Assembly: GCA_019058425.1 (NCBI GenBank)
Contig: JAHPYZ010000010.1
Coordinates: 18,874 to 82,873 of the forward strand
DNA: 64,000 nucleotides
Source: Promethearchaeota archaeon
GTDB taxonomy: Archaea > Asgardarchaeota > Lokiarchaeia > Sigyniarchaeales > SOKP01
Reading direction: 5' to 3'
Of this stretch, positions 1 through 64,000 are shown piece by piece. Numbering within the stretch: the stretch's first letter is position 1; each line of letters begins with the position of its first letter. Position numbers and translations under genes: made by a program. The notes beneath the pieces are model-generated. The model was not told the DNA's origin. It was given only the letters and a program-made list of their open reading frames with translations, and did not search any database.

Positions 1-429
1 GATAAATCAATATACGGATTGCTGTATCTCTTTGACTATTATTCTATATTTGTGATCATTCCCGATCATTTGTAATTTCGTTATGCGGCAACATAATACT
101 CGAAATCAGTAATATTTATAAACGAGAATTTACTTTCATCTATTGGAAAAGTTGGTTTTTTCCGATTTCAATGGTCATTTGTATTCCGAGTGTCTAATAG
201 GTTCAAATTTGATGCTCGAAATGACGGGGATGCATAATTCAAACCATATAGATAGTTCAAAAACTGATCTTTTCCAAAAAAAATGAAAAAATAAGAAGAT
301 TATGATGAATGGTCCAAAACATTTATATTCCAGAAACAATATATCATTTATAGATATATCGGCGTTGGTTATATCAACCTTGGACTTATATTAAATTAGA
401 ATAAAAATTACAAAAAAGGGTAAAAAAAA

Positions 430-1029
430 ATGAAAAGTATAATGTTTGAATCATTAGCTGACAGAAATTTTTCTGTATATTTAATAAGAGATTTGGATGC
501 TGAAGTTACTAAGGAAGATATTGAAGATGTTGTCGAAAAGATTAAAAATATTCCAATCCATTTCGCAACTATCGATTTAGGTTATACAACTCTAAGAGAA
601 TTCAATGAAACATATTTAGCACATGTATTAAAGCAATATGAAATCCCTTATTTCACTGTTGAATTACCTCATTATGTTAAAGGTCATTATTCAAGTCAAA
701 TTACTGAAATTCAAAATAAATATGTTGAATTAAAATCGACCTATGATTCTTTAAAAGATAAAAATTCTCCAGGTGCTCAAGAATTAAGTTATTTGATTGA
801 TTATTATTCAAACGAACTTATGGAGTTAAAGCACTATATCAATAGTCAAGTACGAACAGACGCAATCACCAAGAGAATTTTGGAAGTATTGAAAGATCGT
901 GAAGATAAGGAAATAACTTTTGTTCATTTTGGTGAAGAGAATTCTTTTATGGAAATTATGAAACAAATGAAAGAAGCAAATATTAAGGCGAATATTTTAT
1001 TCATTCAGAAATCAAAATTTTTAAATTAA
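430..1029 (+). CDS. hypothetical protein
   Basis: 199-aa ATG ORF with no competing frame. Composition is charged and helical. I recognise no motif. Confidence 0.4.
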   Translation: MKSIMFESLADRNFSVYLIRDLDAEVTKEDIEDVVEKIKNIPIHFATIDLGYTTLREFNETYLAHVLKQYEIPYFTVELPHYVKGHYSSQITEIQNKYVELKSTYDSLKDKNSPGAQELSYLIDYYSNELMELKHYINSQVRTDAITKRILEVLKDREDKEITFVHFGEENSFMEIMKQMKEANIKANILFIQKSKFLN

Positions 1030-1081
1030 TTTTATTAAATATGCAAAAAGTTAAGTCTAAAATAAGGCAGAGGTAGGATTA

Positions 1082-2629
1082 ATGAATAATACAAAAATAG
1101 TAGAAAAGCAATATGATTTAGCAATCATAGGGGCAGGTCCTGGTGGTTATCATTCCGCTATTAGAGCTTCTCAGTATGGTGCAAAAGTTGCTTTAATCGA
1201 AAAAAGTAAGTTAGGTGGTACTTGTTTAAATAGAGGATGTATTCCTACTAAAGCTTTACTTGCTTCTGCTCATTTTGTTGAAAAATTACAAGAAGCTGAA
1301 GAATTTGGTGTAGAAGTCAAAGGTTTTCGCACTAATTTTGAAAAAGTTGTAGATCGGAAGAATCGAATTGTAAATGAATTAGGTATGGGTATTGCAGATC
1401 TGCAAAAATCCTGGAAAAATGATGTCTATATCGGACATGGTAAAATCCTTGGAGGAAATTCCGAAGAAGGTTTTAAAGTTATGATCCAAGGTGATAATAA
1501 TAATGAAATTATTGTTGCAAAAAGAGTTATAATTGCTACAGGATCAACTCCCGCATTGATACCTAATTTTAATGTAGATCATGAGAGAATTCTTACAAGT
1601 AATGATATCTTAGATCCTAATTTTAAGACAATCCCAAAGCGTTTATTAATTATTGGTGCTGGTGTGATTGGATGTGAATTTGCAGATATTTTTTCGACTT
1701 TTGGTAGCAAAGTAACTGTCTTAGAATATCTTCCTTCGCCAATCGCTAGTGAAGAACCAATAATTATAAAACAATTACAGAAGAAGTTTAATTTGATGGG
1801 TATTGAGATTGTTACTTCCCAAAATGTTTTATCAGTAGAAAATACTGGATCAGGGATAAAAGCTACTACATGTTCAGCTGCAATTCCTAGAGAAGAACTT
1901 GAAACTGCTGAGACGTCTACTTTTGAAGCAGATTTTTGTTTGATATCTATTGGTAGGACAAAAGTATCAGAAAATCTCGGATTAGAGGAATTAGGAATTA
2001 CTACAAGAAGGGGAGCAATTGAAGTCGATCCTGGTACCTTAGAAACCTCTATTCACGGAATATATGCTATAGGAGATGTGAATGGTGGAATCATGCTCGC
2101 CCATGTAGCAAGCTATGAAGGTGATATCGCTGTTCCAAATGCTTTATCTAGTCTTGGAGGATTTCAAATACATTCAAAGAGACCTAATTATAGAGTTATA
2201 CCATCAACCATATTTACTAGTCCTAATATTGGATCCGTGGGTCTTAAAAGAAAACAAGCAAAAGAATTAGGTATAGATGTATTAGTAGGACAATTTCCTT
2301 ATAGTTCACTTGGAAAAGCTAAGTGTATGGGAGATGAAGGTCTCTTAATGATATTAGCAGATAAGCATACTCTTCAAATTGTAGGTGCTTCTTGTATTGG
2401 TGAGGGAGCATCTGAATTGATTGCTGAAGTCACACTTGCTATGCAACATGGTCTAACAATCGAAGATATTGCCCATACAGTTCATAGTCATCCAACTCTT
2501 TCAGAAATGGTTTTAGAAGCAGCAGAAGCTGTTGTAGGTCGAGCTATCCATAAGAAAGGCCGCCCAGCTGCGCCTAAATTAAGGGATCTATTAATGGAAT
2601 TAGTTCCATTCGGAATTGAAAAAATTTAA
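1082..2629 (+). CDS. dihydrolipoyl dehydrogenase-like class I pyridine nucleotide-disulfide oxidoreductase
   Basis: FAD Rossmann motif GAGPGG, redox-active disulfide GGTCLNRGCIPTK, second Rossmann GAGVIGCEFA, and the C-terminal interface motif HSHPTLSE typical of lipoamide dehydrogenases. An SD-like gaggtagg precedes the ATG. Confidence 0.8.
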   Translation: MNNTKIVEKQYDLAIIGAGPGGYHSAIRASQYGAKVALIEKSKLGGTCLNRGCIPTKALLASAHFVEKLQEAEEFGVEVKGFRTNFEKVVDRKNRIVNELGMGIADLQKSWKNDVYIGHGKILGGNSEEGFKVMIQGDNNNEIIVAKRVIIATGSTPALIPNFNVDHERILTSNDILDPNFKTIPKRLLIIGAGVIGCEFADIFSTFGSKVTVLEYLPSPIASEEPIIIKQLQKKFNLMGIEIVTSQNVLSVENTGSGIKATTCSAAIPREELETAETSTFEADFCLISIGRTKVSENLGLEELGITTRRGAIEVDPGTLETSIHGIYAIGDVNGGIMLAHVASYEGDIAVPNALSSLGGFQIHSKRPNYRVIPSTIFTSPNIGSVGLKRKQAKELGIDVLVGQFPYSSLGKAKCMGDEGLLMILADKHTLQIVGASCIGEGASELIAEVTLAMQHGLTIEDIAHTVHSHPTLSEMVLEAAEAVVGRAIHKKGRPAAPKLRDLLMELVPFGIEKI

Positions 2630-2658
2630 TTTATTTTTATTCTCCTTTTTTTAAAATA

Positions 2659-4449
2659 TTAAGTTTTGTATAAGCTTAAGTTTAATTCACGTGTTTTATT
2701 CTTGTCCATCTTTATTATTTCACGATCATAAGTAAGCAAACCATTGATTTCTTGCTCAATATCAGTTGTTTGAGTGTAGATTGCCGCACTTAATCCATTT
2801 TCAATTAGTAATTTAAGCTCTGATATCAACTCTTCATATTTTTTCAGGAGTTTATGCTGGTCCTGAAAATTTCTATATACAAATTTTCTTTTGAAATGCC
2901 ATATGTGGTTTTCAATCTCTAATCCTAATCCTCCAAATTCTCCCACCACAGCAGCTCTTCCTTGGAGTTTTTTAGGCATTTTCGGATCTGGATAATTATG
3001 TATGTCTCTTATATCCCCAATTCCCTTATCAAACCAACCACTAGCATGATTTATAAGACGTGATGAATCTAATTTTCGAATTTTATCAACAACTTTTTCT
3101 GTATCAAATTGTCCCCAACCCTCATTAAAAGGAACCCATACAATAACAGATGGATAATTATAAAGAAACTTTATCATAGTTACAAGTTCATTAAAAAAAT
3201 CTTGTTTAGCATATTCTTTTCGCTCTCCTCTGTATCTTTTTTCACCTTTGAGTTTCATTTTAATATGTTTAAATATACTCCAGTGTTCTCCATTTGGCAT
3301 ATCTTGCCAAACTAGGATACCCAATTTATCACAATGGTAATACCAACGAGCAGGTTCTATCTTAACATGTTTTCGTATCAAATTGAAACCAAGTTCCTTG
3401 GTAATTTCAATATCAAATCGTAATGCTTCATCTGTTGGTGCAGTATATAACCCATCTGGCCAATATCCTTGATCTAAGGTTCCGTATTGAAAAATAGCTT
3501 TATTATTCAATTCTATGCGTTTAATAACATTTTTATTTTTACTGAGTGAAATTTTTCGCATCCCAAAGTAGCTTTCAACTTTGTCAAGTATGGATGCTTT
3601 TCTCTTTATTTCAACAGTAATATTGTACAGATAAGGAGATTTTGGACTCCAAAGTTTAGGGGATGGAATATTAATGGTAACATTGTTCTCCATTGTTTCC
3701 TGATCAACTATAATTTGATTATCTTTCTCAAGAATAGTTATATGTAGGATATCATTCGATTCTCGATCGTTGACATTCATTACAAGGTTAATATTCTCAG
3801 CGTCAATATTTGGAACCATTTGGAGACTATTTATAAATGTATTTGAGACCGGTTCAAGCCAAACTGTCTGCCATATTCCTGAAACTGCTGTATAGAGTAT
3901 TAGTTTTGGATTTAGAGATTGTTTACCCTGTTCTTGATGACCTTTATCTGTAGGATCCCAAACAGACAGGATAAGTTCATTTTCTTTAGAGTCATTTAGA
4001 AAATCTGAAATTTCAAAATAAAAAGGGGTATACCCCCCTTTATGAACTCCAACCAATTTCTTATTAATCCAAATAGTTGTTTCCCAATCAACAGCACCAA
4101 AATGTAATAGGATTTTCTTTTGATTCCATATTTCAGGTATTGTAAATGTTCGATGGTACCATAACTTTTCCTTAGGATCCAATTTTTTCTTTACTCCAGA
4201 TAAAGCAGATTCTAAGGGATATGGAACAAGGATCTTCCCATCAAACCTCTCAACATCAGTTTGGTCTTTAGGGCGAATAGCATAGTCCCAAGACCCGTTC
4301 AAATTTAACCATTCTTTGCGTTTAAGTTGTGGTCTTGGATACTCTGGTAGCGGTACTTCGGGATCTACTTTACTTGCCCATCGAGTCATTATTTGACCTA
4401 TTACAGGTTTCCAGGAAGAATTATTGCTCTCATTCATAAAACAAATCAT
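2659..4449 (-). CDS. glycoside hydrolase family 2 (beta-galactosidase/mannosidase/glucuronidase-like)
   Basis: Layout matches GH2: sugar-binding domain (WYHRTFTIP), Ig-like domain, then a TIM barrel with FNEGWGQ (the NE acid/base motif). The ORF opens at 4518, but that start overlaps the upstream gene. An internal ATG at 4449 or 4437 is the more likely start. Confidence 0.7.
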   Translation of the reverse strand: MICFMNESNNSSWKPVIGQIMTRWASKVDPEVPLPEYPRPQLKRKEWLNLNGSWDYAIRPKDQTDVERFDGKILVPYPLESALSGVKKKLDPKEKLWYHRTFTIPEIWNQKKILLHFGAVDWETTIWINKKLVGVHKGGYTPFYFEISDFLNDSKENELILSVWDPTDKGHQEQGKQSLNPKLILYTAVSGIWQTVWLEPVSNTFINSLQMVPNIDAENINLVMNVNDRESNDILHITILEKDNQIIVDQETMENNVTINIPSPKLWSPKSPYLYNITVEIKRKASILDKVESYFGMRKISLSKNKNVIKRIELNNKAIFQYGTLDQGYWPDGLYTAPTDEALRFDIEITKELGFNLIRKHVKIEPARWYYHCDKLGILVWQDMPNGEHWSIFKHIKMKLKGEKRYRGERKEYAKQDFFNELVTMIKFLYNYPSVIVWVPFNEGWGQFDTEKVVDKIRKLDSSRLINHASGWFDKGIGDIRDIHNYPDPKMPKKLQGRAAVVGEFGGLGLEIENHIWHFKRKFVYRNFQDQHKLLKKYEELISELKLLIENGLSAAIYTQTTDIEQEINGLLTYDREIIKMDKNKTRELNLSLYKT

Positions 4450-4453
4450 GAAA

Positions 4454-5065
4454 TTATCTTTTTTTCTTAGGAAAGTACATTCCTGTTTGAGCTTTATATT
4501 CGATATAGGGTTTTCCATATCGAATCACTAAATCTTTTTCTTCTGCTTTACAAAACCAATGAAATAATGGAAACCATACGATCGAATATAGAAAAAGAAA
4601 CGGAGAATTCAAAAGAAATGCCACTACCCACCAAATAAAAACTTCTCCAAGTGCTTGTGGGTGACGTATTTTTTTATATATCCCTCCATAAAGAGTATGC
4701 TTTTTATCAGGAAGGAGAGCTTCTCTTCCAGCATCTTTAACTCCCTTAAGCATAATATATAAACTTGGAACTAGAATAAAAAAACTAAGAATAATAGAAA
4801 TCCAATAATCCCATATAAAATAGTGAGAGATAGAAATTGGAAGAGGATAAAAGAAATACATAATGTAATTTATAACAGCAATAAATTCAAAAATAGTCGC
4901 AATAATTCGATAATTTCCACATTTCCTATATGCTTTCTCACCTAACTTTTTTTCTAATTTTGCTGGACCTGCACTGCTAATGTAAAAAAATGTCATAAGA
5001 ACAGTTGAGAGAATTAGGATTGAAACATTAATCCATTCTATCATAACTTTTACATAAATTAACAA
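4454..5065 (-). CDS. ICMT/PEMT-family membrane methyltransferase-like protein
   Basis: Multi-pass hydrophobic protein with the C-terminal RHPQALGE motif (RHPxYxG-like) of isoprenylcysteine/phospholipid methyltransferases. The start is TTG at 5065, or ATG at 5044. Confidence 0.5.
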   Translation of the reverse strand: MLIYVKVMIEWINVSILILSTVLMTFFYISSAGPAKLEKKLGEKAYRKCGNYRIIATIFEFIAVINYIMYFFYPLPISISHYFIWDYWISIILSFFILVPSLYIMLKGVKDAGREALLPDKKHTLYGGIYKKIRHPQALGEVFIWWVVAFLLNSPFLFLYSIVWFPLFHWFCKAEEKDLVIRYGKPYIEYKAQTGMYFPKKKR

Positions 5066-6081
5066 TAATATAAAAGCTTTCCCTTTCTTTCAGTAATCTT
5101 AACTTTTCCTTCTGCTTCAAGATAGAACAGATGTCCTAACACTTCTGAAAGCGCCATATATGAATTCATCTCATCTAGATCTTCTCCAAAGTGAATTTGA
5201 GATATTCTATAGGCTGTCATAGGATTATCTTTAATCAAACTTGAAATCTCTTTTAATCTATTTTTATGATGTTCTTTAATTTCTAAAATTCTCTCATGGG
5301 GATTATAAATAATCTCTTGATGCCCTGGGAAAATTATTTTAGGTTTCAAATTATCAATTTTATCCAATGATACTAAATAATGCATTAGGATATTTTTAAA
5401 ATCATAATCCTTATATTCCTCTGCTAAGTGTTTAGGAACAACAAAATTGCCAATATGGGGTGTGATTCGACTTAGAATATGATCTCCTGAAAAAAGATAC
5501 CTTTTTTTCTTATAGAAAATGCATATATGTCCAAAACTGTGCCCTGGAGTCCAAATAATCTTTAATTTATCAAATATAGTGTCCCCATCATGCATTTCAA
5601 TATCTGGTTTTTGATACTGTAAGAATCGAGGCCAGAAAGTAAAAAATTGAATAATTTTATTTCCTTTTTCTTCACTCATTCCATATTTAATAAGTTGATC
5701 AGCAGTTTCTCTTGCTTGTATTTCTAATTCTTTTAAATTGTTATTATCTGTTTGCCATCTCAATAGTTCATGAGTGATATCATGCATTAAGATTTTAAGC
5801 TCTGGGTTTTTCTTTTTTAGTATTTTTACCAAACCAATATGATCCGTATGGATATGGCTAATAATGCAATAATCAATATCTTTTATTGAAATATTCATTT
5901 GTTCAAACGCAGAAAAAAGCTTTTTCTTCCAATTTCCCATATTCAATCCAGAATCAATAAGAATTTTCTTCCCTTCTAATTCAAATAGATAAAGGCATAC
6001 ATATTTGACTGCGAATGGAACATCTATCTTAATTTGATAGATCCCCTCAATTTCATTTATTTCAGATTTAAAATCAGACAA
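5059..6081 (-). CDS. MBL-fold metallo-hydrolase
   Basis: HxHxDH motif (SHIHTDHIG), with downstream TPGHSFGH and GDH metal ligands. Confidence 0.75.
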   Translation of the reverse strand: MSDFKSEINEIEGIYQIKIDVPFAVKYVCLYLFELEGKKILIDSGLNMGNWKKKLFSAFEQMNISIKDIDYCIISHIHTDHIGLVKILKKKNPELKILMHDITHELLRWQTDNNNLKELEIQARETADQLIKYGMSEEKGNKIIQFFTFWPRFLQYQKPDIEMHDGDTIFDKLKIIWTPGHSFGHICIFYKKKRYLFSGDHILSRITPHIGNFVVPKHLAEEYKDYDFKNILMHYLVSLDKIDNLKPKIIFPGHQEIIYNPHERILEIKEHHKNRLKEISSLIKDNPMTAYRISQIHFGEDLDEMNSYMALSEVLGHLFYLEAEGKVKITERKGKLLYYC

Positions 6082-6250
6082 TATTAACCTGCTTACTATT
6101 CTTACTTAAAAAGAAAAATTATCGAGAATTTTAGTACTTTCTGATTTAATATTAAGACATGATTAGACAAAAAATTATATATTTTAAACTTAGAGAAAAT
6201 ACTTAATATTAGTCAATATTTATTCCCTTTTTCAGAAATCACTAAAAGAA

Positions 6251-6862
6251 ATGAATGAATTAATAACTCTCTCAAAGAAGCATATAAGACCAGCTAGTAA
6301 AGTCTTATCAAGAGCATTTCAAAATGATCCAGTGCTTCGGTGGCAAATACCTGATGCAAATAAAAGATTAGCAAAAATTCATAATTTCTGGGAACTAACT
6401 CTCCATATTGGAATTAAATACAGTAAAGTTTACGGGACCTCTGAAAATTTGGAAGGGATTGCGATTTGGCGTCCTCCTGAAAATGTTAACATCTCTTATT
6501 GGAAATTTGTAAAACATGGGGGATATAAATTTCCTTTTAAATTCGGAGTAGACACTGCAAAAAAAATTTCATTTTTTCAAGCAGTTAATAATTCCATTCG
6601 AGATATATATATGAAAACGCCTTATTGGTATTTGGATGTAATTGGAGTAGATCCAAAGCATCAAGGAAAAGGTTTTGCCCGTATGCTCTTGAAACCAATG
6701 CTAAAACGAATAGATAAAGAAAATTTCCCCATATGGACAGAGACTAATTTGAAACGAAATGTAATCTTTTATGAACATTTTGATTTTTCAATTCTTGAAG
6801 AAATAATTATCCCAAATACCAATATTGTTAATTGGTTTATGATTAGAGAAAACGAGAGTTAG
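6251..6862 (+). CDS. GNAT-family N-acetyltransferase
   Basis: Acetyl-CoA binding-like motif VDPKHQGKGFARMLL (Q/RxxGxG/A). Confidence 0.6.
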   Translation: MNELITLSKKHIRPASKVLSRAFQNDPVLRWQIPDANKRLAKIHNFWELTLHIGIKYSKVYGTSENLEGIAIWRPPENVNISYWKFVKHGGYKFPFKFGVDTAKKISFFQAVNNSIRDIYMKTPYWYLDVIGVDPKHQGKGFARMLLKPMLKRIDKENFPIWTETNLKRNVIFYEHFDFSILEEIIIPNTNIVNWFMIRENES

Positions 6863-6892
6863 AAATTTTAGGAAAATATAAAAAAAATTAGG

Positions 6893-7672
6893 TTAAAATT
6901 TGGTTTTTTTCTGGAAAATAATGATACCTAGTATTATAAACACTAATGTAAATGCCATAATAATTAAAAGTCCACTCCATAATGGAAATGCAGTTGGTTG
7001 AGCGGTTGCTCCTATTAATGAACCATTATATAAAACATCATTTAATCCATGCCCCAATACAGTAATTTGAAGGAATACTTGCTTAGCCCAAAATGGCGGA
7101 GTAAAAAATACTATAGGACTTTCAAAAGGGAATAAACTTCCTGAAAGAAATAAAATTGGCATGTAATAGAATAATGAAATAGCATTTGCTATTTCAGGTG
7201 TTTTAGCAATTCCTGAGATAATAATACCTATTCCCACAGACGAAATACCGAATAAAATAGCAATGAAAAAACCAATTACCAATTCAAGAATGCCTTCATA
7301 TGGGACTTGAAGCACGCCATATCCAAGTATAAACATTATGAGAATCTGAAGCGAAATCATAAAGGTTTCAGATAATAAGGCACCTAAAAATAAATTTTTT
7401 CTTCCCGTAGGCATGGTATCTAATCGTTCAAGCATACCTGATGTCTTATCTAATGCAAATGACATAGCTGCACTAGTTGTACCTGCTGCTGTTGTATATA
7501 TTATCATTCCCGGAAAACCATATCGAAACTCAACACGACCTAGAAAAAAGTAGAACATCAATGTAAACATAACAGCAAACCCCAAACTAAATACCATGTA
7601 TTGCCAATGACGTAACTTATCTTTAATATTTTTTATCGCAATTTGGATGGCCTTATTTTCTAGAAAGGGCAT
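6893..7672 (-). CDS. ABC-2 type transporter permease
   Basis: About six hydrophobic helices. The gene lies 1 nt downstream of the ABC ATPase, suggesting translational coupling. Confidence 0.65.
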   Translation of the reverse strand: MPFLENKAIQIAIKNIKDKLRHWQYMVFSLGFAVMFTLMFYFFLGRVEFRYGFPGMIIYTTAAGTTSAAMSFALDKTSGMLERLDTMPTGRKNLFLGALLSETFMISLQILIMFILGYGVLQVPYEGILELVIGFFIAILFGISSVGIGIIISGIAKTPEIANAISLFYYMPILFLSGSLFPFESPIVFFTPPFWAKQVFLQITVLGHGLNDVLYNGSLIGATAQPTAFPLWSGLLIIMAFTLVFIILGIIIFQKKTKF

Positions 7673-7673
7673 T

Positions 7674-8639
7674 CTAATCTCTCAACCTCCTTCCGGTTAA
7701 ATTTAAAAATACATCCTCAAGTGAATTTTGTCTAAACTTCATATTTTCAACCTCATCAATGTTGTCAATAAGCCCTTGTTGTAAAAGTCTCACAAGGTTT
7801 TTTAATCCACCCTGAAAAGAAATTATTAATGTTTTCCTTTCCTTTCGTTGAATTTCACTCGAATTAGCAACAAATGGAATGTTTTGAATATTTTTTTTTA
7901 CTATCTCAAGATCTTCTTGTTCAATAAAAGAGACTTCTAAAGCATTATCACTCCCATATTTTTCTTTCAATTCAGTTGGAGTTCCTTTAGCAATGATCTT
8001 ACCGTGATCTATGATTGCGACACGGTCACTTAAAGAATCAGCTTCAACCATATCATGTGTCATAAGAATAATTGTAATATCCTTATTTTTCAACTCCCGA
8101 ATGAAATCCCAAACAAGACGTCGTGCTTGAGGATCAAGACCTGCGGTGGGTTCATCAAGAAATAATATCTCAGGTTCGAATATTAGTGACATTGCGAGAT
8201 TTAAACGCCGTTTCATGCCCCCTGAGAAGCGTTTAGACCAATCTTTTCTTCCAGCTATACCAAAATCTTCCAGAAGTTTTTTAGCTTTTTCTTTTGATTC
8301 ATCCCGAGGCATTCCATGCATAGCTGCAACGAACTCAACATTTTCTTCAGCTCTTAATACTTCATAAATTGTAATAACTTGTGGACACACTCCAATTTTC
8401 TTGACAATTTCATTTTTTCCTGTCAAAATACTATGTCCGTTGACATTTGCATCACCATCGGTAGGAGTTAAAATTGTGGTCAGCATACGTACTAATGTCG
8501 TTTTTCCCGCACCATTAGGTCCAAGAATGCTAAATAATTCTCCTTTCTTAATTTTCAAGGACACTCCATCAACAGCTTTAACTTCTTTAAAGTATTTTTT
8601 CAGATCTTTAATTTCAATAGCAATGGAATCTTGATTCAT
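7674..8639 (-). CDS. ABC transporter ATP-binding protein
   Basis: Walker A GPNGAGKTT, signature FSGGMKRRL, Walker B ILFLDEPTAGLD, and H-loop MTHDM. Confidence 0.9.
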   Translation of the reverse strand: MNQDSIAIEIKDLKKYFKEVKAVDGVSLKIKKGELFSILGPNGAGKTTLVRMLTTILTPTDGDANVNGHSILTGKNEIVKKIGVCPQVITIYEVLRAEENVEFVAAMHGMPRDESKEKAKKLLEDFGIAGRKDWSKRFSGGMKRRLNLAMSLIFEPEILFLDEPTAGLDPQARRLVWDFIRELKNKDITIILMTHDMVEADSLSDRVAIIDHGKIIAKGTPTELKEKYGSDNALEVSFIEQEDLEIVKKNIQNIPFVANSSEIQRKERKTLIISFQGGLKNLVRLLQQGLIDNIDEVENMKFRQNSLEDVFLNLTGRRLRD

Positions 8640-8908
8640 ACTTTTAATTTTAGAATCACATCAATTTTTTATTTTTCATTATAATTACTAATTTGACAAA
8701 AATGAATATATTAAAAAAACTGGAGTCCAAATTTTAATAATTTTATTAATTTGTACTCAATTTTCTTAGAAATATATTTTTGTTCTAAAATAATGAAAAT
8801 AATAATTTAAGAGTAGTTTTATGCTATAACTGCTATGCAAAAACGTTTTATATAACTAGTGTTATTATTGTAATTACATAATTTTGAAATATAAATAAAT
8901 TTAAAAAG

Positions 8909-10399
8909 ATGATAAATAAAATGGAAAGACATTTAGAAGAAGATTTAGCGAAAACTCTCAAAAAGGAAAAGTTTCAAGGGAGCATGATAAGCTACATGTC
9001 CAAAGTTGGAAAATTATTACTTTTCACTCTTCCTATAGTACTAGTAGTAATAACTATTCTTACGTTATTCACTACTCTCGATATCACCTTAAAAATTATC
9101 TTTTATGTAATTTTATCCGTCTATTTTTTTAATTCAATAATGCTATTATTAGGAGCAAATTCAACTGAATCCTCGCTTAAATTGCGTTTAAATTTTGAAA
9201 GAAAAAGGGGACGACCAATAGATAGTCTTGATGGGTTTGATTTACTCGCTAGCAATGTAAAAAGAGTGACTAATTTATTAAAAATAATTTCGCTAATATG
9301 TTTTGTAGCTTTAGTATTATTTTTAGTAATGTTACTTGGGATTGAAGATATATTAGGATTTGCTGCTGCAGGGTTTTCTTTGATAGGTTTTGGCTTAGCG
9401 ATATTAATACGGAGTTTAAACCTAAATATTCATGATGTAAATGGACTCCAAGATTTTTACAAGCCGACCACTCATCAGATTTTCCTAGACAATTTTTTCG
9501 CTGAAATTCTTTCAAATCACTTAGATCCAGTGACTTTCCTTAAGTGGGATGAATATTTAGCTGAATTAAACAAAATTTTGATCCCTACCTTTATTGAAAA
9601 TATAAAAAGAGAAGAACCTGATGAACTACCTATTACATTCGCAATTGAAAAGCTATTATTTCTTTATTATCTCAAATTTCAAGAAGTTCTCTCAAAAGAT
9701 CAATTAATACTAGAATTAAGAGAAATAATTAATGTAGATTCAGATCATTTCGATGTTGAAAAGGGTATATTCATGGAAGAAAGATGGTATTTCTCTATGA
9801 ATGATATCTATAAATTATTTAATTATGTCAAAAAATTTAATCCTGGTTTTTTCGATATAATAGATAGGTTACAACTAGAGCTAGCTGACAATATTGAACG
9901 AACATCAAAAGATCCAATCTACATGGACTCATCAGCTCAAGAAGTCGTTTATCTCAATACAGAATTAAACATTTTTTGCTTTTTATATAATAATTCTCCT
10001 GAAGCTAAAAAATACATAATTAAGATTAATGCCCCTGGATTTGAACCAAATAAACTAAAACTTGATATTGAAGTTGAAGGAAGAGGTACTTTTATGATTC
10101 CTAATACCTCCATTCCGTTAATTTCGTCTGAAGGTAGAGATATTGCGGGGGTTTTATCAACAATGTTAGAAAATGGGGACACAACATGGTTAACATTAGA
10201 ACCTAGAGAAACTGGGGAGCAAACAATTCAGATTTTCTTACTTTCTGAAGACGGAACAATAATAGAGGGAAAGACACGTGCTGTGAAGGTTTCGAAGAAT
10301 ATCAAAGATTATCTTAAAAAACTGAGCTCTATCGGAAGTCTTCTTGGCGGATTGGCTGTACCCCTAGCAAAAATCTTACCCTCAATGTTAGCATCATAA
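8909..10399 (+). CDS. hypothetical membrane protein
   Basis: 496-aa ORF with N-terminal TM helices, a large soluble domain and a C-terminal hydrophobic tail. I recognise no motif. Confidence 0.5.
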   Translation: MINKMERHLEEDLAKTLKKEKFQGSMISYMSKVGKLLLFTLPIVLVVITILTLFTTLDITLKIIFYVILSVYFFNSIMLLLGANSTESSLKLRLNFERKRGRPIDSLDGFDLLASNVKRVTNLLKIISLICFVALVLFLVMLLGIEDILGFAAAGFSLIGFGLAILIRSLNLNIHDVNGLQDFYKPTTHQIFLDNFFAEILSNHLDPVTFLKWDEYLAELNKILIPTFIENIKREEPDELPITFAIEKLLFLYYLKFQEVLSKDQLILELREIINVDSDHFDVEKGIFMEERWYFSMNDIYKLFNYVKKFNPGFFDIIDRLQLELADNIERTSKDPIYMDSSAQEVVYLNTELNIFCFLYNNSPEAKKYIIKINAPGFEPNKLKLDIEVEGRGTFMIPNTSIPLISSEGRDIAGVLSTMLENGDTTWLTLEPRETGEQTIQIFLLSEDGTIIEGKTRAVKVSKNIKDYLKKLSSIGSLLGGLAVPLAKILPSMLAS

Positions 10400-10405
10400 C
10401 ATTTA

Positions 10406-10420
10406 TTTTTTTTATTTTTT
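10406..10420 (+). terminator. oligo-T termination signal
   Basis: T8 and T6 runs begin 7 nt after the stop codon of 8909..10399. Archaeal RNA polymerase terminates at oligo-T tracts. Confidence 0.4.
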
Positions 10421-10626
10421 CTTTAGAAATATTCAAGGATTCAATTATAAAATGAGTTTATCTTTTAGATAGGGTTAAAGATCGACAATATATCACATAA
10501 GTTTAAATAACATTACCAGACTATATATGTGTTTAAATCACTCAAGTGGAAGTAATTTTGGAACGCTTAGTACTTAAATTTAAAAAAAGGGGTTGTTAGC
10601 CTCAATTTATTAATTTTTAAAAGTGA

Positions 10627-13587
10627 TTGAAATTGATCGAATCAGAACTTTATCAAACTGAAAATTTATTTAAGGAATTTTTCGAAAATATTAGTAGCGG
10701 AGTAGCAATTTACGAAACCACTGATAATGGTGAAAATTTCAAAATAATGGGAATAAATAAAGCAGGTTTAGATAGTTGGCGAGTCAAGAGAGAAGATGCA
10801 ATCGGTAAAAATCTTGTTGATGTATTCCCTAATATTGATGAATTTGGCTTTATTGATTCATTACGTAGGGTTTGGAAGACAAGTAAATCTGAACGGACTC
10901 CAATTACAATGTACCAAGATGAAAGAGTCTATGGTTGGACAGAGATATATATATATAAATTGCCTTCTGAGAGAGTTGTAGCAATTTTCGAAATCCAAAC
11001 AAAACTTATTGAAGCACAAGAAAACTTCAGAAAAAAAGTTGAATTTGAGAAGACAGTTTCTACTATTTCTTCGCAATTTGTCAATCCCGATAGTATTGAT
11101 GGAGCCATAAATTATTCGCTCAGAAAAATGGGAATTTTAAGTAATTCAAGTCGCAGTTATTTATTCATGTTTAATGAAGATAATATAACAATGAGTAATA
11201 CACACGAATGGTGTGCTGAAGGTGTTACTCCACAGATAGAAGAACTTCAAAATTTACCGATGGACATATTCCCTTGGTCAATAAGCAAGCTTAAAAATGG
11301 TGAAATTTTAGACATTAATGACGTTGAAAATCTACCTCCTGAAGCATCGTCAGAGAAGCAAGAATTCTTGAGAGAAGATAATAAGTCTTTAATTTTTCTC
11401 CCTATCATAATGGGACAAAAAACTGCTGGTTTTATTGGATTTGATAACGTAAGGTCATCAGGGAAATGGAGTGACGATGATTTAAACCTCCTTAAAATAT
11501 CTTCTGACATAATTGGGAATGCTTTAAAGCGTAAGAAAACAGAACAAGAACTAGAAGAGATAAATAAGGAATTAGAAGAAAGCTTTAAAAAAAGATCCAG
11601 AGAATTGGAAGAATCTGAGGAGAAATATCGTAAATTATTTGAAAACTCTCCTATAGCAATAATGGAACAAGATTATTCAGAGACAAAAAGTTATATTGAT
11701 CAATTACAAGCATCCGGAATAACTGATTTTGAGAAATATTTTGATGACAATCCAGAAGAAGTTTTAAAGTTAATGGCTAAGAATAAAGTAATTGATGTGA
11801 ACAGAAAAACTTTAGAGTTATATAATGCAGACAATAAAGAAGATTTAATTTTGAGAATGAACGAATTAAGCGATAGAATGGATAAAAATATCACTGATGA
11901 AATTTTATCGTACAATAAAAACGAATTTCTCTCCTTTATTAAAGGTGAAACAATTTGTGATTCGGAAATTGTGTCTAGAACCTTCACAGAAGATACAAAG
12001 TATCTATATGCCCGAACTTCAATAATGCCAACATTTGAAAGTACGTGGTCAAAAGTTATTATTACTCTTGTTGATATTACAGAAAGGAGAATAGCTGAAG
12101 AAAAATTAAAGGAATCTGAAGAGAAATTTAAAACACTTGCTGACCAATCGTTAATGGGAATATTTATTATACAAAATAATAAAACTGTTTATGCTAATAA
12201 AAAGATTGCAGATATGATGGAATATTCATATGAACAAATATTGAACATAACATTGGAAGACCAGTTAAGAAATATTCACCCTGAAGATAGAGAACTAGTA
12301 AAAGAACAAGCAATTAAAAAACAAAAAGGAGATGCAGAGGTTATCCATCAATATCAATTTCGATATTATAAAGAATCGGGGGAATTAATGTGGATTGAGG
12401 TCTATTCCAAAACGATATTGTATGGAGGTGAACCCGCTAATTTTGTGACGTTTGTAGATGTAACTGATCAAAAGAAAATTGAAGAAGCCCTACTGAAATC
12501 TGAGAGAGAAAAATCTACAATTATAGAAAGCCTTTTAGAGCATATTGTCTATCAAACTGTAGATAATATCATAATTTATGCTAATAAAGCAGCAGCTGAT
12601 TCTGTAGGTTTAAAACCAGAACAATTGGTTGGTCGTAAATGTTATCAAATCTGGAATACCCTAGATGAACCATGCGAAGGATGTCCAGTATTAAAAGCAA
12701 TAGAAACTAATAAACCCGCAATTAATGAAATGACCACTCCAGATGGGAGAGTTTGGTATGTAGGAGGGTATCCTGTTAGGGATGAAGATAATAATATCAT
12801 AGGTGTTGTTGAATCTACTCTAGAAATCACAGAAAAAAAAAATGCGGAAGAGAAGATAAAAAAATCTGAGGAGAAATATCGAAAAGCCTACTATCAGGCC
12901 AATCTCTATAGAGACATATTTGCTCATGATATTAACAATATCCTTCAGAATATTAGTTCCTCCGCTGAACTTAGCACCCTTTATCTGAATAATCCTGAGA
13001 AACTCAGCACTATTAAGGAATTATATAATATAATAGATGAGCAAGTTAATAGAGCAAAAAAGTTAATATTAAATGTAAGAAAAATTACTGAACTCGATGA
13101 ATCTGAAATTAGTTTAGAAAAAATGGATGTCAATCGGATATTGAATAATGCGATTGAATTTCTAAAATCCAGTTTTCAAACAAGAAATATTGAAATTCAA
13201 CTTAATACACCTACTAAAAGAAATTATGCCTATGCAAATAACCTATTATTAGATATTTTTGAAAATCTTTTGATCAATGCTGTCAGACATAACAATAAAG
13301 CTAAAATTGAGATTATTATTGAAATTAATAAAGAAGAAAAAGAAGATAAAAAATATCTTAAAATGGAATTTAAAGATAATGGAGTTGGTATTTCTGATTA
13401 TCGTAAAAAAAGTATTTTTGAAAGAGGAAAACAAAATTCCCATGAAAGTAAAGGAATGGGTCTTGGATTATCTCTTGTGAAAAAAATTATAGATATTTAT
13501 CATGGTGATATTTGGGTTGAGAACAGAGTTAAGGGAGATTACAAACAAGGAAGCAATTTTGTAGTTTTAATCCCTACTCATTCTTAA
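10627..13587 (+). CDS. multi-sensor PAS/GAF histidine kinase
   Basis: Several PAS-like modules are separated by coiled-coil linkers (the SEEKYRK linker occurs twice). H-box FAHDINNILQNI, N-box LLINAVRHN, G1 DNGVGI, G2 GMGLGLSL. TTG start. Confidence 0.85.
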   Translation: MKLIESELYQTENLFKEFFENISSGVAIYETTDNGENFKIMGINKAGLDSWRVKREDAIGKNLVDVFPNIDEFGFIDSLRRVWKTSKSERTPITMYQDERVYGWTEIYIYKLPSERVVAIFEIQTKLIEAQENFRKKVEFEKTVSTISSQFVNPDSIDGAINYSLRKMGILSNSSRSYLFMFNEDNITMSNTHEWCAEGVTPQIEELQNLPMDIFPWSISKLKNGEILDINDVENLPPEASSEKQEFLREDNKSLIFLPIIMGQKTAGFIGFDNVRSSGKWSDDDLNLLKISSDIIGNALKRKKTEQELEEINKELEESFKKRSRELEESEEKYRKLFENSPIAIMEQDYSETKSYIDQLQASGITDFEKYFDDNPEEVLKLMAKNKVIDVNRKTLELYNADNKEDLILRMNELSDRMDKNITDEILSYNKNEFLSFIKGETICDSEIVSRTFTEDTKYLYARTSIMPTFESTWSKVIITLVDITERRIAEEKLKESEEKFKTLADQSLMGIFIIQNNKTVYANKKIADMMEYSYEQILNITLEDQLRNIHPEDRELVKEQAIKKQKGDAEVIHQYQFRYYKESGELMWIEVYSKTILYGGEPANFVTFVDVTDQKKIEEALLKSEREKSTIIESLLEHIVYQTVDNIIIYANKAAADSVGLKPEQLVGRKCYQIWNTLDEPCEGCPVLKAIETNKPAINEMTTPDGRVWYVGGYPVRDEDNNIIGVVESTLEITEKKNAEEKIKKSEEKYRKAYYQANLYRDIFAHDINNILQNISSSAELSTLYLNNPEKLSTIKELYNIIDEQVNRAKKLILNVRKITELDESEISLEKMDVNRILNNAIEFLKSSFQTRNIEIQLNTPTKRNYAYANNLLLDIFENLLINAVRHNNKAKIEIIIEINKEEKEDKKYLKMEFKDNGVGISDYRKKSIFERGKQNSHESKGMGLGLSLVKKIIDIYHGDIWVENRVKGDYKQGSNFVVLIPTHS

Positions 13588-13693
13588 TTTTGAAAGAAAA
13601 TTTTCTTTGAGATCTATCTTTATCAATTCAAGTAGTATTTTTCTTTAAATTATTAATAAAAACTTTAAAAGCAATATAAATGAAAATGAAATT

Positions 13694-15217
13694 ATGGAAT
13701 CTTATGACTTAGTTGTTATTGGGAGTGGAGTAGGATTAAGTGTTTTAAATACTGGACTTCAATTAGGTTTGAATTGTGCTATTGTCGAAGATACAAAAAT
13801 GGGAGGTACATGTTTAACTCGTGGTTGTATTCCTTCGAAAGTTTTAGTTCATCCCGCTGATTTAATCCGGGAATCTCAACATGCTAAAAACGTTGGAATT
13901 ACATTTAACATAGAGAAAATTGATTGGGATTTAATTGCACAAAGAATGTGGTCTCAAATCGATGAAAGCAAAATGATGGATAAAGGATTATCAACAGTAC
14001 CCAATCTGAAAGTGTATAAGGGGATTGGAGAGTTTGTTGGAGAATATGAGATGAAAGTGAGAGATACTACAAATCATAAAGAATTAGGGCATTTTAAAGC
14101 TGAACGATTTGTAATTGCCTCAGGAGCAAGATCTTTTATACCACCAATCCATGGAATTGAAGATTTAGACTATATTACTAATGAAAACTTTTTTGGTAAT
14201 AGATTTCCAAAGAAACCATGGAACAGTCTTATAATAATTGGCGGAGGAGTAATAGCAGCTGAATTTGCCCATATTTTCTCAGCAATGGGTACTGATGTAA
14301 CCATTGTGGAGATGCTTCCTCGATTAGTTGTTACGGAAGAACCTGAGGTTAGTAAATTACTACAAAAAAGCTTCAGTAAACATATGACGGTTTTATTGAA
14401 TGAGAAGGCAGTTAAAGCATATGAGAAGAAAAAACAAAATACTGTATTGATTAAAAATATGGAGACTGGTAAAGAAAGGGAAATAATAGCAGAGGAAATT
14501 CTTATTGCAGCAGGAAGGCGTTCAAATGCAGATATTTTAAAAGTAGAAAATACCGGAGTAGAAATGGATAAAAGAGGTTGGATTATAACAAATCAATACT
14601 TAGAAACCAATAGAAAAAATATCTGGTGTATAGGTGATGCAAATGGGCTGTATCAATTTAGACACAAAGCGAATTATGAAGCAGAAATTTGTACAAATAA
14701 TATATTTGGTCCCGAAGACCAAAAAAGAACAGTCGATTATTCTGCGGTTCCATGGGCGATCTTCTCATATCCTCAAATAGGACATGTTGGAATGACGCAA
14801 GCAGAAGCCATTGAGAATGGTTATGAAATTTTTGTAGCTATAAAGAATTATTCAACCGTAGCAAAAGGATTTGCTATGGGTTTCGAAACTGGCAACGAAG
14901 ATGATGGATTTGTGAAGCTAATTGTTGATAAATCTTATAGAATATTAGGTGCACATGTAATTGGTCCTCATGCTGCTCTTTTAGTGCAACCATTTGTGTA
15001 TTTGATGAATTCTGGCTTTACGTGTAGCCTACCAGAATATAATGATAAGAAGGACATTGCTAAAGTTGAGAGAGCTTGTCCAGAAGCAGGTTCATTTATG
15101 CCAATTTACCATTCAATGGTTATACACCCCTCTCTTAATGAAGTAACTGGGTGGGCCATAGGTAATCTGAAACCAGTTAATATTAAAATGGAACATCATG
15201 AGCATCATCATAGTTAA
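13694..15217 (+). CDS. class I pyridine nucleotide-disulfide oxidoreductase (paralogue of 1082..2629)
   Basis: GSGVG dinucleotide fold, GGTCLTRGCIPSK redox disulfide, GGGVIAAEFA, and C-terminal HPSLNE. The tail is unusually His-rich (MEHHEHHHS). Confidence 0.75.
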   Translation: MESYDLVVIGSGVGLSVLNTGLQLGLNCAIVEDTKMGGTCLTRGCIPSKVLVHPADLIRESQHAKNVGITFNIEKIDWDLIAQRMWSQIDESKMMDKGLSTVPNLKVYKGIGEFVGEYEMKVRDTTNHKELGHFKAERFVIASGARSFIPPIHGIEDLDYITNENFFGNRFPKKPWNSLIIIGGGVIAAEFAHIFSAMGTDVTIVEMLPRLVVTEEPEVSKLLQKSFSKHMTVLLNEKAVKAYEKKKQNTVLIKNMETGKEREIIAEEILIAAGRRSNADILKVENTGVEMDKRGWIITNQYLETNRKNIWCIGDANGLYQFRHKANYEAEICTNNIFGPEDQKRTVDYSAVPWAIFSYPQIGHVGMTQAEAIENGYEIFVAIKNYSTVAKGFAMGFETGNEDDGFVKLIVDKSYRILGAHVIGPHAALLVQPFVYLMNSGFTCSLPEYNDKKDIAKVERACPEAGSFMPIYHSMVIHPSLNEVTGWAIGNLKPVNIKMEHHEHHHS

Positions 15218-15231
15218 TTCCAAAATAAGAA

Positions 15232-15240
15232 TTTTTTTTT
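15232..15240 (+). terminator. oligo-T termination signal
   Basis: T9 run 15 nt after the stop codon. Confidence 0.4.
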
Positions 15241-15323
15241 GATTTTATGTATTTCTTCTCCATACTAATTTTAATAAATAGAACCATCAACTATTTAGAT
15301 TCCAAATCCAATATTAAGATTAG

Positions 15324-17279
15324 ATGGTAATAAAAAACAATCATTCTGAAAGAGATAATAAAATTGGACAAATTTTTACTCCAAGTTATATTGCTGAATT
15401 TATGGTTAAAAACATTATAAGTTTTGTGACAAAATCAAGAAAAGAACATTCTAATTTAAGAATCCTAGAACCTTCAGTGGGAGAAGGAATTTTTTTAAAA
15501 TATCTCTTAAAATATAACTTTTCTGATATAATTGCTTATGAGATGGATGATAATTTAATAGATACACTTTTGAATTCTTATCCCAATGTACACTTTAAAT
15601 TTGAAAACTTTTTAGGTTCAGATAAAAGTGAAAAATTTGATATAATAATTGGAAATCCTCCTTATTTAGGACAGAATTATAATGCTGAAACTTTTCAAGA
15701 ATATTGTAAGAAATATCCTATTTGTGAGAAATTTTTTGTGGGTAATATGGATCTCTTCTACTATTTCATTCATTTAGGAATAGAAAAATTAAATCCTGGT
15801 GGATTTCTATCCTTTATTACAACTAATTATTGGGTTACAAAATCGAAAAAAACTGGAATTAGATTGTTAAAACCACATGTATTAAGTGAGTGTTTTTTAC
15901 TTCAATATATTGATCTATCTCATCTTCAGCCATTTGAAAGTGCTAAAGGTCAACATAATTGTATTTTTGTTTTACAAAAAAAAACTAAACTAGAGAAACA
16001 AGAAAGGGAAAATAAAGATATTGAAGTAATTCAAATTTTGGAAAATAATGAGATTGACAAAAAATTTTATTTATTAAATAATGTAGATTTAAAAGAATTG
16101 AATTCTGGAAAGAATCTAAGATCTATAAAGAAATATACTTCAACAATCACTAATAATGATTTAAAAAAGGATGAAAGCTGGAATCTTACATACCCCAATG
16201 AGGTAAAATATGTAGTTGATAAAATTGAAAGCTTTTGCTGGGTTAATGGAAAAACCTCATTTTTACAAGATTATTTCTTAATAAGAAATGGGTTAATTCT
16301 TATAAAAGATTCAATTTTCATATTGAAGGAAGGTATAAATTTAAGAATTAAGAAGGAAGATTTCTATATTCGTATAAATGGAGAATTTTTAAAACTCTCT
16401 AAAACTGAGAAATCAAGACTAAAAAAACTATATAAAAGCAAATCAATAAAAGCATACGGGTACGATCAAGATGATTACATAGGATATGTGATTTATTTTA
16501 ACAAAAATGAATTTTGTTCAAAATCTATTCTTGACCGAAACCAACTACTTGAGAATAAGTACCCTGTTCTTTCAAAATATATTAGACAATATGAAAAACA
16601 ATTAAAAGATATTTTAATTAATGCCAAAGAAAACCCAGATAATTTTTATTTTCCTCGAAGAGGCTCTTATATTCACCAATTTGAAGGAAAGGATAAAGAG
16701 AAATTAAAAGATCTTGAGCTTTCGTATGATAACACTGATAAGATATTCTTTAAATTTATATCAAAAGAGAATAGATTTGGATATACAAAATCCACCTATT
16801 ATGCTACTTCAGATACTTATTTCCTATGGCAAAAATATCCCGATGAAGAAATTGATTATTTGTTTATCCTTGCTTATTTAAATTCCAAATTAGTAACTTT
16901 CCTTTTTCATGCAAAAAACATTTCTATAAAAAGAAGTAAGACAAAACTTGAACAGGGGTTACCGATACCTCACCTTATAAATTTCATAGATAAAGAGAAA
17001 AAAGAAATAATAGAATTAATTAAATTCCTTTCTTCATACTTAATTGAGATTAATAATAATACGTATAACATTGAGAATGGAATCATTATTAAAAAAATTC
17101 AGAATATTAAATATTTTTCCTATTATAAAAATATCAAATTAAAACAAAGACTCATTAGATCCTTAGAGAATTATAATTTAGATAACATTAACGATACTTT
17201 AGATCAACTGTTTTTTCAACTTTTTAATTTAGATGGAATTATGATTAATAAATTATTAAATCAATATTATGGTCTTTAA
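15324..17279 (+). CDS. N6-adenine DNA methyltransferase (gamma class, Eco57I/TaqI-like)
   Basis: Motif I LEPSVGEGIF precedes motif IV IIGNPPYLG, followed by a long C-terminal putative target-recognition region. There is no N-terminal nuclease domain and no adjacent endonuclease gene. Confidence 0.8.
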   Translation: MVIKNNHSERDNKIGQIFTPSYIAEFMVKNIISFVTKSRKEHSNLRILEPSVGEGIFLKYLLKYNFSDIIAYEMDDNLIDTLLNSYPNVHFKFENFLGSDKSEKFDIIIGNPPYLGQNYNAETFQEYCKKYPICEKFFVGNMDLFYYFIHLGIEKLNPGGFLSFITTNYWVTKSKKTGIRLLKPHVLSECFLLQYIDLSHLQPFESAKGQHNCIFVLQKKTKLEKQERENKDIEVIQILENNEIDKKFYLLNNVDLKELNSGKNLRSIKKYTSTITNNDLKKDESWNLTYPNEVKYVVDKIESFCWVNGKTSFLQDYFLIRNGLILIKDSIFILKEGINLRIKKEDFYIRINGEFLKLSKTEKSRLKKLYKSKSIKAYGYDQDDYIGYVIYFNKNEFCSKSILDRNQLLENKYPVLSKYIRQYEKQLKDILINAKENPDNFYFPRRGSYIHQFEGKDKEKLKDLELSYDNTDKIFFKFISKENRFGYTKSTYYATSDTYFLWQKYPDEEIDYLFILAYLNSKLVTFLFHAKNISIKRSKTKLEQGLPIPHLINFIDKEKKEIIELIKFLSSYLIEINNNTYNIENGIIIKKIQNIKYFSYYKNIKLKQRLIRSLENYNLDNINDTLDQLFFQLFNLDGIMINKLLNQYYGL

Positions 17280-17371
17280 TTAAACTTGTATCTTTGGTGT
17301 TTCTTCTTTATTTTTCAAAATCGATAAGTTTTTATAGTTATTATAGTATATTTTATATGTAAGAAATAGTT

Positions 17372-17388
17372 GTCAATTCATAATTGAC
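17372..17388. promoter_or_regulatory. perfect 7-bp inverted repeat (GTCAATT-cat-AATTGAC), candidate operator
   Basis: The palindrome sits between a TATA-like ttttatatg (17351-17359) and the hsp20-like start codon at 17412. Confidence 0.3.
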
Positions 17389-17411
17389 GTTTTTAAAAGT
17401 CTAGGTGATTA

Positions 17412-18020
17412 ATGATTAGAGATGAATTTGATGATATTATTGATAAAATAAAAGATTATTTTAAATTAGATTCTGAGAAATTTGATGTAGACTTTCTATT
17501 TATTCCAGAATCGGAAAAAAATTCATATTTAAACCCTGAAGATAAGGAAATAAAAGGATTTAAAATATCATATCATTTTGAAACAGGAATGGAAAAACCT
17601 GAGATTCGAATTGAAGGAAATATTGATGAAAAGAAAATTCAAGAGTATTTAGAGGGTATTGATATATCTCAACATCCTCATCTAAAAAAACTCCTTGAGT
17701 CAAAAAATATTGAGGAAATTGATGCTAGTAAGCTTTCTTTAGAAGCAGATGAGCGTGCCGAGGATCTGTCCATAATCGAGCCACATACAGAAATAAATGA
17801 TTCTAAAAACTTTACTGAGATTGTTCTTGAAATTCCTGGAATAAGTAAAGAAGATGTTATAATAGAATTTAGTGAAGGAGGAAGTAAATTAATTTTTAAT
17901 GCTGAGAATGAAACTCGAAAATATATAAAAAATGTTTATCTTCCTTACGCAACATCAGCTAAAAACTATGATTTAGAAGTAAAGAATGGATTAGCAATTA
18001 TTTTAGTAAAGAAATCATAA
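17412..18020 (+). CDS. Hsp20/alpha-crystallin domain protein
   Basis: The C-terminal ~90 aa (TEIVLEIPGISKEDVIIEF...YIKNVYLPY...LEVKNGLAIILVKK) follows the alpha-crystallin beta-sandwich pattern. Confidence 0.55.
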   Translation: MIRDEFDDIIDKIKDYFKLDSEKFDVDFLFIPESEKNSYLNPEDKEIKGFKISYHFETGMEKPEIRIEGNIDEKKIQEYLEGIDISQHPHLKKLLESKNIEEIDASKLSLEADERAEDLSIIEPHTEINDSKNFTEIVLEIPGISKEDVIIEFSEGGSKLIFNAENETRKYIKNVYLPYATSAKNYDLEVKNGLAIILVKKS

Positions 18021-18091
18021 AGAGATTTTTTTTTAAATGAAAAAATATAATTCTTTAATTTATCGAAAAACTAAAAAAAAGTGTTAAAAAT

Positions 18092-20317
18092 ATGAGTGGC
18101 ATAACAAGGGAGTTAAATGGAAAAGGAATAAAAGTAAGGATAAAGGATGCTTATAAGGGAGATGCAGGGAGAGGACGGATAAGAATAGATCCCGAAGTAA
18201 TTGATAATCTCAACCTTAGAACTGGAGATGTTATTGAGATTTCTCATAATATAGCAGGTAAGAAAACTGCCGCTTTATTATTTCCAGGAAAACTAGAAGA
18301 TAAGGGTACAAACACAATCAGAATAGATTCTTCATTAAGAAGGAATATTGGCGCTTCATTGGATGATTTAGTAGAAATTCGAAAAATAGATGCTAGTCTA
18401 GCCGATAGAATTACATTTGCTGGCTTAGAAGAGTCAGTAATTCTAAGGAGATCTGAACAATTGGTGAGAATGTTAGAAAATCGTGTTATTACTAAAGGTG
18501 ATATTCTTAGTTTTAATGCTATGGGCCGAAGAATTGATTTCATAGTTATTGATTATTATCCTAAGGCGCCAGCTGTTAGAATCCATTTAGATACTAGGAT
18601 TACAATCTCAGAAAAAACTCATAAAGAACTTGAGGAATTAGAGGCAAGGAGAGTCACTTATGAAGATATTGGGGGTCTAGAAGAAGAGATTCAAAAGATC
18701 CGGGAAATGATCGAATTACCGATACGACATCCCGAATTATTTAAACGAATTGGTATTGATCCTCCAAAAGGAGTCTTATTACATGGTCCTCCTGGAACAG
18801 GTAAGACTCTGTTAGCGAGAGCTGTAGCATATGAAACTGAGGCGCATTTTATAACTATTAGCGGACCTGAAATCATGAGTAAATTCTATGGACAAAGTGA
18901 AGAAAATCTTCGGAAAGTTTTTGAAGAAGCTAAAGAGATGGCACCGTCGATAATTTTTATAGATGAATTAGATTCAATAGCACCTAAAAGAGGTGAAGTC
19001 ACTGGTGAAGTTGAGAGAAGGGTTGTTGCTCAATTGCTTTCATTGTTAGACGGTTTAGAAGGGAGGGGTGAAATTATTGTAATAGGAGCAACAAATAGAG
19101 TGAATGATATTGACCCTGCACTTAGGCGTCCCGGAAGATTTGACCGAGAAATTGAGATCGGTGTTCCAGATACAGATGGTAGATATGAAATATTATTAAT
19201 CCATACTCGTGGAATGCCTTTGTATGGTGATGTTGATCTCCGTCTCATAGCTGAAAAAACTCATGGATTTGTCGGAGCAGATGTAGAAGCATTAGCAAAA
19301 GAATCTGCTATGCTTGCAATAAGAGAAATACTACCAAAAATTGATTTAGATAAACCTATTCCTCCTGAAGTTTTAGGTGATCTTCAAATCAAAATGAAAA
19401 ATTTTGAAACAGCTTTAAATAGTATTGAACCATCTGCTTTAAGAGAGGTTTTAATTAGTCAACCCACTGAAACATGGGATGATATTGGAGGTCTAGAAGA
19501 AGCGATACAACAATTAAGGGAAATTATTGAATGGCCATTAAAATATCCAGAATTATATAGACATTTGAATTCAAAACCACCAAATGGAATATTACTATTT
19601 GGACCCCCTGGAACCGGAAAAACACTTTTAGCAAAAGCCCTAGCTCATGAAAGTGAAGTAAACTTTATTTCAGTGAAAGGACCAGAGTTTCTTTCTAAAT
19701 GGGTTGGTGAAAGTGAAAAAGCAGTAAGAGAAACTTTTCGAAAGGCAAGAGCAGCAGCACCTTGTATTATATTTTTTGATGAAATTGATGCAATAGCAGG
19801 TATGAGGGGTAGATTTGCTAGTTCCCAGGTAACAGAACAAGTAGTTTCTCAGTTATTAACAGAAATGGATGGATTAGAAGGACTAAAAGATGTAATATTA
19901 CTTGCTGCGACAAATAGACCGGACATGCTCGATCCTGCTTTATTGCGTTCAGGGAGATTTGGTAGGCATGTTGATATTCCAATGCCAGATAAGGATACGC
20001 GTACTGAAATATTTAAAATTCATCTTAAAAATAAACCATTAGCGGAAGATGTAGATATTAACCAAATGGCGCAAGTTCTGGAAGGATATACTGGTGCTGA
20101 TATTCAAGCAATCTGTGAAGAAGCAACATTATTAACTGTCCGAAAGGCAGTCGTTAATACAAAAATTGACACACAGAATGCAGATTCAGTTAAAGTAGTA
20201 AAAATATCAAAAGCAGAATTTGATGATTCAATAGAAAAGGTATTAAAATCCGCTGATAAAGCTAAAATATCCCATGAGATGTATTCAAAAGAACCATCAG
20301 AAGAATTATATCGATAA
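18092..20317 (+). CDS. cdc48: CDC48/VCP-like AAA+ ATPase
   Basis: N-terminal CDC48 double-psi barrel-like region. Two AAA modules, each with GPPGTGKT Walker A, and with Walker B IIFIDELD / IIFFDEID. Second-region-of-homology arginines are present (RPGRFDR, RSGRFGR). Confidence 0.95.
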
Positions 20318-20348
20318 AAAATATAAAAAAAATATAGGAGTGATTAAA

Positions 20349-21134
20349 ATGGAATTAGAGGAGCAAGAAGGAGGAGATGTTTTTCTTAGTATTGATAACT
20401 TACTTGAAATATTAGGAAACCCTACAAGAAGAATGATTCTCTCAAAGTTAGCAAAAGTTCCATTAGGAGCTTCGGAATTGGCAGCCTCATTTGGGAGAAA
20501 GATATCACGACAAGCGATTCATAGCCAACTTAAAATGCTTACTGAATCTGGGATACTTGATAGTCTTGGTGAAGATCCAAGAAGTATAAAATATCGAATT
20601 AGTAGTAATCTATCTTTGAGAATAGATATCACTCCAGATTATTTTAATATTAATTACAATATCGCTAAAATTAATAATACTCGAGATAATTTAGAACTTA
20701 AGGATACGGGATACCATATAGATTATCAAAAACTAAGAGGTCCTGACAAAAAACTAAGATTTTTAGGAGAAAAAATTAAGGAAATTGAACAAAAAATCAG
20801 TATTTTGGAACAGCAGAGAAATGTATTATTACATAATAAAGAATGTTTTATCATAGAATTAAAAAACATAATCAAAAACCAATATGAAGATGACCTTAAG
20901 ACAAAAGAGCAACCCAATTTAGAGAAAGAAATCTTTTATACACTTTTCTATAACACCACAAAATATTTCAAAAGAATAAATATAGATAATTTACTTGATG
21001 ATATGTTCTTTTCAGAAATGGGACCGATTAGAAGAGATCAACATAAAGTATCAATTAGGCATCTACTCAGAGATTTGTCAAATTTAATGGGTGTCTTTCG
21101 TGAAGATGAGGATGATTGGTTTTTCGACATTTAA
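20349..21134 (+). CDS. ArsR-like winged-helix transcriptional regulator with coiled-coil C-terminal region
   Basis: LEILGNPTRRMILSKLAKVPLGASELAASFGRKISRQAIHSQLKMLTESGIL matches the ArsR wHTH pattern. The ATG at 20349 has an upstream ggag. The longer ORF from 20274 overlaps cdc48. Confidence 0.6.
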   Translation: MELEEQEGGDVFLSIDNLLEILGNPTRRMILSKLAKVPLGASELAASFGRKISRQAIHSQLKMLTESGILDSLGEDPRSIKYRISSNLSLRIDITPDYFNINYNIAKINNTRDNLELKDTGYHIDYQKLRGPDKKLRFLGEKIKEIEQKISILEQQRNVLLHNKECFIIELKNIIKNQYEDDLKTKEQPNLEKEIFYTLFYNTTKYFKRINIDNLLDDMFFSEMGPIRRDQHKVSIRHLLRDLSNLMGVFREDEDDWFFDI

Positions 21135-21178
21135 TAAAGTTTTTATTAATTTAGTTATCTGCCTTTAAATATTGAATC

Positions 21179-21679
21179 ATGAATCTCCAAGATTTAAAAA
21201 AACAAATGCCCACTATATTTAAACAAGTTAAGAATGATGTGAAAAAGGTATATGGGCGTCATCGGGCCGGATTAAGTCTTGGATTGGTGGAAATGGGTAT
21301 ATATAAAGGAGGATTTATAGGTGGAATGCATTTTGCTCCAGGAACGGATATTGTAATGAATAAGACTCCCCTTAAGATCATTTTAAAAGAACAACCTTAT
21401 AAAATTGTTTGGGCTTATACATATCACATTCTTCTACATGAATATATTCATTCTTTAGGGATACTAGATGAACAACAATGCAGAACTATTACTCTTAGGA
21501 TAAGTGAAAAAATTTTCAAGGAAAATAATCACCCCGCGATCATTCTCGCAAGAAGAGGGATTGCAGCTTATTTTCCAAATTTACCATTAATCTATGCTCC
21601 ACCAGATCTCAGACCTGATGGTATGCCGATTGAATATATATTTAATTTTGATAAAGAAAGTTATGATTATATCTCTTAG
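21179..21679 (+). CDS. hypothetical protein with HExxH motif (putative Zn metallopeptidase)
   Basis: The single motif HILLHEYIHSLG is the only support. Confidence 0.4.
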   Translation: MNLQDLKKQMPTIFKQVKNDVKKVYGRHRAGLSLGLVEMGIYKGGFIGGMHFAPGTDIVMNKTPLKIILKEQPYKIVWAYTYHILLHEYIHSLGILDEQQCRTITLRISEKIFKENNHPAIILARRGIAAYFPNLPLIYAPPDLRPDGMPIEYIFNFDKESYDYIS

Positions 21680-21740
21680 CTGAATAGACCGAATTATCTA
21701 AACTATTAAATTTATTTCCAATTTATTGAAAAAACTGCTT

Positions 21741-22037
21741 TTATGAGTTTAAACATTTATTTAGAGTATTTACTAACTTTTGGTGTGTAAAAGGCTTATT
21801 CAGGAAACCCATCGCTCCATTAGCATACACTTCTTCTTTTATTGTCCTATCTGCACTAGCAAAAATAACTTTTGAATTATGATCAATTTGTAGGATTTCT
21901 TTTAAAGCATCCATACCATTTTTAATAGGCATTCTATAGTCCAAAATTATGATATCAGGCTTTTCAGAAAAAGAACTAAACATTTTTATTGCTTCCTCTC
22001 CATTATTAGCAATGCCTAGAACTTGAAAACCAGCCAT
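21741..22037 (-). CDS. CheY-like response regulator receiver domain
   Basis: DIIILDYRMPIKNGMD (phospho-acceptor Asp), VIFASAD, and the K of LNKPF. The N-terminal acidic pair (IFIAEDD) lies upstream of the first ATG, in the same open frame (open to 22136), with no ATG/GTG/TTG. Confidence 0.7.
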   Translation of the reverse strand: MAGFQVLGIANNGEEAIKMFSSFSEKPDIIILDYRMPIKNGMDALKEILQIDHNSKVIFASADRTIKEEVYANGAMGFLNKPFTHQKLVNTLNKCLNS

Positions 22038-22516
22038 TCCTAATAAAAGTTCATATAGTCTTTGAAGATCTCTATCATCTTCAGCAATAAAAATTGTCCT
22101 TATTCTTATATCACCTACAGAGTATCTAAACCCCTCTTATATCACTTCTGCTTTAGATAATTCCAAGACAGAGTTTTATAATAATTAATTGTACAAACCT
22201 ATTACAGAATTATTACTATTTATGCTTTGACATTTAAAAAAAACCATTAACTCATGAGCTATATTATAAAACTATAAAAATAAGAAGTATTTGAAAGTAA
22301 TTATCGAAAATTTTTTTTGTAGTCAAACCTACATGAACTTAGAGGATGAGCTTTTATCTTTCACCCTTTTCATAAATAATAAAAAATTAGAAATTTTATA
22401 ACAATGCATAAAGAATAGCGAGGGCATAAAAAATTACACCAATATCATCTAGCAATGAAATTATTGATGATGAAAAAGAATCTATTGGAAAAAGTATAGA
22501 TATTACACCAGAACAG

Positions 22517-23047
22517 TTGATATTCAAATGGAAGTATCAAAATGTAGATAAGAAACTAACATATGACATAAAACGATGCATAGGATGTTCATTATGTAAA
22601 ATAATATGCCCTGTTGATGCTATTGAGCTCGGTCCAATTCCAGATATAGCACAGGGAATACTTGATGAAAATAATCCAAAAATTTTAGTAGATCATGATA
22701 AATGCTGTTATTGTATGTTATGCGCAGTAGTATGTCCAAATGATGCATTTCATGAAAATATTACTCCTGAAAACCAAATTGACCTCAAAGAATACCCGTC
22801 TATAGGAAAGTTTTATAAAATAGACATGGAAAAATGTATTGAAGATTCCAAAAATGAGATTTGCAAGCTATGTTTAAATGCTAGGGATAGAAATAATGTT
22901 AAAGAATTCTTTAAAATTCAAAAAGAGTGTCCCGTTGAATGTTTTTCAATTAATTCTCCGATAAAAGGAGAAGTAATTATAAAGAAAAAGAGGATTTTCA
23001 TTCATTTTTTTAAGTATCTCCGAATTTTTATTCATCCCTATTATTAA
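22517..23047 (+). pseudogene. 5' half of a polyferredoxin gene (truncated paralogue of 30142..31218)
   Basis: Aligns to residues ~30-187 of the intact copy, at about 75% nt identity by eye. It keeps CIGCSLCKIICP and CCYCMLCAVVCP. Homology stops at ~22990 (GEVIIKKK) and is followed by an unrelated 18-codon tail. Homology also extends upstream to ~22430 without a canonical start. Confidence 0.7.
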
Positions 23048-23153
23048 GTATCATAAGCTTGAATTTAAGTAGGAAATGATGTCATTACGAAATCTTATAA
23101 TAGCAATAATAAAAATCCCTTTTTTATTGCAACATCGTTTTCTCACATATTTT

Positions 23154-23321
23154 TCAAATTCTATCATCTAATTGCTTCCATGCAAACGTTAGATCTGATA
23201 TTGTATATCTTCCCCAAAATTTGTGGATATTCCGCTCTTTAGGGAGATGCCAGTTTGATCGCTTTGAGATCGCTGCAAATACTTTTACATGGGCGAAGAT
23301 ATCCATTTTCCGTGTGTTCAT
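23154..23321 (-). CDS. short 55-aa ORF of unknown function (possible gene remnant)
   Basis: My own translation is MNTRKMDIFAHVKVFAAISKRSNWHLPKERNIHKFWGRYTISDLTFAWKQLDDRI. Local GC is about 40% against about 28% in the flanks. It is below the size cutoff of the ORF track. Confidence 0.25.
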   Translation of the reverse strand: MNTRKMDIFAHVKVFAAISKRSNWHLPKERNIHKFWGRYTISDLTFAWKQLDDRI

Positions 23322-23513
23322 GTGTTTAGTTGGAAAATAAGCTTAATTAAATTAATGGAAACCTTTGTGTAAATCTTTCCTTTATCAAAACTCACTAGAA
23401 TTCTGCAAAATTAATTCTAGCATTGAAAATATTATATCCTCAACAATATGTTTTAAATACTCAAAAATTAGAAATTTTTAAATAACAAGGAAATAAGAGA
23501 AAAGTACGCATTA

Positions 23514-23585
23514 GTAAAATAAATTTCAAAAGACATTAATAAAAGTAAAATAAATTTCAAAAGACATTAATAAAAGTAAAATAAA
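23514..23585 (+). repeat. 31-nt tandem direct repeat, 2.3 copies
   Basis: The unit gtaaaataaatttcaaaagacattaataaaa occupies 23514-23544 and 23545-23575 with perfect identity. A 10-nt partial third copy runs straight into the ATG at 23586. Confidence 0.9.
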
Positions 23586-25940
23586 ATGATAGTAAGAAAA
23601 ATATTGGCTGCTTTGGGGGGGAGAGATGATGACCATATTTTACAATTTGGTAGCTATAAAATTGAAGGAGAATTAGGTCATGGACAACAAGGAATAGTTT
23701 TACTAATAAAAAATAAAATAGAAAAATATTTTGCTTTAAAAATTTATGACCCAAAAAGAGATGAGGACCCAAAAATTCTAAAGCATGGTATTGATGATTT
23801 TATAAGAGAAGTGTCGATTTTAGTTACAACTAACCATAAAAATATAGTTAAAATCTTTACCGGAGGATATGCACAATGGAAGAATGATTCTGCTTGGGAA
23901 ATAAACGAAAATTTTCCTGAAAACTTAGATAAAGTAATTACTGATGAGACTTTTATTTTTTATTATATAATGAATTATATCGAGGGTTCAAACTTAATAA
24001 AAATTTTTCCAATTTTAGAATATATTAATGATAATGACGAAGAGAAATGGAAAAGTTATCATGGAAAGTCCGATCATAAAGAAATCATACTATTCGAAAG
24101 ATTAATCACCCAAATGTGTAACACTTTAATTTATCATAATGAGGAGGAAATCGTACATAAAGATTTAAAATCAGAAAATATCCTTTATAGTAAACGGGAT
24201 TCTAATTTCATTATTGTAGATTATGGTTTTGCACATCATTACACATCCCCACAAATCAATGGTACCATTTTAAATACTAAAGTCCTCGATATTCCTTCCA
24301 TTAAAGCTCATAATTATGAAAAAATGGATATGGGTCAATTTTCTACGATATTGTTTTTTCTCTTACCATTTTTCAAAAATCAGTATGATAAATTGAGATA
24401 TGAAGGGATTCAAGCCACTATTGAAAGTGGTAGGAACGAAACTCTCGAACATCGATTTAAGGATATGTATGAATTTTACAATTCAATTAAACATAATTTT
24501 ATTACTGGAATTGAATGGAAATTTCAAGTGAAACTAGATGAATATATGGGGCCAAATAATTTTGGGAGATTTAACCAAAAATTAAGAATTCCCGTTTCTG
24601 GGTCAATAATATTAACTGAAGAAGTGAGAAAAATAATTGATACAACAGAGTTTCAAAGATTAAGAGGGGTTAGACAATTAGGACCAACAATTGAAGTATA
24701 TCCTGGAGCAAATCATACTCGATTTGAGCATTCATTGGGAACATACCATCTATCTCTAAAGTACTTAGAACGATTATTAAAAATACCTGATTTTAGAGAA
24801 ATATGCCAACCATTAGATGAATCTATTAAATATTTTATACTTTCTGCATTATTGCATGATATTGGTCATTATCCTTATTCCCATTGGATAGAAGAAATGG
24901 ATTTTGAAGATAATATTTCATTTCCAAAACATGAAGAAAGAGCCGAGATTATTCTTAAAAAAAAAGAAATTAAGGATATCATCGAAAATGTTTGGAATGT
25001 TGATATAGATACGATTTCAGCGATAATTAGAGGTGATGAGATTTTCGAAGAGCAAGTAATTATGAACTCATTTATTAATTCAATAATAGATGTAGATAAG
25101 CTAGATTATCTAGTGCGCGATAGTATCCACTGTGGTGTGAATTATGGAAAAGGAATCGATATTGAACGATTTCTTGATTCATTATATTATATAAAGACCT
25201 CTAAACAAATAGCATTAACCGAGAAGGGTCGTACAGCCTTGTTATCATTATTAACATGCAGAAATATTCTTTATACATCGGTCTATTGGCATAAAACAGT
25301 AAGAGCTTGTGAAGCGATGTTTAAACGATATTTTTTTGAATACGTAGAAATAAATAAAAATAAATTAGAATATATTGAAAGTATATTTAATTTATCAGAT
25401 GACCATTTTGTTTTTACATTATATAATGATCTTAAAGATAATCCCTGTAATTTCTCTAATTTAATCTTGCCTTTTGTGTTTGGAGAAAGTTCTAGAGTGT
25501 TATATAAACCAATATATATTCATTATTTTTTTGGTCTATATATTGAAAAAAAACCTTATCATAACACATCAAAGTTCTTTGATTCTTTGCTTGATTATAG
25601 TTATGTAAAACTTGTAAAAGTTAGTAACGAATTAGTGAAAACTTTAAAAGTGATTATTCCTGAATTAAATGATCACGACATTTTAATAGAAAAAACCCCA
25701 ATAAAACTTCATCATGAAGAATATAAATTAAATCAATTCCAAATCTGGGATCAAAGACAAAAAAGACTAGAAAGTGTTCCTACAGAAGTTAAAACCCTTA
25801 ATACATATTTGAAAACATTCAAACAAGCATATATCTTCTGTAATCCAATATATAGCGAGCAACTAAAAGAAATTTTCCTCGATGATAAACAAAGAGAAAA
25901 AATTTTGGCTGTTATCAATAAAACAATAAAAAATTTATAG
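23586..25940 (+). CDS. Ser/Thr protein kinase fused to SAMHD1-like HD-domain dNTP triphosphohydrolase
   Basis: The N-terminal ~300 aa carry the Gly loop LGHGQQGIV, the VAIK-type lysine FALKIY, the catalytic loop HKDLKSENIL and DYGFA (DFG-like). The C-terminal part aligns by eye to the SAMHD1 core: TTEFQRLRGVRQLG, PGANHTRFEHSLGTYHL, LLHDIGHYPYSH and DVDKLDYLVRD. All His/Asp metal ligands are present. Confidence 0.85.
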   Translation: MIVRKILAALGGRDDDHILQFGSYKIEGELGHGQQGIVLLIKNKIEKYFALKIYDPKRDEDPKILKHGIDDFIREVSILVTTNHKNIVKIFTGGYAQWKNDSAWEINENFPENLDKVITDETFIFYYIMNYIEGSNLIKIFPILEYINDNDEEKWKSYHGKSDHKEIILFERLITQMCNTLIYHNEEEIVHKDLKSENILYSKRDSNFIIVDYGFAHHYTSPQINGTILNTKVLDIPSIKAHNYEKMDMGQFSTILFFLLPFFKNQYDKLRYEGIQATIESGRNETLEHRFKDMYEFYNSIKHNFITGIEWKFQVKLDEYMGPNNFGRFNQKLRIPVSGSIILTEEVRKIIDTTEFQRLRGVRQLGPTIEVYPGANHTRFEHSLGTYHLSLKYLERLLKIPDFREICQPLDESIKYFILSALLHDIGHYPYSHWIEEMDFEDNISFPKHEERAEIILKKKEIKDIIENVWNVDIDTISAIIRGDEIFEEQVIMNSFINSIIDVDKLDYLVRDSIHCGVNYGKGIDIERFLDSLYYIKTSKQIALTEKGRTALLSLLTCRNILYTSVYWHKTVRACEAMFKRYFFEYVEINKNKLEYIESIFNLSDDHFVFTLYNDLKDNPCNFSNLILPFVFGESSRVLYKPIYIHYFFGLYIEKKPYHNTSKFFDSLLDYSYVKLVKVSNELVKTLKVIIPELNDHDILIEKTPIKLHHEEYKLNQFQIWDQRQKRLESVPTEVKTLNTYLKTFKQAYIFCNPIYSEQLKEIFLDDKQREKILAVINKTIKNL

Positions 25941-26031
25941 AATTAAGATTTTTTAAATAAATTTTATTTTGATGAGATTAATAACCCTTATTAGTAGAAA
26001 ACCTTGAAATTTCATAGGTGATTTGTTTAAA

Positions 26032-26160
26032 ATGGAAAGAGTGGAGTTGCGGGTTCTTGCAAAGAACTTTAATGCAATAAAAGCTGTTTCTAATTATGTA
26101 GATTCTGTATATCTTGGAAGTGAAGAGATTAAAATTAGAATGCTTTCAAAAAATGATTAG
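26032..26160 (+). pseudogene. 42-codon fragment resembling the N-terminus of a peptidase U32 family protein
   Basis: My own translation is MERVELRVLAKNFNAIKAVSNYVDSVYLGSEEIKIRMLSKND. It resembles the ELLAPAG..E.lkAAi..GADaVYlG start of U32 proteins and then terminates. Confidence 0.3.
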
Positions 26161-26193
26161 AGGAATAAGAGATTTCATTAACATAAATCCAAC

Positions 26194-26730
26194 TTAAATT
26201 ATTTCTGGTTCTTTTAAAATCTCATACCATCTTTGGATTTTAGAAAACCATCTCTCAATTGCATTCACACCATCTACTAAAGCACCCTTACTTTGTTGGA
26301 TATAACCCAATATTTGGGGATTTATACTGGTTGCAATATTTTCCCCACATCTAAAATCGCTTCTTAAAGCAAAAATCGGTCCCCGTTCAATTCCAGTATA
26401 ATATCCAATTTCACTTGCGACACCATCATCAATTTGATGTCCTCCATCTAAAACTGCTAGGAGACAATCAGAATCACGCATTAGCATATTATTTATATGG
26501 GGAATTTTATTATTAAATTCGATGCAATATTTTAATCTATCCTCATATTTTTCTAATTTTGATAAATAATCATTATTAAATTTTTTTCCACACTCTAAAA
26601 ATGGATCATTTATAAGAATTCCAATTTCTTGGATTTTTGGCTTAATTAATTTTTCCAAAACATACCTTCCAGTTTCAGAGAATCCAAATTGATTTGCGAG
26701 ATATGCTTTTACTTGCTTCATATTATTCAA
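26194..26730 (-). CDS. nucleoside 2-deoxyribosyltransferase / DNPH1(Rcl)-family protein
   Basis: N-terminal YLANQFGF (YxAGPxF-like) and the catalytic-Glu region LDGGHQIDDGVASEIGYYTG...GPIFAL, as in PF05014-type proteins. Confidence 0.7.
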   Translation of the reverse strand: MNNMKQVKAYLANQFGFSETGRYVLEKLIKPKIQEIGILINDPFLECGKKFNNDYLSKLEKYEDRLKYCIEFNNKIPHINNMLMRDSDCLLAVLDGGHQIDDGVASEIGYYTGIERGPIFALRSDFRCGENIATSINPQILGYIQQSKGALVDGVNAIERWFSKIQRWYEILKEPEII

Positions 26731-26896
26731 ACTAGAATATCTATTATTTGTTAAAATTTATATTCTTTCTCAGCAGAAAAAACTTGTTCTTCTAGGAAGG
26801 ATTTGTTATTGATCTTAATTCTTAAATTCTTATTCGATTCTGATCGTAAATTAATTCTTTAGCCTCTACTGTTAAAGCCTTTATCTCGGAGTTCTA

Positions 26897-27268
26897 CTAA
26901 TTCTTCGGTATTCTGGTCACTTTTCCAAGCAGTAAAAAAGTGTTTAGATTAAGACAATTGACTTGAACCTGGATTATTATTTTCTGGAAAAATAATTGCA
27001 TAATAAATGTTTCTTTATGTTGTAATTTTAATTTAATTCGGATATCATAAAGTAGATCTTTTACAATAATACAAATGTCTTCTGTAACTTCAAAAATTCC
27101 TCGTCCAGTGTTAAATACATAAGTAATAATATCCATCTGTTCATGGATAAAAATTAGATCACATTCCTCACAAGCAACTCCAATACTAAATCTAGGCTTA
27201 TAGGTATATGGGGGATTATTTATTTTCTTAAAACAAATTGAACACTCATCAAATCCTTTTATTAGCAC
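26897..27268 (-). CDS. small Cys-rich (Zn-ribbon-like) hypothetical protein
   Basis: GTG start. CSIC...(20 aa)...CEEC sits in the N-terminal half. The C-terminal half is low complexity, so the true length is uncertain. Confidence 0.35.
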   Translation of the reverse strand: MLIKGFDECSICFKKINNPPYTYKPRFSIGVACEECDLIFIHEQMDIITYVFNTGRGIFEVTEDICIIVKDLLYDIRIKLKLQHKETFIMQLFFQKIIIQVQVNCLNLNTFLLLGKVTRIPKN

Positions 27269-27587
27269 AAATTAAAATTGAGTATTTTGTATCTAATGAA
27301 ACTTTTTTATTCCTATTTTTATACATTATATCAATATGTTAGAATGGAATAACTTTTAGCAATTAATTAGAGTTATCATGATAAACGTTAGAGAATTTAG
27401 CAATATGATACTCAAGAGTTGGATCACAAAATTCTTATAGAGATTACAGATAAATAAAAGATTTTTTTATAAATTTAAAAAGATCATAGTAATAATATTA
27501 ATAGGAATAAAAGTTTCATACAAAATTGCGATTTACTCTGTAAATATTTCAGGTAAATCATATCTAATTCAGACAGGGTATTTTAAT

Positions 27588-29978
27588 ATGAAAGATAGTA
27601 AGAACCTTAATTGTCCAGCAAAGAACCGATCTAAAATTAGGTGCTATAATCCAAATTCATCTAATTCTAAAAAGTATTGGGAAAATAATTCCATTCAAAA
27701 AAAAAATCCAATTTTTAATTTTCAAAATTATAATTCATATATTTATAGAAATGAGATTTTTGAATATATTGTTAAAAATATATATACATTGATTTCTGAA
27801 TTAAAATGTAAATTAAATAAATCGTTTCAAGTAGAATGCATTCATATATATGATAACATTTTAATTTCAATACCATATGACAACCAAAATAAAAAATTTA
27901 ATTACTTCTATCAAAGTTTTGGATCTAGAAATGTAAAAAATCCGAAATATATCGCTGCTTCATTAATATATTTCAATTTCGTTAGATCAGGAGAAAATAT
28001 TAAGCGTAAATTGTTAGTGAGAATTTTAAGTTTAAATTTATCAAGTTTTAATCGTGTGTGTTCTACTATTTCCAACTATCTAAAAAGAATCCCTGAATAT
28101 GATTTCATTTTTGAGTTTATAAATGCCGATAGGCTAACTGAAGATGAATATCTTGTACTAACAAATAAATATATTACTAGATACATAGATTATCTGAATA
28201 GTAAAAATCCTGATTATATCAATTTTTCGAGCAGTGATGATGAATCTATTTTCGATTTGGTTTTGAACATCATAGGATCTATAGAAGGTGAGGACAAATT
28301 TCAACTTTTTTTTGAAAGTTTAAAAAAAAAGAAGCCAAAAATATTAGCAGCAGTAATGTGTTTTATTTTCCTAAAATATGAAAAAGATATTAAATTGAGT
28401 AAAACCTATTTTCTTGATTTATTGCTTGAAAATAATTATTTTTATATACCACCAACTAACTTCACCGAAGTCTTACATCAAATAATAGTAGAATTTTTTG
28501 TATTAGATCAAGATAAATATCAGAAGAAAGTTGAACATTATTTAATTCAATACATTATTGAATTAGAATCTTATTTCTGTTCTCATTTAAATAACCTTAA
28601 AGATGATTTAATTGATAAAGGAATAGCTATCTTTGATTACGCTATAATAAATGATTTTCCAATCTTGGATAAAAATAAAAATAACGAAATAGATTATTAT
28701 TTTCCCCAGAATTTCGCTTTTTCTTTACTTTACTTCACCTTTAAAACTACAAAAGGATTAGGAGATTTAGCAACTCCCACGAAATTGGACCAATGTTTTG
28801 GATCTGAATTTAATTTTAAACATGTGAATGATCGAAACAGTAATCGGTTATATGATTATATATCAGATTACATAGGAAGATATAAAGGGCAGATATATAG
28901 TAGAGACACTTTTATTAAAATGATGAGAAAATCTTTGAAAGGATTTTATCACATTGAGACTCATTTTTTACTTGAATTATATCAATCTTTAGAATTGGAA
29001 CCAAAAGAATTTGGAGATAAATTATATATTCACAATACACCTGGAACCAGTGGCGTATTACGTGTAATTCGAAATAAAACATCGTTTAGCGACCCTAATA
29101 CATTTGAAAATATTCGTGATTTTATAAGAACAAATCATATAGGACATCATAAAAATTACTTTATTGATTGGATTAATAATATACAAGAATTAAAGCGAAA
29201 GGATTTTAAACATCAAAGTATTACTTATCCGTTTAGATGGAAAGAAGAACGTTTAGATATCATTAATGACAATCAATTGAGATTAGGACTTTATAGCTTT
29301 CTTAATGATATTTGGAGAGAAAACTTTCCTCGTGATATATTCATGTCTAGTGATAATCCCAGAGCATCAATGCTAAAATTTTATGGATCCTATGAAGAAC
29401 ATTTAAAATTTGATAACATAGAAGACTTCTTTAAAGATGAACTAAAAACATATGATTCATCCTTTTTTCTGTGTAAACACGTTCAAAAAGTTTTTGAGTA
29501 TTATAAAAGAAATAGAATAGGTAAAAGACCGGACCATCCACCGATTTTGGCTTATATAATAAAAAATAATAATAATACTATAGCAATTGAATCACCAGTT
29601 TGGAAGCCTATTGAAAATTCAGATTTATTTAATATTGGGCATATAGATATTATTCTTTTCATAAATGGATATTTAATAATTGCCGATTATAAGCAAAATG
29701 AGGATAAGATATATAGATCACTACCACAACTCACTACTTATGGCATATTATTAAAAGATAGATTAGAAGATTATTATGTCCCCATTAACAACAATATTTT
29801 GTGTATAGGTTTTAGTAAAGATTTAGCATATTCATTCAATCCTGAAGATTTATATCCTAAACTTCTACAATTTGTTAAATTCATGAATTCACAACGAATA
29901 TCTTCCTTGAAAAGTAGAAAAATCCCAAAAAAAACAATAAGAACAGATCTTTATTCTGATTTAAAAAACTTGAAATGA
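27588..29978 (+). CDS. large protein with C-terminal RecB/Cas4-type PD-(D/E)xK nuclease domain and N-terminal TFIIB/cyclin-box-like repeats
   Basis: The C-terminus has all four RecB-family motifs in order: IAIESPVW (E), GHIDIILF (hhD), IIADYKQ (D/ExK) and QLTTYGILL (QxxxY). The N-terminal two thirds carry recurring K-x-P-K-x-[IL]-A-A-x-h-x-[YF] motifs (KNPKYIAASLIYF, KKPKILAAVMCFIF, and a weaker NFAFSLLYFTF). These resemble the GKSPxxhAAAhhYhA signature of TFB/TFIIB cyclin repeats. Confidence 0.7.
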   Translation: MKDSKNLNCPAKNRSKIRCYNPNSSNSKKYWENNSIQKKNPIFNFQNYNSYIYRNEIFEYIVKNIYTLISELKCKLNKSFQVECIHIYDNILISIPYDNQNKKFNYFYQSFGSRNVKNPKYIAASLIYFNFVRSGENIKRKLLVRILSLNLSSFNRVCSTISNYLKRIPEYDFIFEFINADRLTEDEYLVLTNKYITRYIDYLNSKNPDYINFSSSDDESIFDLVLNIIGSIEGEDKFQLFFESLKKKKPKILAAVMCFIFLKYEKDIKLSKTYFLDLLLENNYFYIPPTNFTEVLHQIIVEFFVLDQDKYQKKVEHYLIQYIIELESYFCSHLNNLKDDLIDKGIAIFDYAIINDFPILDKNKNNEIDYYFPQNFAFSLLYFTFKTTKGLGDLATPTKLDQCFGSEFNFKHVNDRNSNRLYDYISDYIGRYKGQIYSRDTFIKMMRKSLKGFYHIETHFLLELYQSLELEPKEFGDKLYIHNTPGTSGVLRVIRNKTSFSDPNTFENIRDFIRTNHIGHHKNYFIDWINNIQELKRKDFKHQSITYPFRWKEERLDIINDNQLRLGLYSFLNDIWRENFPRDIFMSSDNPRASMLKFYGSYEEHLKFDNIEDFFKDELKTYDSSFFLCKHVQKVFEYYKRNRIGKRPDHPPILAYIIKNNNNTIAIESPVWKPIENSDLFNIGHIDIILFINGYLIIADYKQNEDKIYRSLPQLTTYGILLKDRLEDYYVPINNNILCIGFSKDLAYSFNPEDLYPKLLQFVKFMNSQRISSLKSRKIPKKTIRTDLYSDLKNLK

Positions 29979-30141
29979 AGAATATCAAGAGATCATAAAT
30001 ATATTCAACGTTATGGTCAATAATATATTTTATTTATAATAATAAGAAGATTACTAGTTTTTTACGTCTAACTTATAACAATTAATCTTATTTGAAATTA
30101 AATAATACGATAATTAGATATATTTCATATTTATTACAGGA

Positions 30142-31218
30142 TTGGTAAAGATTACTTCTGACTTAAAAATAGAAAAAGAACAGGATAAGGAAGATATAAT
30201 AGAAAAAATTTTAGATATAGATCCAGATCAATTAATTTTAAATTGGAAATTTAAGAATGTAAACAAAAAGCTAACCTATGATATTAAAAAGTGTATAGGG
30301 TGTAGTTTATGTAAACTAGTCTGTCCTGTTAATGCAATAGAGTTAGGCCCCATCCCTGATATTGCTCAAGAAAAAATTGATAAAAGTAATCCCAAAATAC
30401 TAATAGACCATGAGAAATGTTGTTACTGTATGCTATGTGCAATAGTTTGTCCTAACGATGCATTTCATGAGAATATAGAGCCAGAAGGCCAAATTGACCT
30501 AAATGAATTTCCAACCATTGGAAAATTCTACAAGTTAGATTTGGACAAGTGCATCGAAGATGAGAAAATTGAAATTTGTAAATTATGTTTAGATGTCCGA
30601 AAAAGAAACAATATTGAAGAATATTACAAAATTGGAAAAGAATGTCCAGTTAAGTGTTTTCATATTGACTCCCCAATTCAAGGAGAAGTCATCATAAAAA
30701 AGAATATGTTGCACAAATGCACTCCTGAAAATTGTAAAGCTTGCATTAATATCTGCCCAACTGAATCCTTTTTTATTCCTGAAAGTGCTGAAGATGTGAA
30801 AAAATATGGAAAAATTGCATGTAATGAAGATGAATGTTTTTACTGTGGAGCTTGTGAAAATTCTTGTCCTGATGATTTAATACTTGTTGATCGAAAGGAG
30901 GTTGAGATCCTAGATCCTAAAAAGCCTGGTAACTATCCATGGGTACAAGGATGGACAGTTAGTATAAAAGAAATACTGAGAAAAGCATTAATTCGGGGTA
31001 AAAAACAAATAGAAATTCCAATTATTGAAGAGGAAGTTAAAAAACTAAAGGAAAAAATTGAAGATACAATACCTCAATTATCAAAAGAAGACCGAGAAAA
31101 ATTGAATGAGTTAGATAATAAAATTCAAAATTTCCTTAGATCTCCAAAAATTAGATATTGGATAAAGGATAAAAAAACAGATAAAATAAGAAAAGAATTG
31201 AAAAAGCTCTTAACTTAA
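30142..31218 (+). CDS. polyferredoxin (four 4Fe-4S cluster motifs), intact copy
   Basis: CIGCSLCKLVCP, CCYCMLCAIVCP, CKACINICP and CFYCGACENSCP, followed by a Lys/Glu-rich C-terminal tail. TTG start. Confidence 0.85.
   Translation: MVKITSDLKIEKEQDKEDIIEKILDIDPDQLILNWKFKNVNKKLTYDIKKCIGCSLCKLVCPVNAIELGPIPDIAQEKIDKSNPKILIDHEKCCYCMLCAIVCPNDAFHENIEPEGQIDLNEFPTIGKFYKLDLDKCIEDEKIEICKLCLDVRKRNNIEEYYKIGKECPVKCFHIDSPIQGEVIIKKNMLHKCTPENCKACINICPTESFFIPESAEDVKKYGKIACNEDECFYCGACENSCPDDLILVDRKEVEILDPKKPGNYPWVQGWTVSIKEILRKALIRGKKQIEIPIIEEEVKKLKEKIEDTIPQLSKEDREKLNELDNKIQNFLRSPKIRYWIKDKKTDKIRKELKKLLT
30787..31111 (+). repeat. 325-bp direct repeat, copy A (inside the intact polyferredoxin gene)
   Basis: A base-by-base comparison with 34592-34916 gives a constant offset of 3805, 258 bp identical (30787-31044), then mismatches at 31045 and 31072. 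Confidence 0.9.
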
Positions 31219-31365
31219 CTTTTCAATTATTATAAAAAGATAGAAATAAAAATTTCAGGAAATATAATCAATTCTCCAAAACAAAAATGTCAATATGATA
31301 GTTGGATGAATTAATGTTCAATCTCCATATAAACTCAATTATACCAAAGAAAACTCTGCAAATAA

Positions 31366-31779
31366 TCACTTGATGGGAACACCAGATTTGCTTAAAATTA
31401 TTCCTTCTATAACATCTTCTAACTCTTTCAGCTGCATTACTGGTTTAGAACTATGATAAATAAACCTTAATTGCGGGGGAATCTGTCCAGGAACCTTTCT
31501 TTTTATTTCCTCAATCGATATTTTAACTTTGAAAATCTTTTCAAAAAGTTCAGGTGACCCAGAGATTGATAGAGTAACTCCTTTACCCTCGATTGTAAAT
31601 CCACGTTTTTTAAGTTCTGATATAACTCTTTGTATAGTTTGGGGAGATGATATGAATGGTTTTGGATCGGTGCCTACGATACCCTCCTGTAAAAGAGAAC
31701 GACCAGACAACGACCTCAAATAAACTGTTGCCATGATTCTTTTTTGGCTAGATTGATTTTTATCTTCACTTTTACCCAT
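31366..31779 (-). CDS. stand-alone subtilase pro-domain-like protein (paralogue of the N-terminus of 31823..34309)
   Basis: ATVYLRSLSGRS...ISSPQTIQRVISELKKRGFTIEGKGVTLSISGSPELFEKIFKVKISIEEIKRKVP aligns with ASVILKSKSGLS...LPENKSIKSTVNLLNEAGFDIEAQTDVGISFSGPKELFESEFGVTISKREIKIKRP of the neighbouring protease. The pattern resembles the pro-kumamolisin-type activation domain. Confidence 0.55.
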   Translation of the reverse strand: MGKSEDKNQSSQKRIMATVYLRSLSGRSLLQEGIVGTDPKPFISSPQTIQRVISELKKRGFTIEGKGVTLSISGSPELFEKIFKVKISIEEIKRKVPGQIPPQLRFIYHSSKPVMQLKELEDVIEGIILSKSGVPIK

Positions 31780-31822
31780 TTAATTGGCACTCTTCTTTTT
31801 ATACATAAATTAAATTTGTTAT

Positions 31823-34309
31823 TTATCGTTTTGATTCTCCTAAGCAATGGGCACAATTATCATATCTGTGTCGATGGGCTTGGGGTATATCACCGAATGG
31901 TTTTCTATTATAAGGACTCATCATATTCATCCAAGCACAAGTTTTGTTATGAACTTCCTTAGTTTTTCGATTCCCAACAAAAGCATAATGGGATATATTA
32001 ATCATTTCAGTAAAACTACCAATTTGTTCACCATCTATTAGTAGTGTAGCACGAATTGGATATGCTCCGTCTGGAGTGTTTTCAGGTACAGTGTAGTAGA
32101 TAGTAACTTTTGTTTTCTCATTGGATTTAAAATCCATTCCTCCTAGCGAACCCATTTTTCCGATATGAGACAGTGTAGAATAAAGGCTACTTTCATGAAT
32201 GACATTCATATTATTCAATGTTGCTGAATGCGTTAACCGTTTGATCATTCTGACCAAAACTTCTGATTTTGGAGCAAACTTGGTAAGATCCACTTGAAGA
32301 TCAGCTTGATGATATTTACCTAATGGACCTTCCATATAAAAACTGAAGGAAGAAGTCCCACCAGGAATAATATCTACGATTGTAATGTTCTTCCACGCAA
32401 CATTGTTCTTATCCCGAACCATTTTCCTGAAATCAGCAGCAGTTTGAATTGCGTTTAAATCTGGAGCAGGATCATCAGGACTATCTAAAATACTAATCAA
32501 ACAAAAATGACCTGTTCTAGGAATTTGAGCATCTGACCAGATGATAGGTCCAATAACCCGGAATTCACCTGGTTCCAGATTTTGTATATCAGTTTGCCCA
32601 ATCTCCTCCCAACCTGCTGGATTGGGTAGCATACCAGGAATTGTGAAGTATACAGTTGCTGTACAACTTCCAATAACTGTACCACGGTTCTGAACTCGCA
32701 AATAAACATAATTGTCTTGTCCATCTTCTACTTGATCACTTAAATCGTGCCGATGCTTAACAGTTATTCCCAACATTTCTGAAGGATCAACTAATTCCTC
32801 AGTACGTACAATTATATCTGGACTAGCCCACAAACGGTTTAGAACTACTGGCTCTGTTCCATTATCCTCGATACTATCGCGTATATAAGCATTGAACTTA
32901 TCTTGCTGTAGAAAGTTTAATGCAGCTTCTCCATCAATTAGACCAAATCCAGTCGCGGCATCCCATCCAATTGTTGCGTTATCTGGACCTGCACTATTAC
33001 TTGAACCGGTTTGAATGTCTTGAGATGAATTCTCTAGGATGTTTTTTACTGCCATGGGAGTTAGATTTGGATGTTGCTCCAGTATTAAAGCACAAATGCC
33101 AGCAGTTTGTGGAGCAGCTGCAGATGTCCCACTACATGCACACCATCCATCATTAGGTGCAGTATTATCCCCTAAAGGAAATGCTTGAGCCGCTAAACCC
33201 TGATCCATTGTACAATCCGGTTCAGTAGGCAACATGATTAATATTGCTGCAGGAATCTCACCAACTAGGCCTACAACATCAGGGCAATGTCTCTGAGGAT
33301 TAGTATAGACAAAACTATCGTAACTACTGGCATAATTAGAAGCACGAAATCCTCCGCCCTGAATTGGATAAGCACCGCCAACTGATATCAAGCTGGGATG
33401 AGCAAGTGATTGAACTGACATTGCTGGATCATCAGTATGTCCATTACCTGCTGCAAAGATAACCACAATACCATTAGCTACAGCATTAGCGATCTCTAGA
33501 AGCAGTGCGAGATCCTGACCTCCAGAACCCCAACTACAAGTAATGATATCTGGATTTTGATACTGTACAGCAGCTTGAAATCCAGCTAAAGGAAAGTTAT
33601 TCCATCCTCCATCTGTATATTTAACAAATGAGAAAGTAGCTCCTGGTGCTACAGCTAAGATATTTGCAGCCATTGCTGTTCCATGTCCATATTCATCAAC
33701 ATTTTCATTTAGTCCACCCACAGCTCTAATATCATCAATATTATACCCTTGGGCTGAATAGTAGGGATGTTGGAAGAAACCAGTATCAACCATTGAGATG
33801 CGTACACCAGCACCGGTGATTCCAGCACCATGTAGGGTTGAAACGTTAAGTATCGTCGGGACATCGTTCAGCACGTTTAGAAAATAGTAAGACGGATTAG
33901 GGGTGGGAGGATTTGGGTCTTGAAAAGGAAAAGCAGGAATAGCCAGCTGGACGGATTCAACAAGCTCAGAAATTCGGTTACTAATCATTTTTGGTTGACT
34001 AGCCTCAAAAAATGAAACCGAACGTTCTGCAATTTCTGGTCTTTTAATCTTAATCTCCCGTTTACTAATAGTAACTCCAAATTCAGATTCAAAGAGTTCT
34101 TTAGGACCAGAGAATGAGATTCCTACATCAGTTTGTGCTTCAATATCAAATCCTGCTTCATTCAATAAGTTAACTGTGCTTTTAATACTTTTATTTTCAG
34201 GTAAGAATTCATCCAATGCACTAAATGAGAATTTATCAAGATCTTTTTCAATAGACAATCCACTCTTTGATTTTAATATCACTGAGGCTATGACTTTTTC
34301 ATCAACCAT
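31823..34309 (-). CDS. S8 family subtilisin-like serine protease, no signal peptide, with C-terminal extension and Ada-like Zn motif
   Basis: Catalytic triad in D-H-S order: RISMVDTGF, YGHGTAMAANI, CSGTSAAAPQTAG, with oxyanion FAAGNGH. The N-terminus MVDEKVIASVILK lacks a hydrophobic leader. The tail is HNKTCAWMNMMSPYNRKPFGDIPQAHRHRYDNCAHCLG. GC is visibly higher (about 43%) than the surroundings. Confidence 0.9.
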   Translation of the reverse strand: MVDEKVIASVILKSKSGLSIEKDLDKFSFSALDEFLPENKSIKSTVNLLNEAGFDIEAQTDVGISFSGPKELFESEFGVTISKREIKIKRPEIAERSVSFFEASQPKMISNRISELVESVQLAIPAFPFQDPNPPTPNPSYYFLNVLNDVPTILNVSTLHGAGITGAGVRISMVDTGFFQHPYYSAQGYNIDDIRAVGGLNENVDEYGHGTAMAANILAVAPGATFSFVKYTDGGWNNFPLAGFQAAVQYQNPDIITCSWGSGGQDLALLLEIANAVANGIVVIFAAGNGHTDDPAMSVQSLAHPSLISVGGAYPIQGGGFRASNYASSYDSFVYTNPQRHCPDVVGLVGEIPAAILIMLPTEPDCTMDQGLAAQAFPLGDNTAPNDGWCACSGTSAAAPQTAGICALILEQHPNLTPMAVKNILENSSQDIQTGSSNSAGPDNATIGWDAATGFGLIDGEAALNFLQQDKFNAYIRDSIEDNGTEPVVLNRLWASPDIIVRTEELVDPSEMLGITVKHRHDLSDQVEDGQDNYVYLRVQNRGTVIGSCTATVYFTIPGMLPNPAGWEEIGQTDIQNLEPGEFRVIGPIIWSDAQIPRTGHFCLISILDSPDDPAPDLNAIQTAADFRKMVRDKNNVAWKNITIVDIIPGGTSSFSFYMEGPLGKYHQADLQVDLTKFAPKSEVLVRMIKRLTHSATLNNMNVIHESSLYSTLSHIGKMGSLGGMDFKSNEKTKVTIYYTVPENTPDGAYPIRATLLIDGEQIGSFTEMINISHYAFVGNRKTKEVHNKTCAWMNMMSPYNRKPFGDIPQAHRHRYDNCAHCLGESKR

Positions 34310-34549
34310 TTTTTACTCCACTCAAAATATAGATTAAGTTTAATGTGTTGTTTTTAATATAAATTATTTTGAAAATATCTATAAAATACATACAATTAAT
34401 CACCCTCCTTTAATAATTTAATATGGATTTTTAGAAAAATTTGACGCTAATGTATATTATACAAATTTGTTATTTAATAATTACTAAATTATTCCTTTTA
34501 AATAATTCATATAATTGAATAGTATATTAAAAGAGATTTCGAGTCTTTT

Positions 34550-35032
34550 ATGAAATTTTGTCCTTCTGAATCTTTTTTCATCCCTGAGAGCGCTGAAGAT
34601 GTGAAAAAATATGGAAAAATTGCATGTAATGAAGATGAATGTTTTTACTGTGGAGCTTGTGAAAATTCTTGTCCTGATGATTTAATACTTGTTGATCGAA
34701 AGGAGGTTGAGATCCTAGATCCTAAAAAGCCTGGTAACTATCCATGGGTACAAGGATGGACAGTTAGTATAAAAGAAATACTGAGAAAAGCATTAATTCG
34801 GGGTAAAAAACAAATAGAAATTCCAATTATTGAAGAGGAAGTTAAAAAATTAAAGGAAAAAATTGAAGATACAATACTTCAATTATCAAAAGAAGACCGA
34901 GAAAAATTGAATGAGTAAAATGAAAAAATTCAAGATTTCCTTAGATCTCCAAAAATTAGATATTGGATAAAAGACAAAAAAACATATAAGATTGCTAATG
35001 AATTGAATAAATTTCTTAAAAAAAAAAAATAA
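34550..35032 (+). pseudogene. 3' half of a polyferredoxin gene (continuation of the 22517 fragment) with an in-frame TAA
   Basis: Aligns to residues ~205-358 of the intact copy. It keeps CFYCGACENSCP. At 34916 a TAA replaces the TTA of the intact copy, and the reading frame stays homologous beyond it up to the TAA at 35030. Confidence 0.75.
34592..34916 (+). repeat. 325-bp direct repeat, copy B
   Basis: Near-identical to 30787-31111 (2 mismatches before the TTA/TAA difference). The sequence on both sides of the tract is homologous but much more diverged. Confidence 0.9.
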
Positions 35033-35041
35033 TGAAAAGAT

Positions 35042-35596
35042 TTGTTATCAGAAATATTAACCAATTGGCCAAAGCCTAAAAGCCTAAAACAATTACTTAT
35101 TTTTAGTTTAATTCTTTTACTAGTTATTTATCCTATTATGACCTATTTTTTCGCAACATCTTATCCAGTGAGTTTTATTGAAAGTCAACTCTCTTTTAGC
35201 GGACAGCTAATTAAACAATATAATGCAAGTGCTAATATTGAATTATATAGAATTGCTAATATACTAGATTACTTTTTTATGATCAGCTATGGTAGTATCT
35301 TCTTTAGTCTTGGATTAGTTATTGCACGAAAATTTAATGTAGGAACAATATGGAGGAAAATTAGTTTAATACTGATACCTCTCGCACTTATTGCTCCTAT
35401 ATGTGATGCTATTGAAAATATCTTCATTCTACTAATGTTAACCGATCCATTAGGGTTTCCAGATATATGGGCAATAACCCATTCATTTTTTGCACTTATA
35501 AAATTCATAATAATGTGTATTGGATTTGGATGGTTAGGGATAGCTATTATTAAGTTAATTCTGATCCGAATGTCTCACAAAGCACAGAAGATCTAA
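35042..35596 (+). CDS. hypothetical integral membrane protein
   Basis: 184-aa TTG ORF with about 5 hydrophobic helices. Confidence 0.45.
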   Translation: MLSEILTNWPKPKSLKQLLIFSLILLLVIYPIMTYFFATSYPVSFIESQLSFSGQLIKQYNASANIELYRIANILDYFFMISYGSIFFSLGLVIARKFNVGTIWRKISLILIPLALIAPICDAIENIFILLMLTDPLGFPDIWAITHSFFALIKFIIMCIGFGWLGIAIIKLILIRMSHKAQKI

Positions 35597-35699
35597 AAAT
35601 CTATTTTTTCATTTTAAATTCTTTTTCTTTAAATATTTTAAGTTATAATTATGTTAACTTATCCATAAATAAATTCCATAATTTAGAGTTATTGATAGA

Positions 35700-35987
35700 A
35701 TGATTATAAAAACTAAAATAAAGTTTAATAGATTGGAGAATAAAAAAATTCTCATAGCATGGATACAAAAACATAAGGATCTTGATAAAGATGTTCAGGA
35801 GATTCTAAATTTTTTTAACGATCAAATTACTTATACCCTAATAAATAGATTCCATCTATATTATAAAATTACATCCGCTAATCCTGCTATTATGTTATCT
35901 CTAATTTCATCCATTCAAGAATTAATTGCTGAAAATTATTTCAGTGCAGAAGAATCAATAGAACCTGAAGAATTAGCAAATATTTAA
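35700..35987 (+). CDS. hypothetical protein
   Basis: 95-aa ATG ORF with no recognisable motif. Confidence 0.3.
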   Translation: MIIKTKIKFNRLENKKILIAWIQKHKDLDKDVQEILNFFNDQITYTLINRFHLYYKITSANPAIMLSLISSIQELIAENYFSAEESIEPEELANI

Positions 35988-36001
35988 TCATAATTAATAA
36001 A

Positions 36002-36103
36002 TGGGAGAGGGGGGATTTGAACCCCCGACCCCTTGGTCCCAAACCAAGATTAACGCCGTAGAGAAAATCCCTACAGTATCATACCAAGCTAGACTACCCT
36101 CCC
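36002..36103 (-). tRNA. tRNA-Pro (anticodon UGG) with ~28-nt intron at a non-canonical position
   Basis: The reverse complement folds by hand. The acceptor pairs GGGAGGG with CTCTCCC (7 bp, one G-U) and has discriminator A. The T arm is GGGGG-TTCAAAT-CCCCC. The anticodon arm is CTTGG-TTTGGGA-CCAAG, which gives UGG. The D loop AGCTTGGTA carries the GG. An extra CTGTAGGGATTTTCTCTACGGCGTTAAT hairpin segment lies between the D arm and the anticodon stem. Confidence 0.8.
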
Positions 36104-36116
36104 TTTGAGAAACTGG

Positions 36117-36130
36117 CTTTTTTTTTAAAG
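36117..36130 (-). promoter_or_regulatory. TATA-like box for the tRNA-Pro gene
   Basis: The minus-strand sequence ctttaaaaaaaaag is centred about 20-25 nt upstream of the tRNA 5' end, the usual archaeal TATA spacing. Confidence 0.4.
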
Positions 36131-36329
36131 ATTTTTAACAATACTATGAGATTATTTATTTTAATATATAGCTTGATATAAATTCTAATGTTTATATAAT
36201 ACAAACAATAAAAATTAAAATATTTTTTCAATTTGTTTTAGAAATTATACAAATTCATATGTGATTTTATGACTTTCAAGTCAGTCGATAAATTTTAATT
36301 CGAAATATTCTCAAATTTCATAGTCTAGA

Positions 36330-36896
36330 ATGAAGAAAATTATTGAATTATTAAAAATTGGAGATTTGGAACAATCGATTTTAGTGAGCTTAAAGGATAA
36401 CCTCAATGATACCTTTAATAACCTTAAAATGGCTGTTAACATAAGTCAGAACGCCTTTCAATTAGAAATAACAGAATATAATTCAGAAAGAATGCAATAT
36501 AATGCTGATAAAATTCTAGATAGAATTATAAAGCTTACTAAAAATCATAAAGTCTTTCGAATATTGGGAGTAATAGATAAAGATATTTATTCAGAACTAT
36601 TGAATTTTGTATTTGGTATTGCTATAAGACCAATAAAAAGAATCTCAGGGACTCCTGTAGTCAGTTTAATATCAGTCACAAGACTCAGAGAACAATTTTA
36701 TAATAAGCCTGAAAATGATGATCTTTTCGAATTAAGGATATTAAAGGAAGCTATCCATGAATTAGGACATACATTCAGTTTAGAACATTGTAATAAATTC
36801 TGTATAATGCAATTTTCAAATTCTCTAATGGATACAGATAAGAAACCGGTCCAATTTTGTGAATCCTGTGGAGAAAAAATTATTAATTTTCTTTAA
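36330..36896 (+). CDS. amzA: archaemetzincin (peptidase M54)
   Basis: Full signature HELGHTFSLEHCNKFCIMQ...(17 aa)...CESC, i.e. HExxHxxGxxxCxxxxCxM...CxxC. Confidence 0.9.
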   Translation: MKKIIELLKIGDLEQSILVSLKDNLNDTFNNLKMAVNISQNAFQLEITEYNSERMQYNADKILDRIIKLTKNHKVFRILGVIDKDIYSELLNFVFGIAIRPIKRISGTPVVSLISVTRLREQFYNKPENDDLFELRILKEAIHELGHTFSLEHCNKFCIMQFSNSLMDTDKKPVQFCESCGEKIINFL

Positions 36897-36914
36897 GTTT
36901 ATATTATTACCTTT

Positions 36915-37916
36915 TTAATACTTTAATTTAAAGCTTTTGTAAAGATCCTCACTGAGTTTCAAAATTTTTTTATAATTTTTAACTAATTTAATTAAATCCG
37001 GGGGTATATTTTGTATTCCAAAATAACTTCCTGCTAAACTTCCTCCTATCGCTCCGACGGTATCACTATCTCCCCCTGCGGTAGCTAACTCATAAATGCA
37101 CTCTTTGAATGAAGTTAATTTGTTTAAAAAAATGAAAATTGCACAGATCACAGTGCTTATGGTATAAGGATGAACAAAAGCTTGACCTAAATATTGTTCT
37201 ATAAAATATGGCGATTTAACTCCAGCTTGAGAAAATTTAATAAGTCCAGATTCAATTGGTCTATTCAAATTCGATTTCAATTTGTTCAAATTTTTGACAA
37301 ATTCTTCCCATATCTCATTTTGAGAATTCGCAATTGAATTTGTAATAATTTGAAAAAAATTCTCTATCGAGAAACCACTCTCTGGGTTTTTATCCAATAG
37401 AAAAGCTATAGCATTGGCAATAACGACTGCTCCTGCTGAAGCAGCGGGATGAGAATGAGTGATTAAACTTGATTTTATAGCATTCGTTTTTAATGCTTTA
37501 AAATCTTTAGAGTAATATAATCCAATTGGGGCAATTCTCATAGTAGTACCATTTCCTCCCGAATTTGAAGCTGCTTCTTTCCAGGGAATACCTAATTTTA
37601 AATTTCTGATTGATGAAATACAACCATATCCAGGTCCTATAGGGGGGTCGTCTAACCAATTAATATATTCATCAATTAAATATTCGAGTTTAAAGCCATC
37701 GCCTTTAATTAAAGCTTCAGCGGTATGGAGTGTTAATTGAGTGTCATCAGTATAAGTTCTAAAAATATCTTTATTCTTTTGCAAAAATTCATTAAAATCC
37801 TCAAAATAACTATAAATTTGGGAACGAAGTTTACCTTCAAAAGGATGACCCAGAGTATCTCCTATCGCTACACCTAATAAGCAGCCTTGGAACTTGTCTA
37901 ATAAATCTTTTCCCAT
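36915..37916 (-). CDS. ADP-ribosylglycohydrolase family protein
   Basis: N-terminal GCLLGVAIGDTLGHPFEG, TDDTQLTL, and C-terminal GGDSDTVGAIGGSLAGSYFG. Confidence 0.85.
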   Translation of the reverse strand: MGKDLLDKFQGCLLGVAIGDTLGHPFEGKLRSQIYSYFEDFNEFLQKNKDIFRTYTDDTQLTLHTAEALIKGDGFKLEYLIDEYINWLDDPPIGPGYGCISSIRNLKLGIPWKEAASNSGGNGTTMRIAPIGLYYSKDFKALKTNAIKSSLITHSHPAASAGAVVIANAIAFLLDKNPESGFSIENFFQIITNSIANSQNEIWEEFVKNLNKLKSNLNRPIESGLIKFSQAGVKSPYFIEQYLGQAFVHPYTISTVICAIFIFLNKLTSFKECIYELATAGGDSDTVGAIGGSLAGSYFGIQNIPPDLIKLVKNYKKILKLSEDLYKSFKLKY

Positions 37917-38060
37917 AATATCTCATTATAGTCTTTTTTTCTTTAAATATAGATGGTATAAAAAATATCAAATTAATTTTAAAACAATTAAATTGTTATT
38001 AAAAAGGCTTATATATGAAACTTACTAAATAATTCTTTAATTTGAGTATTAATACAAACG

Positions 38061-38067
38061 AGGAGGT
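38061..38067 (+). promoter_or_regulatory. Shine-Dalgarno-like ribosome binding site for dapA
   Basis: aggaggt lies 5 nt upstream of the ATG at 38073. Confidence 0.5.
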
Positions 38068-38072
38068 TTGGA

Positions 38073-38972
38073 ATGGCTAAAATAGATAAACTTAAAAATG
38101 TAATAACGGCAATGATCACTCCATTTAATGAAGATTTATCATTAAATAAGGAAAAATATAGAGAGTTTATCAGGTTTCAAATTGATAATGGATGCCAATT
38201 ATTAACAATGGGAACAACTGGAGAAAGTGCTACAATGTCTCATGATGAACACCATATCGCTATGGATATTGCAGTAGATGAAGCAATCAAAAGTGGAAAA
38301 GATCCATTTGTTCTTGCAGGAACAGGAAGCAACTCAACAAAAGAAGCAATCTCCCTTAGTCAGTATGCTGAAAAAGCAGGAGCAGATGGATGCTTAGTGG
38401 TTGTACCGTATTATAATAAACCTGTACAACATTCATTAATTGACCATTTTTCTGCAATTGCAGATTCTACTTCACTTCCAATAATCTTATATAACGTCCC
38501 AAGTCGTACTGGGAGAAATTTAGAACCAGAAACTGTTTCAAAATTAGCACATGCTAAAGAAAATATTGTAGGGATAAAGTGTGCTAGTGGTAATATTGAT
38601 CAAATTACTAGGATTATTAAAACAACACCAGATGATTTCATTGTTTTGAGTGGAGATGATGGAATGACGTATCATATTATGGCTTTAGGTGGAAAAGGTG
38701 TAATAAGTGTTGCTTCAAATATCATACCATCAAAATTAGTCGAATTTACAAGTAGTATGCTTAATAATGAATGGATTAAAGCAAGAAAAATGCAATTAGA
38801 GCTATATGATTTATTCAAAGTATTATTTGTTGAAACTAATCCCGGACCAGTAAAATTTGCTGCAGAAGTAATGGGTCTAATGAATATAAGGATGCGAATG
38901 CCACTTACTCCTCCATTAGAAGTAAATCAAAATAAAATAAAGGACGTATTGAGGGGATTAGATTTAATTTAA
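38073..38972 (+). CDS. dapA: 4-hydroxy-tetrahydrodipicolinate synthase
   Basis: GTTGESATMSHDEH, YNKP, YNVPSRTG and the Schiff-base lysine context VGIKCASG. Confidence 0.9.
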   Translation: MAKIDKLKNVITAMITPFNEDLSLNKEKYREFIRFQIDNGCQLLTMGTTGESATMSHDEHHIAMDIAVDEAIKSGKDPFVLAGTGSNSTKEAISLSQYAEKAGADGCLVVVPYYNKPVQHSLIDHFSAIADSTSLPIILYNVPSRTGRNLEPETVSKLAHAKENIVGIKCASGNIDQITRIIKTTPDDFIVLSGDDGMTYHIMALGGKGVISVASNIIPSKLVEFTSSMLNNEWIKARKMQLELYDLFKVLFVETNPGPVKFAAEVMGLMNIRMRMPLTPPLEVNQNKIKDVLRGLDLI

Positions 38973-38993
38973 GATTTAGAGGTACATGGAAAG

Positions 38994-39815
38994 TTGATTA
39001 AATTACTAATTTTAGGACCAACTGGTAATACATGTAGGCTAATAAGTAAATTAGCGATAGAAGATGAAGAAATTGAGGTTGTAGCGGCGTGCGATATCTC
39101 TCATATTGATGAGGAATTAGGTTTTGTTGTAGGTGTGAATGATTCAAATAAAATAAGAATAACAGATGTTAATAATCTACAAGATGTAATTAATGAAACT
39201 CGTCCAGATGTGGTAGTTGACTTTACAGTTGCAAAAGCGACTGAAAAAAATTGTATAAAATGCGTTGAAAATGGTGTACGATGTGTTATTGGTACTACTG
39301 CATTATCAGAGGATTTCTTAACTAAGATGGAAGAACTTGTTAAAGAAAATAGCGCTCCGGCAGTAATTTCTTCTAATATGGCAACAGGCGTTAATATACT
39401 CTTTAAAATGGCATCTTTACTAACAAATTATTTAGGTGATTGGGATATTGAAGTACTAGAAGCTCATCATCATCGAAAGCTCGATTCACCTTCAGGAACA
39501 GCTCTTACCATTGCCAAGAATATTAGCAATTCCTTGGGAGTAAAACTGGAAGATGTTGCTAAATATGGAAGGGATAAAGGCCCAAATAAAAGACAAGTGG
39601 GGGCTAAAAATGAAATAGGGATTCTTTCCGTTAGAGCAGGTGATATTGTTGGAGATCACACCATTTTATATGCAGGATCTGGAGAACGTATTGAACTTAA
39701 ACATCAAGCACATAGTAGAAACTGTTTCGCTTCAGGTGCAATAACTGCAGTTAAGTTCATAGCAATTGCTAAAGAAAATAAAATATATTCAACAAGTGAA
39801 GTTTTAGGGTTGTAA
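38994..39815 (+). CDS. dapB: 4-hydroxy-tetrahydrodipicolinate reductase
   Basis: LEAHHHRKLDSPSGTAL (E-HH-K-DAPSGTA signature) and SVRAGDIVGDHTILY. TTG start 22 nt after dapA. Confidence 0.85.
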   Translation: MIKLLILGPTGNTCRLISKLAIEDEEIEVVAACDISHIDEELGFVVGVNDSNKIRITDVNNLQDVINETRPDVVVDFTVAKATEKNCIKCVENGVRCVIGTTALSEDFLTKMEELVKENSAPAVISSNMATGVNILFKMASLLTNYLGDWDIEVLEAHHHRKLDSPSGTALTIAKNISNSLGVKLEDVAKYGRDKGPNKRQVGAKNEIGILSVRAGDIVGDHTILYAGSGERIELKHQAHSRNCFASGAITAVKFIAIAKENKIYSTSEVLGL

Positions 39816-40021
39816 AAGATTATTCAATAAAATAGGCTATAGTTAAGATAAAATTATAAAAAAATCAGTGCAGATCAGTATTATCATCAATCTTCTTAGT
39901 TGAAAAACTTTATTTAGATTTCATAATGCCAACACTTCATCGAGAGTAGTAAAGGGTATCCAAGCCTTAATAATCCCACTTTTTATAATTATATCTCATA
40001 ATTATTAAAGTCTACTAATTA

Positions 40022-40975
40022 TTAATTCTTTTTCCACATTCGATCAATAAATATTAGTATAATCGGTATAACTATTTGAATAATTTCTGAGGCAAGAGTC
40101 GCCGGTATAAACTCAAAAGTGAGATTTCCTATAGTATGTAATAGTGCAGTTGATAAAATGCTTCCATTAGTGCGATTATAAAGCCAAGTAAGGGTAATAG
40201 CTATTTTAATAGTATTAAATAGAAAAAGGATGAATTGAAAAGGAGAATCATATTGAGGTAGATATATAGGGGCGTGCCAAAGGCCCCAAATTAATCCAAG
40301 AATTAAGCTTGAAACGAGAGGTGAATATTTTAATTGCAATTTAGGTAAAGCAAAACCACGCCATCCAGGTTCTTCATTAGTACCAGCTCCAAAAAAAAAT
40401 GTATACAAAAAAGTAAGAATAATCAATCCAAAAAGTTCAACTCCTGTAGGTAAAGACATCCATACAACAGGTTGACCAAATCCTAATGTAATAACAATAC
40501 CTATTAAAAAAATCACTGGCAAATATAGAATTGCTAATATATACCAGCCAAAATGTCCTTCAGGTTTTATATATGATCGAAAAATAGCTCTTATATCCAG
40601 ATTCTGGGAAAATCCAGATGAAACAACTAATGCAGGTAATAAGCCCAGAATAATAGAACCTATAATGATTAAGAAAGGCAAGTCGGCAATTTGTATCAGA
40701 TAATTCAAAATAAAAATGAATGTAGCGATTACCCAGATAATTAAAAAAGTGATCCATTTAACTCGTGTATTATCGCAATTTTGTTTATTGCCTGTTATTT
40801 TTGAGATAATTATTGCGCTCAAAGCAGGAGCATAAATAGAAAATATAAGCAATAATGTACTAAGTTCATTGGGATTTAAAATATAAATTAAAAACAAAAT
40901 CCATGAGAAGCTAAAAGTAAATATAAAGAAACTAATTAACGGATAACGCCTAATTGAGATTGATAAATTAACCAC
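40022..40975 (-). CDS. CPBP-family intramembrane glutamic endopeptidase (CAAX protease-like)
   Basis: Polytopic protein with EEPGWRGFALP (EExxxR), WGLWHAP (FxxxH-like) and HTIGNL (HxxxN). Confidence 0.7.
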   Translation of the reverse strand: MVNLSISIRRYPLISFFIFTFSFSWILFLIYILNPNELSTLLLIFSIYAPALSAIIISKITGNKQNCDNTRVKWITFLIIWVIATFIFILNYLIQIADLPFLIIIGSIILGLLPALVVSSGFSQNLDIRAIFRSYIKPEGHFGWYILAILYLPVIFLIGIVITLGFGQPVVWMSLPTGVELFGLIILTFLYTFFFGAGTNEEPGWRGFALPKLQLKYSPLVSSLILGLIWGLWHAPIYLPQYDSPFQFILFLFNTIKIAITLTWLYNRTNGSILSTALLHTIGNLTFEFIPATLASEIIQIVIPIILIFIDRMWKKN

Positions 40976-41026
40976 TTTAATTCCCCTAATTATATAAAAG
41001 TTTTTTTAGTATTTATAAAAAATTTG

Positions 41027-42355
41027 CTATTTTAAATGTTTTGGTATTATTTGAGATTTTAATAAATCCTCAAATGTTTCTTCATCACGAATTTTGTATA
41101 TATTACCATCATTTATTAAAAGTTCTGCCGGTCTAGGTCTTGAATTGTATGGACTGCTCATAGTAAATCCATATGCTCCAGCATCTAAAATCGCGAGATA
41201 ATCTCCTTCATTCAAATCATGTAATTCTCTTTCCTTTCCAAGGACATCTCCTGATTCACATATAGGTCCTACAATATCATATTTCAATACTTTTTTTTCA
41301 TTTTTCATATTGCAAGCAAGAATGTGATGGTATGAACCATACAATGTAGGTCGAATTAAAGTGTGGAATCCTGCATCTAATCCGGCGAACAATTTATAGC
41401 CATTATCTTTTATTGTGTTTATTTGTGTTAGTATGATGCTTGCTTCAGCAGAAATATAGCGTCCTGGTTCAATAAAAAGAATAGGCTCACCAATTTCTCC
41501 TTTTTCTACAATGTTTCTAAAATTTTTAATTATAATTTCACTATATTTGTTTAAATCTAATGGATTTGCTTCTGGATGGTATGGAATTCCTAAACCTCCA
41601 CCAAAATCTATAAACTCAAATTGAATTCCTACATCATTTACTATCTTCTCTATTATAAATAGAAATTTCTCTATAGGTCTTTCATAATCTTTAGCATCAG
41701 TAATTCCCGACCCGATATGCTGGTGAATCCCGAATTTTTTAAAGCCTAATTCCTTAGCTTTTGTATAAGTCTTGACTATCTGAGTTTCTAATATACCAAA
41801 TTTAATTTTTTTCCCTGCTGTTATAGTATGGGGGTGATGTCCTGCCCCAAATTCAGGGTTAAATCTAAAAGAAATGATTTTTTTATCTTTTCCTTTATTT
41901 TCATATATTTTAGCTAACCTGATTAATTGGCTATAGCTATCTAAGTTAGTTAAAACATCATTATCAATGGCAAATTCGAAATCACTATTTGTAAACATAT
42001 TTCCCGTATAAATTATTCGATCTGAAGAAATTCCCGATTTTAAACATGTATATATCTCTCCTGTCGATGAACAATCAAAATAAGATCCTTCAGATCTTAA
42101 CATTTTTAAAATGGATAAATTAGTGTTTGATTTTACAGCATAGTAGATTCGATTTTTTTTATATCCCAAATTTAGAATGTCTTTTAATTGTTTATACCTC
42201 TTTCGAATCAATTGTTCATTTATAATATAAATAGGAGTATTATACTTTTCTACAATATTTAAAGTGTTTAAATTTGCAAAATATAGCTCTCCATTACGAT
42301 ATTCTAAATCCTTTCTATTTAACCAATCTACAAAATCCATAATATCTAATGTCAA
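41027..42355 (-). CDS. lysA: diaminopimelate decarboxylase
   Basis: PLP-lysine context YYAVKSNTN, GGGLGIPY, VGPICESGD and DAGAYGFTMSS. Confidence 0.9.
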   Translation of the reverse strand: MTLDIMDFVDWLNRKDLEYRNGELYFANLNTLNIVEKYNTPIYIINEQLIRKRYKQLKDILNLGYKKNRIYYAVKSNTNLSILKMLRSEGSYFDCSSTGEIYTCLKSGISSDRIIYTGNMFTNSDFEFAIDNDVLTNLDSYSQLIRLAKIYENKGKDKKIISFRFNPEFGAGHHPHTITAGKKIKFGILETQIVKTYTKAKELGFKKFGIHQHIGSGITDAKDYERPIEKFLFIIEKIVNDVGIQFEFIDFGGGLGIPYHPEANPLDLNKYSEIIIKNFRNIVEKGEIGEPILFIEPGRYISAEASIILTQINTIKDNGYKLFAGLDAGFHTLIRPTLYGSYHHILACNMKNEKKVLKYDIVGPICESGDVLGKERELHDLNEGDYLAILDAGAYGFTMSSPYNSRPRPAELLINDGNIYKIRDEETFEDLLKSQIIPKHLK

Positions 42356-42387
42356 AACTGTTAAAATGATTTAAATCTTTTAAATCG

Positions 42388-43269
42388 TTAAACTATGGCT
42401 CTTTCAATATTACCATCAAACACTTTTTCTATTGGACCTTCCATAAGTACAGTTTTACCTGTATAAGTTATCTTTAAATCTCCCCCGTCGTTATGAACTA
42501 AGATAGGTGTATTATCTTTAAAAATACCCAAGATTGTTCCTGCTACAACAGTAGCACAAGCTCCGGTACCACATGATTTAGTGATTCCAACACCTCTTTC
42601 AAAAACTCTTACAATACTCTCTTTATTGGAAAGGACCTTTACAAATTCAACATTTATTTTATTTGGAAAGCGATCATGAGATTCTATTGCTGCTCCATAC
42701 ATATTAAGTTGATTATCGTTAGGTTCCTCTTCGGTAAATATAACAGCATGTGGATTTCCCATTGAAACCGCCGTAAAATTAAAAATCTTGTCTAAAATCA
42801 CCATTTTTTCATTTACACATCGATCCACAAGTGTATCTAAGATAACAGGAATTTCTTCACACTTCAGAATTGGCGGACCCATATCAATTTCAACACTCTC
42901 TACCTTTTCATCAATTATATTTAGTTTCGCTAATAAAATTCCCTTAAGGGTTTCAATAGTGATCACATCCTTTCTCACTATATCGTTCTCATAAATATAT
43001 TTCGCATAGCATCTTATCCCATTTCCACACATTTCTGCTTCTAATCCATCATTATTAAATATCCTCATTTTTATGTCAGCATTGTTGGATTCGCATACGA
43101 AAATTAAACCATCTGCCCCTATTGAAAAATGAGTTTCACACAATTTCAATGCTAAGGGTACTTTTTTCTCTTCTGGTATTCTCCACTTGATATCATTAAT
43201 TATTATATAATCATTCCCTAAACCATGATATTTTCCAAAATCTAAATTTTCTAAAATTAAATTCTCCAT
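42388..43269 (-). CDS. dapF: diaminopimelate epimerase
   Basis: FGKYHGLGNDY, plus the two catalytic Cys contexts EMCGNGIRC and KSCGTGACA. Confidence 0.9.
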   Translation of the reverse strand: MENLILENLDFGKYHGLGNDYIIINDIKWRIPEEKKVPLALKLCETHFSIGADGLIFVCESNNADIKMRIFNNDGLEAEMCGNGIRCYAKYIYENDIVRKDVITIETLKGILLAKLNIIDEKVESVEIDMGPPILKCEEIPVILDTLVDRCVNEKMVILDKIFNFTAVSMGNPHAVIFTEEEPNDNQLNMYGAAIESHDRFPNKINVEFVKVLSNKESIVRVFERGVGITKSCGTGACATVVAGTILGIFKDNTPILVHNDGGDLKITYTGKTVLMEGPIEKVFDGNIERAIV

Positions 43270-43410
43270 GAAATCTCTAAGGTATATGCTTAAGACAATA
43301 TTATTAAATTTTATTCAACTTATAAAAATCAAAAATCTAAAGTGAATTTTAATTAACACTCATAATTATATTATAATATATTTTATCAATATGTTTCGGT
43401 AATTTCTATA

Positions 43411-43956
43411 ATGAAATATAAAAAGACATCGATATCAATATTATTATTTTTAATGGTAATCCCAATTAATAATGCCTTAGCTTTCAATTATATCGATAAT
43501 TTAAACAATGGGAATTATATTTTCTTCCTAATTGATTTGGATGTGGATCATAATATTCAACTTAGTCTAACTCATACAGAAAGTGGAAATTTTACACTTT
43601 TTCTATTTAACGTACGACCAGTACAATCTTATATAAATGATGATAACACTTTAAGGAGTGTAATATTTAATACACCCCCAACAGTCGCTTATAGTTTAGA
43701 TGATAACCCGTATATTAACTATACTGCTACAGAAGAAAAAATCTATTATATTGAGATAATATTAGTCGACAGTGGACCAGATAGTTTCTTTTTTACCTCA
43801 ACGATTAGTTATAGTAATGGTACGGTAATACAAAAAGACTTAACAAGATATTATCTTCCTATTATACCAAGTTTCCCTCTTGAATATATTTTAGTCTCAA
43901 TTGTCGTTGCTGTCAGTTCAGTCTTCATTATATATAAAAAGAGGATTACTAAATAA
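43411..43956 (+). CDS. hypothetical exported/anchored protein
   Basis: N-terminal signal-like helix ending in NNALA, and a C-terminal TM helix followed by KKRITK. Confidence 0.4.
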   Translation: MKYKKTSISILLFLMVIPINNALAFNYIDNLNNGNYIFFLIDLDVDHNIQLSLTHTESGNFTLFLFNVRPVQSYINDDNTLRSVIFNTPPTVAYSLDDNPYINYTATEEKIYYIEIILVDSGPDSFFFTSTISYSNGTVIQKDLTRYYLPIIPSFPLEYILVSIVVAVSSVFIIYKKRITK

Positions 43957-44048
43957 GCAATCTTTTTAATATATCCAGAAATATCTTCTTCTAAATATTT
44001 TTGTAATTATTATCTAAAATCTCCATTTTGGAGGAATAATGATAAAAA

Positions 44049-45722
44049 ATGTATGAAACTAAACCTTGGTTAAAGTTTTACGATAAACATGTCCCCGAAC
44101 ATATAGATTATCCTAAGACAACAATGTATAATGCTGTAAAACAAACTTCTGAAAAATATCCTGAGTCAATAGCTTATGATTTTATGGGATATGAATCTAG
44201 TTATAAACAAATGATTGAAGAAATTGATCAGTGCGCTAAGGCTTTATCTAATCTAGGATTAAAACAGGGGGATCGAATGACAATATCCATGCCCACCACT
44301 CCTCAAGGAATTATTTGTTTTTATGCAATAAACAAAATTGGGGCTATTGCAAGTATGATCCATCCCTTAAGTCCTCCAAGTCAAATTGAATTTTTTCTAA
44401 ACCTGAGTAACACTACACATCTGCTTACTCTTGATAAAGTTTATGCAAATGTCGAGAAAATTATTGACAAGACACCATTAAAAATGACAATTCTAACTCA
44501 ACTTGATCAAGAACGAGTAGATGTACCTGAAAATCCTAAAATTCAATGGTGGAAATATATTATGGCAAAATCTTACGCTGAAATACCTAAATATAGTATG
44601 CAACCTGATGATATGGCTGTAGTGTTATATTCAGGGGGAACTACTGGTGTTCCAAAGGGTATAATGCTTTCTAATTTCAATTTTATAGCTGAAGGTACAC
44701 AAGTCGCAACATGGATGGATTTATCTGATAAAGATTCAGCTCTTGCAATTCTGCCAATATTTCATGGTTTTGGTCTGGGAGTATGTGTTAATGCCGTATT
44801 TATGGGAGGAGGAAAAAGTATCTTAGTTCCGTCATTTACTCCTGATCAAGTAGCTGATTTGATTAAAAATAAAAATCCTACCTTACTATTTGGAGTTCCA
44901 ACACTATATGAAGCTCTTAGTCGAAATGAAAAATTTCAAAAAACCGATTTGAGTTTCCTAAAAGCCGCATTTTGCGGCGCAGATACCCTCCCTCGGACTA
45001 CTAAAGAGAAATTTGAAAAAATTTGTAGAGATAATGGATCCCAAGTACAACTTAGAGAAGGATATGGGTTAACAGAAGCTGTTACAGGAATTTGTGCCAT
45101 GCCTTTAGGTGAATATAGAGAAGGAAGTATTGGTATTCCTTTTCCAGATATGTTGATGAAAATTGTTGAACCTGAAAACACAAAAGAAGCACAAATTGGA
45201 GAAGATGGTGAACTATGTATAAGTGGTCCAGCGGTAATGTTGGGCTATCTAAATAAGGCTGAAGAAACTGCGAAAACATTGAAAAAACATGAGGATGGAA
45301 GAAAATGGCTCCATACTGGAGATATTGCTACAATGGATAAAGATGGATTCTTCTATTTTAAAATTAGACTAAAACGAATGATAAAGTCGTCTGGATTTAA
45401 TGTTTATCCTGCTCAAGTTGAAGATGTCCTTTATAAACATCCAGATGTCCTTGAAGCATGTGTTATCGGTGTTCCTGATGAAAAACAAGTTCAAAAAGTA
45501 AAAGCGTTTGTAGTTTTAAAAGATCCAAACAAAGAAAGTAAAGAAATGGTAAAGAATTTAATTAATCATTGCAATGAAAATTTAATCAAATGGAGCTGCC
45601 CTCGAGAAATTGAATTTAGCAGGGAATTACCAAAAACTCTTGTTGGAAAAATCAATTTTAAACAATTAGAAGAACAAGAAATAAAAAAATTAATAGCTGT
45701 AGGAAAATTTAAGGGAGATTAA
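44049..45722 (+). CDS. AMP-dependent acyl-CoA synthetase/ligase
   Basis: AMP-binding motif LYSGGTTGVPKG, then GYGLTE, TGDIA and the C-terminal lysine region PKTLVGKI. Confidence 0.85.
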   Translation: MYETKPWLKFYDKHVPEHIDYPKTTMYNAVKQTSEKYPESIAYDFMGYESSYKQMIEEIDQCAKALSNLGLKQGDRMTISMPTTPQGIICFYAINKIGAIASMIHPLSPPSQIEFFLNLSNTTHLLTLDKVYANVEKIIDKTPLKMTILTQLDQERVDVPENPKIQWWKYIMAKSYAEIPKYSMQPDDMAVVLYSGGTTGVPKGIMLSNFNFIAEGTQVATWMDLSDKDSALAILPIFHGFGLGVCVNAVFMGGGKSILVPSFTPDQVADLIKNKNPTLLFGVPTLYEALSRNEKFQKTDLSFLKAAFCGADTLPRTTKEKFEKICRDNGSQVQLREGYGLTEAVTGICAMPLGEYREGSIGIPFPDMLMKIVEPENTKEAQIGEDGELCISGPAVMLGYLNKAEETAKTLKKHEDGRKWLHTGDIATMDKDGFFYFKIRLKRMIKSSGFNVYPAQVEDVLYKHPDVLEACVIGVPDEKQVQKVKAFVVLKDPNKESKEMVKNLINHCNENLIKWSCPREIEFSRELPKTLVGKINFKQLEEQEIKKLIAVGKFKGD

Positions 45723-45723
45723 A

Positions 45724-46983
45724 TTAATTACTTTCCCACCCAGCTAACCTTGCAAATAGGTACCAGCACGCATAAGCTTTTAAATTAGAATTTAGCGGCT
45801 CTGTATGAGCTGCTCCGCATTGGTACCAATCTCCGCCATTGGGTTCATTATGAATAGTATCTGAAGTGCTAGTCATTTCGGTTTTACCTACTATCCATTC
45901 TAATGCCCAATTTCCTCCATCATAATAACAACCATCATCCACATTATCATCAAGGAAGTAATTATCATCTGGATCATAACTCTCAATATCAGCAAAATCG
46001 AATAAAATTCTGTCATATGTCCTACAGTGTTCCCGAATGAGTTCATTCTGTAGATTATTGGTCCCACCTATCCCTTGACCATCAACATGACCCGTCATAA
46101 ATACAAATTTTACTTCGTTTGATGAATTTCTTCCCTTTGAACCACCAGCAGAGTAAGCAGAAATTAGATACTCCATGTGGGATAAATATCTCGTGATATT
46201 GTGTCCTGCTATACTACACCAAGACCACATAATAACATTTGTTCCAGGATTGCTAGGGTGATCTAAATATTCCTCTGTCGCAGCAGCCCAGGCATCATCA
46301 GTAGGATTTCCTAAATCATGTGCTTCAGTTGTCGTTAAAGCTCCACCAAATCCACCATTATAATCATAGAATTCTAAAATAGTATCAATAGTGGCACCAC
46401 TAGGACCAAATAAGTATATGTTATTACCCCCCATAAATGCATCTAAATTAGCCATTCCTGAGGTTAATTGACTCCCATGAGAAGTATGACCATAAGCTAT
46501 ATTAAGATTTTTCTTCGCTTCATTTATCCATGAAATTGGTATACTTTTTAAATCCTCCAAATGAGCATGATTATGTGTAATAAACCATGTGCCCAAGACT
46601 GTATAATTACTTACTGTTAAAGTCCACAAATGATAAACCACATAATTTCCATCAGTTACATTTACTTTAACCGTGTAAGTACCGTTTGGATTTATGTTAG
46701 CATCAAAAATATATGTTGTAACATTAACTCCTACTTCAGTTCCGTTAAGATACCACCCATACGAAAGTGGATCACCATCAGGATCAGAAAAAGTAATACT
46801 AAACTCTTGAGTTTCTGTTTCATTGATATAAGGATCTCCTAAAGGATAGTAGCTACTTATTACAGGTGTTCGATTAGTATCCCCCGCACTTAAGTTCCCA
46901 CTATTTATCAACCAAATTATAGTTGGTACACTTACAATGCTAATACAGATAATTATTATAATTAAAGTTCTCTTTCGACTCAT
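45724..46983 (-). CDS. hypothetical membrane-anchored extracellular protein with PKD/Ig-like repeat
   Basis: N-terminal TM helix, then FSDPDGDPLSYGWYLNG (PKD-like), then a Trp/Gly/His-rich C-terminal domain of unknown function. Confidence 0.45.
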   Translation of the reverse strand: MSRKRTLIIIIICISIVSVPTIIWLINSGNLSAGDTNRTPVISSYYPLGDPYINETETQEFSITFSDPDGDPLSYGWYLNGTEVGVNVTTYIFDANINPNGTYTVKVNVTDGNYVVYHLWTLTVSNYTVLGTWFITHNHAHLEDLKSIPISWINEAKKNLNIAYGHTSHGSQLTSGMANLDAFMGGNNIYLFGPSGATIDTILEFYDYNGGFGGALTTTEAHDLGNPTDDAWAAATEEYLDHPSNPGTNVIMWSWCSIAGHNITRYLSHMEYLISAYSAGGSKGRNSSNEVKFVFMTGHVDGQGIGGTNNLQNELIREHCRTYDRILFDFADIESYDPDDNYFLDDNVDDGCYYDGGNWALEWIVGKTEMTSTSDTIHNEPNGGDWYQCGAAHTEPLNSNLKAYACWYLFARLAGWESN

Positions 46984-47303
46984 AACTCATCAGTATATTG
47001 TGAATTCAATTATATTCTTATGTTTGAAATACATAACGTTCTAATTATAAAAATTTAATTATGCCCAGACAACATCTATCTCTGAATTAAGAATCTTAAT
47101 TTATCTATCCATTATTTAACTCATTATAAATTCCTAGAGAAAAAAAACGAAATTCGACATATATTCTATTTAAATAATTGTCAAATTCAATAAACAAATT
47201 TTAAATTTTTTATAATGTTTTTTTCAATATTAATAAAATTTTAAGATCAAAAGTGTGATGTAAAATTTCCTTCGATGAATTAAGTAAAAAGTTAGCAGAA
47301 TTT

Positions 47304-48458
47304 ATGAAAGATACTGAAGAAATCGAGCTCCAAGATGTAGATTTATTTGCTGAATATCTTGAGTTTCAAATGTTGCCAAGTATCGTGCAAGCTGCTGCAC
47401 AAGCTGTACTACCGGGAGTTCCAGGAAAAGCAGAATGGACTCCAGCCAAATTTTCACTTGATTTAGATTTTCCTGGAAAAATCGAAACTATTGAATTTGT
47501 TAGGTCAAATGGTAAAAAAGTTATTATCGGTGGAGAAGTAGTTCCTCCGTTTTATAACTTCCTTGGACTTAACAAAAGGAATCCTAATCCGCCACTCGTG
47601 ACTTATGACGTTTTCGATATGGGCTCTAAAATGATGCTTCCTAAACCAATAAAACAAGAATATGGTGAGGTATTAGGTAATCCCGCTGAATGGGCAAAAT
47701 TTGCAGTGGACAAATTTGGTGCTGAATGTATCACCTTTCATTCATTAGAGATCGATCCTGCTATGGGAGATGCTCCTGTTTCACAATCAGTTAAATTCTT
47801 AGAAGATATCCTCCAAGCAGTTGATGTACCTGTAATAATTGGATGTTCAGGTAATAAAGAAAAGGATAAACAACTCTTTGAAGCAACTGCACCTATTACC
47901 GAAAGTGAGGTCTTGATGCTTTCAGCAGCAGATAAAGCTACCTGGGAGGATGTAATTCCTCTTGCAGTAAAATATGATCACAATTGCTTACTCTGGACAA
48001 GTTTAGATCTAAACAATCAAATTAAAATGAATAAAGATGCTCTAGAATTAGGATTGCCAAGAAATCGAATTGTTATGGATCCCACATGCGCTACTTTGGG
48101 CTATGGAATGGAATATTCATTTAGTATTTATCAAAGAATGCGTGTTGCTGGATTATTAGGTGAAACTGATTTAGCATATCCAATTAGTGGCGGAACTACA
48201 AATGCATGGGGTGCTAGAGAAGCATGGATGAGTGAAAAACAAGCTCCTGAATGGGGATTACGTCAATATCGAGGACCAATTTGGGAAATATTCAACGCCC
48301 TTAGTCTCAGTCTTGTTGGTTTAGATCTGGCAATGATGTTCCATCCTGTTGCAGCAAAACATGTTAAAGAGATAACATCTCAGTTTTTCGCAGAAGTTCC
48401 TAAAGTATTGGAAGATAAAGGCTATTATGATTGGGTTTCAGCAAATCTGAAGCGATAG
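47304..48458 (+). CDS. cdhD: CO dehydrogenase/acetyl-CoA synthase delta subunit-like (corrinoid Fe-S protein small subunit family)
   Basis: The pattern GGEVVPPFYNF ... ITFHSLEIDP ... VPVIIGCSGN ... MDPTCATLGYGMEYSFSIYQRMRVAGL matches my memory of CdhD/AcsD TIM-barrel subunits. This was not verified by a search. Confidence 0.55.
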   Translation: MKDTEEIELQDVDLFAEYLEFQMLPSIVQAAAQAVLPGVPGKAEWTPAKFSLDLDFPGKIETIEFVRSNGKKVIIGGEVVPPFYNFLGLNKRNPNPPLVTYDVFDMGSKMMLPKPIKQEYGEVLGNPAEWAKFAVDKFGAECITFHSLEIDPAMGDAPVSQSVKFLEDILQAVDVPVIIGCSGNKEKDKQLFEATAPITESEVLMLSAADKATWEDVIPLAVKYDHNCLLWTSLDLNNQIKMNKDALELGLPRNRIVMDPTCATLGYGMEYSFSIYQRMRVAGLLGETDLAYPISGGTTNAWGAREAWMSEKQAPEWGLRQYRGPIWEIFNALSLSLVGLDLAMMFHPVAAKHVKEITSQFFAEVPKVLEDKGYYDWVSANLKR

Positions 48459-48722
48459 ATTATAATTATATAAATCTTCTTTCTTATCCCTTTTTTTCTA
48501 TTAATAATTATAAATTTATAAATCAAATTCTAAAAAATCTAAATTATTATTAAATTCTTCTTAAAATATCAATAGCTATTAGAATTTAAATGTATAATTT
48601 TCCTTAATTCTTTTAGACAAGATTAGAAATTTTCTTACATAAATAAATTATGAATTTTAATTAAATATTAAGTATGAAAGAGTGTAAATTTAATTCTAAT
48701 ATTATGTTACAATTAGAATACC

Positions 48723-49634
48723 ATGTTAAATAAGATAAAAGCAGGAATTGCCAATATGGCTCTAAAATTCATTTCCGTTGAAACAAAACTCTCCTATATG
48801 TTTCTCGAGACGTTTCCCAAAAACGTTCGCCCCATTGTTATCCTTCCCGCCGTCAACACAGTCATGAGATACATTATCCATAAACTGAAAAAGAGGAGCA
48901 TTCACGGGCTGGTTTGCAATGGAAAATTGAATAATGTTGAAGTGTCCATAATCCAGACGAACATGGGGAGCCCCAGCACAGCAATGATAATGGAAGCCCT
49001 TAAAATTTGCCATTGTAGGGCTGCCATTCGAATAGACTTCTGCGGAGGATTAAAGACCACCTTGGAGAATAATCACTCTATAGAAACGGGTTTAAATCTT
49101 GGAAACATTGTTATTCCGAAGACTGTTTTTCTTACTGATGGAACTTCTTTACAATATTTACAGGAAAATGCGACGCACTTGACAGACAATCCGCTATTTC
49201 AAAATCATGTTATAGAAACTTTAGAAACTTGGAAATATCCAACCCTAAATGGTAGTTATTGGTCAGTAGACAGTCCTGAACCGATTTATGCTATATTTAA
49301 TAATAATAAAGGGGAGTGGAATCGTCGGGAACGACAAGATATTCTCTGGAGCTCGGATACTCTTTTTTGTGAACCACCTGAAGCGATTAACACTTGGAGG
49401 TTGCATAAATGTAATTCGGTCGATATGGAGAGTTGTGCAGTATATCTTCTGGGTGCACTATACAAGATACCAGCGATCTCTTTGCTTGGGGTTTCAGACA
49501 TTATCGATGTTGATGAGCTGAATTTAATGAAAGTTAAAAAAATACATCCCGGAATTTTACAGTCATTGGATGATGTGTTTCATCTGTTGTCGAAATCTTT
49601 ACCAATGGTGCACGAACTGGTGGAGAAGAATTAA
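48723..49634 (+). CDS. PNP/UDP phosphorylase-family nucleoside phosphorylase-like protein
   Basis: TNMGSPSTAMIMEAL...IRIDFCGGL and VDMESCAVYLLGA fit the PNP_UDP_1 pattern. GC is about 40-43% over the lines I counted. Confidence 0.55.
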   Translation: MLNKIKAGIANMALKFISVETKLSYMFLETFPKNVRPIVILPAVNTVMRYIIHKLKKRSIHGLVCNGKLNNVEVSIIQTNMGSPSTAMIMEALKICHCRAAIRIDFCGGLKTTLENNHSIETGLNLGNIVIPKTVFLTDGTSLQYLQENATHLTDNPLFQNHVIETLETWKYPTLNGSYWSVDSPEPIYAIFNNNKGEWNRRERQDILWSSDTLFCEPPEAINTWRLHKCNSVDMESCAVYLLGALYKIPAISLLGVSDIIDVDELNLMKVKKIHPGILQSLDDVFHLLSKSLPMVHELVEKN

Positions 49635-49660
49635 TACAACTATTTTATGGAAAGATTATT

Positions 49661-50134
49661 ATGGACGAAAAAGATAAATTTTTTCTGCGACGTGCCATCC
49701 AATTGGCTAAGCAAGCGCGAAAGAATGGACAGGAACCGTTTGGTGCGGTACTGGTTAAAAATAATGAGATCTTAGCAGAAGGAGGGAATCAGATTTATGC
49801 CACTTCTGACCCTACTGCGCATGCAGAGAATGCAATAATCCGGGATTATTGCCAAAGGAACAAACTTATGAACTTGGAAGGATTTAGCTTGTATTGCAGT
49901 ACGGAACCATGTATGCTTTGCTCAGGAGCGGTGCTTTATGCGCGGATCACCAAGATCGTCTTTAGTGTTTCGCAAAAAATGCTCCAAAAGATCAGTGGCG
50001 GAACGCCAAAAACTGATTGTCGAACCCTTCTTAAACCTCACCAGAGGATAGAAATCATCGGCCCTATATTAATAGAGGAGGGTTTGAAAGTCCTTGAAGG
50101 ATATCAATTTAAAAAATCAAACTTAATTAGCTAA
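49661..50134 (+). CDS. CMP/dCMP-type zinc deaminase (guanine/nucleoside deaminase or TadA-like)
   Basis: HAENAII (H-A-E) and PCMLCSGAV (PCxxC) zinc/catalytic motifs. Confidence 0.8.
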   Translation: MDEKDKFFLRRAIQLAKQARKNGQEPFGAVLVKNNEILAEGGNQIYATSDPTAHAENAIIRDYCQRNKLMNLEGFSLYCSTEPCMLCSGAVLYARITKIVFSVSQKMLQKISGGTPKTDCRTLLKPHQRIEIIGPILIEEGLKVLEGYQFKKSNLIS

Positions 50135-50209
50135 TGACTGTACACATTAGTCATCTAATTATTTCGACTTTCTCTTGTATAATAAGTATTAATTTATTTT
50201 ATAAATTTG

Positions 50210-50413
50210 TTAAGGAGGTTTTGCATCTGGACGAGCTTCTGTAGCTGGTTTACCTTCTATACCCCAATGAGTCTTTGGGATTTCATGGACTATAACCTCT
50301 ACAGCTTGAGCTGGAATACCTATATCAACAAAAACTTGAGTTATTCCCACTATTATTTGTTTAACGGCTTCTACGGAAATTCCTTTCCACATATTTACAT
50401 GAACTACTGGCAT
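50210..50413 (-). CDS. 4-oxalocrotonate tautomerase family protein
   Basis: 67 aa with the catalytic Pro-1 context MPVVHVNMWKG and the beta-alpha-beta pattern. Confidence 0.7.
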   Translation of the reverse strand: MPVVHVNMWKGISVEAVKQIIVGITQVFVDIGIPAQAVEVIVHEIPKTHWGIEGKPATEARPDAKPP

Positions 50414-50575
50414 TTTATAACACCTTAATTTATATAATATACTTCACTAAAAAAATAGTTAATTTTTTTCATAAGACTCATCCAATTTACAAGATATTAT
50501 AATTATTATTTGAAGGTTATATTTATTTATCCATGGAGACATTTTAAAAATATAAGATTTTAGAGGGAATTTCAG

Positions 50576-51367
50576 TTGGATAATAAAAATGTTGGTAGAT
50601 ATTGGGATGAAAATGCAGAGAATTGGACAAGGCTAGCAAGAATGGGATATGATCGATGTAGGGACCTGATTAATTCACCTGCTTTTTTTAAAATGCTCCC
50701 AGACATATCATATTTAAAAGGTTTAGACATTGGTTGTGGAGAAGGGTACAATACTAGAATTGCAGCAAAAAAGGGTGCAAAGATGACAGCTATTGACATT
50801 TCTGAAGTATTCATTAAGTATGCGATAGAAGTTGAGCAAGAAGAACCATTAGGAATTAAATATGAAGTTGCTAGTGGTACAGAACTCCCTTATTCAGATA
50901 ATTCTTTTGATTTTGCAATGGCTACAATGAGCCTAATGGATATGGCTGAAAATGAAAAAGCGATCCAAGAAGCCTTTAGGGTTATTAAACCCGAAGGTTT
51001 TTTTCAGTTCTCAATTATTCATCCCCTTGTTGGTGGTTCGGGTTGGAAGTGGATAAGGAATCAAGAAGATAAGAAAATTGGATTTGTCATAGAAGATTAT
51101 TTTAAGAAACTCAATGGTGAACTTGAAGAATGGATATTCGGAGCAGCTCCTAAGGAAGTTTCGGAAAAGATGAAAATGTTTAAAATTCCACGATTTTCAA
51201 GGAACTTATCGGAATGGTTGAATCTATTGATTGAGAAAGGATTTATTCTGGAGAGGTTCTGTGAACCTTATGTAGAAGATGATATCTTGAAAGAACATCC
51301 AGAACATTACGACACTCGGATAATTCCTTTTTTCTTAATTATACGATGTAGAAAGCCGATGAAATAA
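50576..51367 (+). CDS. class I SAM-dependent methyltransferase
   Basis: Motif I LDIGCGEGYNT, with post-I and motif II acidic residues. TTG start. Confidence 0.75.
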   Translation: MDNKNVGRYWDENAENWTRLARMGYDRCRDLINSPAFFKMLPDISYLKGLDIGCGEGYNTRIAAKKGAKMTAIDISEVFIKYAIEVEQEEPLGIKYEVASGTELPYSDNSFDFAMATMSLMDMAENEKAIQEAFRVIKPEGFFQFSIIHPLVGGSGWKWIRNQEDKKIGFVIEDYFKKLNGELEEWIFGAAPKEVSEKMKMFKIPRFSRNLSEWLNLLIEKGFILERFCEPYVEDDILKEHPEHYDTRIIPFFLIIRCRKPMK

Positions 51368-51394
51368 ACATTAAAGAACATTTTAATGATCAGC

Positions 51395-51874
51395 CTAAAT
51401 TTCCTTGGCAAATTCATAAATAGTTGAGCCAAAAAAGTTACCCGTCTTTCCAGTCTTTTTGAACCCACATTTTCTGTAAAAATTCTGAGCTCTTTCTAAA
51501 ATAGATGTTGTATCTAATGTTAATAAGGTACAACCCTCTGATCTAGCATCTTCTTCAACAATTTGTAATAAAGCTGTTGCAGGGCTGTTTTTTCCTTGTC
51601 TGTTAGGGATTACTGCCATCCCGCGTATATGACCTTCCTTAATATTAACTTTTTGCCAACCTATAGTTCCTATTATCTTCTTTGTTTGATTAATCGCTAC
51701 ATATAACTTCATTTCTTTCATGCGTTCTATTACAGCTTTCACTGACATCACTGTATCATTAAAACCTTCAGGAGTATAAAAATGACGAAATTCTTCAAAT
51801 GCATTTAATAAAACGCCACAGATTTCATTTGCATCCTTTATTTGTGCTCGACGTATTAAATAATCTCGCTCCAT
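51395..51874 (-). CDS. GNAT-family N-acetyltransferase
   Basis: IRGMAVIPNRQGKNSPATALL (R/QxxGxG/A-like) and a C-terminal FYRKCGFK. Confidence 0.75.
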   Translation of the reverse strand: MERDYLIRRAQIKDANEICGVLLNAFEEFRHFYTPEGFNDTVMSVKAVIERMKEMKLYVAINQTKKIIGTIGWQKVNIKEGHIRGMAVIPNRQGKNSPATALLQIVEEDARSEGCTLLTLDTTSILERAQNFYRKCGFKKTGKTGNFFGSTIYEFAKEI

Positions 51875-52018
51875 ATCATGATAACTTGAAGATAATATAA
51901 TTTTTTAAACCATACTCTAATATGAGCTTTCCCTATAAAAAATTAACATTCTCGAATAGAACATTAAACAGTTAAAATAAAATTTAAAACAAAAAGATGA
52001 AAATTGGTTAGAAAAGAC

Positions 52019-52252
52019 TTAAGCTTTCTCAATTTTAATATAGAAATTTTCTCCTTCGATCTTGAATTCTAAGATTTTATCTTCAATTCTATCTATATAT
52101 CTTTTTATGTTTTCACCCGCCTCTGCTAAATCACCAGATACTTCAAGAATTTCTCCACTTTTCATTTCAAGTAGTTGTCTCTTGGTTTTAGCAACAGGCA
52201 TAGGACAAACAAGGTTAGAACAATCTAATTTATATGAATCTGACATTTTCAA
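52019..52252 (-). CDS. TusA/SirA-like sulfurtransferase
   Basis: 77 aa with the LVCPMPVAKTK (CPxP) active-site motif. Confidence 0.7.
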   Translation of the reverse strand: MKMSDSYKLDCSNLVCPMPVAKTKRQLLEMKSGEILEVSGDLAEAGENIKRYIDRIEDKILEFKIEGENFYIKIEKA

Positions 52253-52267
52253 ATTATCTCTTTAATT

Positions 52268-52627
52268 CTAACTAAAAATTATATTATCTGCTTCTGCACA
52301 CATTTCAACAAATCCATGCATCGAAGTTTTTTGAATTCCCTTTATAAGTTCATCTTCAGACAATCCACGTGCTTTCATACATACACCACATGCTTTGACA
52401 TTTGCACCTTCAGATATGACATCCGTCATCCATTTTCCTACATTATCATAGGTGGATGGTTCTTGATTTTTCTTACCTACAAAAATGCCATCCTCAACCA
52501 AAAATATGTTAACTTTATGCTCTTCTAATAAAGCAGTATAAGCAAATCTTAACAAAGTGTATGGACGTTCTCTTGTGTAACCACCATCTCCAATAGCAAT
52601 TGTAAATATTTTTTTTTTATCTGCCAT
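52268..52627 (-). CDS. DsrE/DsrF-family protein
   Basis: 119 aa with the VKACGVCMKARGL pattern. It lies immediately upstream of the TusA-like gene. Confidence 0.6.
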   Translation of the reverse strand: MADKKKIFTIAIGDGGYTRERPYTLLRFAYTALLEEHKVNIFLVEDGIFVGKKNQEPSTYDNVGKWMTDVISEGANVKACGVCMKARGLSEDELIKGIQKTSMHGFVEMCAEADNIIFS

Positions 52628-52788
52628 TTCTTATCATCAATTTTAATTCTTTCTGGTAAAATCTATTTTAAGTGTAATTAATCAAAAAATAGATAAAATA
52701 TTAATTTTTTCGTATTAATTTATTCAAAAAATCGATAAATAAAAATACTATTAAAACCTAATAAATTAGAAAAGATTGCACTTTTTAT

Positions 52789-53697
52789 GTGAATAATTGT
52801 ATGCATATCGAATACCTAAGAAACTTTATTAAATTAAGCCGTTATAAAAGTTTTTCAAAATTAGCAAATGAACTTCCTATTTCACAAAGCACATTATCGC
52901 ATCAAATTTCTCAGATAGAAAAGGATTTTGGAGGAGTAATGCTAATTGATAGAAGTACTAAGAAATTTGACATGACCAAAGCAGGAAAACTTCTACTTGA
53001 GCATGCAGAACAAATAATAGAGTTATATGATAATTGTAAACTAGAAATTTCAAAATTTACAGATCAGACTAACGAAGAAATTATTATATCAGCTTCAACT
53101 ATTCCTGGATCTCATATTTTACCGAGATATATAGCGGATTTTCGAAATAGAAATCAAAATGTAAATTTCAAAGTTTTAATTAATAATTCTCAGAAATCTA
53201 TTGAAAATTTAAAAAATGGATTAGTTGATTTCGCAGGTATTGGTAGTTTTATGAGTTACAATGAAAAAACCTTCGATTTTATCAAACTTGGTGAAGATGA
53301 ATTAAAATTTATATGTTCTCCTAATCATGAATTACTAAAACAAGGAAAAGTAATTGATTTTGAAGACCTAATCAAATATCCTTTTATTTGGAGAGAAAAA
53401 GGATCTGGGATGAGAGAAACATTTCAACAGCAATTTTCTAATTATGAGAAGTTAGATATTGAATTAGAAATTAATGATAATGACTCTATTATTTCTACCG
53501 TCAGTGATTCTAACTATATTGGTATTATGAGTGGATTTATGGTTAATAAAGCTCAATCAGCTGGTCTAATAAAATCTTTAGAGATTAAGAAGTATCCCGT
53601 CATCGCAAAAAGACCTCTATATTTTGTTAAGCTAAAAAATAAAAAGTTAGGTAAACTAAAAGAGAAATTTTGGGATGAAATAAAGTTGATAATTTAG
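52789..53697 (+). CDS. LysR-family transcriptional regulator
   Basis: N-terminal wHTH YLRNFIKLSRYKSFSKLANELPISQSTLSHQISQIEKDFGGVMLIDR, plus a periplasmic-binding-like effector domain. The ATG at 52801 is the more typical start. Confidence 0.85.
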   Translation: MNNCMHIEYLRNFIKLSRYKSFSKLANELPISQSTLSHQISQIEKDFGGVMLIDRSTKKFDMTKAGKLLLEHAEQIIELYDNCKLEISKFTDQTNEEIIISASTIPGSHILPRYIADFRNRNQNVNFKVLINNSQKSIENLKNGLVDFAGIGSFMSYNEKTFDFIKLGEDELKFICSPNHELLKQGKVIDFEDLIKYPFIWREKGSGMRETFQQQFSNYEKLDIELEINDNDSIISTVSDSNYIGIMSGFMVNKAQSAGLIKSLEIKKYPVIAKRPLYFVKLKNKKLGKLKEKFWDEIKLII

Positions 53698-53728
53698 GGA
53701 AAATAAAAAAAGTAGAAAAAAATTTAAA

Positions 53729-55204
53729 TTATTTGATTAAAACTCCAGTTTGATCGAAATTTAAAAAGGCACTTATTTTTTCTTTAAGTGGATAAATTCC
53801 TTCTTTGAATAGTGTTATTAAGAATATTGCAATAAAAATAATTGACCCTAATCCTGGAGCAAATCCACTTAGAATATCAACAAAAGAAGATGTTGGATCC
53901 CAAGAGAAAAATGTATATACAAGTGAAATTCCAGCTATTAAAATAGAAATAAAAGATATTATTGCAGCAGCTTTTCTACTAAGATTTAGATGTATTGGAC
54001 CAAGTTCAAGTCGGAAGTATTTTGGTTGGACGATAATTGATAATATTGTATGACTAATTATTTGCTCTTCAAATTCTATATATACGTTTAGGAATCTTCT
54101 TTCACTCTCTTTCTTTTTCTTTTTCTTTTTCTTAGATTTGAGTGGCATAATAGAAAAAATCATTACTGGTGGATTTACCGCATCCTTCTTAACCTCAACT
54201 TTTCCAAATATCGGATGTACTTCGAAGCCTTCTCCTGTAATTTTGAGATCTAAAACTGGAGGTTCTTTTTTAGTTGTAACTATCGTGAATGTTGTTTCAT
54301 AGACAGTTTTACCCTCTTCATCCACAATCTTCAATTCTTTATGCGAAAAATAAACATAAAACAAATAACTTCGTTGTTCCATCATAACTGAATAATACTG
54401 AAGTCCCATATTTATCTCATATATAGTTGGTTGGGGTTCTTCTGGAGCAACAATAGAGGGTTTAAGTATTGGTTTTGGTGGTGGAGTACCAGGGCCAGCT
54501 AACACATCTGCAGGTGGAGGCGGTGGAGGTGCTGCTGTTGTGGGAGCTTTGACCGGTGGAGCACTAGTAGGAGGAGGTGGAGCACCTGCACTTCCAGAAG
54601 CTGGTGATGGAAATGGGCGTGATTTTTTTTTTGCTTTTGGGGCTTCTCTTGATCTTCTAGATTCTTCTCTTTCTCCTTCATCTCTTTTATATAATTCTTG
54701 TTCTTCAAATTTTTCCTCTTTAAACTTTACCCTATCATCCGCCACGGATTTACTACTTGTGATATCTTCATCATAATAATCTTCCTCTTCCATCTCATAT
54801 GCTTCTTCCTTTAAATCACTAAGTAAAAGCGTTTCAGCGGGTTCTTCCTCAATATCATATAGTTTTTTTTTCTCTTCAACCTTCAATTCCTGTGCCTTTT
54901 TTGGTTTTTCTTCCTTTTTTTCAGGCTTCTTCTTACTTAATAATTTCAGATTTTTTAACTTGGTGGTTTCAGGGATTCGGGTATTGGTAACAAAATCTAC
55001 AAAAGACATATCAACACGAGTTACTTGGATATTTTCTAAAGATGCAAAAATATCATCTAAAACTAAACTAAGTCTTGCAGATTTCTTATAAATCCCTACA
55101 AACATGAAATCCATAATCTCTACCGATAATACGCTTGATTTTTTATCATAGAATAACTTATTAGTTTGAATTTCTAGACTAGAAATACTTTTCAACGATT
55201 CCAA
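53729..55204 (-). CDS. hypothetical membrane-anchored protein with acidic/basic low-complexity and polyproline region
   Basis: 491 aa. It has an E/K-rich stretch, then APPPPTSAPPVKAPTTAAPPPPPPADVLAGPGTPPPKP, then a beta-rich region with a K8 run, then two C-terminal TM helices. Confidence 0.5.
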   Translation of the reverse strand: MESLKSISSLEIQTNKLFYDKKSSVLSVEIMDFMFVGIYKKSARLSLVLDDIFASLENIQVTRVDMSFVDFVTNTRIPETTKLKNLKLLSKKKPEKKEEKPKKAQELKVEEKKKLYDIEEEPAETLLLSDLKEEAYEMEEEDYYDEDITSSKSVADDRVKFKEEKFEEQELYKRDEGEREESRRSREAPKAKKKSRPFPSPASGSAGAPPPPTSAPPVKAPTTAAPPPPPPADVLAGPGTPPPKPILKPSIVAPEEPQPTIYEINMGLQYYSVMMEQRSYLFYVYFSHKELKIVDEEGKTVYETTFTIVTTKKEPPVLDLKITGEGFEVHPIFGKVEVKKDAVNPPVMIFSIMPLKSKKKKKKKKESERRFLNVYIEFEEQIISHTILSIIVQPKYFRLELGPIHLNLSRKAAAIISFISILIAGISLVYTFFSWDPTSSFVDILSGFAPGLGSIIFIAIFLITLFKEGIYPLKEKISAFLNFDQTGVLIK

Positions 55205-55418
55205 TTTCTAACTTACCTCTTTTTTCCTTTTATGAAGTAGTATTTAATTTTTAATAATTAATAATTAACTTTTTATAAATTTTTATAATGATATTATACC
55301 TAATATAGTTATCAACTTCTTTAAATCAGATTAAAATCGTTGATACAACAAAGAATCTCAAAATAATTTTAGATTTATTAATAATCTAAACAAAGTACAA
55401 TTAACCAACATAAAAAAA

Positions 55419-56990
55419 GTGATAATTTTGGTAGGAAAATATATTCTGACACATGATTTGGGAACATCTGGGAATAAGGCTGCGTTATTCGATTTAAATT
55501 TAGATCTAATTTCTCAAACAAAGGAAATTTATCCTTTATATTATCCAAAACTAGGATGGGCGGAACAAAACCCAGATGATTATTGGAATGCTGTGAAAAA
55601 AGCGACTAACACGATTATCCAGCAGAGTAATATTGCTCCAGATGAAATTTTAGCATTAGTGTTTGATTGTCAAATGAACTGCACTATTCCAATTGATAAT
55701 GAGGGTAATGCATTAATGAAGACTATAAGTTGGTTAGACACACGTGCAGCTCAAATAACAAAGAAATTTTCAAAAGGTTTAATAAAAATATCTGGTTATG
55801 GTTTAAAAAAACTTTTAATGTTTCTTAAAATCACCGGCGGTGCTCCTGGATTCAATGGTAAAGATCCAATTTCCCATATTTTATGGATTAAAGAAAATCA
55901 ACCAGAACTATTTGAACAAGTTTATAAATTCTTAAGTGTAAAAGATTATATAATTTTTAAATGCACTAATAAAGCAGTAACTTCCAGAGATTTAGGAAAT
56001 ACTGCTTGGATGATGGACAGTAACCCTGGTCAATTTGATTGGTCTGAAAAAATCCTAAAAAAATTTAAAATTGATAAAATAAAATTACCTGAAGTAAAAA
56101 AATCTACAGAAGTCGCAGGTGAATTAACTAATAATGCTTCAAATAATTTAAATTTAAAACCGGGAATTCCTGTTTTAGTGGGCTCAGGCGATTTGACGTC
56201 AGCGGCAATAGGTTCGGGTGCAATTTTAGATAATAAACTAATTGTATGTTTAGGAACGGCAGATTGGGTTGCAGCTCATACTTCAAATAGAGTAAAAGAT
56301 CTCATTCATTATACTGGGTGCATAAGTTCTTCCCAAGAAAATTATTTATGTATTTCAAAACAAGAAACCGGAGCTACATGTCTTGATTGGATTGCAGAAA
56401 GAATGTTTGTAGGTGAGATGGAAAAATATAAAGAGAATCCTAGTGAATTATACGAATATTTAGATTCTCTTATTAAGGATGTTGATGTAGGCTCTAAAAG
56501 TCTAATTTTTACGCCATGGATGTTCGGAGAGAGAAGCCCAATAAATGATCCAAATGTAAGAGGTGGTTTCTATAATCTTAGTCTTGAGCACACAAGATAT
56601 GAAATTTTAAGATCAATCTATGAAGGAGTCGCTTTTAATATTAAATGGTCTTTAATGTATGTGGAAAAATTATTAGGAAAGACTGATGAGATCAATTGTA
56701 TTGGAGGAGGAGCAAAATCTGCTATTTGGTGTCAGATTCTAGCAGACATTCTAAATCGAAAAATAGTTCAAATGGAAAATTCCGATTTAGCTGCAGCGAA
56801 AGGTTCTGCAATAATCTCAATGGTTGGTCTAGGGAATTTAAAGAAATTTTCAGATGCTATCCCCATGATAAAAATCAAAAAAGTCTTTATACCTAACACA
56901 GATAATGAAAAAATGTATAATACACTCTTCAATGAATACATAAACATCTATAAAAGAAATAAAAAAATGTTTAAAAACTTAAATCTCTAA
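55419..56990 (+). CDS. FGGY-family carbohydrate kinase (xylulokinase/glycerol kinase-like)
   Basis: N-terminal HDLGTSGNKAALFD, WLDTRA, GSGDLTSAAIGSG and C-terminal GGGAKSAIWCQILADI. Confidence 0.85.
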   Translation: MIILVGKYILTHDLGTSGNKAALFDLNLDLISQTKEIYPLYYPKLGWAEQNPDDYWNAVKKATNTIIQQSNIAPDEILALVFDCQMNCTIPIDNEGNALMKTISWLDTRAAQITKKFSKGLIKISGYGLKKLLMFLKITGGAPGFNGKDPISHILWIKENQPELFEQVYKFLSVKDYIIFKCTNKAVTSRDLGNTAWMMDSNPGQFDWSEKILKKFKIDKIKLPEVKKSTEVAGELTNNASNNLNLKPGIPVLVGSGDLTSAAIGSGAILDNKLIVCLGTADWVAAHTSNRVKDLIHYTGCISSSQENYLCISKQETGATCLDWIAERMFVGEMEKYKENPSELYEYLDSLIKDVDVGSKSLIFTPWMFGERSPINDPNVRGGFYNLSLEHTRYEILRSIYEGVAFNIKWSLMYVEKLLGKTDEINCIGGGAKSAIWCQILADILNRKIVQMENSDLAAAKGSAIISMVGLGNLKKFSDAIPMIKIKKVFIPNTDNEKMYNTLFNEYINIYKRNKKMFKNLNL

Positions 56991-57099
56991 AATAAGATTT
57001 AAACATCGGTAAATCGTCTTTAATATCTTTTGCTTTTATAATATTTTTTTTAGACTGAATAATTTTTCTAATTGCGTCTTCTACAATTTCAAGATCCTC

Positions 57100-57978
57100 T
57101 TAAGCTCTAGGATTTTCGTTAACTTGTCTTTCAATATTACCCTTCCAAGGTTTTAATTTTGGTACAGATTCAATTTTTCTCAAATCCCAATTGATTTTAT
57201 CTTTGAATTCCTCTGTTAGAGGTTTTAGATTAATTTCATTCCATTTTTGAATAACCCATGGAGCATATTCATGCAATTTATCAAAGTCAAAATCTAAATC
57301 ATATCTCCATTCATATTGATGATCCCAATTTCCAATCGCTAAATAATTTTCATTATCTGATTTATCTGGAGGAAAATATTTCCAATTATTCCGGTTAATT
57401 GCTTCATCTCTAAAAGGTCTACCCTCAGCATATTGGAAAAAATAACCTGCTTTTTCAAAAATACCTTGGTTTTGTGAACTTTTTTTTAGGTAAATTTCAA
57501 TCTGGGTAATATCTACTTTGCTCTCTATTACTTCTTCTAAGAATATCTTAAATATTGCATTTTTTGCTTCATTTGGATGGCATTTTCCAGTAAAAATTGG
57601 ATAATAAATAAAACAATAGTATTCAGAGCCTTTATTTGTATTTTCTTTATAAATCTCAATCCAACACTCTAAAGGTTTAATATATACATTAGATTTAATG
57701 ATGTTGATTATTAACAATACATCTGAGATTACTCCGATAACTATAATTATTATAAAGAGTACTAAACTGAAAAATATAGTTGCAAGAAAATATGAAAGCG
57801 CAGTATAGATAAATAAAGCTCCAGCAATGAAAAAAAAAGCTATTAAAGAATTATATGCTTCGTGTTCCTTATCCTTTTTTGAATATAGTATTATTGGTGC
57901 GTTATTAATGATAATATCTTTCCCATATTCATTTACAAACTGTTGGAATTCAACCTTATTCCATTCAGCAAAAGACAT
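57100..57978 (-). CDS. hypothetical membrane protein
   Basis: 292 aa with two central TM helices and a Trp/Tyr-rich soluble C-terminal domain. I recognise no motif. Confidence 0.45.
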   Translation of the reverse strand: MSFAEWNKVEFQQFVNEYGKDIIINNAPIILYSKKDKEHEAYNSLIAFFFIAGALFIYTALSYFLATIFFSLVLFIIIIVIGVISDVLLIINIIKSNVYIKPLECWIEIYKENTNKGSEYYCFIYYPIFTGKCHPNEAKNAIFKIFLEEVIESKVDITQIEIYLKKSSQNQGIFEKAGYFFQYAEGRPFRDEAINRNNWKYFPPDKSDNENYLAIGNWDHQYEWRYDLDFDFDKLHEYAPWVIQKWNEINLKPLTEEFKDKINWDLRKIESVPKLKPWKGNIERQVNENPRA

Positions 57979-58134
57979 AGTAAATCAAACAATTTTGTGT
58001 TTATTTAAATTTGATTTGATCTGATTAAAATATTAGTGTTTTTTAATTTCTGATAATTGAGTAGAAAAATAATTAATCCTATACTCCATGTAATTTTTAA
58101 TTGAGATTGTACATTATAGATAATGACATAATTT

Positions 58135-60444
58135 ATGGTTGAATTTGAAGAATTTTTACACTTTATAACAACGCAAGATTATTATAATGATCAAATATAT
58201 CATATTGAACATATTCCAATTCAAAAAGCCCGTTTTGGGGCATTAGAACAACCAATTAGAAAACGCCTTCAACGCTGGTTAGAGACAAATAATATTAAAC
58301 TCTGGAAACATCAAGCAGAGGCTATCAATCAGATTCGTGATGGAAGGAATACGACAATTGTAACTTCCACGGCTTCAGGAAAATCTCTTTGTTATAACAT
58401 ACCTGTTTTGCAATCAATACTAGAAGAACCTAAAACAACGGCACTCTATGTTTTTCCTACGAAAGCATTAGCAAGGGATCAATATAATGTTTTGACGAGT
58501 ATGCTTGCCGATACAAATATCAAACAAAATAGGATTGGAGTATATGATGGGGATATTGAACCAAATGAAAAAAGATTCGTTTTAAATAATGCAAACATCA
58601 TTATCACTAATCCTTTTGGATTGCACTTTTATTTACCTTGGTTCAAAAAGAACTGGAGGAGAATCTGCCAAAATTTAAAATATATTGTACTAGATGAAAT
58701 TCATATCTATCGAGGGATTTTTGGATCTAACTTTGCACTTCTACTCAGAAGATTAAAAAGATTGCTTGATTCTTATAGTGTAAAACCTCAATGGATTTTA
58801 TCGAGTGCCACAATATATAATCCTAAACAATTTTGTGAAAAATTGGTGGGTGAAGAGTTTGTGGTTGTGGATAGAGATGATTCTCCCTCAGGTGCAAAGA
58901 AAGTAATTTTATGGGATTTACCTTATGATGAGATTTCTAATAAATATCATTCCGCTCATCAGGAAACAAAAAATCTATTTGTTAGCCATTTAAAACAAGG
59001 AATCCAAACATTAACATTTACCCTCTCAAGGAAAATGGCTGAACTTCAAGCAATATGGACAAGGAATACTTTACCTACATTAAAAGATAAAATCTTCAGT
59101 TATCGAGCAGGTATCAGTAAAAATAAAAGAAGGGAAATTGAATTGAATTTTAAACAGAAGAAAATCATAGGAATAAGCTCTACTAATGCACTTGAATTGG
59201 GAATTGACATAGGCACTTTAGATGCCACAATTAGCTCAGGATTCCCTTCAACAATATCAAGTTTCAGACAACAAATTGGACGTTCTGGAAGAGGTACTGG
59301 TCTATCCATATCAACTCTTATACCTATGCAGAATCCTTTAGATCTTTTCTATATACATAATCCTGATAAGCTATTTGGACAAATCCAAGAGGAAGTACTT
59401 ATCACTCTAAACAATAAATACATATTAAAAAATCATATTTGTTGCGCAAGTAAAGAAAGTCCTTTAATAATTGAGGATTTTAATAAATTTGGAGTTCAAG
59501 ATAAGAATCTATTCTTAGAGTGTTTAGAAGAATTAGTCACAGAATCTTTATTAATGAAAAGAGGAAATCGCTATTATTGGAATAGTGATTTTTTCCCAAA
59601 TGAAAAATATGGGTTAAATGATCTTTCAAATCGGAGTTTTAAAGTCATATTAAGAACCGATTCAGGTGAAGAACTTTTGACTATTGAAGATGAATGTTAT
59701 GTATTCAGGGACTTGCACCAAGGTGCTGTCTACCTTTATGAAGCAGAAACCTATTTGGTTGAAGAACTTGATTTAAATGAAAGATTTGTCTATTTAAAAA
59801 GATCAGATGTGGACTATTATACACAATCATTAAAACATACTAATATTACCGTTTTTGGAATAATTTCAGAAAACTTAATAGGACCAAACAACGATATCGA
59901 AGCATTTTTTGGAAATGTGAAAGTAGAACATGAATATTACTCTTATAAAACCATTAATACATTAACTCAAGAGATACGCTCAAGGCATCAATTAGAAGAT
60001 ATTCCTATAATAGAATTTGAAACTCAAGCTGTTTGGTTTTTAATTCCTTTTGAATATCAAAAAGAATTGGAAATAGAAGGATTTGATCTCGGAGGTACTA
60101 TCCACGCAATAGAACATGCTATGATTGCGATGGCACCAACTTTAGCTCAAATCTCTAGATGGGATTTAGGAGGAGTATCAATAGATTTTGATCCTGTAAA
60201 ATTACAACCCATTATTTATATATATGATGCCTATAGAGGTGGAATAGGGATATCTGAAGCATTGTTTTTAAATTTATATGAATTACTAGAAATAACTTAT
60301 AGATTGTTGGATTCTTGCAGCTGTAAAACTCCTGATGGCTGTCCTTGCTGTTGTCTTAGCCCTAAATGTGGCAATAATAATGAACCATTAGACAAAGAAG
60401 GAGCGAAATTCATACTTAACAAACTAATTAAAAATAAGAAGTAA
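58135..60444 (+). CDS. DEAD/DEAH-box helicase with C-terminal DUF1998 (MrfA/YprA/Hrq1-like)
   Basis: Motif I TSTASGKSL, motif II VLDEIHIY, motif VI QQIGRSGRG. The C-terminal part has HAIEHAMI and a four-Cys cluster CSCKTPDGCPCCCLSPKCGNNNEPLDK. Confidence 0.85.
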   Translation: MVEFEEFLHFITTQDYYNDQIYHIEHIPIQKARFGALEQPIRKRLQRWLETNNIKLWKHQAEAINQIRDGRNTTIVTSTASGKSLCYNIPVLQSILEEPKTTALYVFPTKALARDQYNVLTSMLADTNIKQNRIGVYDGDIEPNEKRFVLNNANIIITNPFGLHFYLPWFKKNWRRICQNLKYIVLDEIHIYRGIFGSNFALLLRRLKRLLDSYSVKPQWILSSATIYNPKQFCEKLVGEEFVVVDRDDSPSGAKKVILWDLPYDEISNKYHSAHQETKNLFVSHLKQGIQTLTFTLSRKMAELQAIWTRNTLPTLKDKIFSYRAGISKNKRREIELNFKQKKIIGISSTNALELGIDIGTLDATISSGFPSTISSFRQQIGRSGRGTGLSISTLIPMQNPLDLFYIHNPDKLFGQIQEEVLITLNNKYILKNHICCASKESPLIIEDFNKFGVQDKNLFLECLEELVTESLLMKRGNRYYWNSDFFPNEKYGLNDLSNRSFKVILRTDSGEELLTIEDECYVFRDLHQGAVYLYEAETYLVEELDLNERFVYLKRSDVDYYTQSLKHTNITVFGIISENLIGPNNDIEAFFGNVKVEHEYYSYKTINTLTQEIRSRHQLEDIPIIEFETQAVWFLIPFEYQKELEIEGFDLGGTIHAIEHAMIAMAPTLAQISRWDLGGVSIDFDPVKLQPIIYIYDAYRGGIGISEALFLNLYELLEITYRLLDSCSCKTPDGCPCCCLSPKCGNNNEPLDKEGAKFILNKLIKNKK

Positions 60445-60602
60445 GAAGCAAAGAACAATAGCAGGAAGATCAAAGTAATTGGAAATTCTTAGAAATTTGA
60501 ATTTAATGTAAAATATTTAAAGGTCAAAAGTATATTTATACATAACACCAGTAAAAAACCTATTGAATTGGGTATTAAAACCAAAATTTTTGGGTATTTG
60601 GG

Positions 60603-61130
60603 TTGTCATATACTTCCACATTTAAGATTGTCATTTTTGGTGATTCTCAGACAGGAAAAACTACTCTAACTCATAGATTTTTAACTAATCTTTTTAAGCA
60701 AGATATCACTATGACCTTAGGTGTGGATTTTCACCTTAAACCTATTGAAATAGATGGGGAAATGATAAAGCTCCAGATTTGGGATTTTGCAGGGGAAGAA
60801 CGCTTTAGATTCCTCTTTCCTTCTTATATTAGAGGTGCTAACGGAGCAGTTTTTATGTATGATATTACAAATTATGGTTCAATCGCACATGTAGATGACT
60901 GGTTTGAAATCGTAGAAAAAGAGATTAATTATAATTTACCAATTATTTTTGTTGGTGGAAAAACTGATTTAATACATTTGAAAGAAGTCTCCACAAAAAA
61001 AGCAATGAATTTAGCAATAAATAAAGGAGCAGACGGTTTTATAGAGTGTAGTTCTAAAACTGGTGAAAATGTACATAAAATCTTTAACCTTCTTACAAAA
61101 CTTATTCTTAAAAAAAGAGACTCGAAGTGA
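60603..61130 (+). CDS. Ras-superfamily small GTPase (Rab/Arf-related, Asgard-type)
   Basis: G1 GDSQTGKT, G2 TLGVDF, G3 WDFAGEERF, G4 GGKTD and G5 CSSKTG. TTG start. There is no C-terminal Cys prenylation motif. Confidence 0.85.
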   Translation: MSYTSTFKIVIFGDSQTGKTTLTHRFLTNLFKQDITMTLGVDFHLKPIEIDGEMIKLQIWDFAGEERFRFLFPSYIRGANGAVFMYDITNYGSIAHVDDWFEIVEKEINYNLPIIFVGGKTDLIHLKEVSTKKAMNLAINKGADGFIECSSKTGENVHKIFNLLTKLILKKRDSK

Positions 61131-61142
61131 ACTATCCTTTAT

Positions 61143-62975
61143 TTAGAAGTCAAGATTCAAAGCACTAAGTTTTTTTGCTTCAGGTAATCCAGTAATAGGA
61201 TTCCACATTCTATATCTATAAAATAAATCTTTTAATTTATTAAAATTAGGGAATCTTCCTGCAGATCCTCCAACTTCTAATGGGTTTAATAAAATTTGAG
61301 GTATTCTATCATCTGAAGGTTTTAATCCCATTTTAACATTAAACATTCTTTTCATATTAGCAATCCTCTCCCCATATATTTTAACTTCTTCAAGTCCAAA
61401 GTTTAAACCTGTAGCATTTTGGATAATATCAGCGTTTTGAGATGGTAAAGGATTACAAAAAGAACACATTATCATTGAACTATACAGGGCTCTATAATCC
61501 ATCAATATAGAACAACATTCTGCCATTTCCTCATCATCCTTATAAGTGTCAATTTGCTTAATACCAATTTCTTCTAATGGAATTCCCATCAATACATAAT
61601 AAGTATCACAAGCATTATGAGAAGGACCACGGGAGCCGATACCATAGGCAATTGACATACCATAGTTAGAGCGACTGTCGTGGTATGTAACTTCCAAATT
61701 ATCAACTGTAGCAATTTCCTCTTTATTAATATTAAATTTCTCAGCAAAGCTATTTGATCCTTCAGCAAGGATATTACCAAGTCCTTCTCTTCTAATTGTT
61801 TTTTCTAATAACTGCTCAACTTTACCTAATTCTCCCCAATCTAGAGTTAATCCATCAGTATCTTCTGTATTTATGTTACCCAAGTTGTAGTGATGAATAA
61901 CACTAGCAATAACTCCACTCGTACTAATTGTATCAATTCCGAAGTCATTACACTTTTTATTTAAAAAGGCTATAGATTCTAAGTCATCATTTAAGATTAA
62001 ACTACCAAATCCGCAAATGGTTTCATATTCAGGACCTTTTATTTGTTCTGTTTTGTATTTTCCATTTTTAATTTCTATTTTCCTACCACATCCTATTACA
62101 CATGAATGGCAAAAATCTTGTTTAACTAAGATAGTTTCAGCCATAGTTACTCCTGAAATATTTCCTGCCTTTTCCCAATTAGATATCGTATGATATTTCA
62201 CAGGTAACTCGCCCGTAACATTATACATATCAAGAGCTGCAGCAGTTCCATACATACCCAACATTTGGGTCGCAAATGAGGATTTTACATAATCTCTAGC
62301 GATTTTTATCGCTTTGTCTAATTTTTCCTTATTTGCTACATTAATATTTAGATTGGAACCCTTAGCAATGATGGCTTTTAATTTTTTTGAACCAAATATA
62401 GCTCCCATTCCTGTTCTACCTGCTGCTCTTTGCTCAGAAATTATATTTGCATATTTCACAAGATTTTCTCCTGCTATTCCTATACAAGCAACTTTTCCTT
62501 TATTATCTCCAAAGACATCCTTAAGTTTTTTAGTTGTATGAAATGTTCCTCTTCCCCATATAAACTCTGCATTATTAATTTGAATATCATTATCCCTTAT
62601 TTCGATATAAACAGGTTTTTCTGAAGCCCCAATTATTTCTATCCCATCATATCCTGCCTTTTTCACCTCTGCCCCAAACCAACTCCCACAATTTGATTCC
62701 CCCCAAATTCCTGTTAATGGTGATTTAGAACATGCAACCCATCTTCCAGTGTTTGGAGCAAAAGTTCCATTGAGTGGCCCTGTCATTATCATTAAAATAT
62801 TCTCCGGAGAGAGAGGATCTGTATTTTGGTCTAATTTATCATATAGATAATGACAAGCATAACCTGCTCCACCCAAGAAATCTTTTGCTATTTCTTCATT
62901 TAAGGGTTTAACGGAAATTTTTTTATTTGTTAGATCAATTTTGAGTATCTTTCCTCTAAAAGAATATAAAATCAT
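61143..62975 (-). CDS. aor: tungsten-containing aldehyde:ferredoxin oxidoreductase
   Basis: The ~610-aa length, the N-terminal GKILKIDLTNKKISVKPL...FLGGAGYA and the internal Cys-containing cluster region (CHSCVIGCG) are characteristic of the AOR family. Confidence 0.85.
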   Translation of the reverse strand: MILYSFRGKILKIDLTNKKISVKPLNEEIAKDFLGGAGYACHYLYDKLDQNTDPLSPENILMIMTGPLNGTFAPNTGRWVACSKSPLTGIWGESNCGSWFGAEVKKAGYDGIEIIGASEKPVYIEIRDNDIQINNAEFIWGRGTFHTTKKLKDVFGDNKGKVACIGIAGENLVKYANIISEQRAAGRTGMGAIFGSKKLKAIIAKGSNLNINVANKEKLDKAIKIARDYVKSSFATQMLGMYGTAAALDMYNVTGELPVKYHTISNWEKAGNISGVTMAETILVKQDFCHSCVIGCGRKIEIKNGKYKTEQIKGPEYETICGFGSLILNDDLESIAFLNKKCNDFGIDTISTSGVIASVIHHYNLGNINTEDTDGLTLDWGELGKVEQLLEKTIRREGLGNILAEGSNSFAEKFNINKEEIATVDNLEVTYHDSRSNYGMSIAYGIGSRGPSHNACDTYYVLMGIPLEEIGIKQIDTYKDDEEMAECCSILMDYRALYSSMIMCSFCNPLPSQNADIIQNATGLNFGLEEVKIYGERIANMKRMFNVKMGLKPSDDRIPQILLNPLEVGGSAGRFPNFNKLKDLFYRYRMWNPITGLPEAKKLSALNLDF

Positions 62976-63110
62976 GGAGCACCTATTTGAGTTATTAAAA
63001 ATTCTCTTTAGTAATAAAAATCCATTTTTTATTTATTTTTCTTTTCAATTTATATGGTTTTATGAGTCATTAAAATAACTTTTTTAAACCAAGTAATTTC
63101 AATAATTAAT

Positions 63111-63617
63111 ATGAACTTAATAAGCGATTTAAGATTGAATGATCTAATCTCTCCAACAATGACTCCTGATGAATACTTAAAGATTTACAGAGACAAGATT
63201 ATAAATGTCTATGAAAGTTATGAACCTAAATCATCGGTCATTGGGAAAATTAAAGAGATTCTTACAAATAAACAAGAAAAATTAAAAATTGTTGCTCTAG
63301 GTGCTGACTGGTGTCCTGATTGTTCAAAAAATATACCCCGAATGATAAAATTAATAAAAGACTTTAAAGTTGAAAAGTTCAGTTTAAATATTCTATATGG
63401 TATAATGGTGAATGCTTTACATAAACCGGGAGAAATAATCTGGCATAAAAAACGTTCCCCACCAGAAGCAACCGATCCGAAATTTGATCTCAAAGCTATT
63501 CCCACTTTTTACTTCTTTAACAATGCTGGTGAACACATTGGGGTTATAGTAGAACATCCAAAGTGGAAATCAACTTTAGAAGAAGAAATTTTAGAGATAT
63601 TAGAAAGAAACTTATAA
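63111..63617 (+). CDS. thioredoxin-fold protein
   Basis: The WCPDC (CxxC) motif in the context VALGADWCPDCSKNIP, and a downstream cis-Pro-like IPTFYFF. Confidence 0.6.
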   Translation: MNLISDLRLNDLISPTMTPDEYLKIYRDKIINVYESYEPKSSVIGKIKEILTNKQEKLKIVALGADWCPDCSKNIPRMIKLIKDFKVEKFSLNILYGIMVNALHKPGEIIWHKKRSPPEATDPKFDLKAIPTFYFFNNAGEHIGVIVEHPKWKSTLEEEILEILERNL

Positions 63618-63691
63618 TTGGTAAACATTATCAATAGGATTTATTTCTAAAATCATCAAAATTTATATTTTTAAGAAATTATAATAATTTT

Positions 63692-64000
63692 ATGTCAAAA
63701 TTAAATGTAAAAAGAGTTATTATATTTAAACACGGAGTATCCTATTACATTCTCGAAGGTATCCTAAAGGGATCTGGTAATTTTGAAATTGAATTCAAAA
63801 TTGATGAGATGAATGATGTTTTAAAATCACTTTTTGTATTGGATACAAGTAAAAATGGGTATATCTCATCGATATCTTATGATGCTGCTTTAGAAACTAG
63901 CCAATTACTAAGATCTATTATGTTAAACATTCCCGATCGTGATTCTTTTTCTTCTCTTGTCACACAGATAAAAGGTGCTGATGTGGTTTTAACTGTTGGT
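63692..64000 (+). CDS. hypothetical protein, 5' partial (runs off the window)
   Basis: My own translation from the ATG at 63692 is MSKLNVKRVIIFKHGVSYYILEG..., and the frame stays open to the window end. Confidence 0.4.
   Translation, partial: MSKLNVKRVIIFKHGVSYYILEGILKGSGNFEIEFKIDEMNDVLKSLFVLDTSKNGYISSISYDAALETSQLLRSIMLNIPDRDSFSSLVTQIKGADVVLTVG

Follow-up and report, generated by a model that had tools for sequence, protein, structure and literature searches.

A protein kinase–SAMHD1-like dNTPase fusion gene in a strain-specific insertion of a Promethearchaeota genome

The fusion gene and its locus

The window, which is the whole 64,000-nucleotide stretch of Promethearchaeota DNA analysed here, carries an open reading frame (ORF) that starts with ATG and, in the ORF listing of the window, has no internal stops (Table 1). 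Its product joins a kinase domain to an HD domain with an associated C-terminal lobe, and every domain scores above its curated cut-off in a Pfam search, well beyond what chance would give. An earlier note on this DNA had described such a fusion from the kinase motifs LGHGQQGIV, FALKIY (K52), HKDLKSENIL (D193, N198) and DYGFA (D212) and the HD motifs FQRLRGVRQLG, RFEHSLG (H382), HDIGHYPYSH (H424/D425) and DVDKLDYLVRD (D504), all of which are present in the translation. The possibility it had raised, that a sequencing frameshift made one gene out of two, is refuted. Both domains (Pkinase+HD, with or without HD_assoc_2) occur in 118 of the 120 best homologous protein clusters, 110 of these 118 being 740–870 aa in length. 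As the clusters stem from independent assemblies, the common architecture excludes a frameshift or an assembly artefact. The fusion is real and conserved.

The gene is part of an 11.6-kb insertion. Two contigs of sister Promethearchaeota (L132 and L133) are collinear with the window on both sides and lack both the insertion and the fusion gene. The insertion disrupts an ancestral polyferredoxin gene, leaving a truncated ORF (22517–23047) at the left border and an ORF at 34550–34918 at the right border. The 3' half of the disrupted gene is 94.7% identical to the 3' half (30761–31213) of the full-length polyferredoxin copy within the insertion. The GC content is 0.265 in the first part of the insertion and 0.362 in the second, compared with ~0.31 in the flanks. 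No integrase or recombinase was recognised in the 11.6 kb. ORF796, the product of an orphan family, gave no more than a hint of PD-(D/E)XK below the threshold.

In the promoter region, a tandemly duplicated 31-nt unit (AGTAAAATAAATTTCAAAAGACATTAATAAA) ends 11 nt before the ATG of the fusion gene. The unit is single-copy in a relative (L081) whose promoter-plus-gene cassette is 93.3% identical to that of the window at the nucleotide level but is embedded in unrelated flanks. Neither the NDT-like gene nor ORF796 is linked to the fusion in that relative. The window copy is a horizontally acquired, mobile accessory gene. Given its location in a strain-specific insertion, a self-regulated role in antiviral defence or in dNTP control is possible.

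Table 1. Features of the fusion gene and of the surrounding insertion (positions in the window; aa, residues of the fusion protein)
Feature	Position	Strand	Evidence
Complete kinase–HD fusion gene, 784 aa + stop codon	23586–25940	+	Single ORF; Pfam Pkinase + HD + HD_assoc_2; full-length homologues; AF2 model
Hanks-type Ser/Thr protein kinase domain (predicted), aa ~24–304	23655–24497	+	Pfam, PDB sequence matches, invariant residues, AF2/Foldseek
Kinase Gly loop GHGQQG			
Kinase K52	23739–23741		
Kinase E75			
Kinase catalytic loop H191-K-D193-x-K-x-x-N198	24156–24179		
Kinase D212-Y-G214	24219–24227		
Conserved ordered linker, aa ~305–335 (W311..FGRF..R334-I-P336)	24498–24590	+	Conservation, pLDDT
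HD catalytic lobe, predicted SAMHD1-like dNTP triphosphohydrolase, aa ~336–520	24591–25145	+	SAMHD1 residue mapping, Pfam HD, PDB matches
C-terminal lobe of SAMHD1-like fold (HD_assoc_2 and beyond), aa ~521–784	25146–25937	+	Pfam, Foldseek, residue mapping
Perfect tandem duplication of 31-nt unit, promoter/5' region	23513–23574	+	Repeat search
Strain-specific insertion carrying the fusion gene, 11.6 kb	22990–34565		Absent from collinear sister contigs L132, L133; GC
NDT-like gene (insertion)	26194–26730	-	
Orphan ORF796 (insertion)	27588–29978		
Full-length polyferredoxin copy (insertion)	30142–31218		
GC-rich subtilase (insertion)	31823–34309	-	
ORF123 and ORF137 (insertion)			
5' half of disrupted ancestral polyferredoxin gene, left border	22467–22989	+	79.8% nt identity to L132 13912–14437
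3' half of disrupted polyferredoxin gene, right border	34550–34982	+	80.0% nt identity to L132 14485–14910

The kinase half and the HD half

The N-terminal half is apparently an active Hanks-type kinase, for which Ser/Thr phosphotransfer to proteins is predicted. The Pkinase profile (PF00069) scores 64.2 bits against a cut-off of 31.7 (E=1.7e-17). Its best stretch covers profile positions 1–152 of 263, but PK_Tyr_Ser-Thr (PF07714; 39 bits, cut-off 23.1) spans residues 26–294. Across 83 diverse homologues (36–88% identity), residues K52, E75, H191, D193, N198, D212, G214 and D248 do not vary, and the HKD motif makes this a non-RD kinase. The PDB sequence matches of this half are CDPK and MARK kinases (E~1e-12), and the AF2 model of the kinase alone (pLDDT 85.3, pTM 0.82) has a bilobal fold that Foldseek matches to CHK1, Aurora A, AMPK and PknI (TMt 0.65–0.73, probability 1.00). 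Neither comparison reveals a specific eukaryotic affinity. Across the AF2 models, the pLDDT of the kinase is 85–91; the activation loop, which is poorly conserved, has 62–68 in the full-length model. Comparison with the L081 copy gives a dN/dS ratio of 0.28 and comparison with L083 one of 0.17, and the kinase half is under purifying selection. A pseudokinase, which the note had considered, is rejected by the invariant catalytic residues, the complete kinase fold and these ratios.

The linker that follows in fact belongs to the HD module, which it extends at the N-terminal side. Its residues W311, F326, G327, F329, R334 and P336 are invariant or near-invariant, and a derivative of the fusion without a kinase (L002) keeps the segment. 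Its pLDDT is ~88–94 in the full-length model versus ~53–57 when the HD half is omitted, so that it is ordered only in the presence of the HD half. The full-length AF2 model reaches a pLDDT of 90.8 and a pTM of 0.76, which exceeds the ~0.57 that the larger domain alone could contribute and suggests that the two halves are coupled.

The evidence supports the C-terminal half as a SAMHD1-like (COG1078/YdhJ) dNTP triphosphohydrolase, an activity predicted from sequence and structural models. Pfam HD covers residues 379–475 (40.1 bits, cut-off 22; E=5.2e-10) and HD_assoc_2 residues 524–614 (E=2e-7). The strongest PDB sequence matches comprise 2hek (E=1.6e-33), 2q14, 2o6i/EF1143, the fungal SAMHD1 9mr6 and human SAMHD1 (~2e-19). 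Foldseek aligns the HD domain and C-lobe over 440–515 columns to EF1143, Aq_1910, SAMHD1 and the others of this set (TMt 0.65–0.81). The structure searches that the note had proposed thus assign the HD half to SAMHD1 and its prokaryotic relatives, and the kinase half to kinases. The same set of structures has been defined as "SAMHD1-like", as opposed to "Dgt-like" enzymes, which lack this C-terminal lobe and overall fold (PMC7854603). The Dgt-like family (COG0232) is rejected: TIGR01353 scores 19.4 bits where its cut-off is 152.35, and the family's sole representative among the PDB matches is 7lwz (E=0.0037).

For the mapping of single residues, the human SAMHD1 reference sequence was confirmed to be identical to PDB 7ujn_A, and conservation was assessed over 110 family members. 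The metal ligands H382, H424, D425 and D504 (H167, H206, D207 and D311 of SAMHD1) are 100% conserved, and R379, H428, H433 and H449 are catalytic residues of the HD lobe. The counterparts of SAMHD1 R164, H210, H215, H233, Q149, L150, Y315, D319 and Y374 are identical and 99–100% conserved, and that of K312 is likewise identical and 93% conserved; from structural studies, we take all of these to be catalytic or substrate residues. The guanine pocket of allosteric site 1 persists as D352/Q357/R360/R637 (SAMHD1 D137/Q142/R145/R451; 89–99% conserved). In the C-lobe, Y567 corresponds to Y374, H569/K570 to H376/K377, with H569 99% conserved, and R637/K641 to R451/K455. Most contacts of allosteric site 2 are preserved as well. 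R352 of SAMHD1 is replaced by T, and N358, R372 and K523 fall on positions that are variable or replaced. The guanine allosteric pocket and a histidine of the H376 type are hallmarks of the SAMHD1-like family (PMC7854603).

With a dN/dS of 0.35, the HD half is under purifying selection, too. Its placement in a non-dNTPase HD clade, the other outcome considered in the note, is rejected by the PDB matches, the Foldseek results and the mapped residues. The expectation that both halves look catalytically competent holds, judging by the invariant kinase residues and the fully conserved metal ligands.

The nearest solved relatives in both sequence and fold are EF1143 from E. faecalis (3irh/2o6i), Aq_1910 from A. 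aeolicus (2hek) and BT4208 from B. thetaiotaomicron (2q14). They share the HD_assoc_2 C-lobe, the allosteric site 1 (A1) pocket and the H376-type histidine with the fusion (PMC7854603), but are stand-alone proteins of ~370–480 aa without a kinase. The fusions form a monophyletic branch apart from them, with conserved residues of its own and the conserved N-terminal extension that joins the kinase.

Human SAMHD1 (7ujn, 4bzb, 6txc) has the fold of the HD domain and C-lobe in common with the fusion (TMt 0.65–0.70). The metal ligands, the histidines and arginine of catalysis and the residues of the substrate pocket, L150 and Y374 among them, are the same in both, and the fusion retains the guanine pocket of A1 as well as the contacts of H376/K377. 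However, sequence identity is only ~20%, and the prokaryotic SAMHD1-like proteins are closer, as the E-values of 2hek and SAMHD1 indicate. The Pfam search found no SAM domain, and T592 of SAMHD1 aligns with a non-conserved Leu. The fusion is therefore no SAMHD1 orthologue, and membership in the metazoan orthologue group is rejected. SAMHD1 is controlled by protein kinases (4zwg is the structure of its T592 phosphomimetic), but its regulator is a separate CDK, whereas the kinase of the fusion resides in the same chain. The parallel to kinase-controlled SAMHD1 drawn in the note consequently stands as an analogy and not as homology, since an equivalent of T592 is absent. A special link between Asgard archaea and eukaryotes is unsupported: the HD half is nearer to bacterial enzymes than to SAMHD1, the kinase has no specific eukaryotic affinity, and the gene was recently inserted.

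Distribution and genomic contexts of the family

The fusion recurs in more than 100 lineages of Bacteria and Archaea. Bacteria make up most of its named relatives (Bacteroidota, Treponema, Marinimicrobia, Chthoniobacterales and Chitinophagaceae), and some Asgard archaea are among them. The window protein is 51% identical to Bacteroidota homologues versus 43–45% to other Asgard ones. The architecture, which the note had called unusual for an archaeon, is indeed rare, but it is no archaeal speciality. Among the best 80 matches to HD patterns in 185,579 species-representative genomes, which were mostly HD-only proteins, one or two were fusions. A metagenome scan with kinase-specific patterns, which proved too generic, returned one family member (L092).

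In a set of 1.84 billion proteins, the kinase clade comprises only 16 representatives at E<=1e-30, mostly fusions of ~730–860 aa and a few shorter products; beyond it, scores fall to generic kinases at ~1e-11. The clade thus seems essentially exclusive to the fusion with the HD dNTPase. Its use as a portable sensor on other effectors is rejected, as no stand-alone or differently fused members were present among these proteins. On the HD tree, the fusion clade is monophyletic with kinase-less forms nested within it. The tree indicates that the fusion arose once and that the kinase was occasionally lost later. The kinase-less derivatives P0109/L002 and P0120 retain the HD module. The dN/dS of the fusion gene is ~10 times that of CDC48. 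A scan of viral contigs found no relatives of the kinase half, and a PHROGs search gave generic matches only. A viral origin is rejected on these grounds, and the empty scan provides no direct tie to viruses.

Inspection of ~12 fusion loci revealed no conserved partner genes, no operon and no consistent defence-island context. Neighbours of a defence type do occur. Restriction-modification methyltransferases lie directly upstream of the fusion in two loci (L001 and L092). A further locus, L135, has a CHAT-NACHT-LRR-type protein in the corresponding variable region upstream of ORF796. Other loci point to nucleotide metabolism. The fusion lies between the genes of DHFR and thymidylate synthase (thyA/folA) in L130 and downstream of an adjoining PfkB-family kinase gene in L085/L086; the kinase-less derivative in L002 is located between those of IMPDH and SAHH, and in the window an NDT-like gene adjoins the fusion gene. 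Since sister genomes without the fusion also keep the Eco57I-type methylase that is found close to it in the window, this methylase marks no defence island there.

The PADLOC matches of the fusion reflect generic kinase similarity only, and the 25 families shown are all kinase models. The best of them, PD-T4-6, Mad6 and MkoA, match residues ~20–223 at E~1e-13 with 46–50 bits, which is below the Pfam Pkinase score. PD-T4-6, Mad6 of MADS, MkoA of Mokosh and the Stk2-type systems share a Hanks-type kinase domain with the fusion. However, all of these systems lack an HD dNTPase, and the kinase clade of the fusion is sharply set apart from other kinases. Partner genes of PD-T4-6, MADS and Mokosh are not present in the window, and the matches are limited to the generic kinase core; for MADS, the NCBIfam model MADS6 reaches 26.9 bits where 460 are required. 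Membership in these three systems is rejected.

Possible roles of the fusion

The preferred reading, to which we assign a probability of roughly 0.55, is that the fusion is a kinase-gated dNTP-depleting enzyme, probably serving antiviral defence; this role, like the direction in which regulation runs, is inferred. The defence-type neighbours in L001, L092 and L135 speak for defence, the lack of a consistent defence-island context and the nucleotide-metabolism neighbours against it. In the manner of SAMHD1 and EF1143, binding of (d)GTP/dNTP at the allosteric sites would yield an active tetramer, which would cleave dNTPs into deoxynucleosides and triphosphate. Oligomerisation would bring the attached kinase close to other subunits, where it may phosphorylate the enzyme itself or a partner and thereby gate dNTP depletion. 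The collapse of the dNTP pool would then be confined to defined conditions. The likeliest of these is attack by a virus or mobile element, which would make the fusion a one-gene module of nucleotide-depletion immunity; control by the replication state is the main alternative. Tentatively, at somewhat less than even odds, the family can be regarded as an undescribed one-gene immune module in which a dNTPase is switched by its own kinase, and which was invented once and spread horizontally between Bacteria and Asgard archaea.

A rather unlikely alternative is a housekeeping regulator that has no part in immunity and trims dNTPs outside replication, with the kinase signalling the state of growth or replication, in which case the fusion would be a prokaryotic analogue of SAMHD1 under its CDK. 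The nucleotide-metabolism neighbours in four contexts and the intact (d)GTP/dNTP-sensing allosteric sites are consistent with it, as is the wide occurrence of SAMHD1-like dNTPases as ordinary prokaryotic genes (PMC7854603). The distribution, however, is too sporadic for a core function: the fusion is rare in the species-representative genomes and missing from sister genomes. Moreover, the cassette occurs in unrelated contexts, its phylogeny crosses the divide between Bacteria and Archaea, and its rate of evolution is some 10-fold that of a housekeeping gene.

A reversal of the logic, with the HD half as sensor and the kinase as effector, is quite improbable. A virus-induced rise in dNTPs would fill the allosteric sites, drive tetramer formation and activate the kinase by proximity; the kinase would then phosphorylate host or viral targets, as in abortive infection of the Stk2 or PD-T4-6 type, with dNTP hydrolysis as a parallel effector. 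Such a trigger would accord with the conservation of the allosteric residues, which equals that of the catalytic ones, and phage-induced dTTP increases can indeed trigger a bacterial dNTPase defence, Clover (PMC12265719). Non-RD kinases need no activation-loop phosphorylation, and in the fusion this loop shows little conservation and low model confidence. The best PADLOC matches are kinase-only anti-phage systems. Against this, the invariant catalytic residues of the HD half imply that hydrolysis itself is under selection. The derivatives P0109/L002 and P0120 keep the HD module and not the kinase, which suggests the dNTPase as the autonomous core function, and the protein search showed no members of the kinase clade apart from its fusion partner. 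An artefact of sequencing-joined genes, or a decaying gene with a relic kinase, is barely credible: the only hints are the low-confidence activation segment and the partial Pkinase coverage, whereas the same ORF recurs in more than 100 independent assemblies, PK_Tyr_Ser-Thr spans residues 26–294, Foldseek recovers the whole kinase fold, the catalytic residues are invariant, and the dN/dS of the kinase half equals or falls below that of the HD half.

As a kinase-gated dNTPase, the fusion would join a group of enzymes that are antiviral effectors in both animals and bacteria and that have to be tightly regulated (PMC12265719, PMC13519002). Enzymes that deplete dNTPs are potent yet toxic, and for this reason the restraint of SAMHD1 and bacterial dGTPases is a live question. 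Clover, with its dNTPase CloA and nucleotidyltransferase CloB, shares the concept of a toxic dNTP-depleting HD enzyme that requires a dedicated regulator (PMC12265719). The anti-phage dGTPases belong to a different HD subfamily, and no dGTPase model is among the PADLOC families shown. Fusions of dGTPase domains with domains of immune signalling are common (PMC13519002). In the present fusion, a covalently attached protein kinase would be the regulator, in place of the nucleotide second messenger or the TIR, NLR, CARD, SIR2 or SAM domain of those systems. The word "kinase" is absent from the 2026 survey of dGTPase fusions (PMC13519002), and a full-text literature search, the coverage of which largely excludes subscription journals, found no description of a kinase–SAMHD1-like fusion.

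If the reading as an immune module is true, the fusion would be a convergent case of the CDK–SAMHD1 logic and a new form of regulation for nucleotide-depletion defence. Protection against viruses would make it a new single-gene type of defence shared by Bacteria and Asgard archaea; otherwise, it would represent a new mode of prokaryotic dNTP-pool regulation. The family is a natural experiment that unites regulator and effector in one chain, with the catalytic and allosteric determinants of SAMHD1 intact, with more than 100 diverse homologues, bacterial ones included, and with natural kinase-less derivatives that can serve as controls. It makes testable whether phosphorylation gates a SAMHD1-type tetramer, at which site it acts, and whether kinase control evolved repeatedly. 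In a clade comparison, residues specific to the fusion clade, among them S499, S432 and Y431, emerged as weak candidate phospho-acceptors.

Architecture of the fused protein

The kinase–HD gene is a single open reading frame that begins with ATG and is free of internal stops, and its 784-aa translation contains every motif on which the earlier note had based its proposal, made from the sequence alone, of a protein kinase covalently fused to a SAMHD1-like dNTPase. The Pfam models Pkinase (E=1.7e-17), PK_Tyr_Ser-Thr (residues 26-294), HD (residues 379-475, E=5.2e-10) and HD_assoc_2 (residues 524-614, E=2e-7) all exceed their curated cut-offs on this protein, and none of the NCBIfam models attains its own. 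The best 120 matches among 5.8 billion protein clusters cover 95-100% of the query at 37-89% identity. Both Pkinase and HD are present in 118 of them, and 110 are 740-870 aa long. This shared architecture and the uninterrupted reading frame show that the fusion is real and rule out a frameshift or assembly artefact; the proposal of one fused gene therefore stands. Public databases annotate the relatives in generic terms, such as 'HD domain-containing protein', 'protein kinase' or 'PknD'.

Both domains are already well known, as is the control of SAMHD1 by kinases in trans. For the covalent combination of a kinase with a SAMHD1-like protein, a full-text literature search of incomplete coverage found no description. 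A 2026 survey of dGTPase/SAMHD1 domain fusions covers SAM, NLR, TIR, CARD, death and SIR2 and never mentions a kinase (PMC13519002).

Family membership and catalytic residues of the two halves

The 'SAMHD1-like' family (COG1078 YdhJ), which includes 3IRH, 2Q14, 2HEK and SAMHD1, has been contrasted with 'Dgt-like' proteins, and its hallmarks are the A1 pocket and H376 (PMC7854603). The closest PDB sequence match of the HD half is Aq_1910 (2hek, 1.6e-33); further matches are BT4208 (2q14), EF1143 (2o6i/3irh), fungal SAMHD1 (9mr6), C. elegans SAMHD1 and human SAMHD1 (~2e-19). The sole Dgt-like match, 7lwz, is marginal (0.0037), and a Dgt-like identity was rejected, the dGTP_triPase NCBIfam model scoring 19.4 against a cut-off of 152. 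In Foldseek comparisons, the full-length AF2 model of the fusion (pLDDT 90.8, pTM 0.76) aligns with the set of Aq_1910, BT4208, EF1143 and SAMHD1 over 440-515 columns, with TMt values of 0.65-0.81.

A reference human SAMHD1 sequence, identical to PDB 7ujn_A, was aligned with 110 family members. The metal ligands H167, H206, D207 and D311 are 99-100% conserved, as are the catalytic and substrate residues R164, H210, H215, H233, Q149, L150, Y315, D319 and Y374; K312 is conserved in 93%. The guanine pocket of allosteric site 1 (D137/Q142/R145/R451) corresponds to D352/Q357/R360/R637, conserved at 89-99%, and H376 and K377 correspond to H569 and K570, conserved at 99-100%. The fusion clade differs from human SAMHD1 at site 2, where R352 is replaced by T and the positions of N358, R372 and K523 are variable or replaced, and it has no equivalent of T592. 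All the sequence and structure criteria tried agree that the C-terminal half is, as had been claimed, a true member of the SAMHD1-like dNTPase family, with activity and tetramerisation predicted.

In an alignment of 83 full-length homologues, the VAIK lysine (K52), the αC glutamate (E75), the catalytic-loop residues H191, D193 and N198, the DFG residues D212 and G214, and D248 are invariant. With HKD as its catalytic-loop motif, the kinase is of the non-RD type. PDB sequence matches of this half are ordinary Ser/Thr kinases such as CDPK1 and MARK (~1e-12), and its AF2 model (residues 1-340; pLDDT 85, pTM 0.82) resembles CHK1, Aurora A, AMPK and M. tuberculosis PknI in Foldseek (TMt 0.65-0.73). 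Only the activation segment (215-235) combines low confidence with poor conservation. With its catalytic residues invariant and a kinase fold matched, the kinase half looks active, and a pseudokinase reading is excluded.

When 1.84 billion representative proteins were scanned with the kinase half, only 33 matches reached E<=1e-10, of which 16 were at E<=1e-30. Among the top matches, fusions of ~730-860 aa predominate beside a few shorter, perhaps fragmentary, products, and below them the scores drop to generic kinases (~1e-11); the kinase lineage is thus essentially fusion-only. No relatives of the kinase half were found in viral contigs.

Coupling, origin and mobility of the fusion

The linker (aa ~305-335) contains the conserved residues W311, F326, G327, F329, R334 and P336. 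It is modelled at a pLDDT of ~88-94 in the full-length protein and at ~53-57, as disordered, once the HD half is omitted; on these models, it properly belongs to the HD module, as its N-terminal extension. The pTM of 0.76 over 784 residues exceeds the ~0.57 that the larger domain alone would yield, from which we infer that AF2 is confident of a fixed relative orientation of kinase and HD.

Neighbour-joining was applied to the HD part of 110 fusions, three kinase-less proteins, SAMHD1 and, as outgroup, 27 HD-only proteins (Planctomycetota, Chlorobi and others). In the resulting tree, the fusions and the kinase-less proteins form one clade, which excludes SAMHD1 and the outgroup and in which the kinase-less forms lie beside fusions. 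One of these forms, from an uncultured archaeon (L002, 9995-11404; 469 aa, 57% identity to the HD half of the window protein), begins exactly at the conserved linker, with no kinase gene nearby. This pattern points to a fusion that arose once and from which the kinase was occasionally lost. In comparison with a 93%-identical relative, the kinase has a dN/dS of 0.28 and the HD half one of 0.35; a 77%-identical relative gives 0.17 and 0.21. Both halves are therefore under purifying selection of similar strength, and the fusion evolves about 10x faster than a core gene (CDC48, 0.035 for the window copy versus that of a sister genome).

Named relatives are found among bacteria (Bacteroidota, Treponema, Marinimicrobia, Chthoniobacterales, Chitinophagaceae, Victivallales) and archaea (Promethearchaeota, Heimdallarchaeaceae, 'uncultured archaeon'), and the window protein is 51% identical to Bacteroidota homologues versus 43-45% to other Asgard ones. 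Of the best 80 matches in 185,579 species-representative genomes, only two are fusions, the close L001 and the distant L075. The 93%-identical copy L081 matches the window at the nucleotide level (93.3%) only over a segment that starts ~100 nt before the ATG and ends ~30 nt short of the stop, between unrelated flanks; promoter and gene behave as a transferable cassette. Just upstream of the window start codon, at 23513-23574, lies a perfect tandem duplication of the 31-nt unit AGTAAAATAAATTTCAAAAGACATTAATAAA, present once in L081, which may double a promoter or TATA-like element.

The host genome is that of a Promethearchaeota archaeon: the CDC48 of the window is 91-94% identical to MAG proteins of that name, and the length of the tRNA implies an intron, consistent with an archaeal host. 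An archaemetzincin gene in the window also fits an Asgard archaeon. Two sister contigs, L132 and L133, are collinear with the window on both sides of an insertion (~80% nucleotide identity) and carry an intact, single-copy polyferredoxin gene, which the extra DNA splits in the window (Table). The insertion holds the kinase–HD gene, an NDT-like (nucleoside 2-deoxyribosyltransferase) gene, ORF123, ORF796, a complete ferredoxin copy, ORF137 and a subtilase gene, and no integrase was recognised in it. The inserted ferredoxin copy shares 73% identity with the left fragment over its 5' half and 94.7% with the right one over its 3' half. The split locus resembles a hot spot of recombination or integration.

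Features of the window around the kinase–HD gene
Feature	Positions	Strand	Remarks
Eco57I/TaqI_C-type DNA methyltransferase	15324-17279	+	PADLOC MTase_II / type IIG-like; 6 kb upstream of fusion
Response-regulator receiver ORF, 98 aa	21741-22037	-	starts at profile position 22 of 111
Ancestral polyferredoxin 5' half (left fragment)	22467-22989
Insertion, 11.6 kb	22990-34565		absent from L132 and L133
Kinase–HD fusion, 784 aa	23586-25940	+
NDT-like protein, 178 aa	26194-26730	-	PF05014, E=8e-11; weak PDB matches to NDTs
ORF796, 796 aa	27588-29978	+	orphan family
Full-length polyferredoxin copy	30142-31218		inside insertion
Subtilase (Peptidase_S8), 828 aa	31823-34309	-	inside insertion; absent from sister genomes
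Ancestral polyferredoxin 3' half (right fragment)	about 34550-34982
tRNA	36002-36103	-	Rfam, 102 nt, 40.6 bits; missed by ARAGORN bacterial mode

Another Promethearchaeota genome, L135, has ORF796 directly upstream of a 358-aa polyferredoxin at the same locus, as in the window. Upstream of this pair, its positions 1-6139 replace the kinase–HD/NDT-like segment with unrelated small genes, a DUF4062 protein and a 1626-aa protein of NLR-like architecture (weak CHAT, NPHP3_N (NACHT-like) and LRR matches); these different genes mark the region as a variable hot spot. Of the 5.8 billion clusters, only 11 belong to the ORF796 family, each of them Promethearchaeota-like, and ORF796 has no Pfam domain above threshold and no PDB relative; residues 683-725 give a weak, sub-threshold PD-(D/E)XK hint. 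The GC content of the subtilase gene (0.39, versus a background of ~0.30) and its absence from the sister genomes make it probably foreign DNA, of an origin different from that of the kinase–HD segment (0.265). To the left, the receiver ORF, with an apparent N-terminal truncation, lies within a 788-nt stretch (21679-22466), where L132 has 304 nt that blastn leaves unaligned.

Possible role of the fusion

The fusion is conserved, of single origin and horizontally mobile, and its kinase and its SAMHD1-like dNTPase are both apparently active, the latter apparently under allosteric regulation. The kinase would gate dNTP depletion, probably via auto- or trans-phosphorylation inside a nucleotide-induced oligomer, for which S499, S432 and residues of the activation loop are candidate phosphosites. 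Antiviral defence is the most likely role of this module, because the gene is accessory, mobile and fast-evolving and dNTPase immunity has precedents (PMC12265719, PMC13519002).

A serious rival is a housekeeping function, the control of dNTPs or of replication, for which thyA/folA-type neighbours speak. On a 1.8-Mb bacterial contig (L130, 7264-11090), the fusion lies between the genes for dihydrofolate reductase and thymidylate synthase, the latter starting 1 nt past its end, an arrangement that links it to genes of dTTP synthesis. At a second fusion locus (L085/L086), the nucleotide-metabolism neighbour is a PfkB kinase, and the kinase-less gene of L002 is flanked by IMPDH and SAHH (adenosylhomocysteinase). 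No conserved neighbour gene emerged from the ~12 fusion loci inspected, where the fusion gene is monocistronic. Reversed logic, with HD as the sensor and the kinase as the effector, is possible, and an artefact is excluded.

For the antiviral reading, the surroundings offer R-M-type DNA methyltransferases directly upstream of the fusion at two loci (L001, L092). The Eco57I-type methylase of the window, with no recognisable nuclease partner there, was rejected as evidence of a defence island, since it is conserved in sister genomes without the fusion; kept at the same position in L132-L134, it is a stable lineage feature. The NDT-like gene, the nucleotide-metabolism neighbour in the window itself, adjoins the kinase–HD gene in convergent orientation, a pairing not kept in L081 or at a further locus, L083; deoxynucleosides released by the dNTPase would be potential substrates of its product.

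Follow-up and report, generated by a model that had tools for sequence, protein, structure and literature searches.

A TFIIB-like repeat protein with a RecB-type nuclease module in an island interrupting a polyferredoxin gene of Asgard archaea: a candidate homing-type endonuclease

The core of TFB/TFIIB is the promoter-recognition module common to archaea and eukaryotes, with the BRE being read by the second repeat of a genuine TFB, and the Asgard archaea are the archaeal lineage closest to eukaryotes. Free-standing homing endonucleases of the phage T4 SegF/SegG/MobE type, in turn, are the agents of what is called “intronless homing”. Archaeal viruses, an Asgard one among them, and conjugative elements carry TFB genes of their own (PMC13700489, PMC6563490). 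Asgard archaea also carry the Aloposons, which we regard as unrelated to the island described below, since they are elements with giant genes and tRNA targets (PMC8813620).

The gene dealt with here, P0001, occupies positions 27588-29978 of the forward strand of the window (the whole 64,000-nucleotide stretch of DNA that was analysed) as an uninterrupted reading frame encoding 796 aa. It has eight close homologues (48-75% identity) and 174 relatives among 50%-identity representatives, and those named family members that were looked up are annotated merely as hypothetical proteins of Promethearchaeota. Judging by its sequence and its AF2 model (pLDDT 88.1), P0001 is a multidomain DNA nuclease confined to Asgard archaea (Promethearchaeota), in which three cyclin-type repeats, nearest to the TFB/TFIIB core, and a novel helical domain precede a RecB-type PD-(D/E)xK nuclease that appears to be catalytically intact. 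No such fusion is described in the literature searched, and a preliminary description of this DNA could name no housekeeping precedent for a promoter-factor-like fold joined to a nuclease, and we likewise know of no earlier case of a TFB/TFIIB core fold so joined. The protein gave zero matches against NCBIfam, PADLOC and PDB sequences, and in Pfam only sub-threshold ones to PDDEXK_1 and CAP-like_CFAP184, the latter of which we treat as noise within repeat 2. Its parts are the following (window positions, strand, feature and, where applicable, basis).

27588..29978, + strand: whole P0001 gene, TFIIB-like repeats, helical domain and RecB-type nuclease (open ORF)
27588..27734, + strand: residues 1-49, disordered basic N-terminus with two Cys only (pLDDT, pI, Pfam)
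27807..28097, + strand: repeat R1, residues 74-170, cyclin/TFIIB-type, basic (pI 9.8), with the helix “KNPKYIAASLIYFNF” (hhalign)
28125..28505, + strand: repeat R2, residues 180-306, cyclin-type, acidic (pI 4.8), “KKKPKILAAVMCFIFL” (hhalign, Foldseek)
28506..28655, + strand: helical hairpin, residues 307-356 (model helices 308-330 and 332-354)
28656..28892, + strand: repeat R3, residues 357-435, partial third repeat, “YYFPQNFAFSLLYFTF” (hhalign)
28893..29192, + strand: helical domain M2, residues 436-535, without a known fold (AF2, Foldseek)
29193..29912, + strand: RecB-type PD-(D/E)xK module, residues 536-775 (conserved motifs, PDDEXK_1, Foldseek)
29589-29591, + strand: catalytic codon E668
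29646-29648, + strand: catalytic codon D687
29685-29687, + strand: catalytic codon D700
29691-29693, + strand: catalytic codon K702
29727-29729, + strand: catalytic codon Q714
29739-29741, + strand: catalytic codon Y718

The preliminary description had counted “two, possibly three” copies of a K-x-P-K-x-[IL]-A-A-type repeat element and likened them to the cyclin repeats of TFIIB/TFB, both of which hold up, the copies numbering three: in hhalign, R1 matches R2 with a probability of 98.2% (E 3.8e-14, 77 columns) and R3 with 91.1% (E 1e-6, 50 columns), while 30 column-shuffled controls reached a maximum of 0.5%. The profile of residues 55-175 aligns with the genome’s own TFBs at a probability of 94.1% (92-94% for R1; shuffled and reversed controls ≤0.5%), and R1 plus R2 cover both TFB repeats over 148 columns (72.5%), so that two cyclin-fold repeats of P0001, placed in tandem, are homologues of the TFB core. 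In two independent fold libraries, the AlphaFold model retrieved TFIIB/TFB/Brf2 cores as one of two fold groups, with Foldseek probabilities of ~1.0 over about 250 columns and a target-normalised TM of up to 0.46, the top BFVD match being a viral TFIIB (E 3.2e-4). Within R2, the motif PxTNFTExxHQ is invariant in close homologues, and relatives of P0001 carry four or fewer repeats. For R3, hhalign is the sole source, because the Foldseek PDB matches of residues 352-548 are meaningless (AF2 pLDDT 85 for this stretch; best match E 1.4, probability 0.21); bromodomain/NusB-like bundles were rejected for the same stretch, all of its PDB matches having E>1.

P0001 does not, nevertheless, qualify as a TFB: the Zn ribbon, B-reader and B-linker, which serve to recruit RNA polymerase, are all missing, the Pfam TFIIB model does not match, and the second repeat is acidic (pI 4.8, versus ~10 for the TFB cores of this genome). 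The N-terminal region is variable or absent across homologues, has a pLDDT below 50 at residues 1-45 and a pI of 10.0 (residues 1-49), and gives no Pfam match to TF_Zn_Ribbon; having just two Cys, residues 1-49 are therefore not a Zn ribbon. Searching P0001 with Pfam TFIIB (PF00382) gave no match at E≤1 or even at E≤10; when the entire genome was scanned at E≤10, 22 stretches matched, all outside the P0001 gene, and the 18 that pass the cut-off come from about nine TFB genes; among 56 P0001 relatives, a single one is matched (E 0.016).

The RecB-family motifs listed in that description are all present, in order, as IAIESP (E668), GHIDII (D687), IIADYKQ (D700, K702) and LPQLTTYG (Q714, Y718). 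The motif residues E668, D687, D700-x-K702 and Q714-x3-Y718 are kept across about 100 relatives; in a 56-sequence alignment with identities down to about 20%, E668, D687, K702, Q714 and Y718 each reach a conservation of 90% or more, and D700 is invariant in nine close homologues. Among 25 stand-alone relatives, G684, H685, D687 and Y718 are invariant, with E668, D700, K702 and Q714 again conserved to 90% or more, and this conservation, as it appears from the alignments, is far above chance. Profile matches are faint by comparison: P0001 scores 16.3 bits against PDDEXK_1 (PF12705; gathering cut-off 22), weak matches to which are found in 33/56 and 17/25 relatives (best E 2.1e-5), Cas4 (PF01930) weakly matches 3/56 relatives, and a profile of the nuclease module matched nothing among PDB sequences. 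The model, as had been anticipated, takes a restriction-endonuclease-like alpha/beta fold (a strand-strand-strand-helix-strand core at residues 664-750), and Foldseek retrieved Cas4 (4ic1, 4r5q), RecE, MGME1 and RecBCD, at a probability of 0.84-1.0 for Cas4, RecE and MGME1, plus many viral RecB/Cas4 nucleases. The module also has a family-specific N-terminal subdomain of ~115 residues with R592 and S594 invariant. Only C739 is conserved among its Cys in the 56-sequence alignment, the four-Cys Fe-S cluster being absent, and no cas genes lie near P0001.

The family, as delimited by sequence comparison, is Asgard-only, and its two forms are distributed very differently. A stand-alone nuclease of ~245 aa, found in 142/301 genomes of the phylum and in nearly all genomes of the window’s own family, is a near-universal single-copy gene; the genomic context of this genome’s own copy proved uninformative as a functional clue. 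The long form with the TFIIB-like N-terminal region is present in merely 10/135 genomes of that taxonomic family, and the closest orthologues of P0001 (67-71% identity) belong to another genus, the top match within the same genus having 33%. In the tree, the long forms fall outside the well-supported stand-alone clade.

An 11.6-kb island, whose conserved core consists of the P0001 gene and the intact polyferredoxin allele downstream of it, splits the native polyferredoxin gene at a position that recurs in other genomes, as set out below.

~22990..34556, no strand: the 11.6-kb island within the native polyferredoxin (22989 and 34557 are the last and first positions on either side of it that are homologous to the empty site of same-genus genomes)
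22466..22989, + strand: 5' fragment of the native polyferredoxin, residues ~14-187, with the native-type signature
30142..31218, + strand: intact island-type polyferredoxin allele P0003, 163 bp 3' of the nuclease
30721-30732, + strand: P0003 variant codons T194-P-E-N197
34557..35030, + strand: 3' fragment of the split polyferredoxin, residues ~203-357 (a patch is 96% identical to the island allele)

The island carries kinase-HD and NDT-like genes, a 123-aa ORF, P0001, the intact ferredoxin allele, a 137-aa ORF and an S8 subtilase. The 5' ferredoxin fragment beside it shares 81.5% identity with the native gene of genome G207 and 75% with the island allele. In 44/46 genomes of the genus, the ferredoxin gene is present once and undisrupted, and 125/135 genomes of the family have a match, nearly always one full-length copy; in three same-genus genomes, the flanks are collinear, the gene is intact, and the island is absent, i.e., the site is empty. 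In G351 and G359, which belong to another genus, islands split the same gene and carry different cargo, and only the nuclease and the intact ferredoxin allele are common to these islands and the one in the window. The layout common to the islands could stem from one ancestral island spread through flanking homology. No integrase or tyrosine/serine recombinase was found among the genes scanned, and the island ends showed no target-site duplications and no terminal inverted or direct repeats; a 24-nt, 88%-complementary pair in AT-rich DNA was unconvincing as a terminal repeat.

The point of interruption is narrowly defined: the 5' fragments of G359 and G327, which represent different genera and have different adjoining DNA, terminate no more than 1 nt apart, and in G000, 47 bp are missing across this breakpoint. 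The breakpoints of G000 and G351 are offset or eroded, and the left junction sequences are unlike between genomes. At the breakpoint itself, all nuclease-linked alleles (5/5) read [T/S]-P-E-N and all native genes with a readable motif (24/24, two genera) read D-P-Q-G, which at the nucleotide level corresponds to ...AAATGC GAT CCN CAR GGN^TGY AAA GC... in the native site and to ACT CCT GAA AAT in the island allele (for example, ...AAATGCGATCCACAAGGATGTAAAGCTTGTGTT... in a native gene and ...AAATGCACTCCTGAAAATTGTAAAGCTTGCATT... in an island allele). The nuclease-linked alleles, P0003 included, form a separate clade (98/83), while native genes group by genus, and the ferredoxin gene of G219 is a mosaic whose island-type tract stops at the site. 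The gene thus lies beside its own putative target, an intact site is found elsewhere, and its own allele is variant at that site, which is a homing-type layout.

A second nuclease clade, consisting of P0013 and G319 (72% mutual identity), is found at a different gene, namely, one for GH57: the nuclease and an intact, co-oriented GH57 gene lie between the fragments of a second GH57 copy, the GH57 breakpoints concentrate at DGETFG|HH, just 5' of which lie variant residues. In G207 and G219, both an intact GH57 copy and a GH57 fragment are present, and the vicinity contains no nuclease gene. Nine other loci had no duplicated gene flanking the nuclease, and several of the loci that have neither such a gene nor a ferredoxin neighbour adjoin RM, Abi or HerA-like genes, as would be expected of an ordinary defence gene. 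Polyferredoxin was rejected as a general functional partner, the linkage being confined to the P0001 clade and no ferredoxin neighbour being present at the six other, more distant long-form loci checked; a HerA-like ATPase gene was similarly rejected as a second “target gene”, HerA fragments being absent from the available flanks.

We tentatively favour, as quite possible though short of probable, the reading that P0001 is a homing-type, site-specific endonuclease of a gene-targeting island. With a helix pair at the end of each that would resemble the BRE-reading pair of TFB, the repeats would recognise the native ferredoxin sequence at the GAT CCN CAR GGN^TGY site, where the RecB-type domain would cleave, and repair would then capture or copy the island into the cut ferredoxin gene. 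The island’s own allele (ACT CCT GAA AAT) would resist cleavage and substitute for the broken gene, and the variable defence-type cargo might travel along passively. Speaking against this reading are the missing end repeats and target-site duplications, the dissimilar left junctions, the offset or eroded breakpoints of G000 and G351, the native gene being split, the long-form loci with no ferredoxin neighbour or duplicated gene, and the nuclease-free GH57 fragments of G207 and G219. A much broader claim, which we consider doubtful, is that the TFIIB-like/RecB nucleases might be an unrecognised class of homing enzymes, in which the TFB fold would have been turned to programmable DNA recognition and each clade would have a single conserved host gene to cut (polyferredoxin, GH57 or further ones yet to be found), driving in an integrase-free island with a cut-resistant allele and exchangeable defence cargo and so spreading immune genes among Asgard archaea.

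The nuclease could instead be a resident immune effector of a defence island, with the repeats sensing or binding some feature of the invader and another mechanism having placed the island in the ferredoxin gene. The company that the family keeps is what makes this worth considering, even if we deem it rather unlikely: a kinase-HD dNTPase and an NDT-like gene neighbour P0001; relatives have NACHT-LRR, Metallophos-TPR, SLFN/AlbA, MmeI-type and MjaI RM, AbiJ, DUF4145 and pPIWI-associated nuclease genes as neighbours; HerA-like ATPases lie directly 3' in three loci; and the gene is patchily distributed. None of the PADLOC models matches P0001, however, and immunity leaves unexplained why nothing but the nuclease and the replacement allele stays constant among islands whose cargo otherwise differs, why the linked alleles depart from native ones precisely at the breakpoint, and why the layout recurs with GH57.

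Two further possibilities start from the parts of the protein rather than from its locus. P0001 might act in DNA repair or recombination, as a paralogue of the universal stand-alone nuclease, its repeats serving as a protein-interaction scaffold; the stand-alone form is indeed near-universal and single-copy, one long form is encoded between uvrB and uvrA, and HerA-type ATPases, which are partners of end-resection nucleases, adjoin some loci. The uvrB-uvrA locus had to be discarded as evidence for repair, its protein being without TFIIB-like repeats, and with the TFIIB-like form occurring in only about 7% of related genomes, on an acquired island, and the long forms separating from the stand-alone clade in the tree, we judge this improbable. 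Least probable of all is the suggestion, already made in the preliminary description, that the TFB-like domain imitates TFB or attaches to TBP/promoter complexes, guiding the nuclease to host or viral initiation sites. The repeats are nearest to TFB/TFIIB cores, the genome has about nine TFB paralogues, and archaeal mobile elements do carry TFBs of their own (PMC13700489, PMC6563490); against it stand the absent Zn ribbon, B-reader and B-linker, the failed Pfam TFIIB match, an R2 of pI 4.8 where TFB cores have a pI of about 10, three repeats instead of two (four or fewer in relatives), and no linkage of TBP or transcription genes to P0001. Comparative genomics favours, instead, a function at one particular place in the chromosome. 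Of the preliminary interpretation, the structural part is supported, neither of the two outcomes that the description had named as refuting it having been observed, and the functional part has no support.

Should the homing reading be true, a new enzyme class would join the short list of homing nucleases, and integrase-free defence islands sitting at an identical spot of conserved genes across genera would be accounted for; the repeats would, moreover, constitute a DNA-recognition scaffold that may be retargetable, because related clades seem to differ in the gene that they target. Even without homing, the analysis defines a large family whose core member, the stand-alone nuclease, is nearly universal.

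Set against the TFB/TFIIB/Brf cores (PF00382; PDB 1AIS, 1D3U, 1VOL, 5WH1, 4ROD), P0001 shares the tandem five-helix cyclin-type repeats, each with a G/K-x-P-x-x-h-A-A-x-h-Y helix followed by a helix pair, whereas it lacks the Zn ribbon, B-reader and B-linker, stays under all Pfam thresholds, has three repeats (not two) of which the second is acidic, and is a nuclease-fused product of an accessory gene, not a core one. With the RecB-family nucleases (Cas4 SSO0001, 4IC1, and Pcal_0546, 4R5Q; RecE; MGME1; the RecB/AddB domains), it has in common the order E...GxhD...(D/E)xK...QxxxY and, in the model, the restriction-endonuclease-like fold; unlike them, it lacks a four-Cys Fe-S cluster (C739 being the one conserved Cys), adds the ~115-residue N-terminal subdomain with the invariant R592/S594, and has no cas or helicase context.

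The island, for its part, resembles integrative genomic islands in its site-specific seat in a conserved single-copy gene, in the empty sites of relatives and in its variable defence-type cargo, but no recombinase or att-type direct repeats were found, and it bears a complete replacement gene, not a short duplicated end. From the free-standing homing endonucleases, P0001 differs in belonging to an unrelated enzyme class (TFIIB-like plus RecB-type, not GIY-YIG, HNH or LAGLIDADG) whose cleavage is a prediction, and in that the native gene stays split around 7-14 kb of cargo and a whole replacement gene, the split, instead of a clean replacement, being a departure from classical homing. It is like them in that its gene adjoins a variant allele of a gene which, where the nuclease is lacking, is interrupted or converted, that the polymorphisms are concentrated at the break site, and that a conversion-tract-like mosaic is seen in G219.

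The 796-residue protein P0001, which joins TFIIB-like repeats to a RecB-type nuclease, is encoded by an open ORF at 27588-29978 (+) within an island that interrupts a polyferredoxin gene and itself carries an intact allele of that gene, P0003. The window comes from contig C115 of an assembly of 4.6 Mb in 143 contigs, has a G+C content of ~30% and contains no tRNA genes. The island genes and the two ferredoxin fragments flanking them are, in order:

Ferredoxin fragments and island genes in the window
22517-23047, 5' ferredoxin fragment, 75% identical to residues 31-187 of P0003
23586-25940, + strand, kinase-HD fusion, 784 aa
NDT-like gene
123-aa ORF
27588-29978, + strand, nuclease P0001
30142-31218, intact polyferredoxin P0003
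31366-31779, - strand, 137-aa ORF
31823-34309, - strand, S8 subtilase, 828 aa
34550-34918, 3' ferredoxin fragment, 96% identical to residues 202-323 of P0003 (protein)

The 3' fragment shares 96% identity with the island allele, as against ~75% for native genes, which suggests that gene conversion has recently patched one copy with sequence of the other. Three genomes of the same genus keep the flank order of the window (CDC48, HTH, a 166-aa ORF, a 98-aa ORF and ferredoxin, then a 95-aa ORF and, in the fetched stretches long enough to include it, M54) with the ferredoxin gene single and intact and the island absent, thus representing the empty site; DNA homology to these sites stops at 22989 and restarts at 34557, which places the island at ~22990-34556. 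In the genus, 44 of 46 genomes carry a single, intact ferredoxin gene, and in the family 125 of 135 have a match, nearly always single and full-length. As to the cargo, the kinase-HD fusion combines a protein kinase domain, matching the PADLOC models mad6, PD-T4-6 and MkoA, with an HD/HD-associated (SAMHD1-like dNTPase) region, and a perfect 31-nt tandem duplication (23513-23574) lies directly upstream of its start codon; over 128 residues, the 137-aa ORF is ~30% identical to the N-terminus (~130 residues) of the subtilase beside it.

Two genomes of another genus (G351 and G359, carrying the P0001 relatives P0004 and P0005) carry islands in the same ferredoxin gene at the corresponding chromosomal position, arranged as a ferredoxin 5' fragment, DUF4062 plus NACHT-LRR or Metallophos-TPR cargo, the nuclease and an intact ferredoxin. 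Neither holds homologues of the window cargo, and the nuclease and the intact ferredoxin are the only two genes constant across the three islands; the same kind of ferredoxin also lies downstream of P0011, a relative 48% identical to P0001, and no integrase was found among the genes scanned. The break point is recurrent as well: the native DNA at the site reads ...AAATGC GAT CCN CAR GGN TGY AAA GC..., in G359 and in G327, which belong to different genera and have different adjoining sequence, the 5' fragment stops no more than 1 nt after GGN(T), 47 bp spanning this point are missing from the window, and contigs break within the gene at residues ~172-206 in several assemblies. It is here that the alleles differ, K-C-D-P-Q-G-C-K-A-C being encoded by every native gene whose motif is readable (24 genes, two genera) and K-C-[T/S]-P-E-N-C-K by all five nuclease-linked alleles, which form their own clade (98/83) in a ferredoxin tree where native genes group by genus. 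Single ferredoxins with the island-type T-P-E-N site and no nuclease nearby occupy the native locus in G345 (L091 10122-11174) and G219 (L092 8270-9355), the latter being a three-part mosaic of native ends and an island-type tract running from ~nt 180 to nt 600, where it ends at the break site.

An all-against-all comparison within the other long-form loci (those whose nuclease has a long N-terminal region) yielded one more case, with a different target gene. In the clade of the relative P0013, an intact, co-oriented 402-aa GH57 gene lies downstream of the nuclease and is followed by AbiJ (L095 3363-18616 in G319; L041 596-12102). The G319 nuclease shares 72% identity with P0013, and in G319 pieces of another GH57 copy flank the region on both sides (residues 3-68 and 221-402); the P0013 contig has such a piece (~198-402) on the one side fetched. 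Of the 46 genus genomes searched, 25 have a single, intact GH57. In G319, in G207 and on the P0013 contig the breaks are clustered at DGETFG|HH; just upstream, the duplicated alleles read RLKY..T..D.Y versus the native RLYY[KR]HTSEDYYV. G207 (L107) and G219 (L108) hold a GH57 fragment plus an intact copy without a nuclease.

P0001 has 174 relatives among the 1.84 billion representative proteins searched, and its named homologues are all called "hypothetical protein [Promethearchaeota archaeon]". The part common to the relatives is the C-terminal ~240 residues, always C-terminal in position, and about half are stand-alone proteins of ~240-290 aa, whose alignment to P0001 starts at residue ~535 and in which R592 and S594 are additionally invariant. 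The family profile matches 142 of the 301 genomes of the phylum, and almost all genomes of the family to which the window belongs have one ~245-aa stand-alone copy (in the window's genome at C59:17528-18259, locus L028 8065-8793); another family of the phylum also has a single stand-alone paralogue per genome. The stand-alone nuclease is a conserved Asgard gene, its genomic context being uninformative as to its role. The TFIIB-like N-terminal region occurs in only 10 of the 135 family genomes, the orthologues closest to it (67-71% identity) belong to a different genus, the best same-genus match reaching 33%, and the nuclease-module tree unites 22 stand-alone proteins in a single supported clade, with long forms occupying the rest, which together make the long form an accessory gene with a distribution like that of horizontal transfer.

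The N-terminal region had been likened to the cyclin repeats of TFIIB/TFB in the preliminary description, a likeness that holds for the repeats themselves but does not extend to a functional TFB. When sub-alignments cut from the P0001 family alignment were run in hhalign against six aligned TFBs of the same genome, residues 55-175 matched the second TFB cyclin repeat (94.1% probability, E 1.3e-7, 85 columns) and the first (50.8%), and residues 55-300 matched both (72.5%, 148 columns); within P0001, repeat R1 (74-170) matched R2 (180-306; 98.2%, E 3.8e-14, 77 columns) and R3 (357-435; 91.1%, E 1e-6, 50 columns). The remaining helical parts scored <3% against TFB, and the controls (thirty column-shuffled alignments and a reversed one) gave at most 0.5%. 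Pfam TFIIB gave no match to P0001 down to E<=10 and a PDB profile search only weak ones (E 0.26-0.8); the fold search on the model is clearer on this likeness, as Foldseek ranked TFIIB/TFB/Brf2 cores (~250 columns, probability ~1.0) above cyclins T and K in the PDB, and its best BFVD match overall was a mimivirus TFIIB-repeat protein (E 3.2e-4). Residues 352-548, predicted separately (pLDDT 85), matched no known fold. R1 is basic (pI 9.8) and R2 acidic (pI 4.8), the TFB cores of the genome lying at ~10, and relatives have zero to four repeats: the long form at L033 8193-10547 (G071:C69), with four R1/R2-type repeats in tandem before the nuclease, makes their number variable in the family. P0045 (L050 8001-11918, 1305 aa) keeps the whole N-terminal region (R1-R2-hairpin-R3-M2, the last being the helical domain after R3), with the nuclease swapped for an unlike C-terminus of ~770 residues without Pfam domains; about nine TFB paralogues carrying full Pfam TFIIB repeats are also spread over several contigs of the window's genome (L006-L013). 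Mimicry of TFB, to which the matches to TFB cores might lend themselves, seems a less likely role for P0001, which has neither Zn ribbon, B-reader nor B-linker and, judged by sequence, does not count as a TFB in function.

That P0001 acts as a homing-type nuclease, making the cut itself while its repeats would read the DNA, is the explanation we tentatively favour, since it alone covers three facts together: the nuclease and a replacement allele are constantly paired, the allele differences coincide with the break, and the arrangement is repeated with another gene. Its weak points are that the island ends are not defined, that some breakpoints are offset or eroded, that the native gene is split, not replaced, and that for many family members no duplicated neighbour can be seen, nine other long-form loci showing no duplicated gene flanking the nuclease within the available flanking sequence. 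The chief rival, a resident defence nuclease on an island that integrates by other means, strikes us as somewhat less likely, leaving as it does those three facts uncovered together; it is to be weighed with the neighbours of the more distant long forms, which include MmeI-type and MjaI restriction-modification, AbiJ, DUF4145, a pPIWI-associated nuclease and HerA-like (DUF87/FtsK) ATPases matching the PADLOC models HerA and mad8, which immediately follow three long-form genes and lie 2.7 kb downstream in a fourth case (L029 5162-6898, L031 5535-7217, L050 12115-14049; also L049 13069-14577). Downstream of the nuclease-HerA pair of G273 lie six paralogous genes (560-690 aa, 32-45% identical; L029 and L096, G273:C66 ~10.7-32.6 kb), interspersed with highly similar short segments. 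A role in repair might be read from a 764-aa nuclease-bearing protein encoded between uvrB and uvrA and on the same strand as both (L034 4740-12236, G162:C147), and is, like mimicry of TFB, less likely than the defence reading, the protein having no TFIIB-like repeats and an unrelated stretch as its N-terminal 440 residues.

The four nuclease motifs noted in the preliminary description are all there in P0001: nine close homologues all retain E668, D687, D700-Y-K702, Q714 and Y718, which, D700 excepted, are at least 90% conserved in a 56-sequence family alignment (identity to ~20%), as are H650, P670, W672, G684 and C739. Several lines assign the module to the RecB family. Pfam PDDEXK_1 matches 33 of 56 and 17 of 25 family members, each weakly, P0001 itself falling below threshold (16.3 bits, cut-off 22); the AlphaFold2 model, built from the 56-sequence alignment, has a mean pLDDT of 88.1; and this model retrieved Cas4 (4ic1, 4r5q), RecE, MGME1, AdnAB and RecBCD from the PDB, and many viral RecB/Cas4-type nucleases from BFVD, by Foldseek. 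Whereas Cas4 proper has a four-cysteine cluster, the P0001 module is without one, and the nuclease is for this reason RecB/RecE/MGME1-like.
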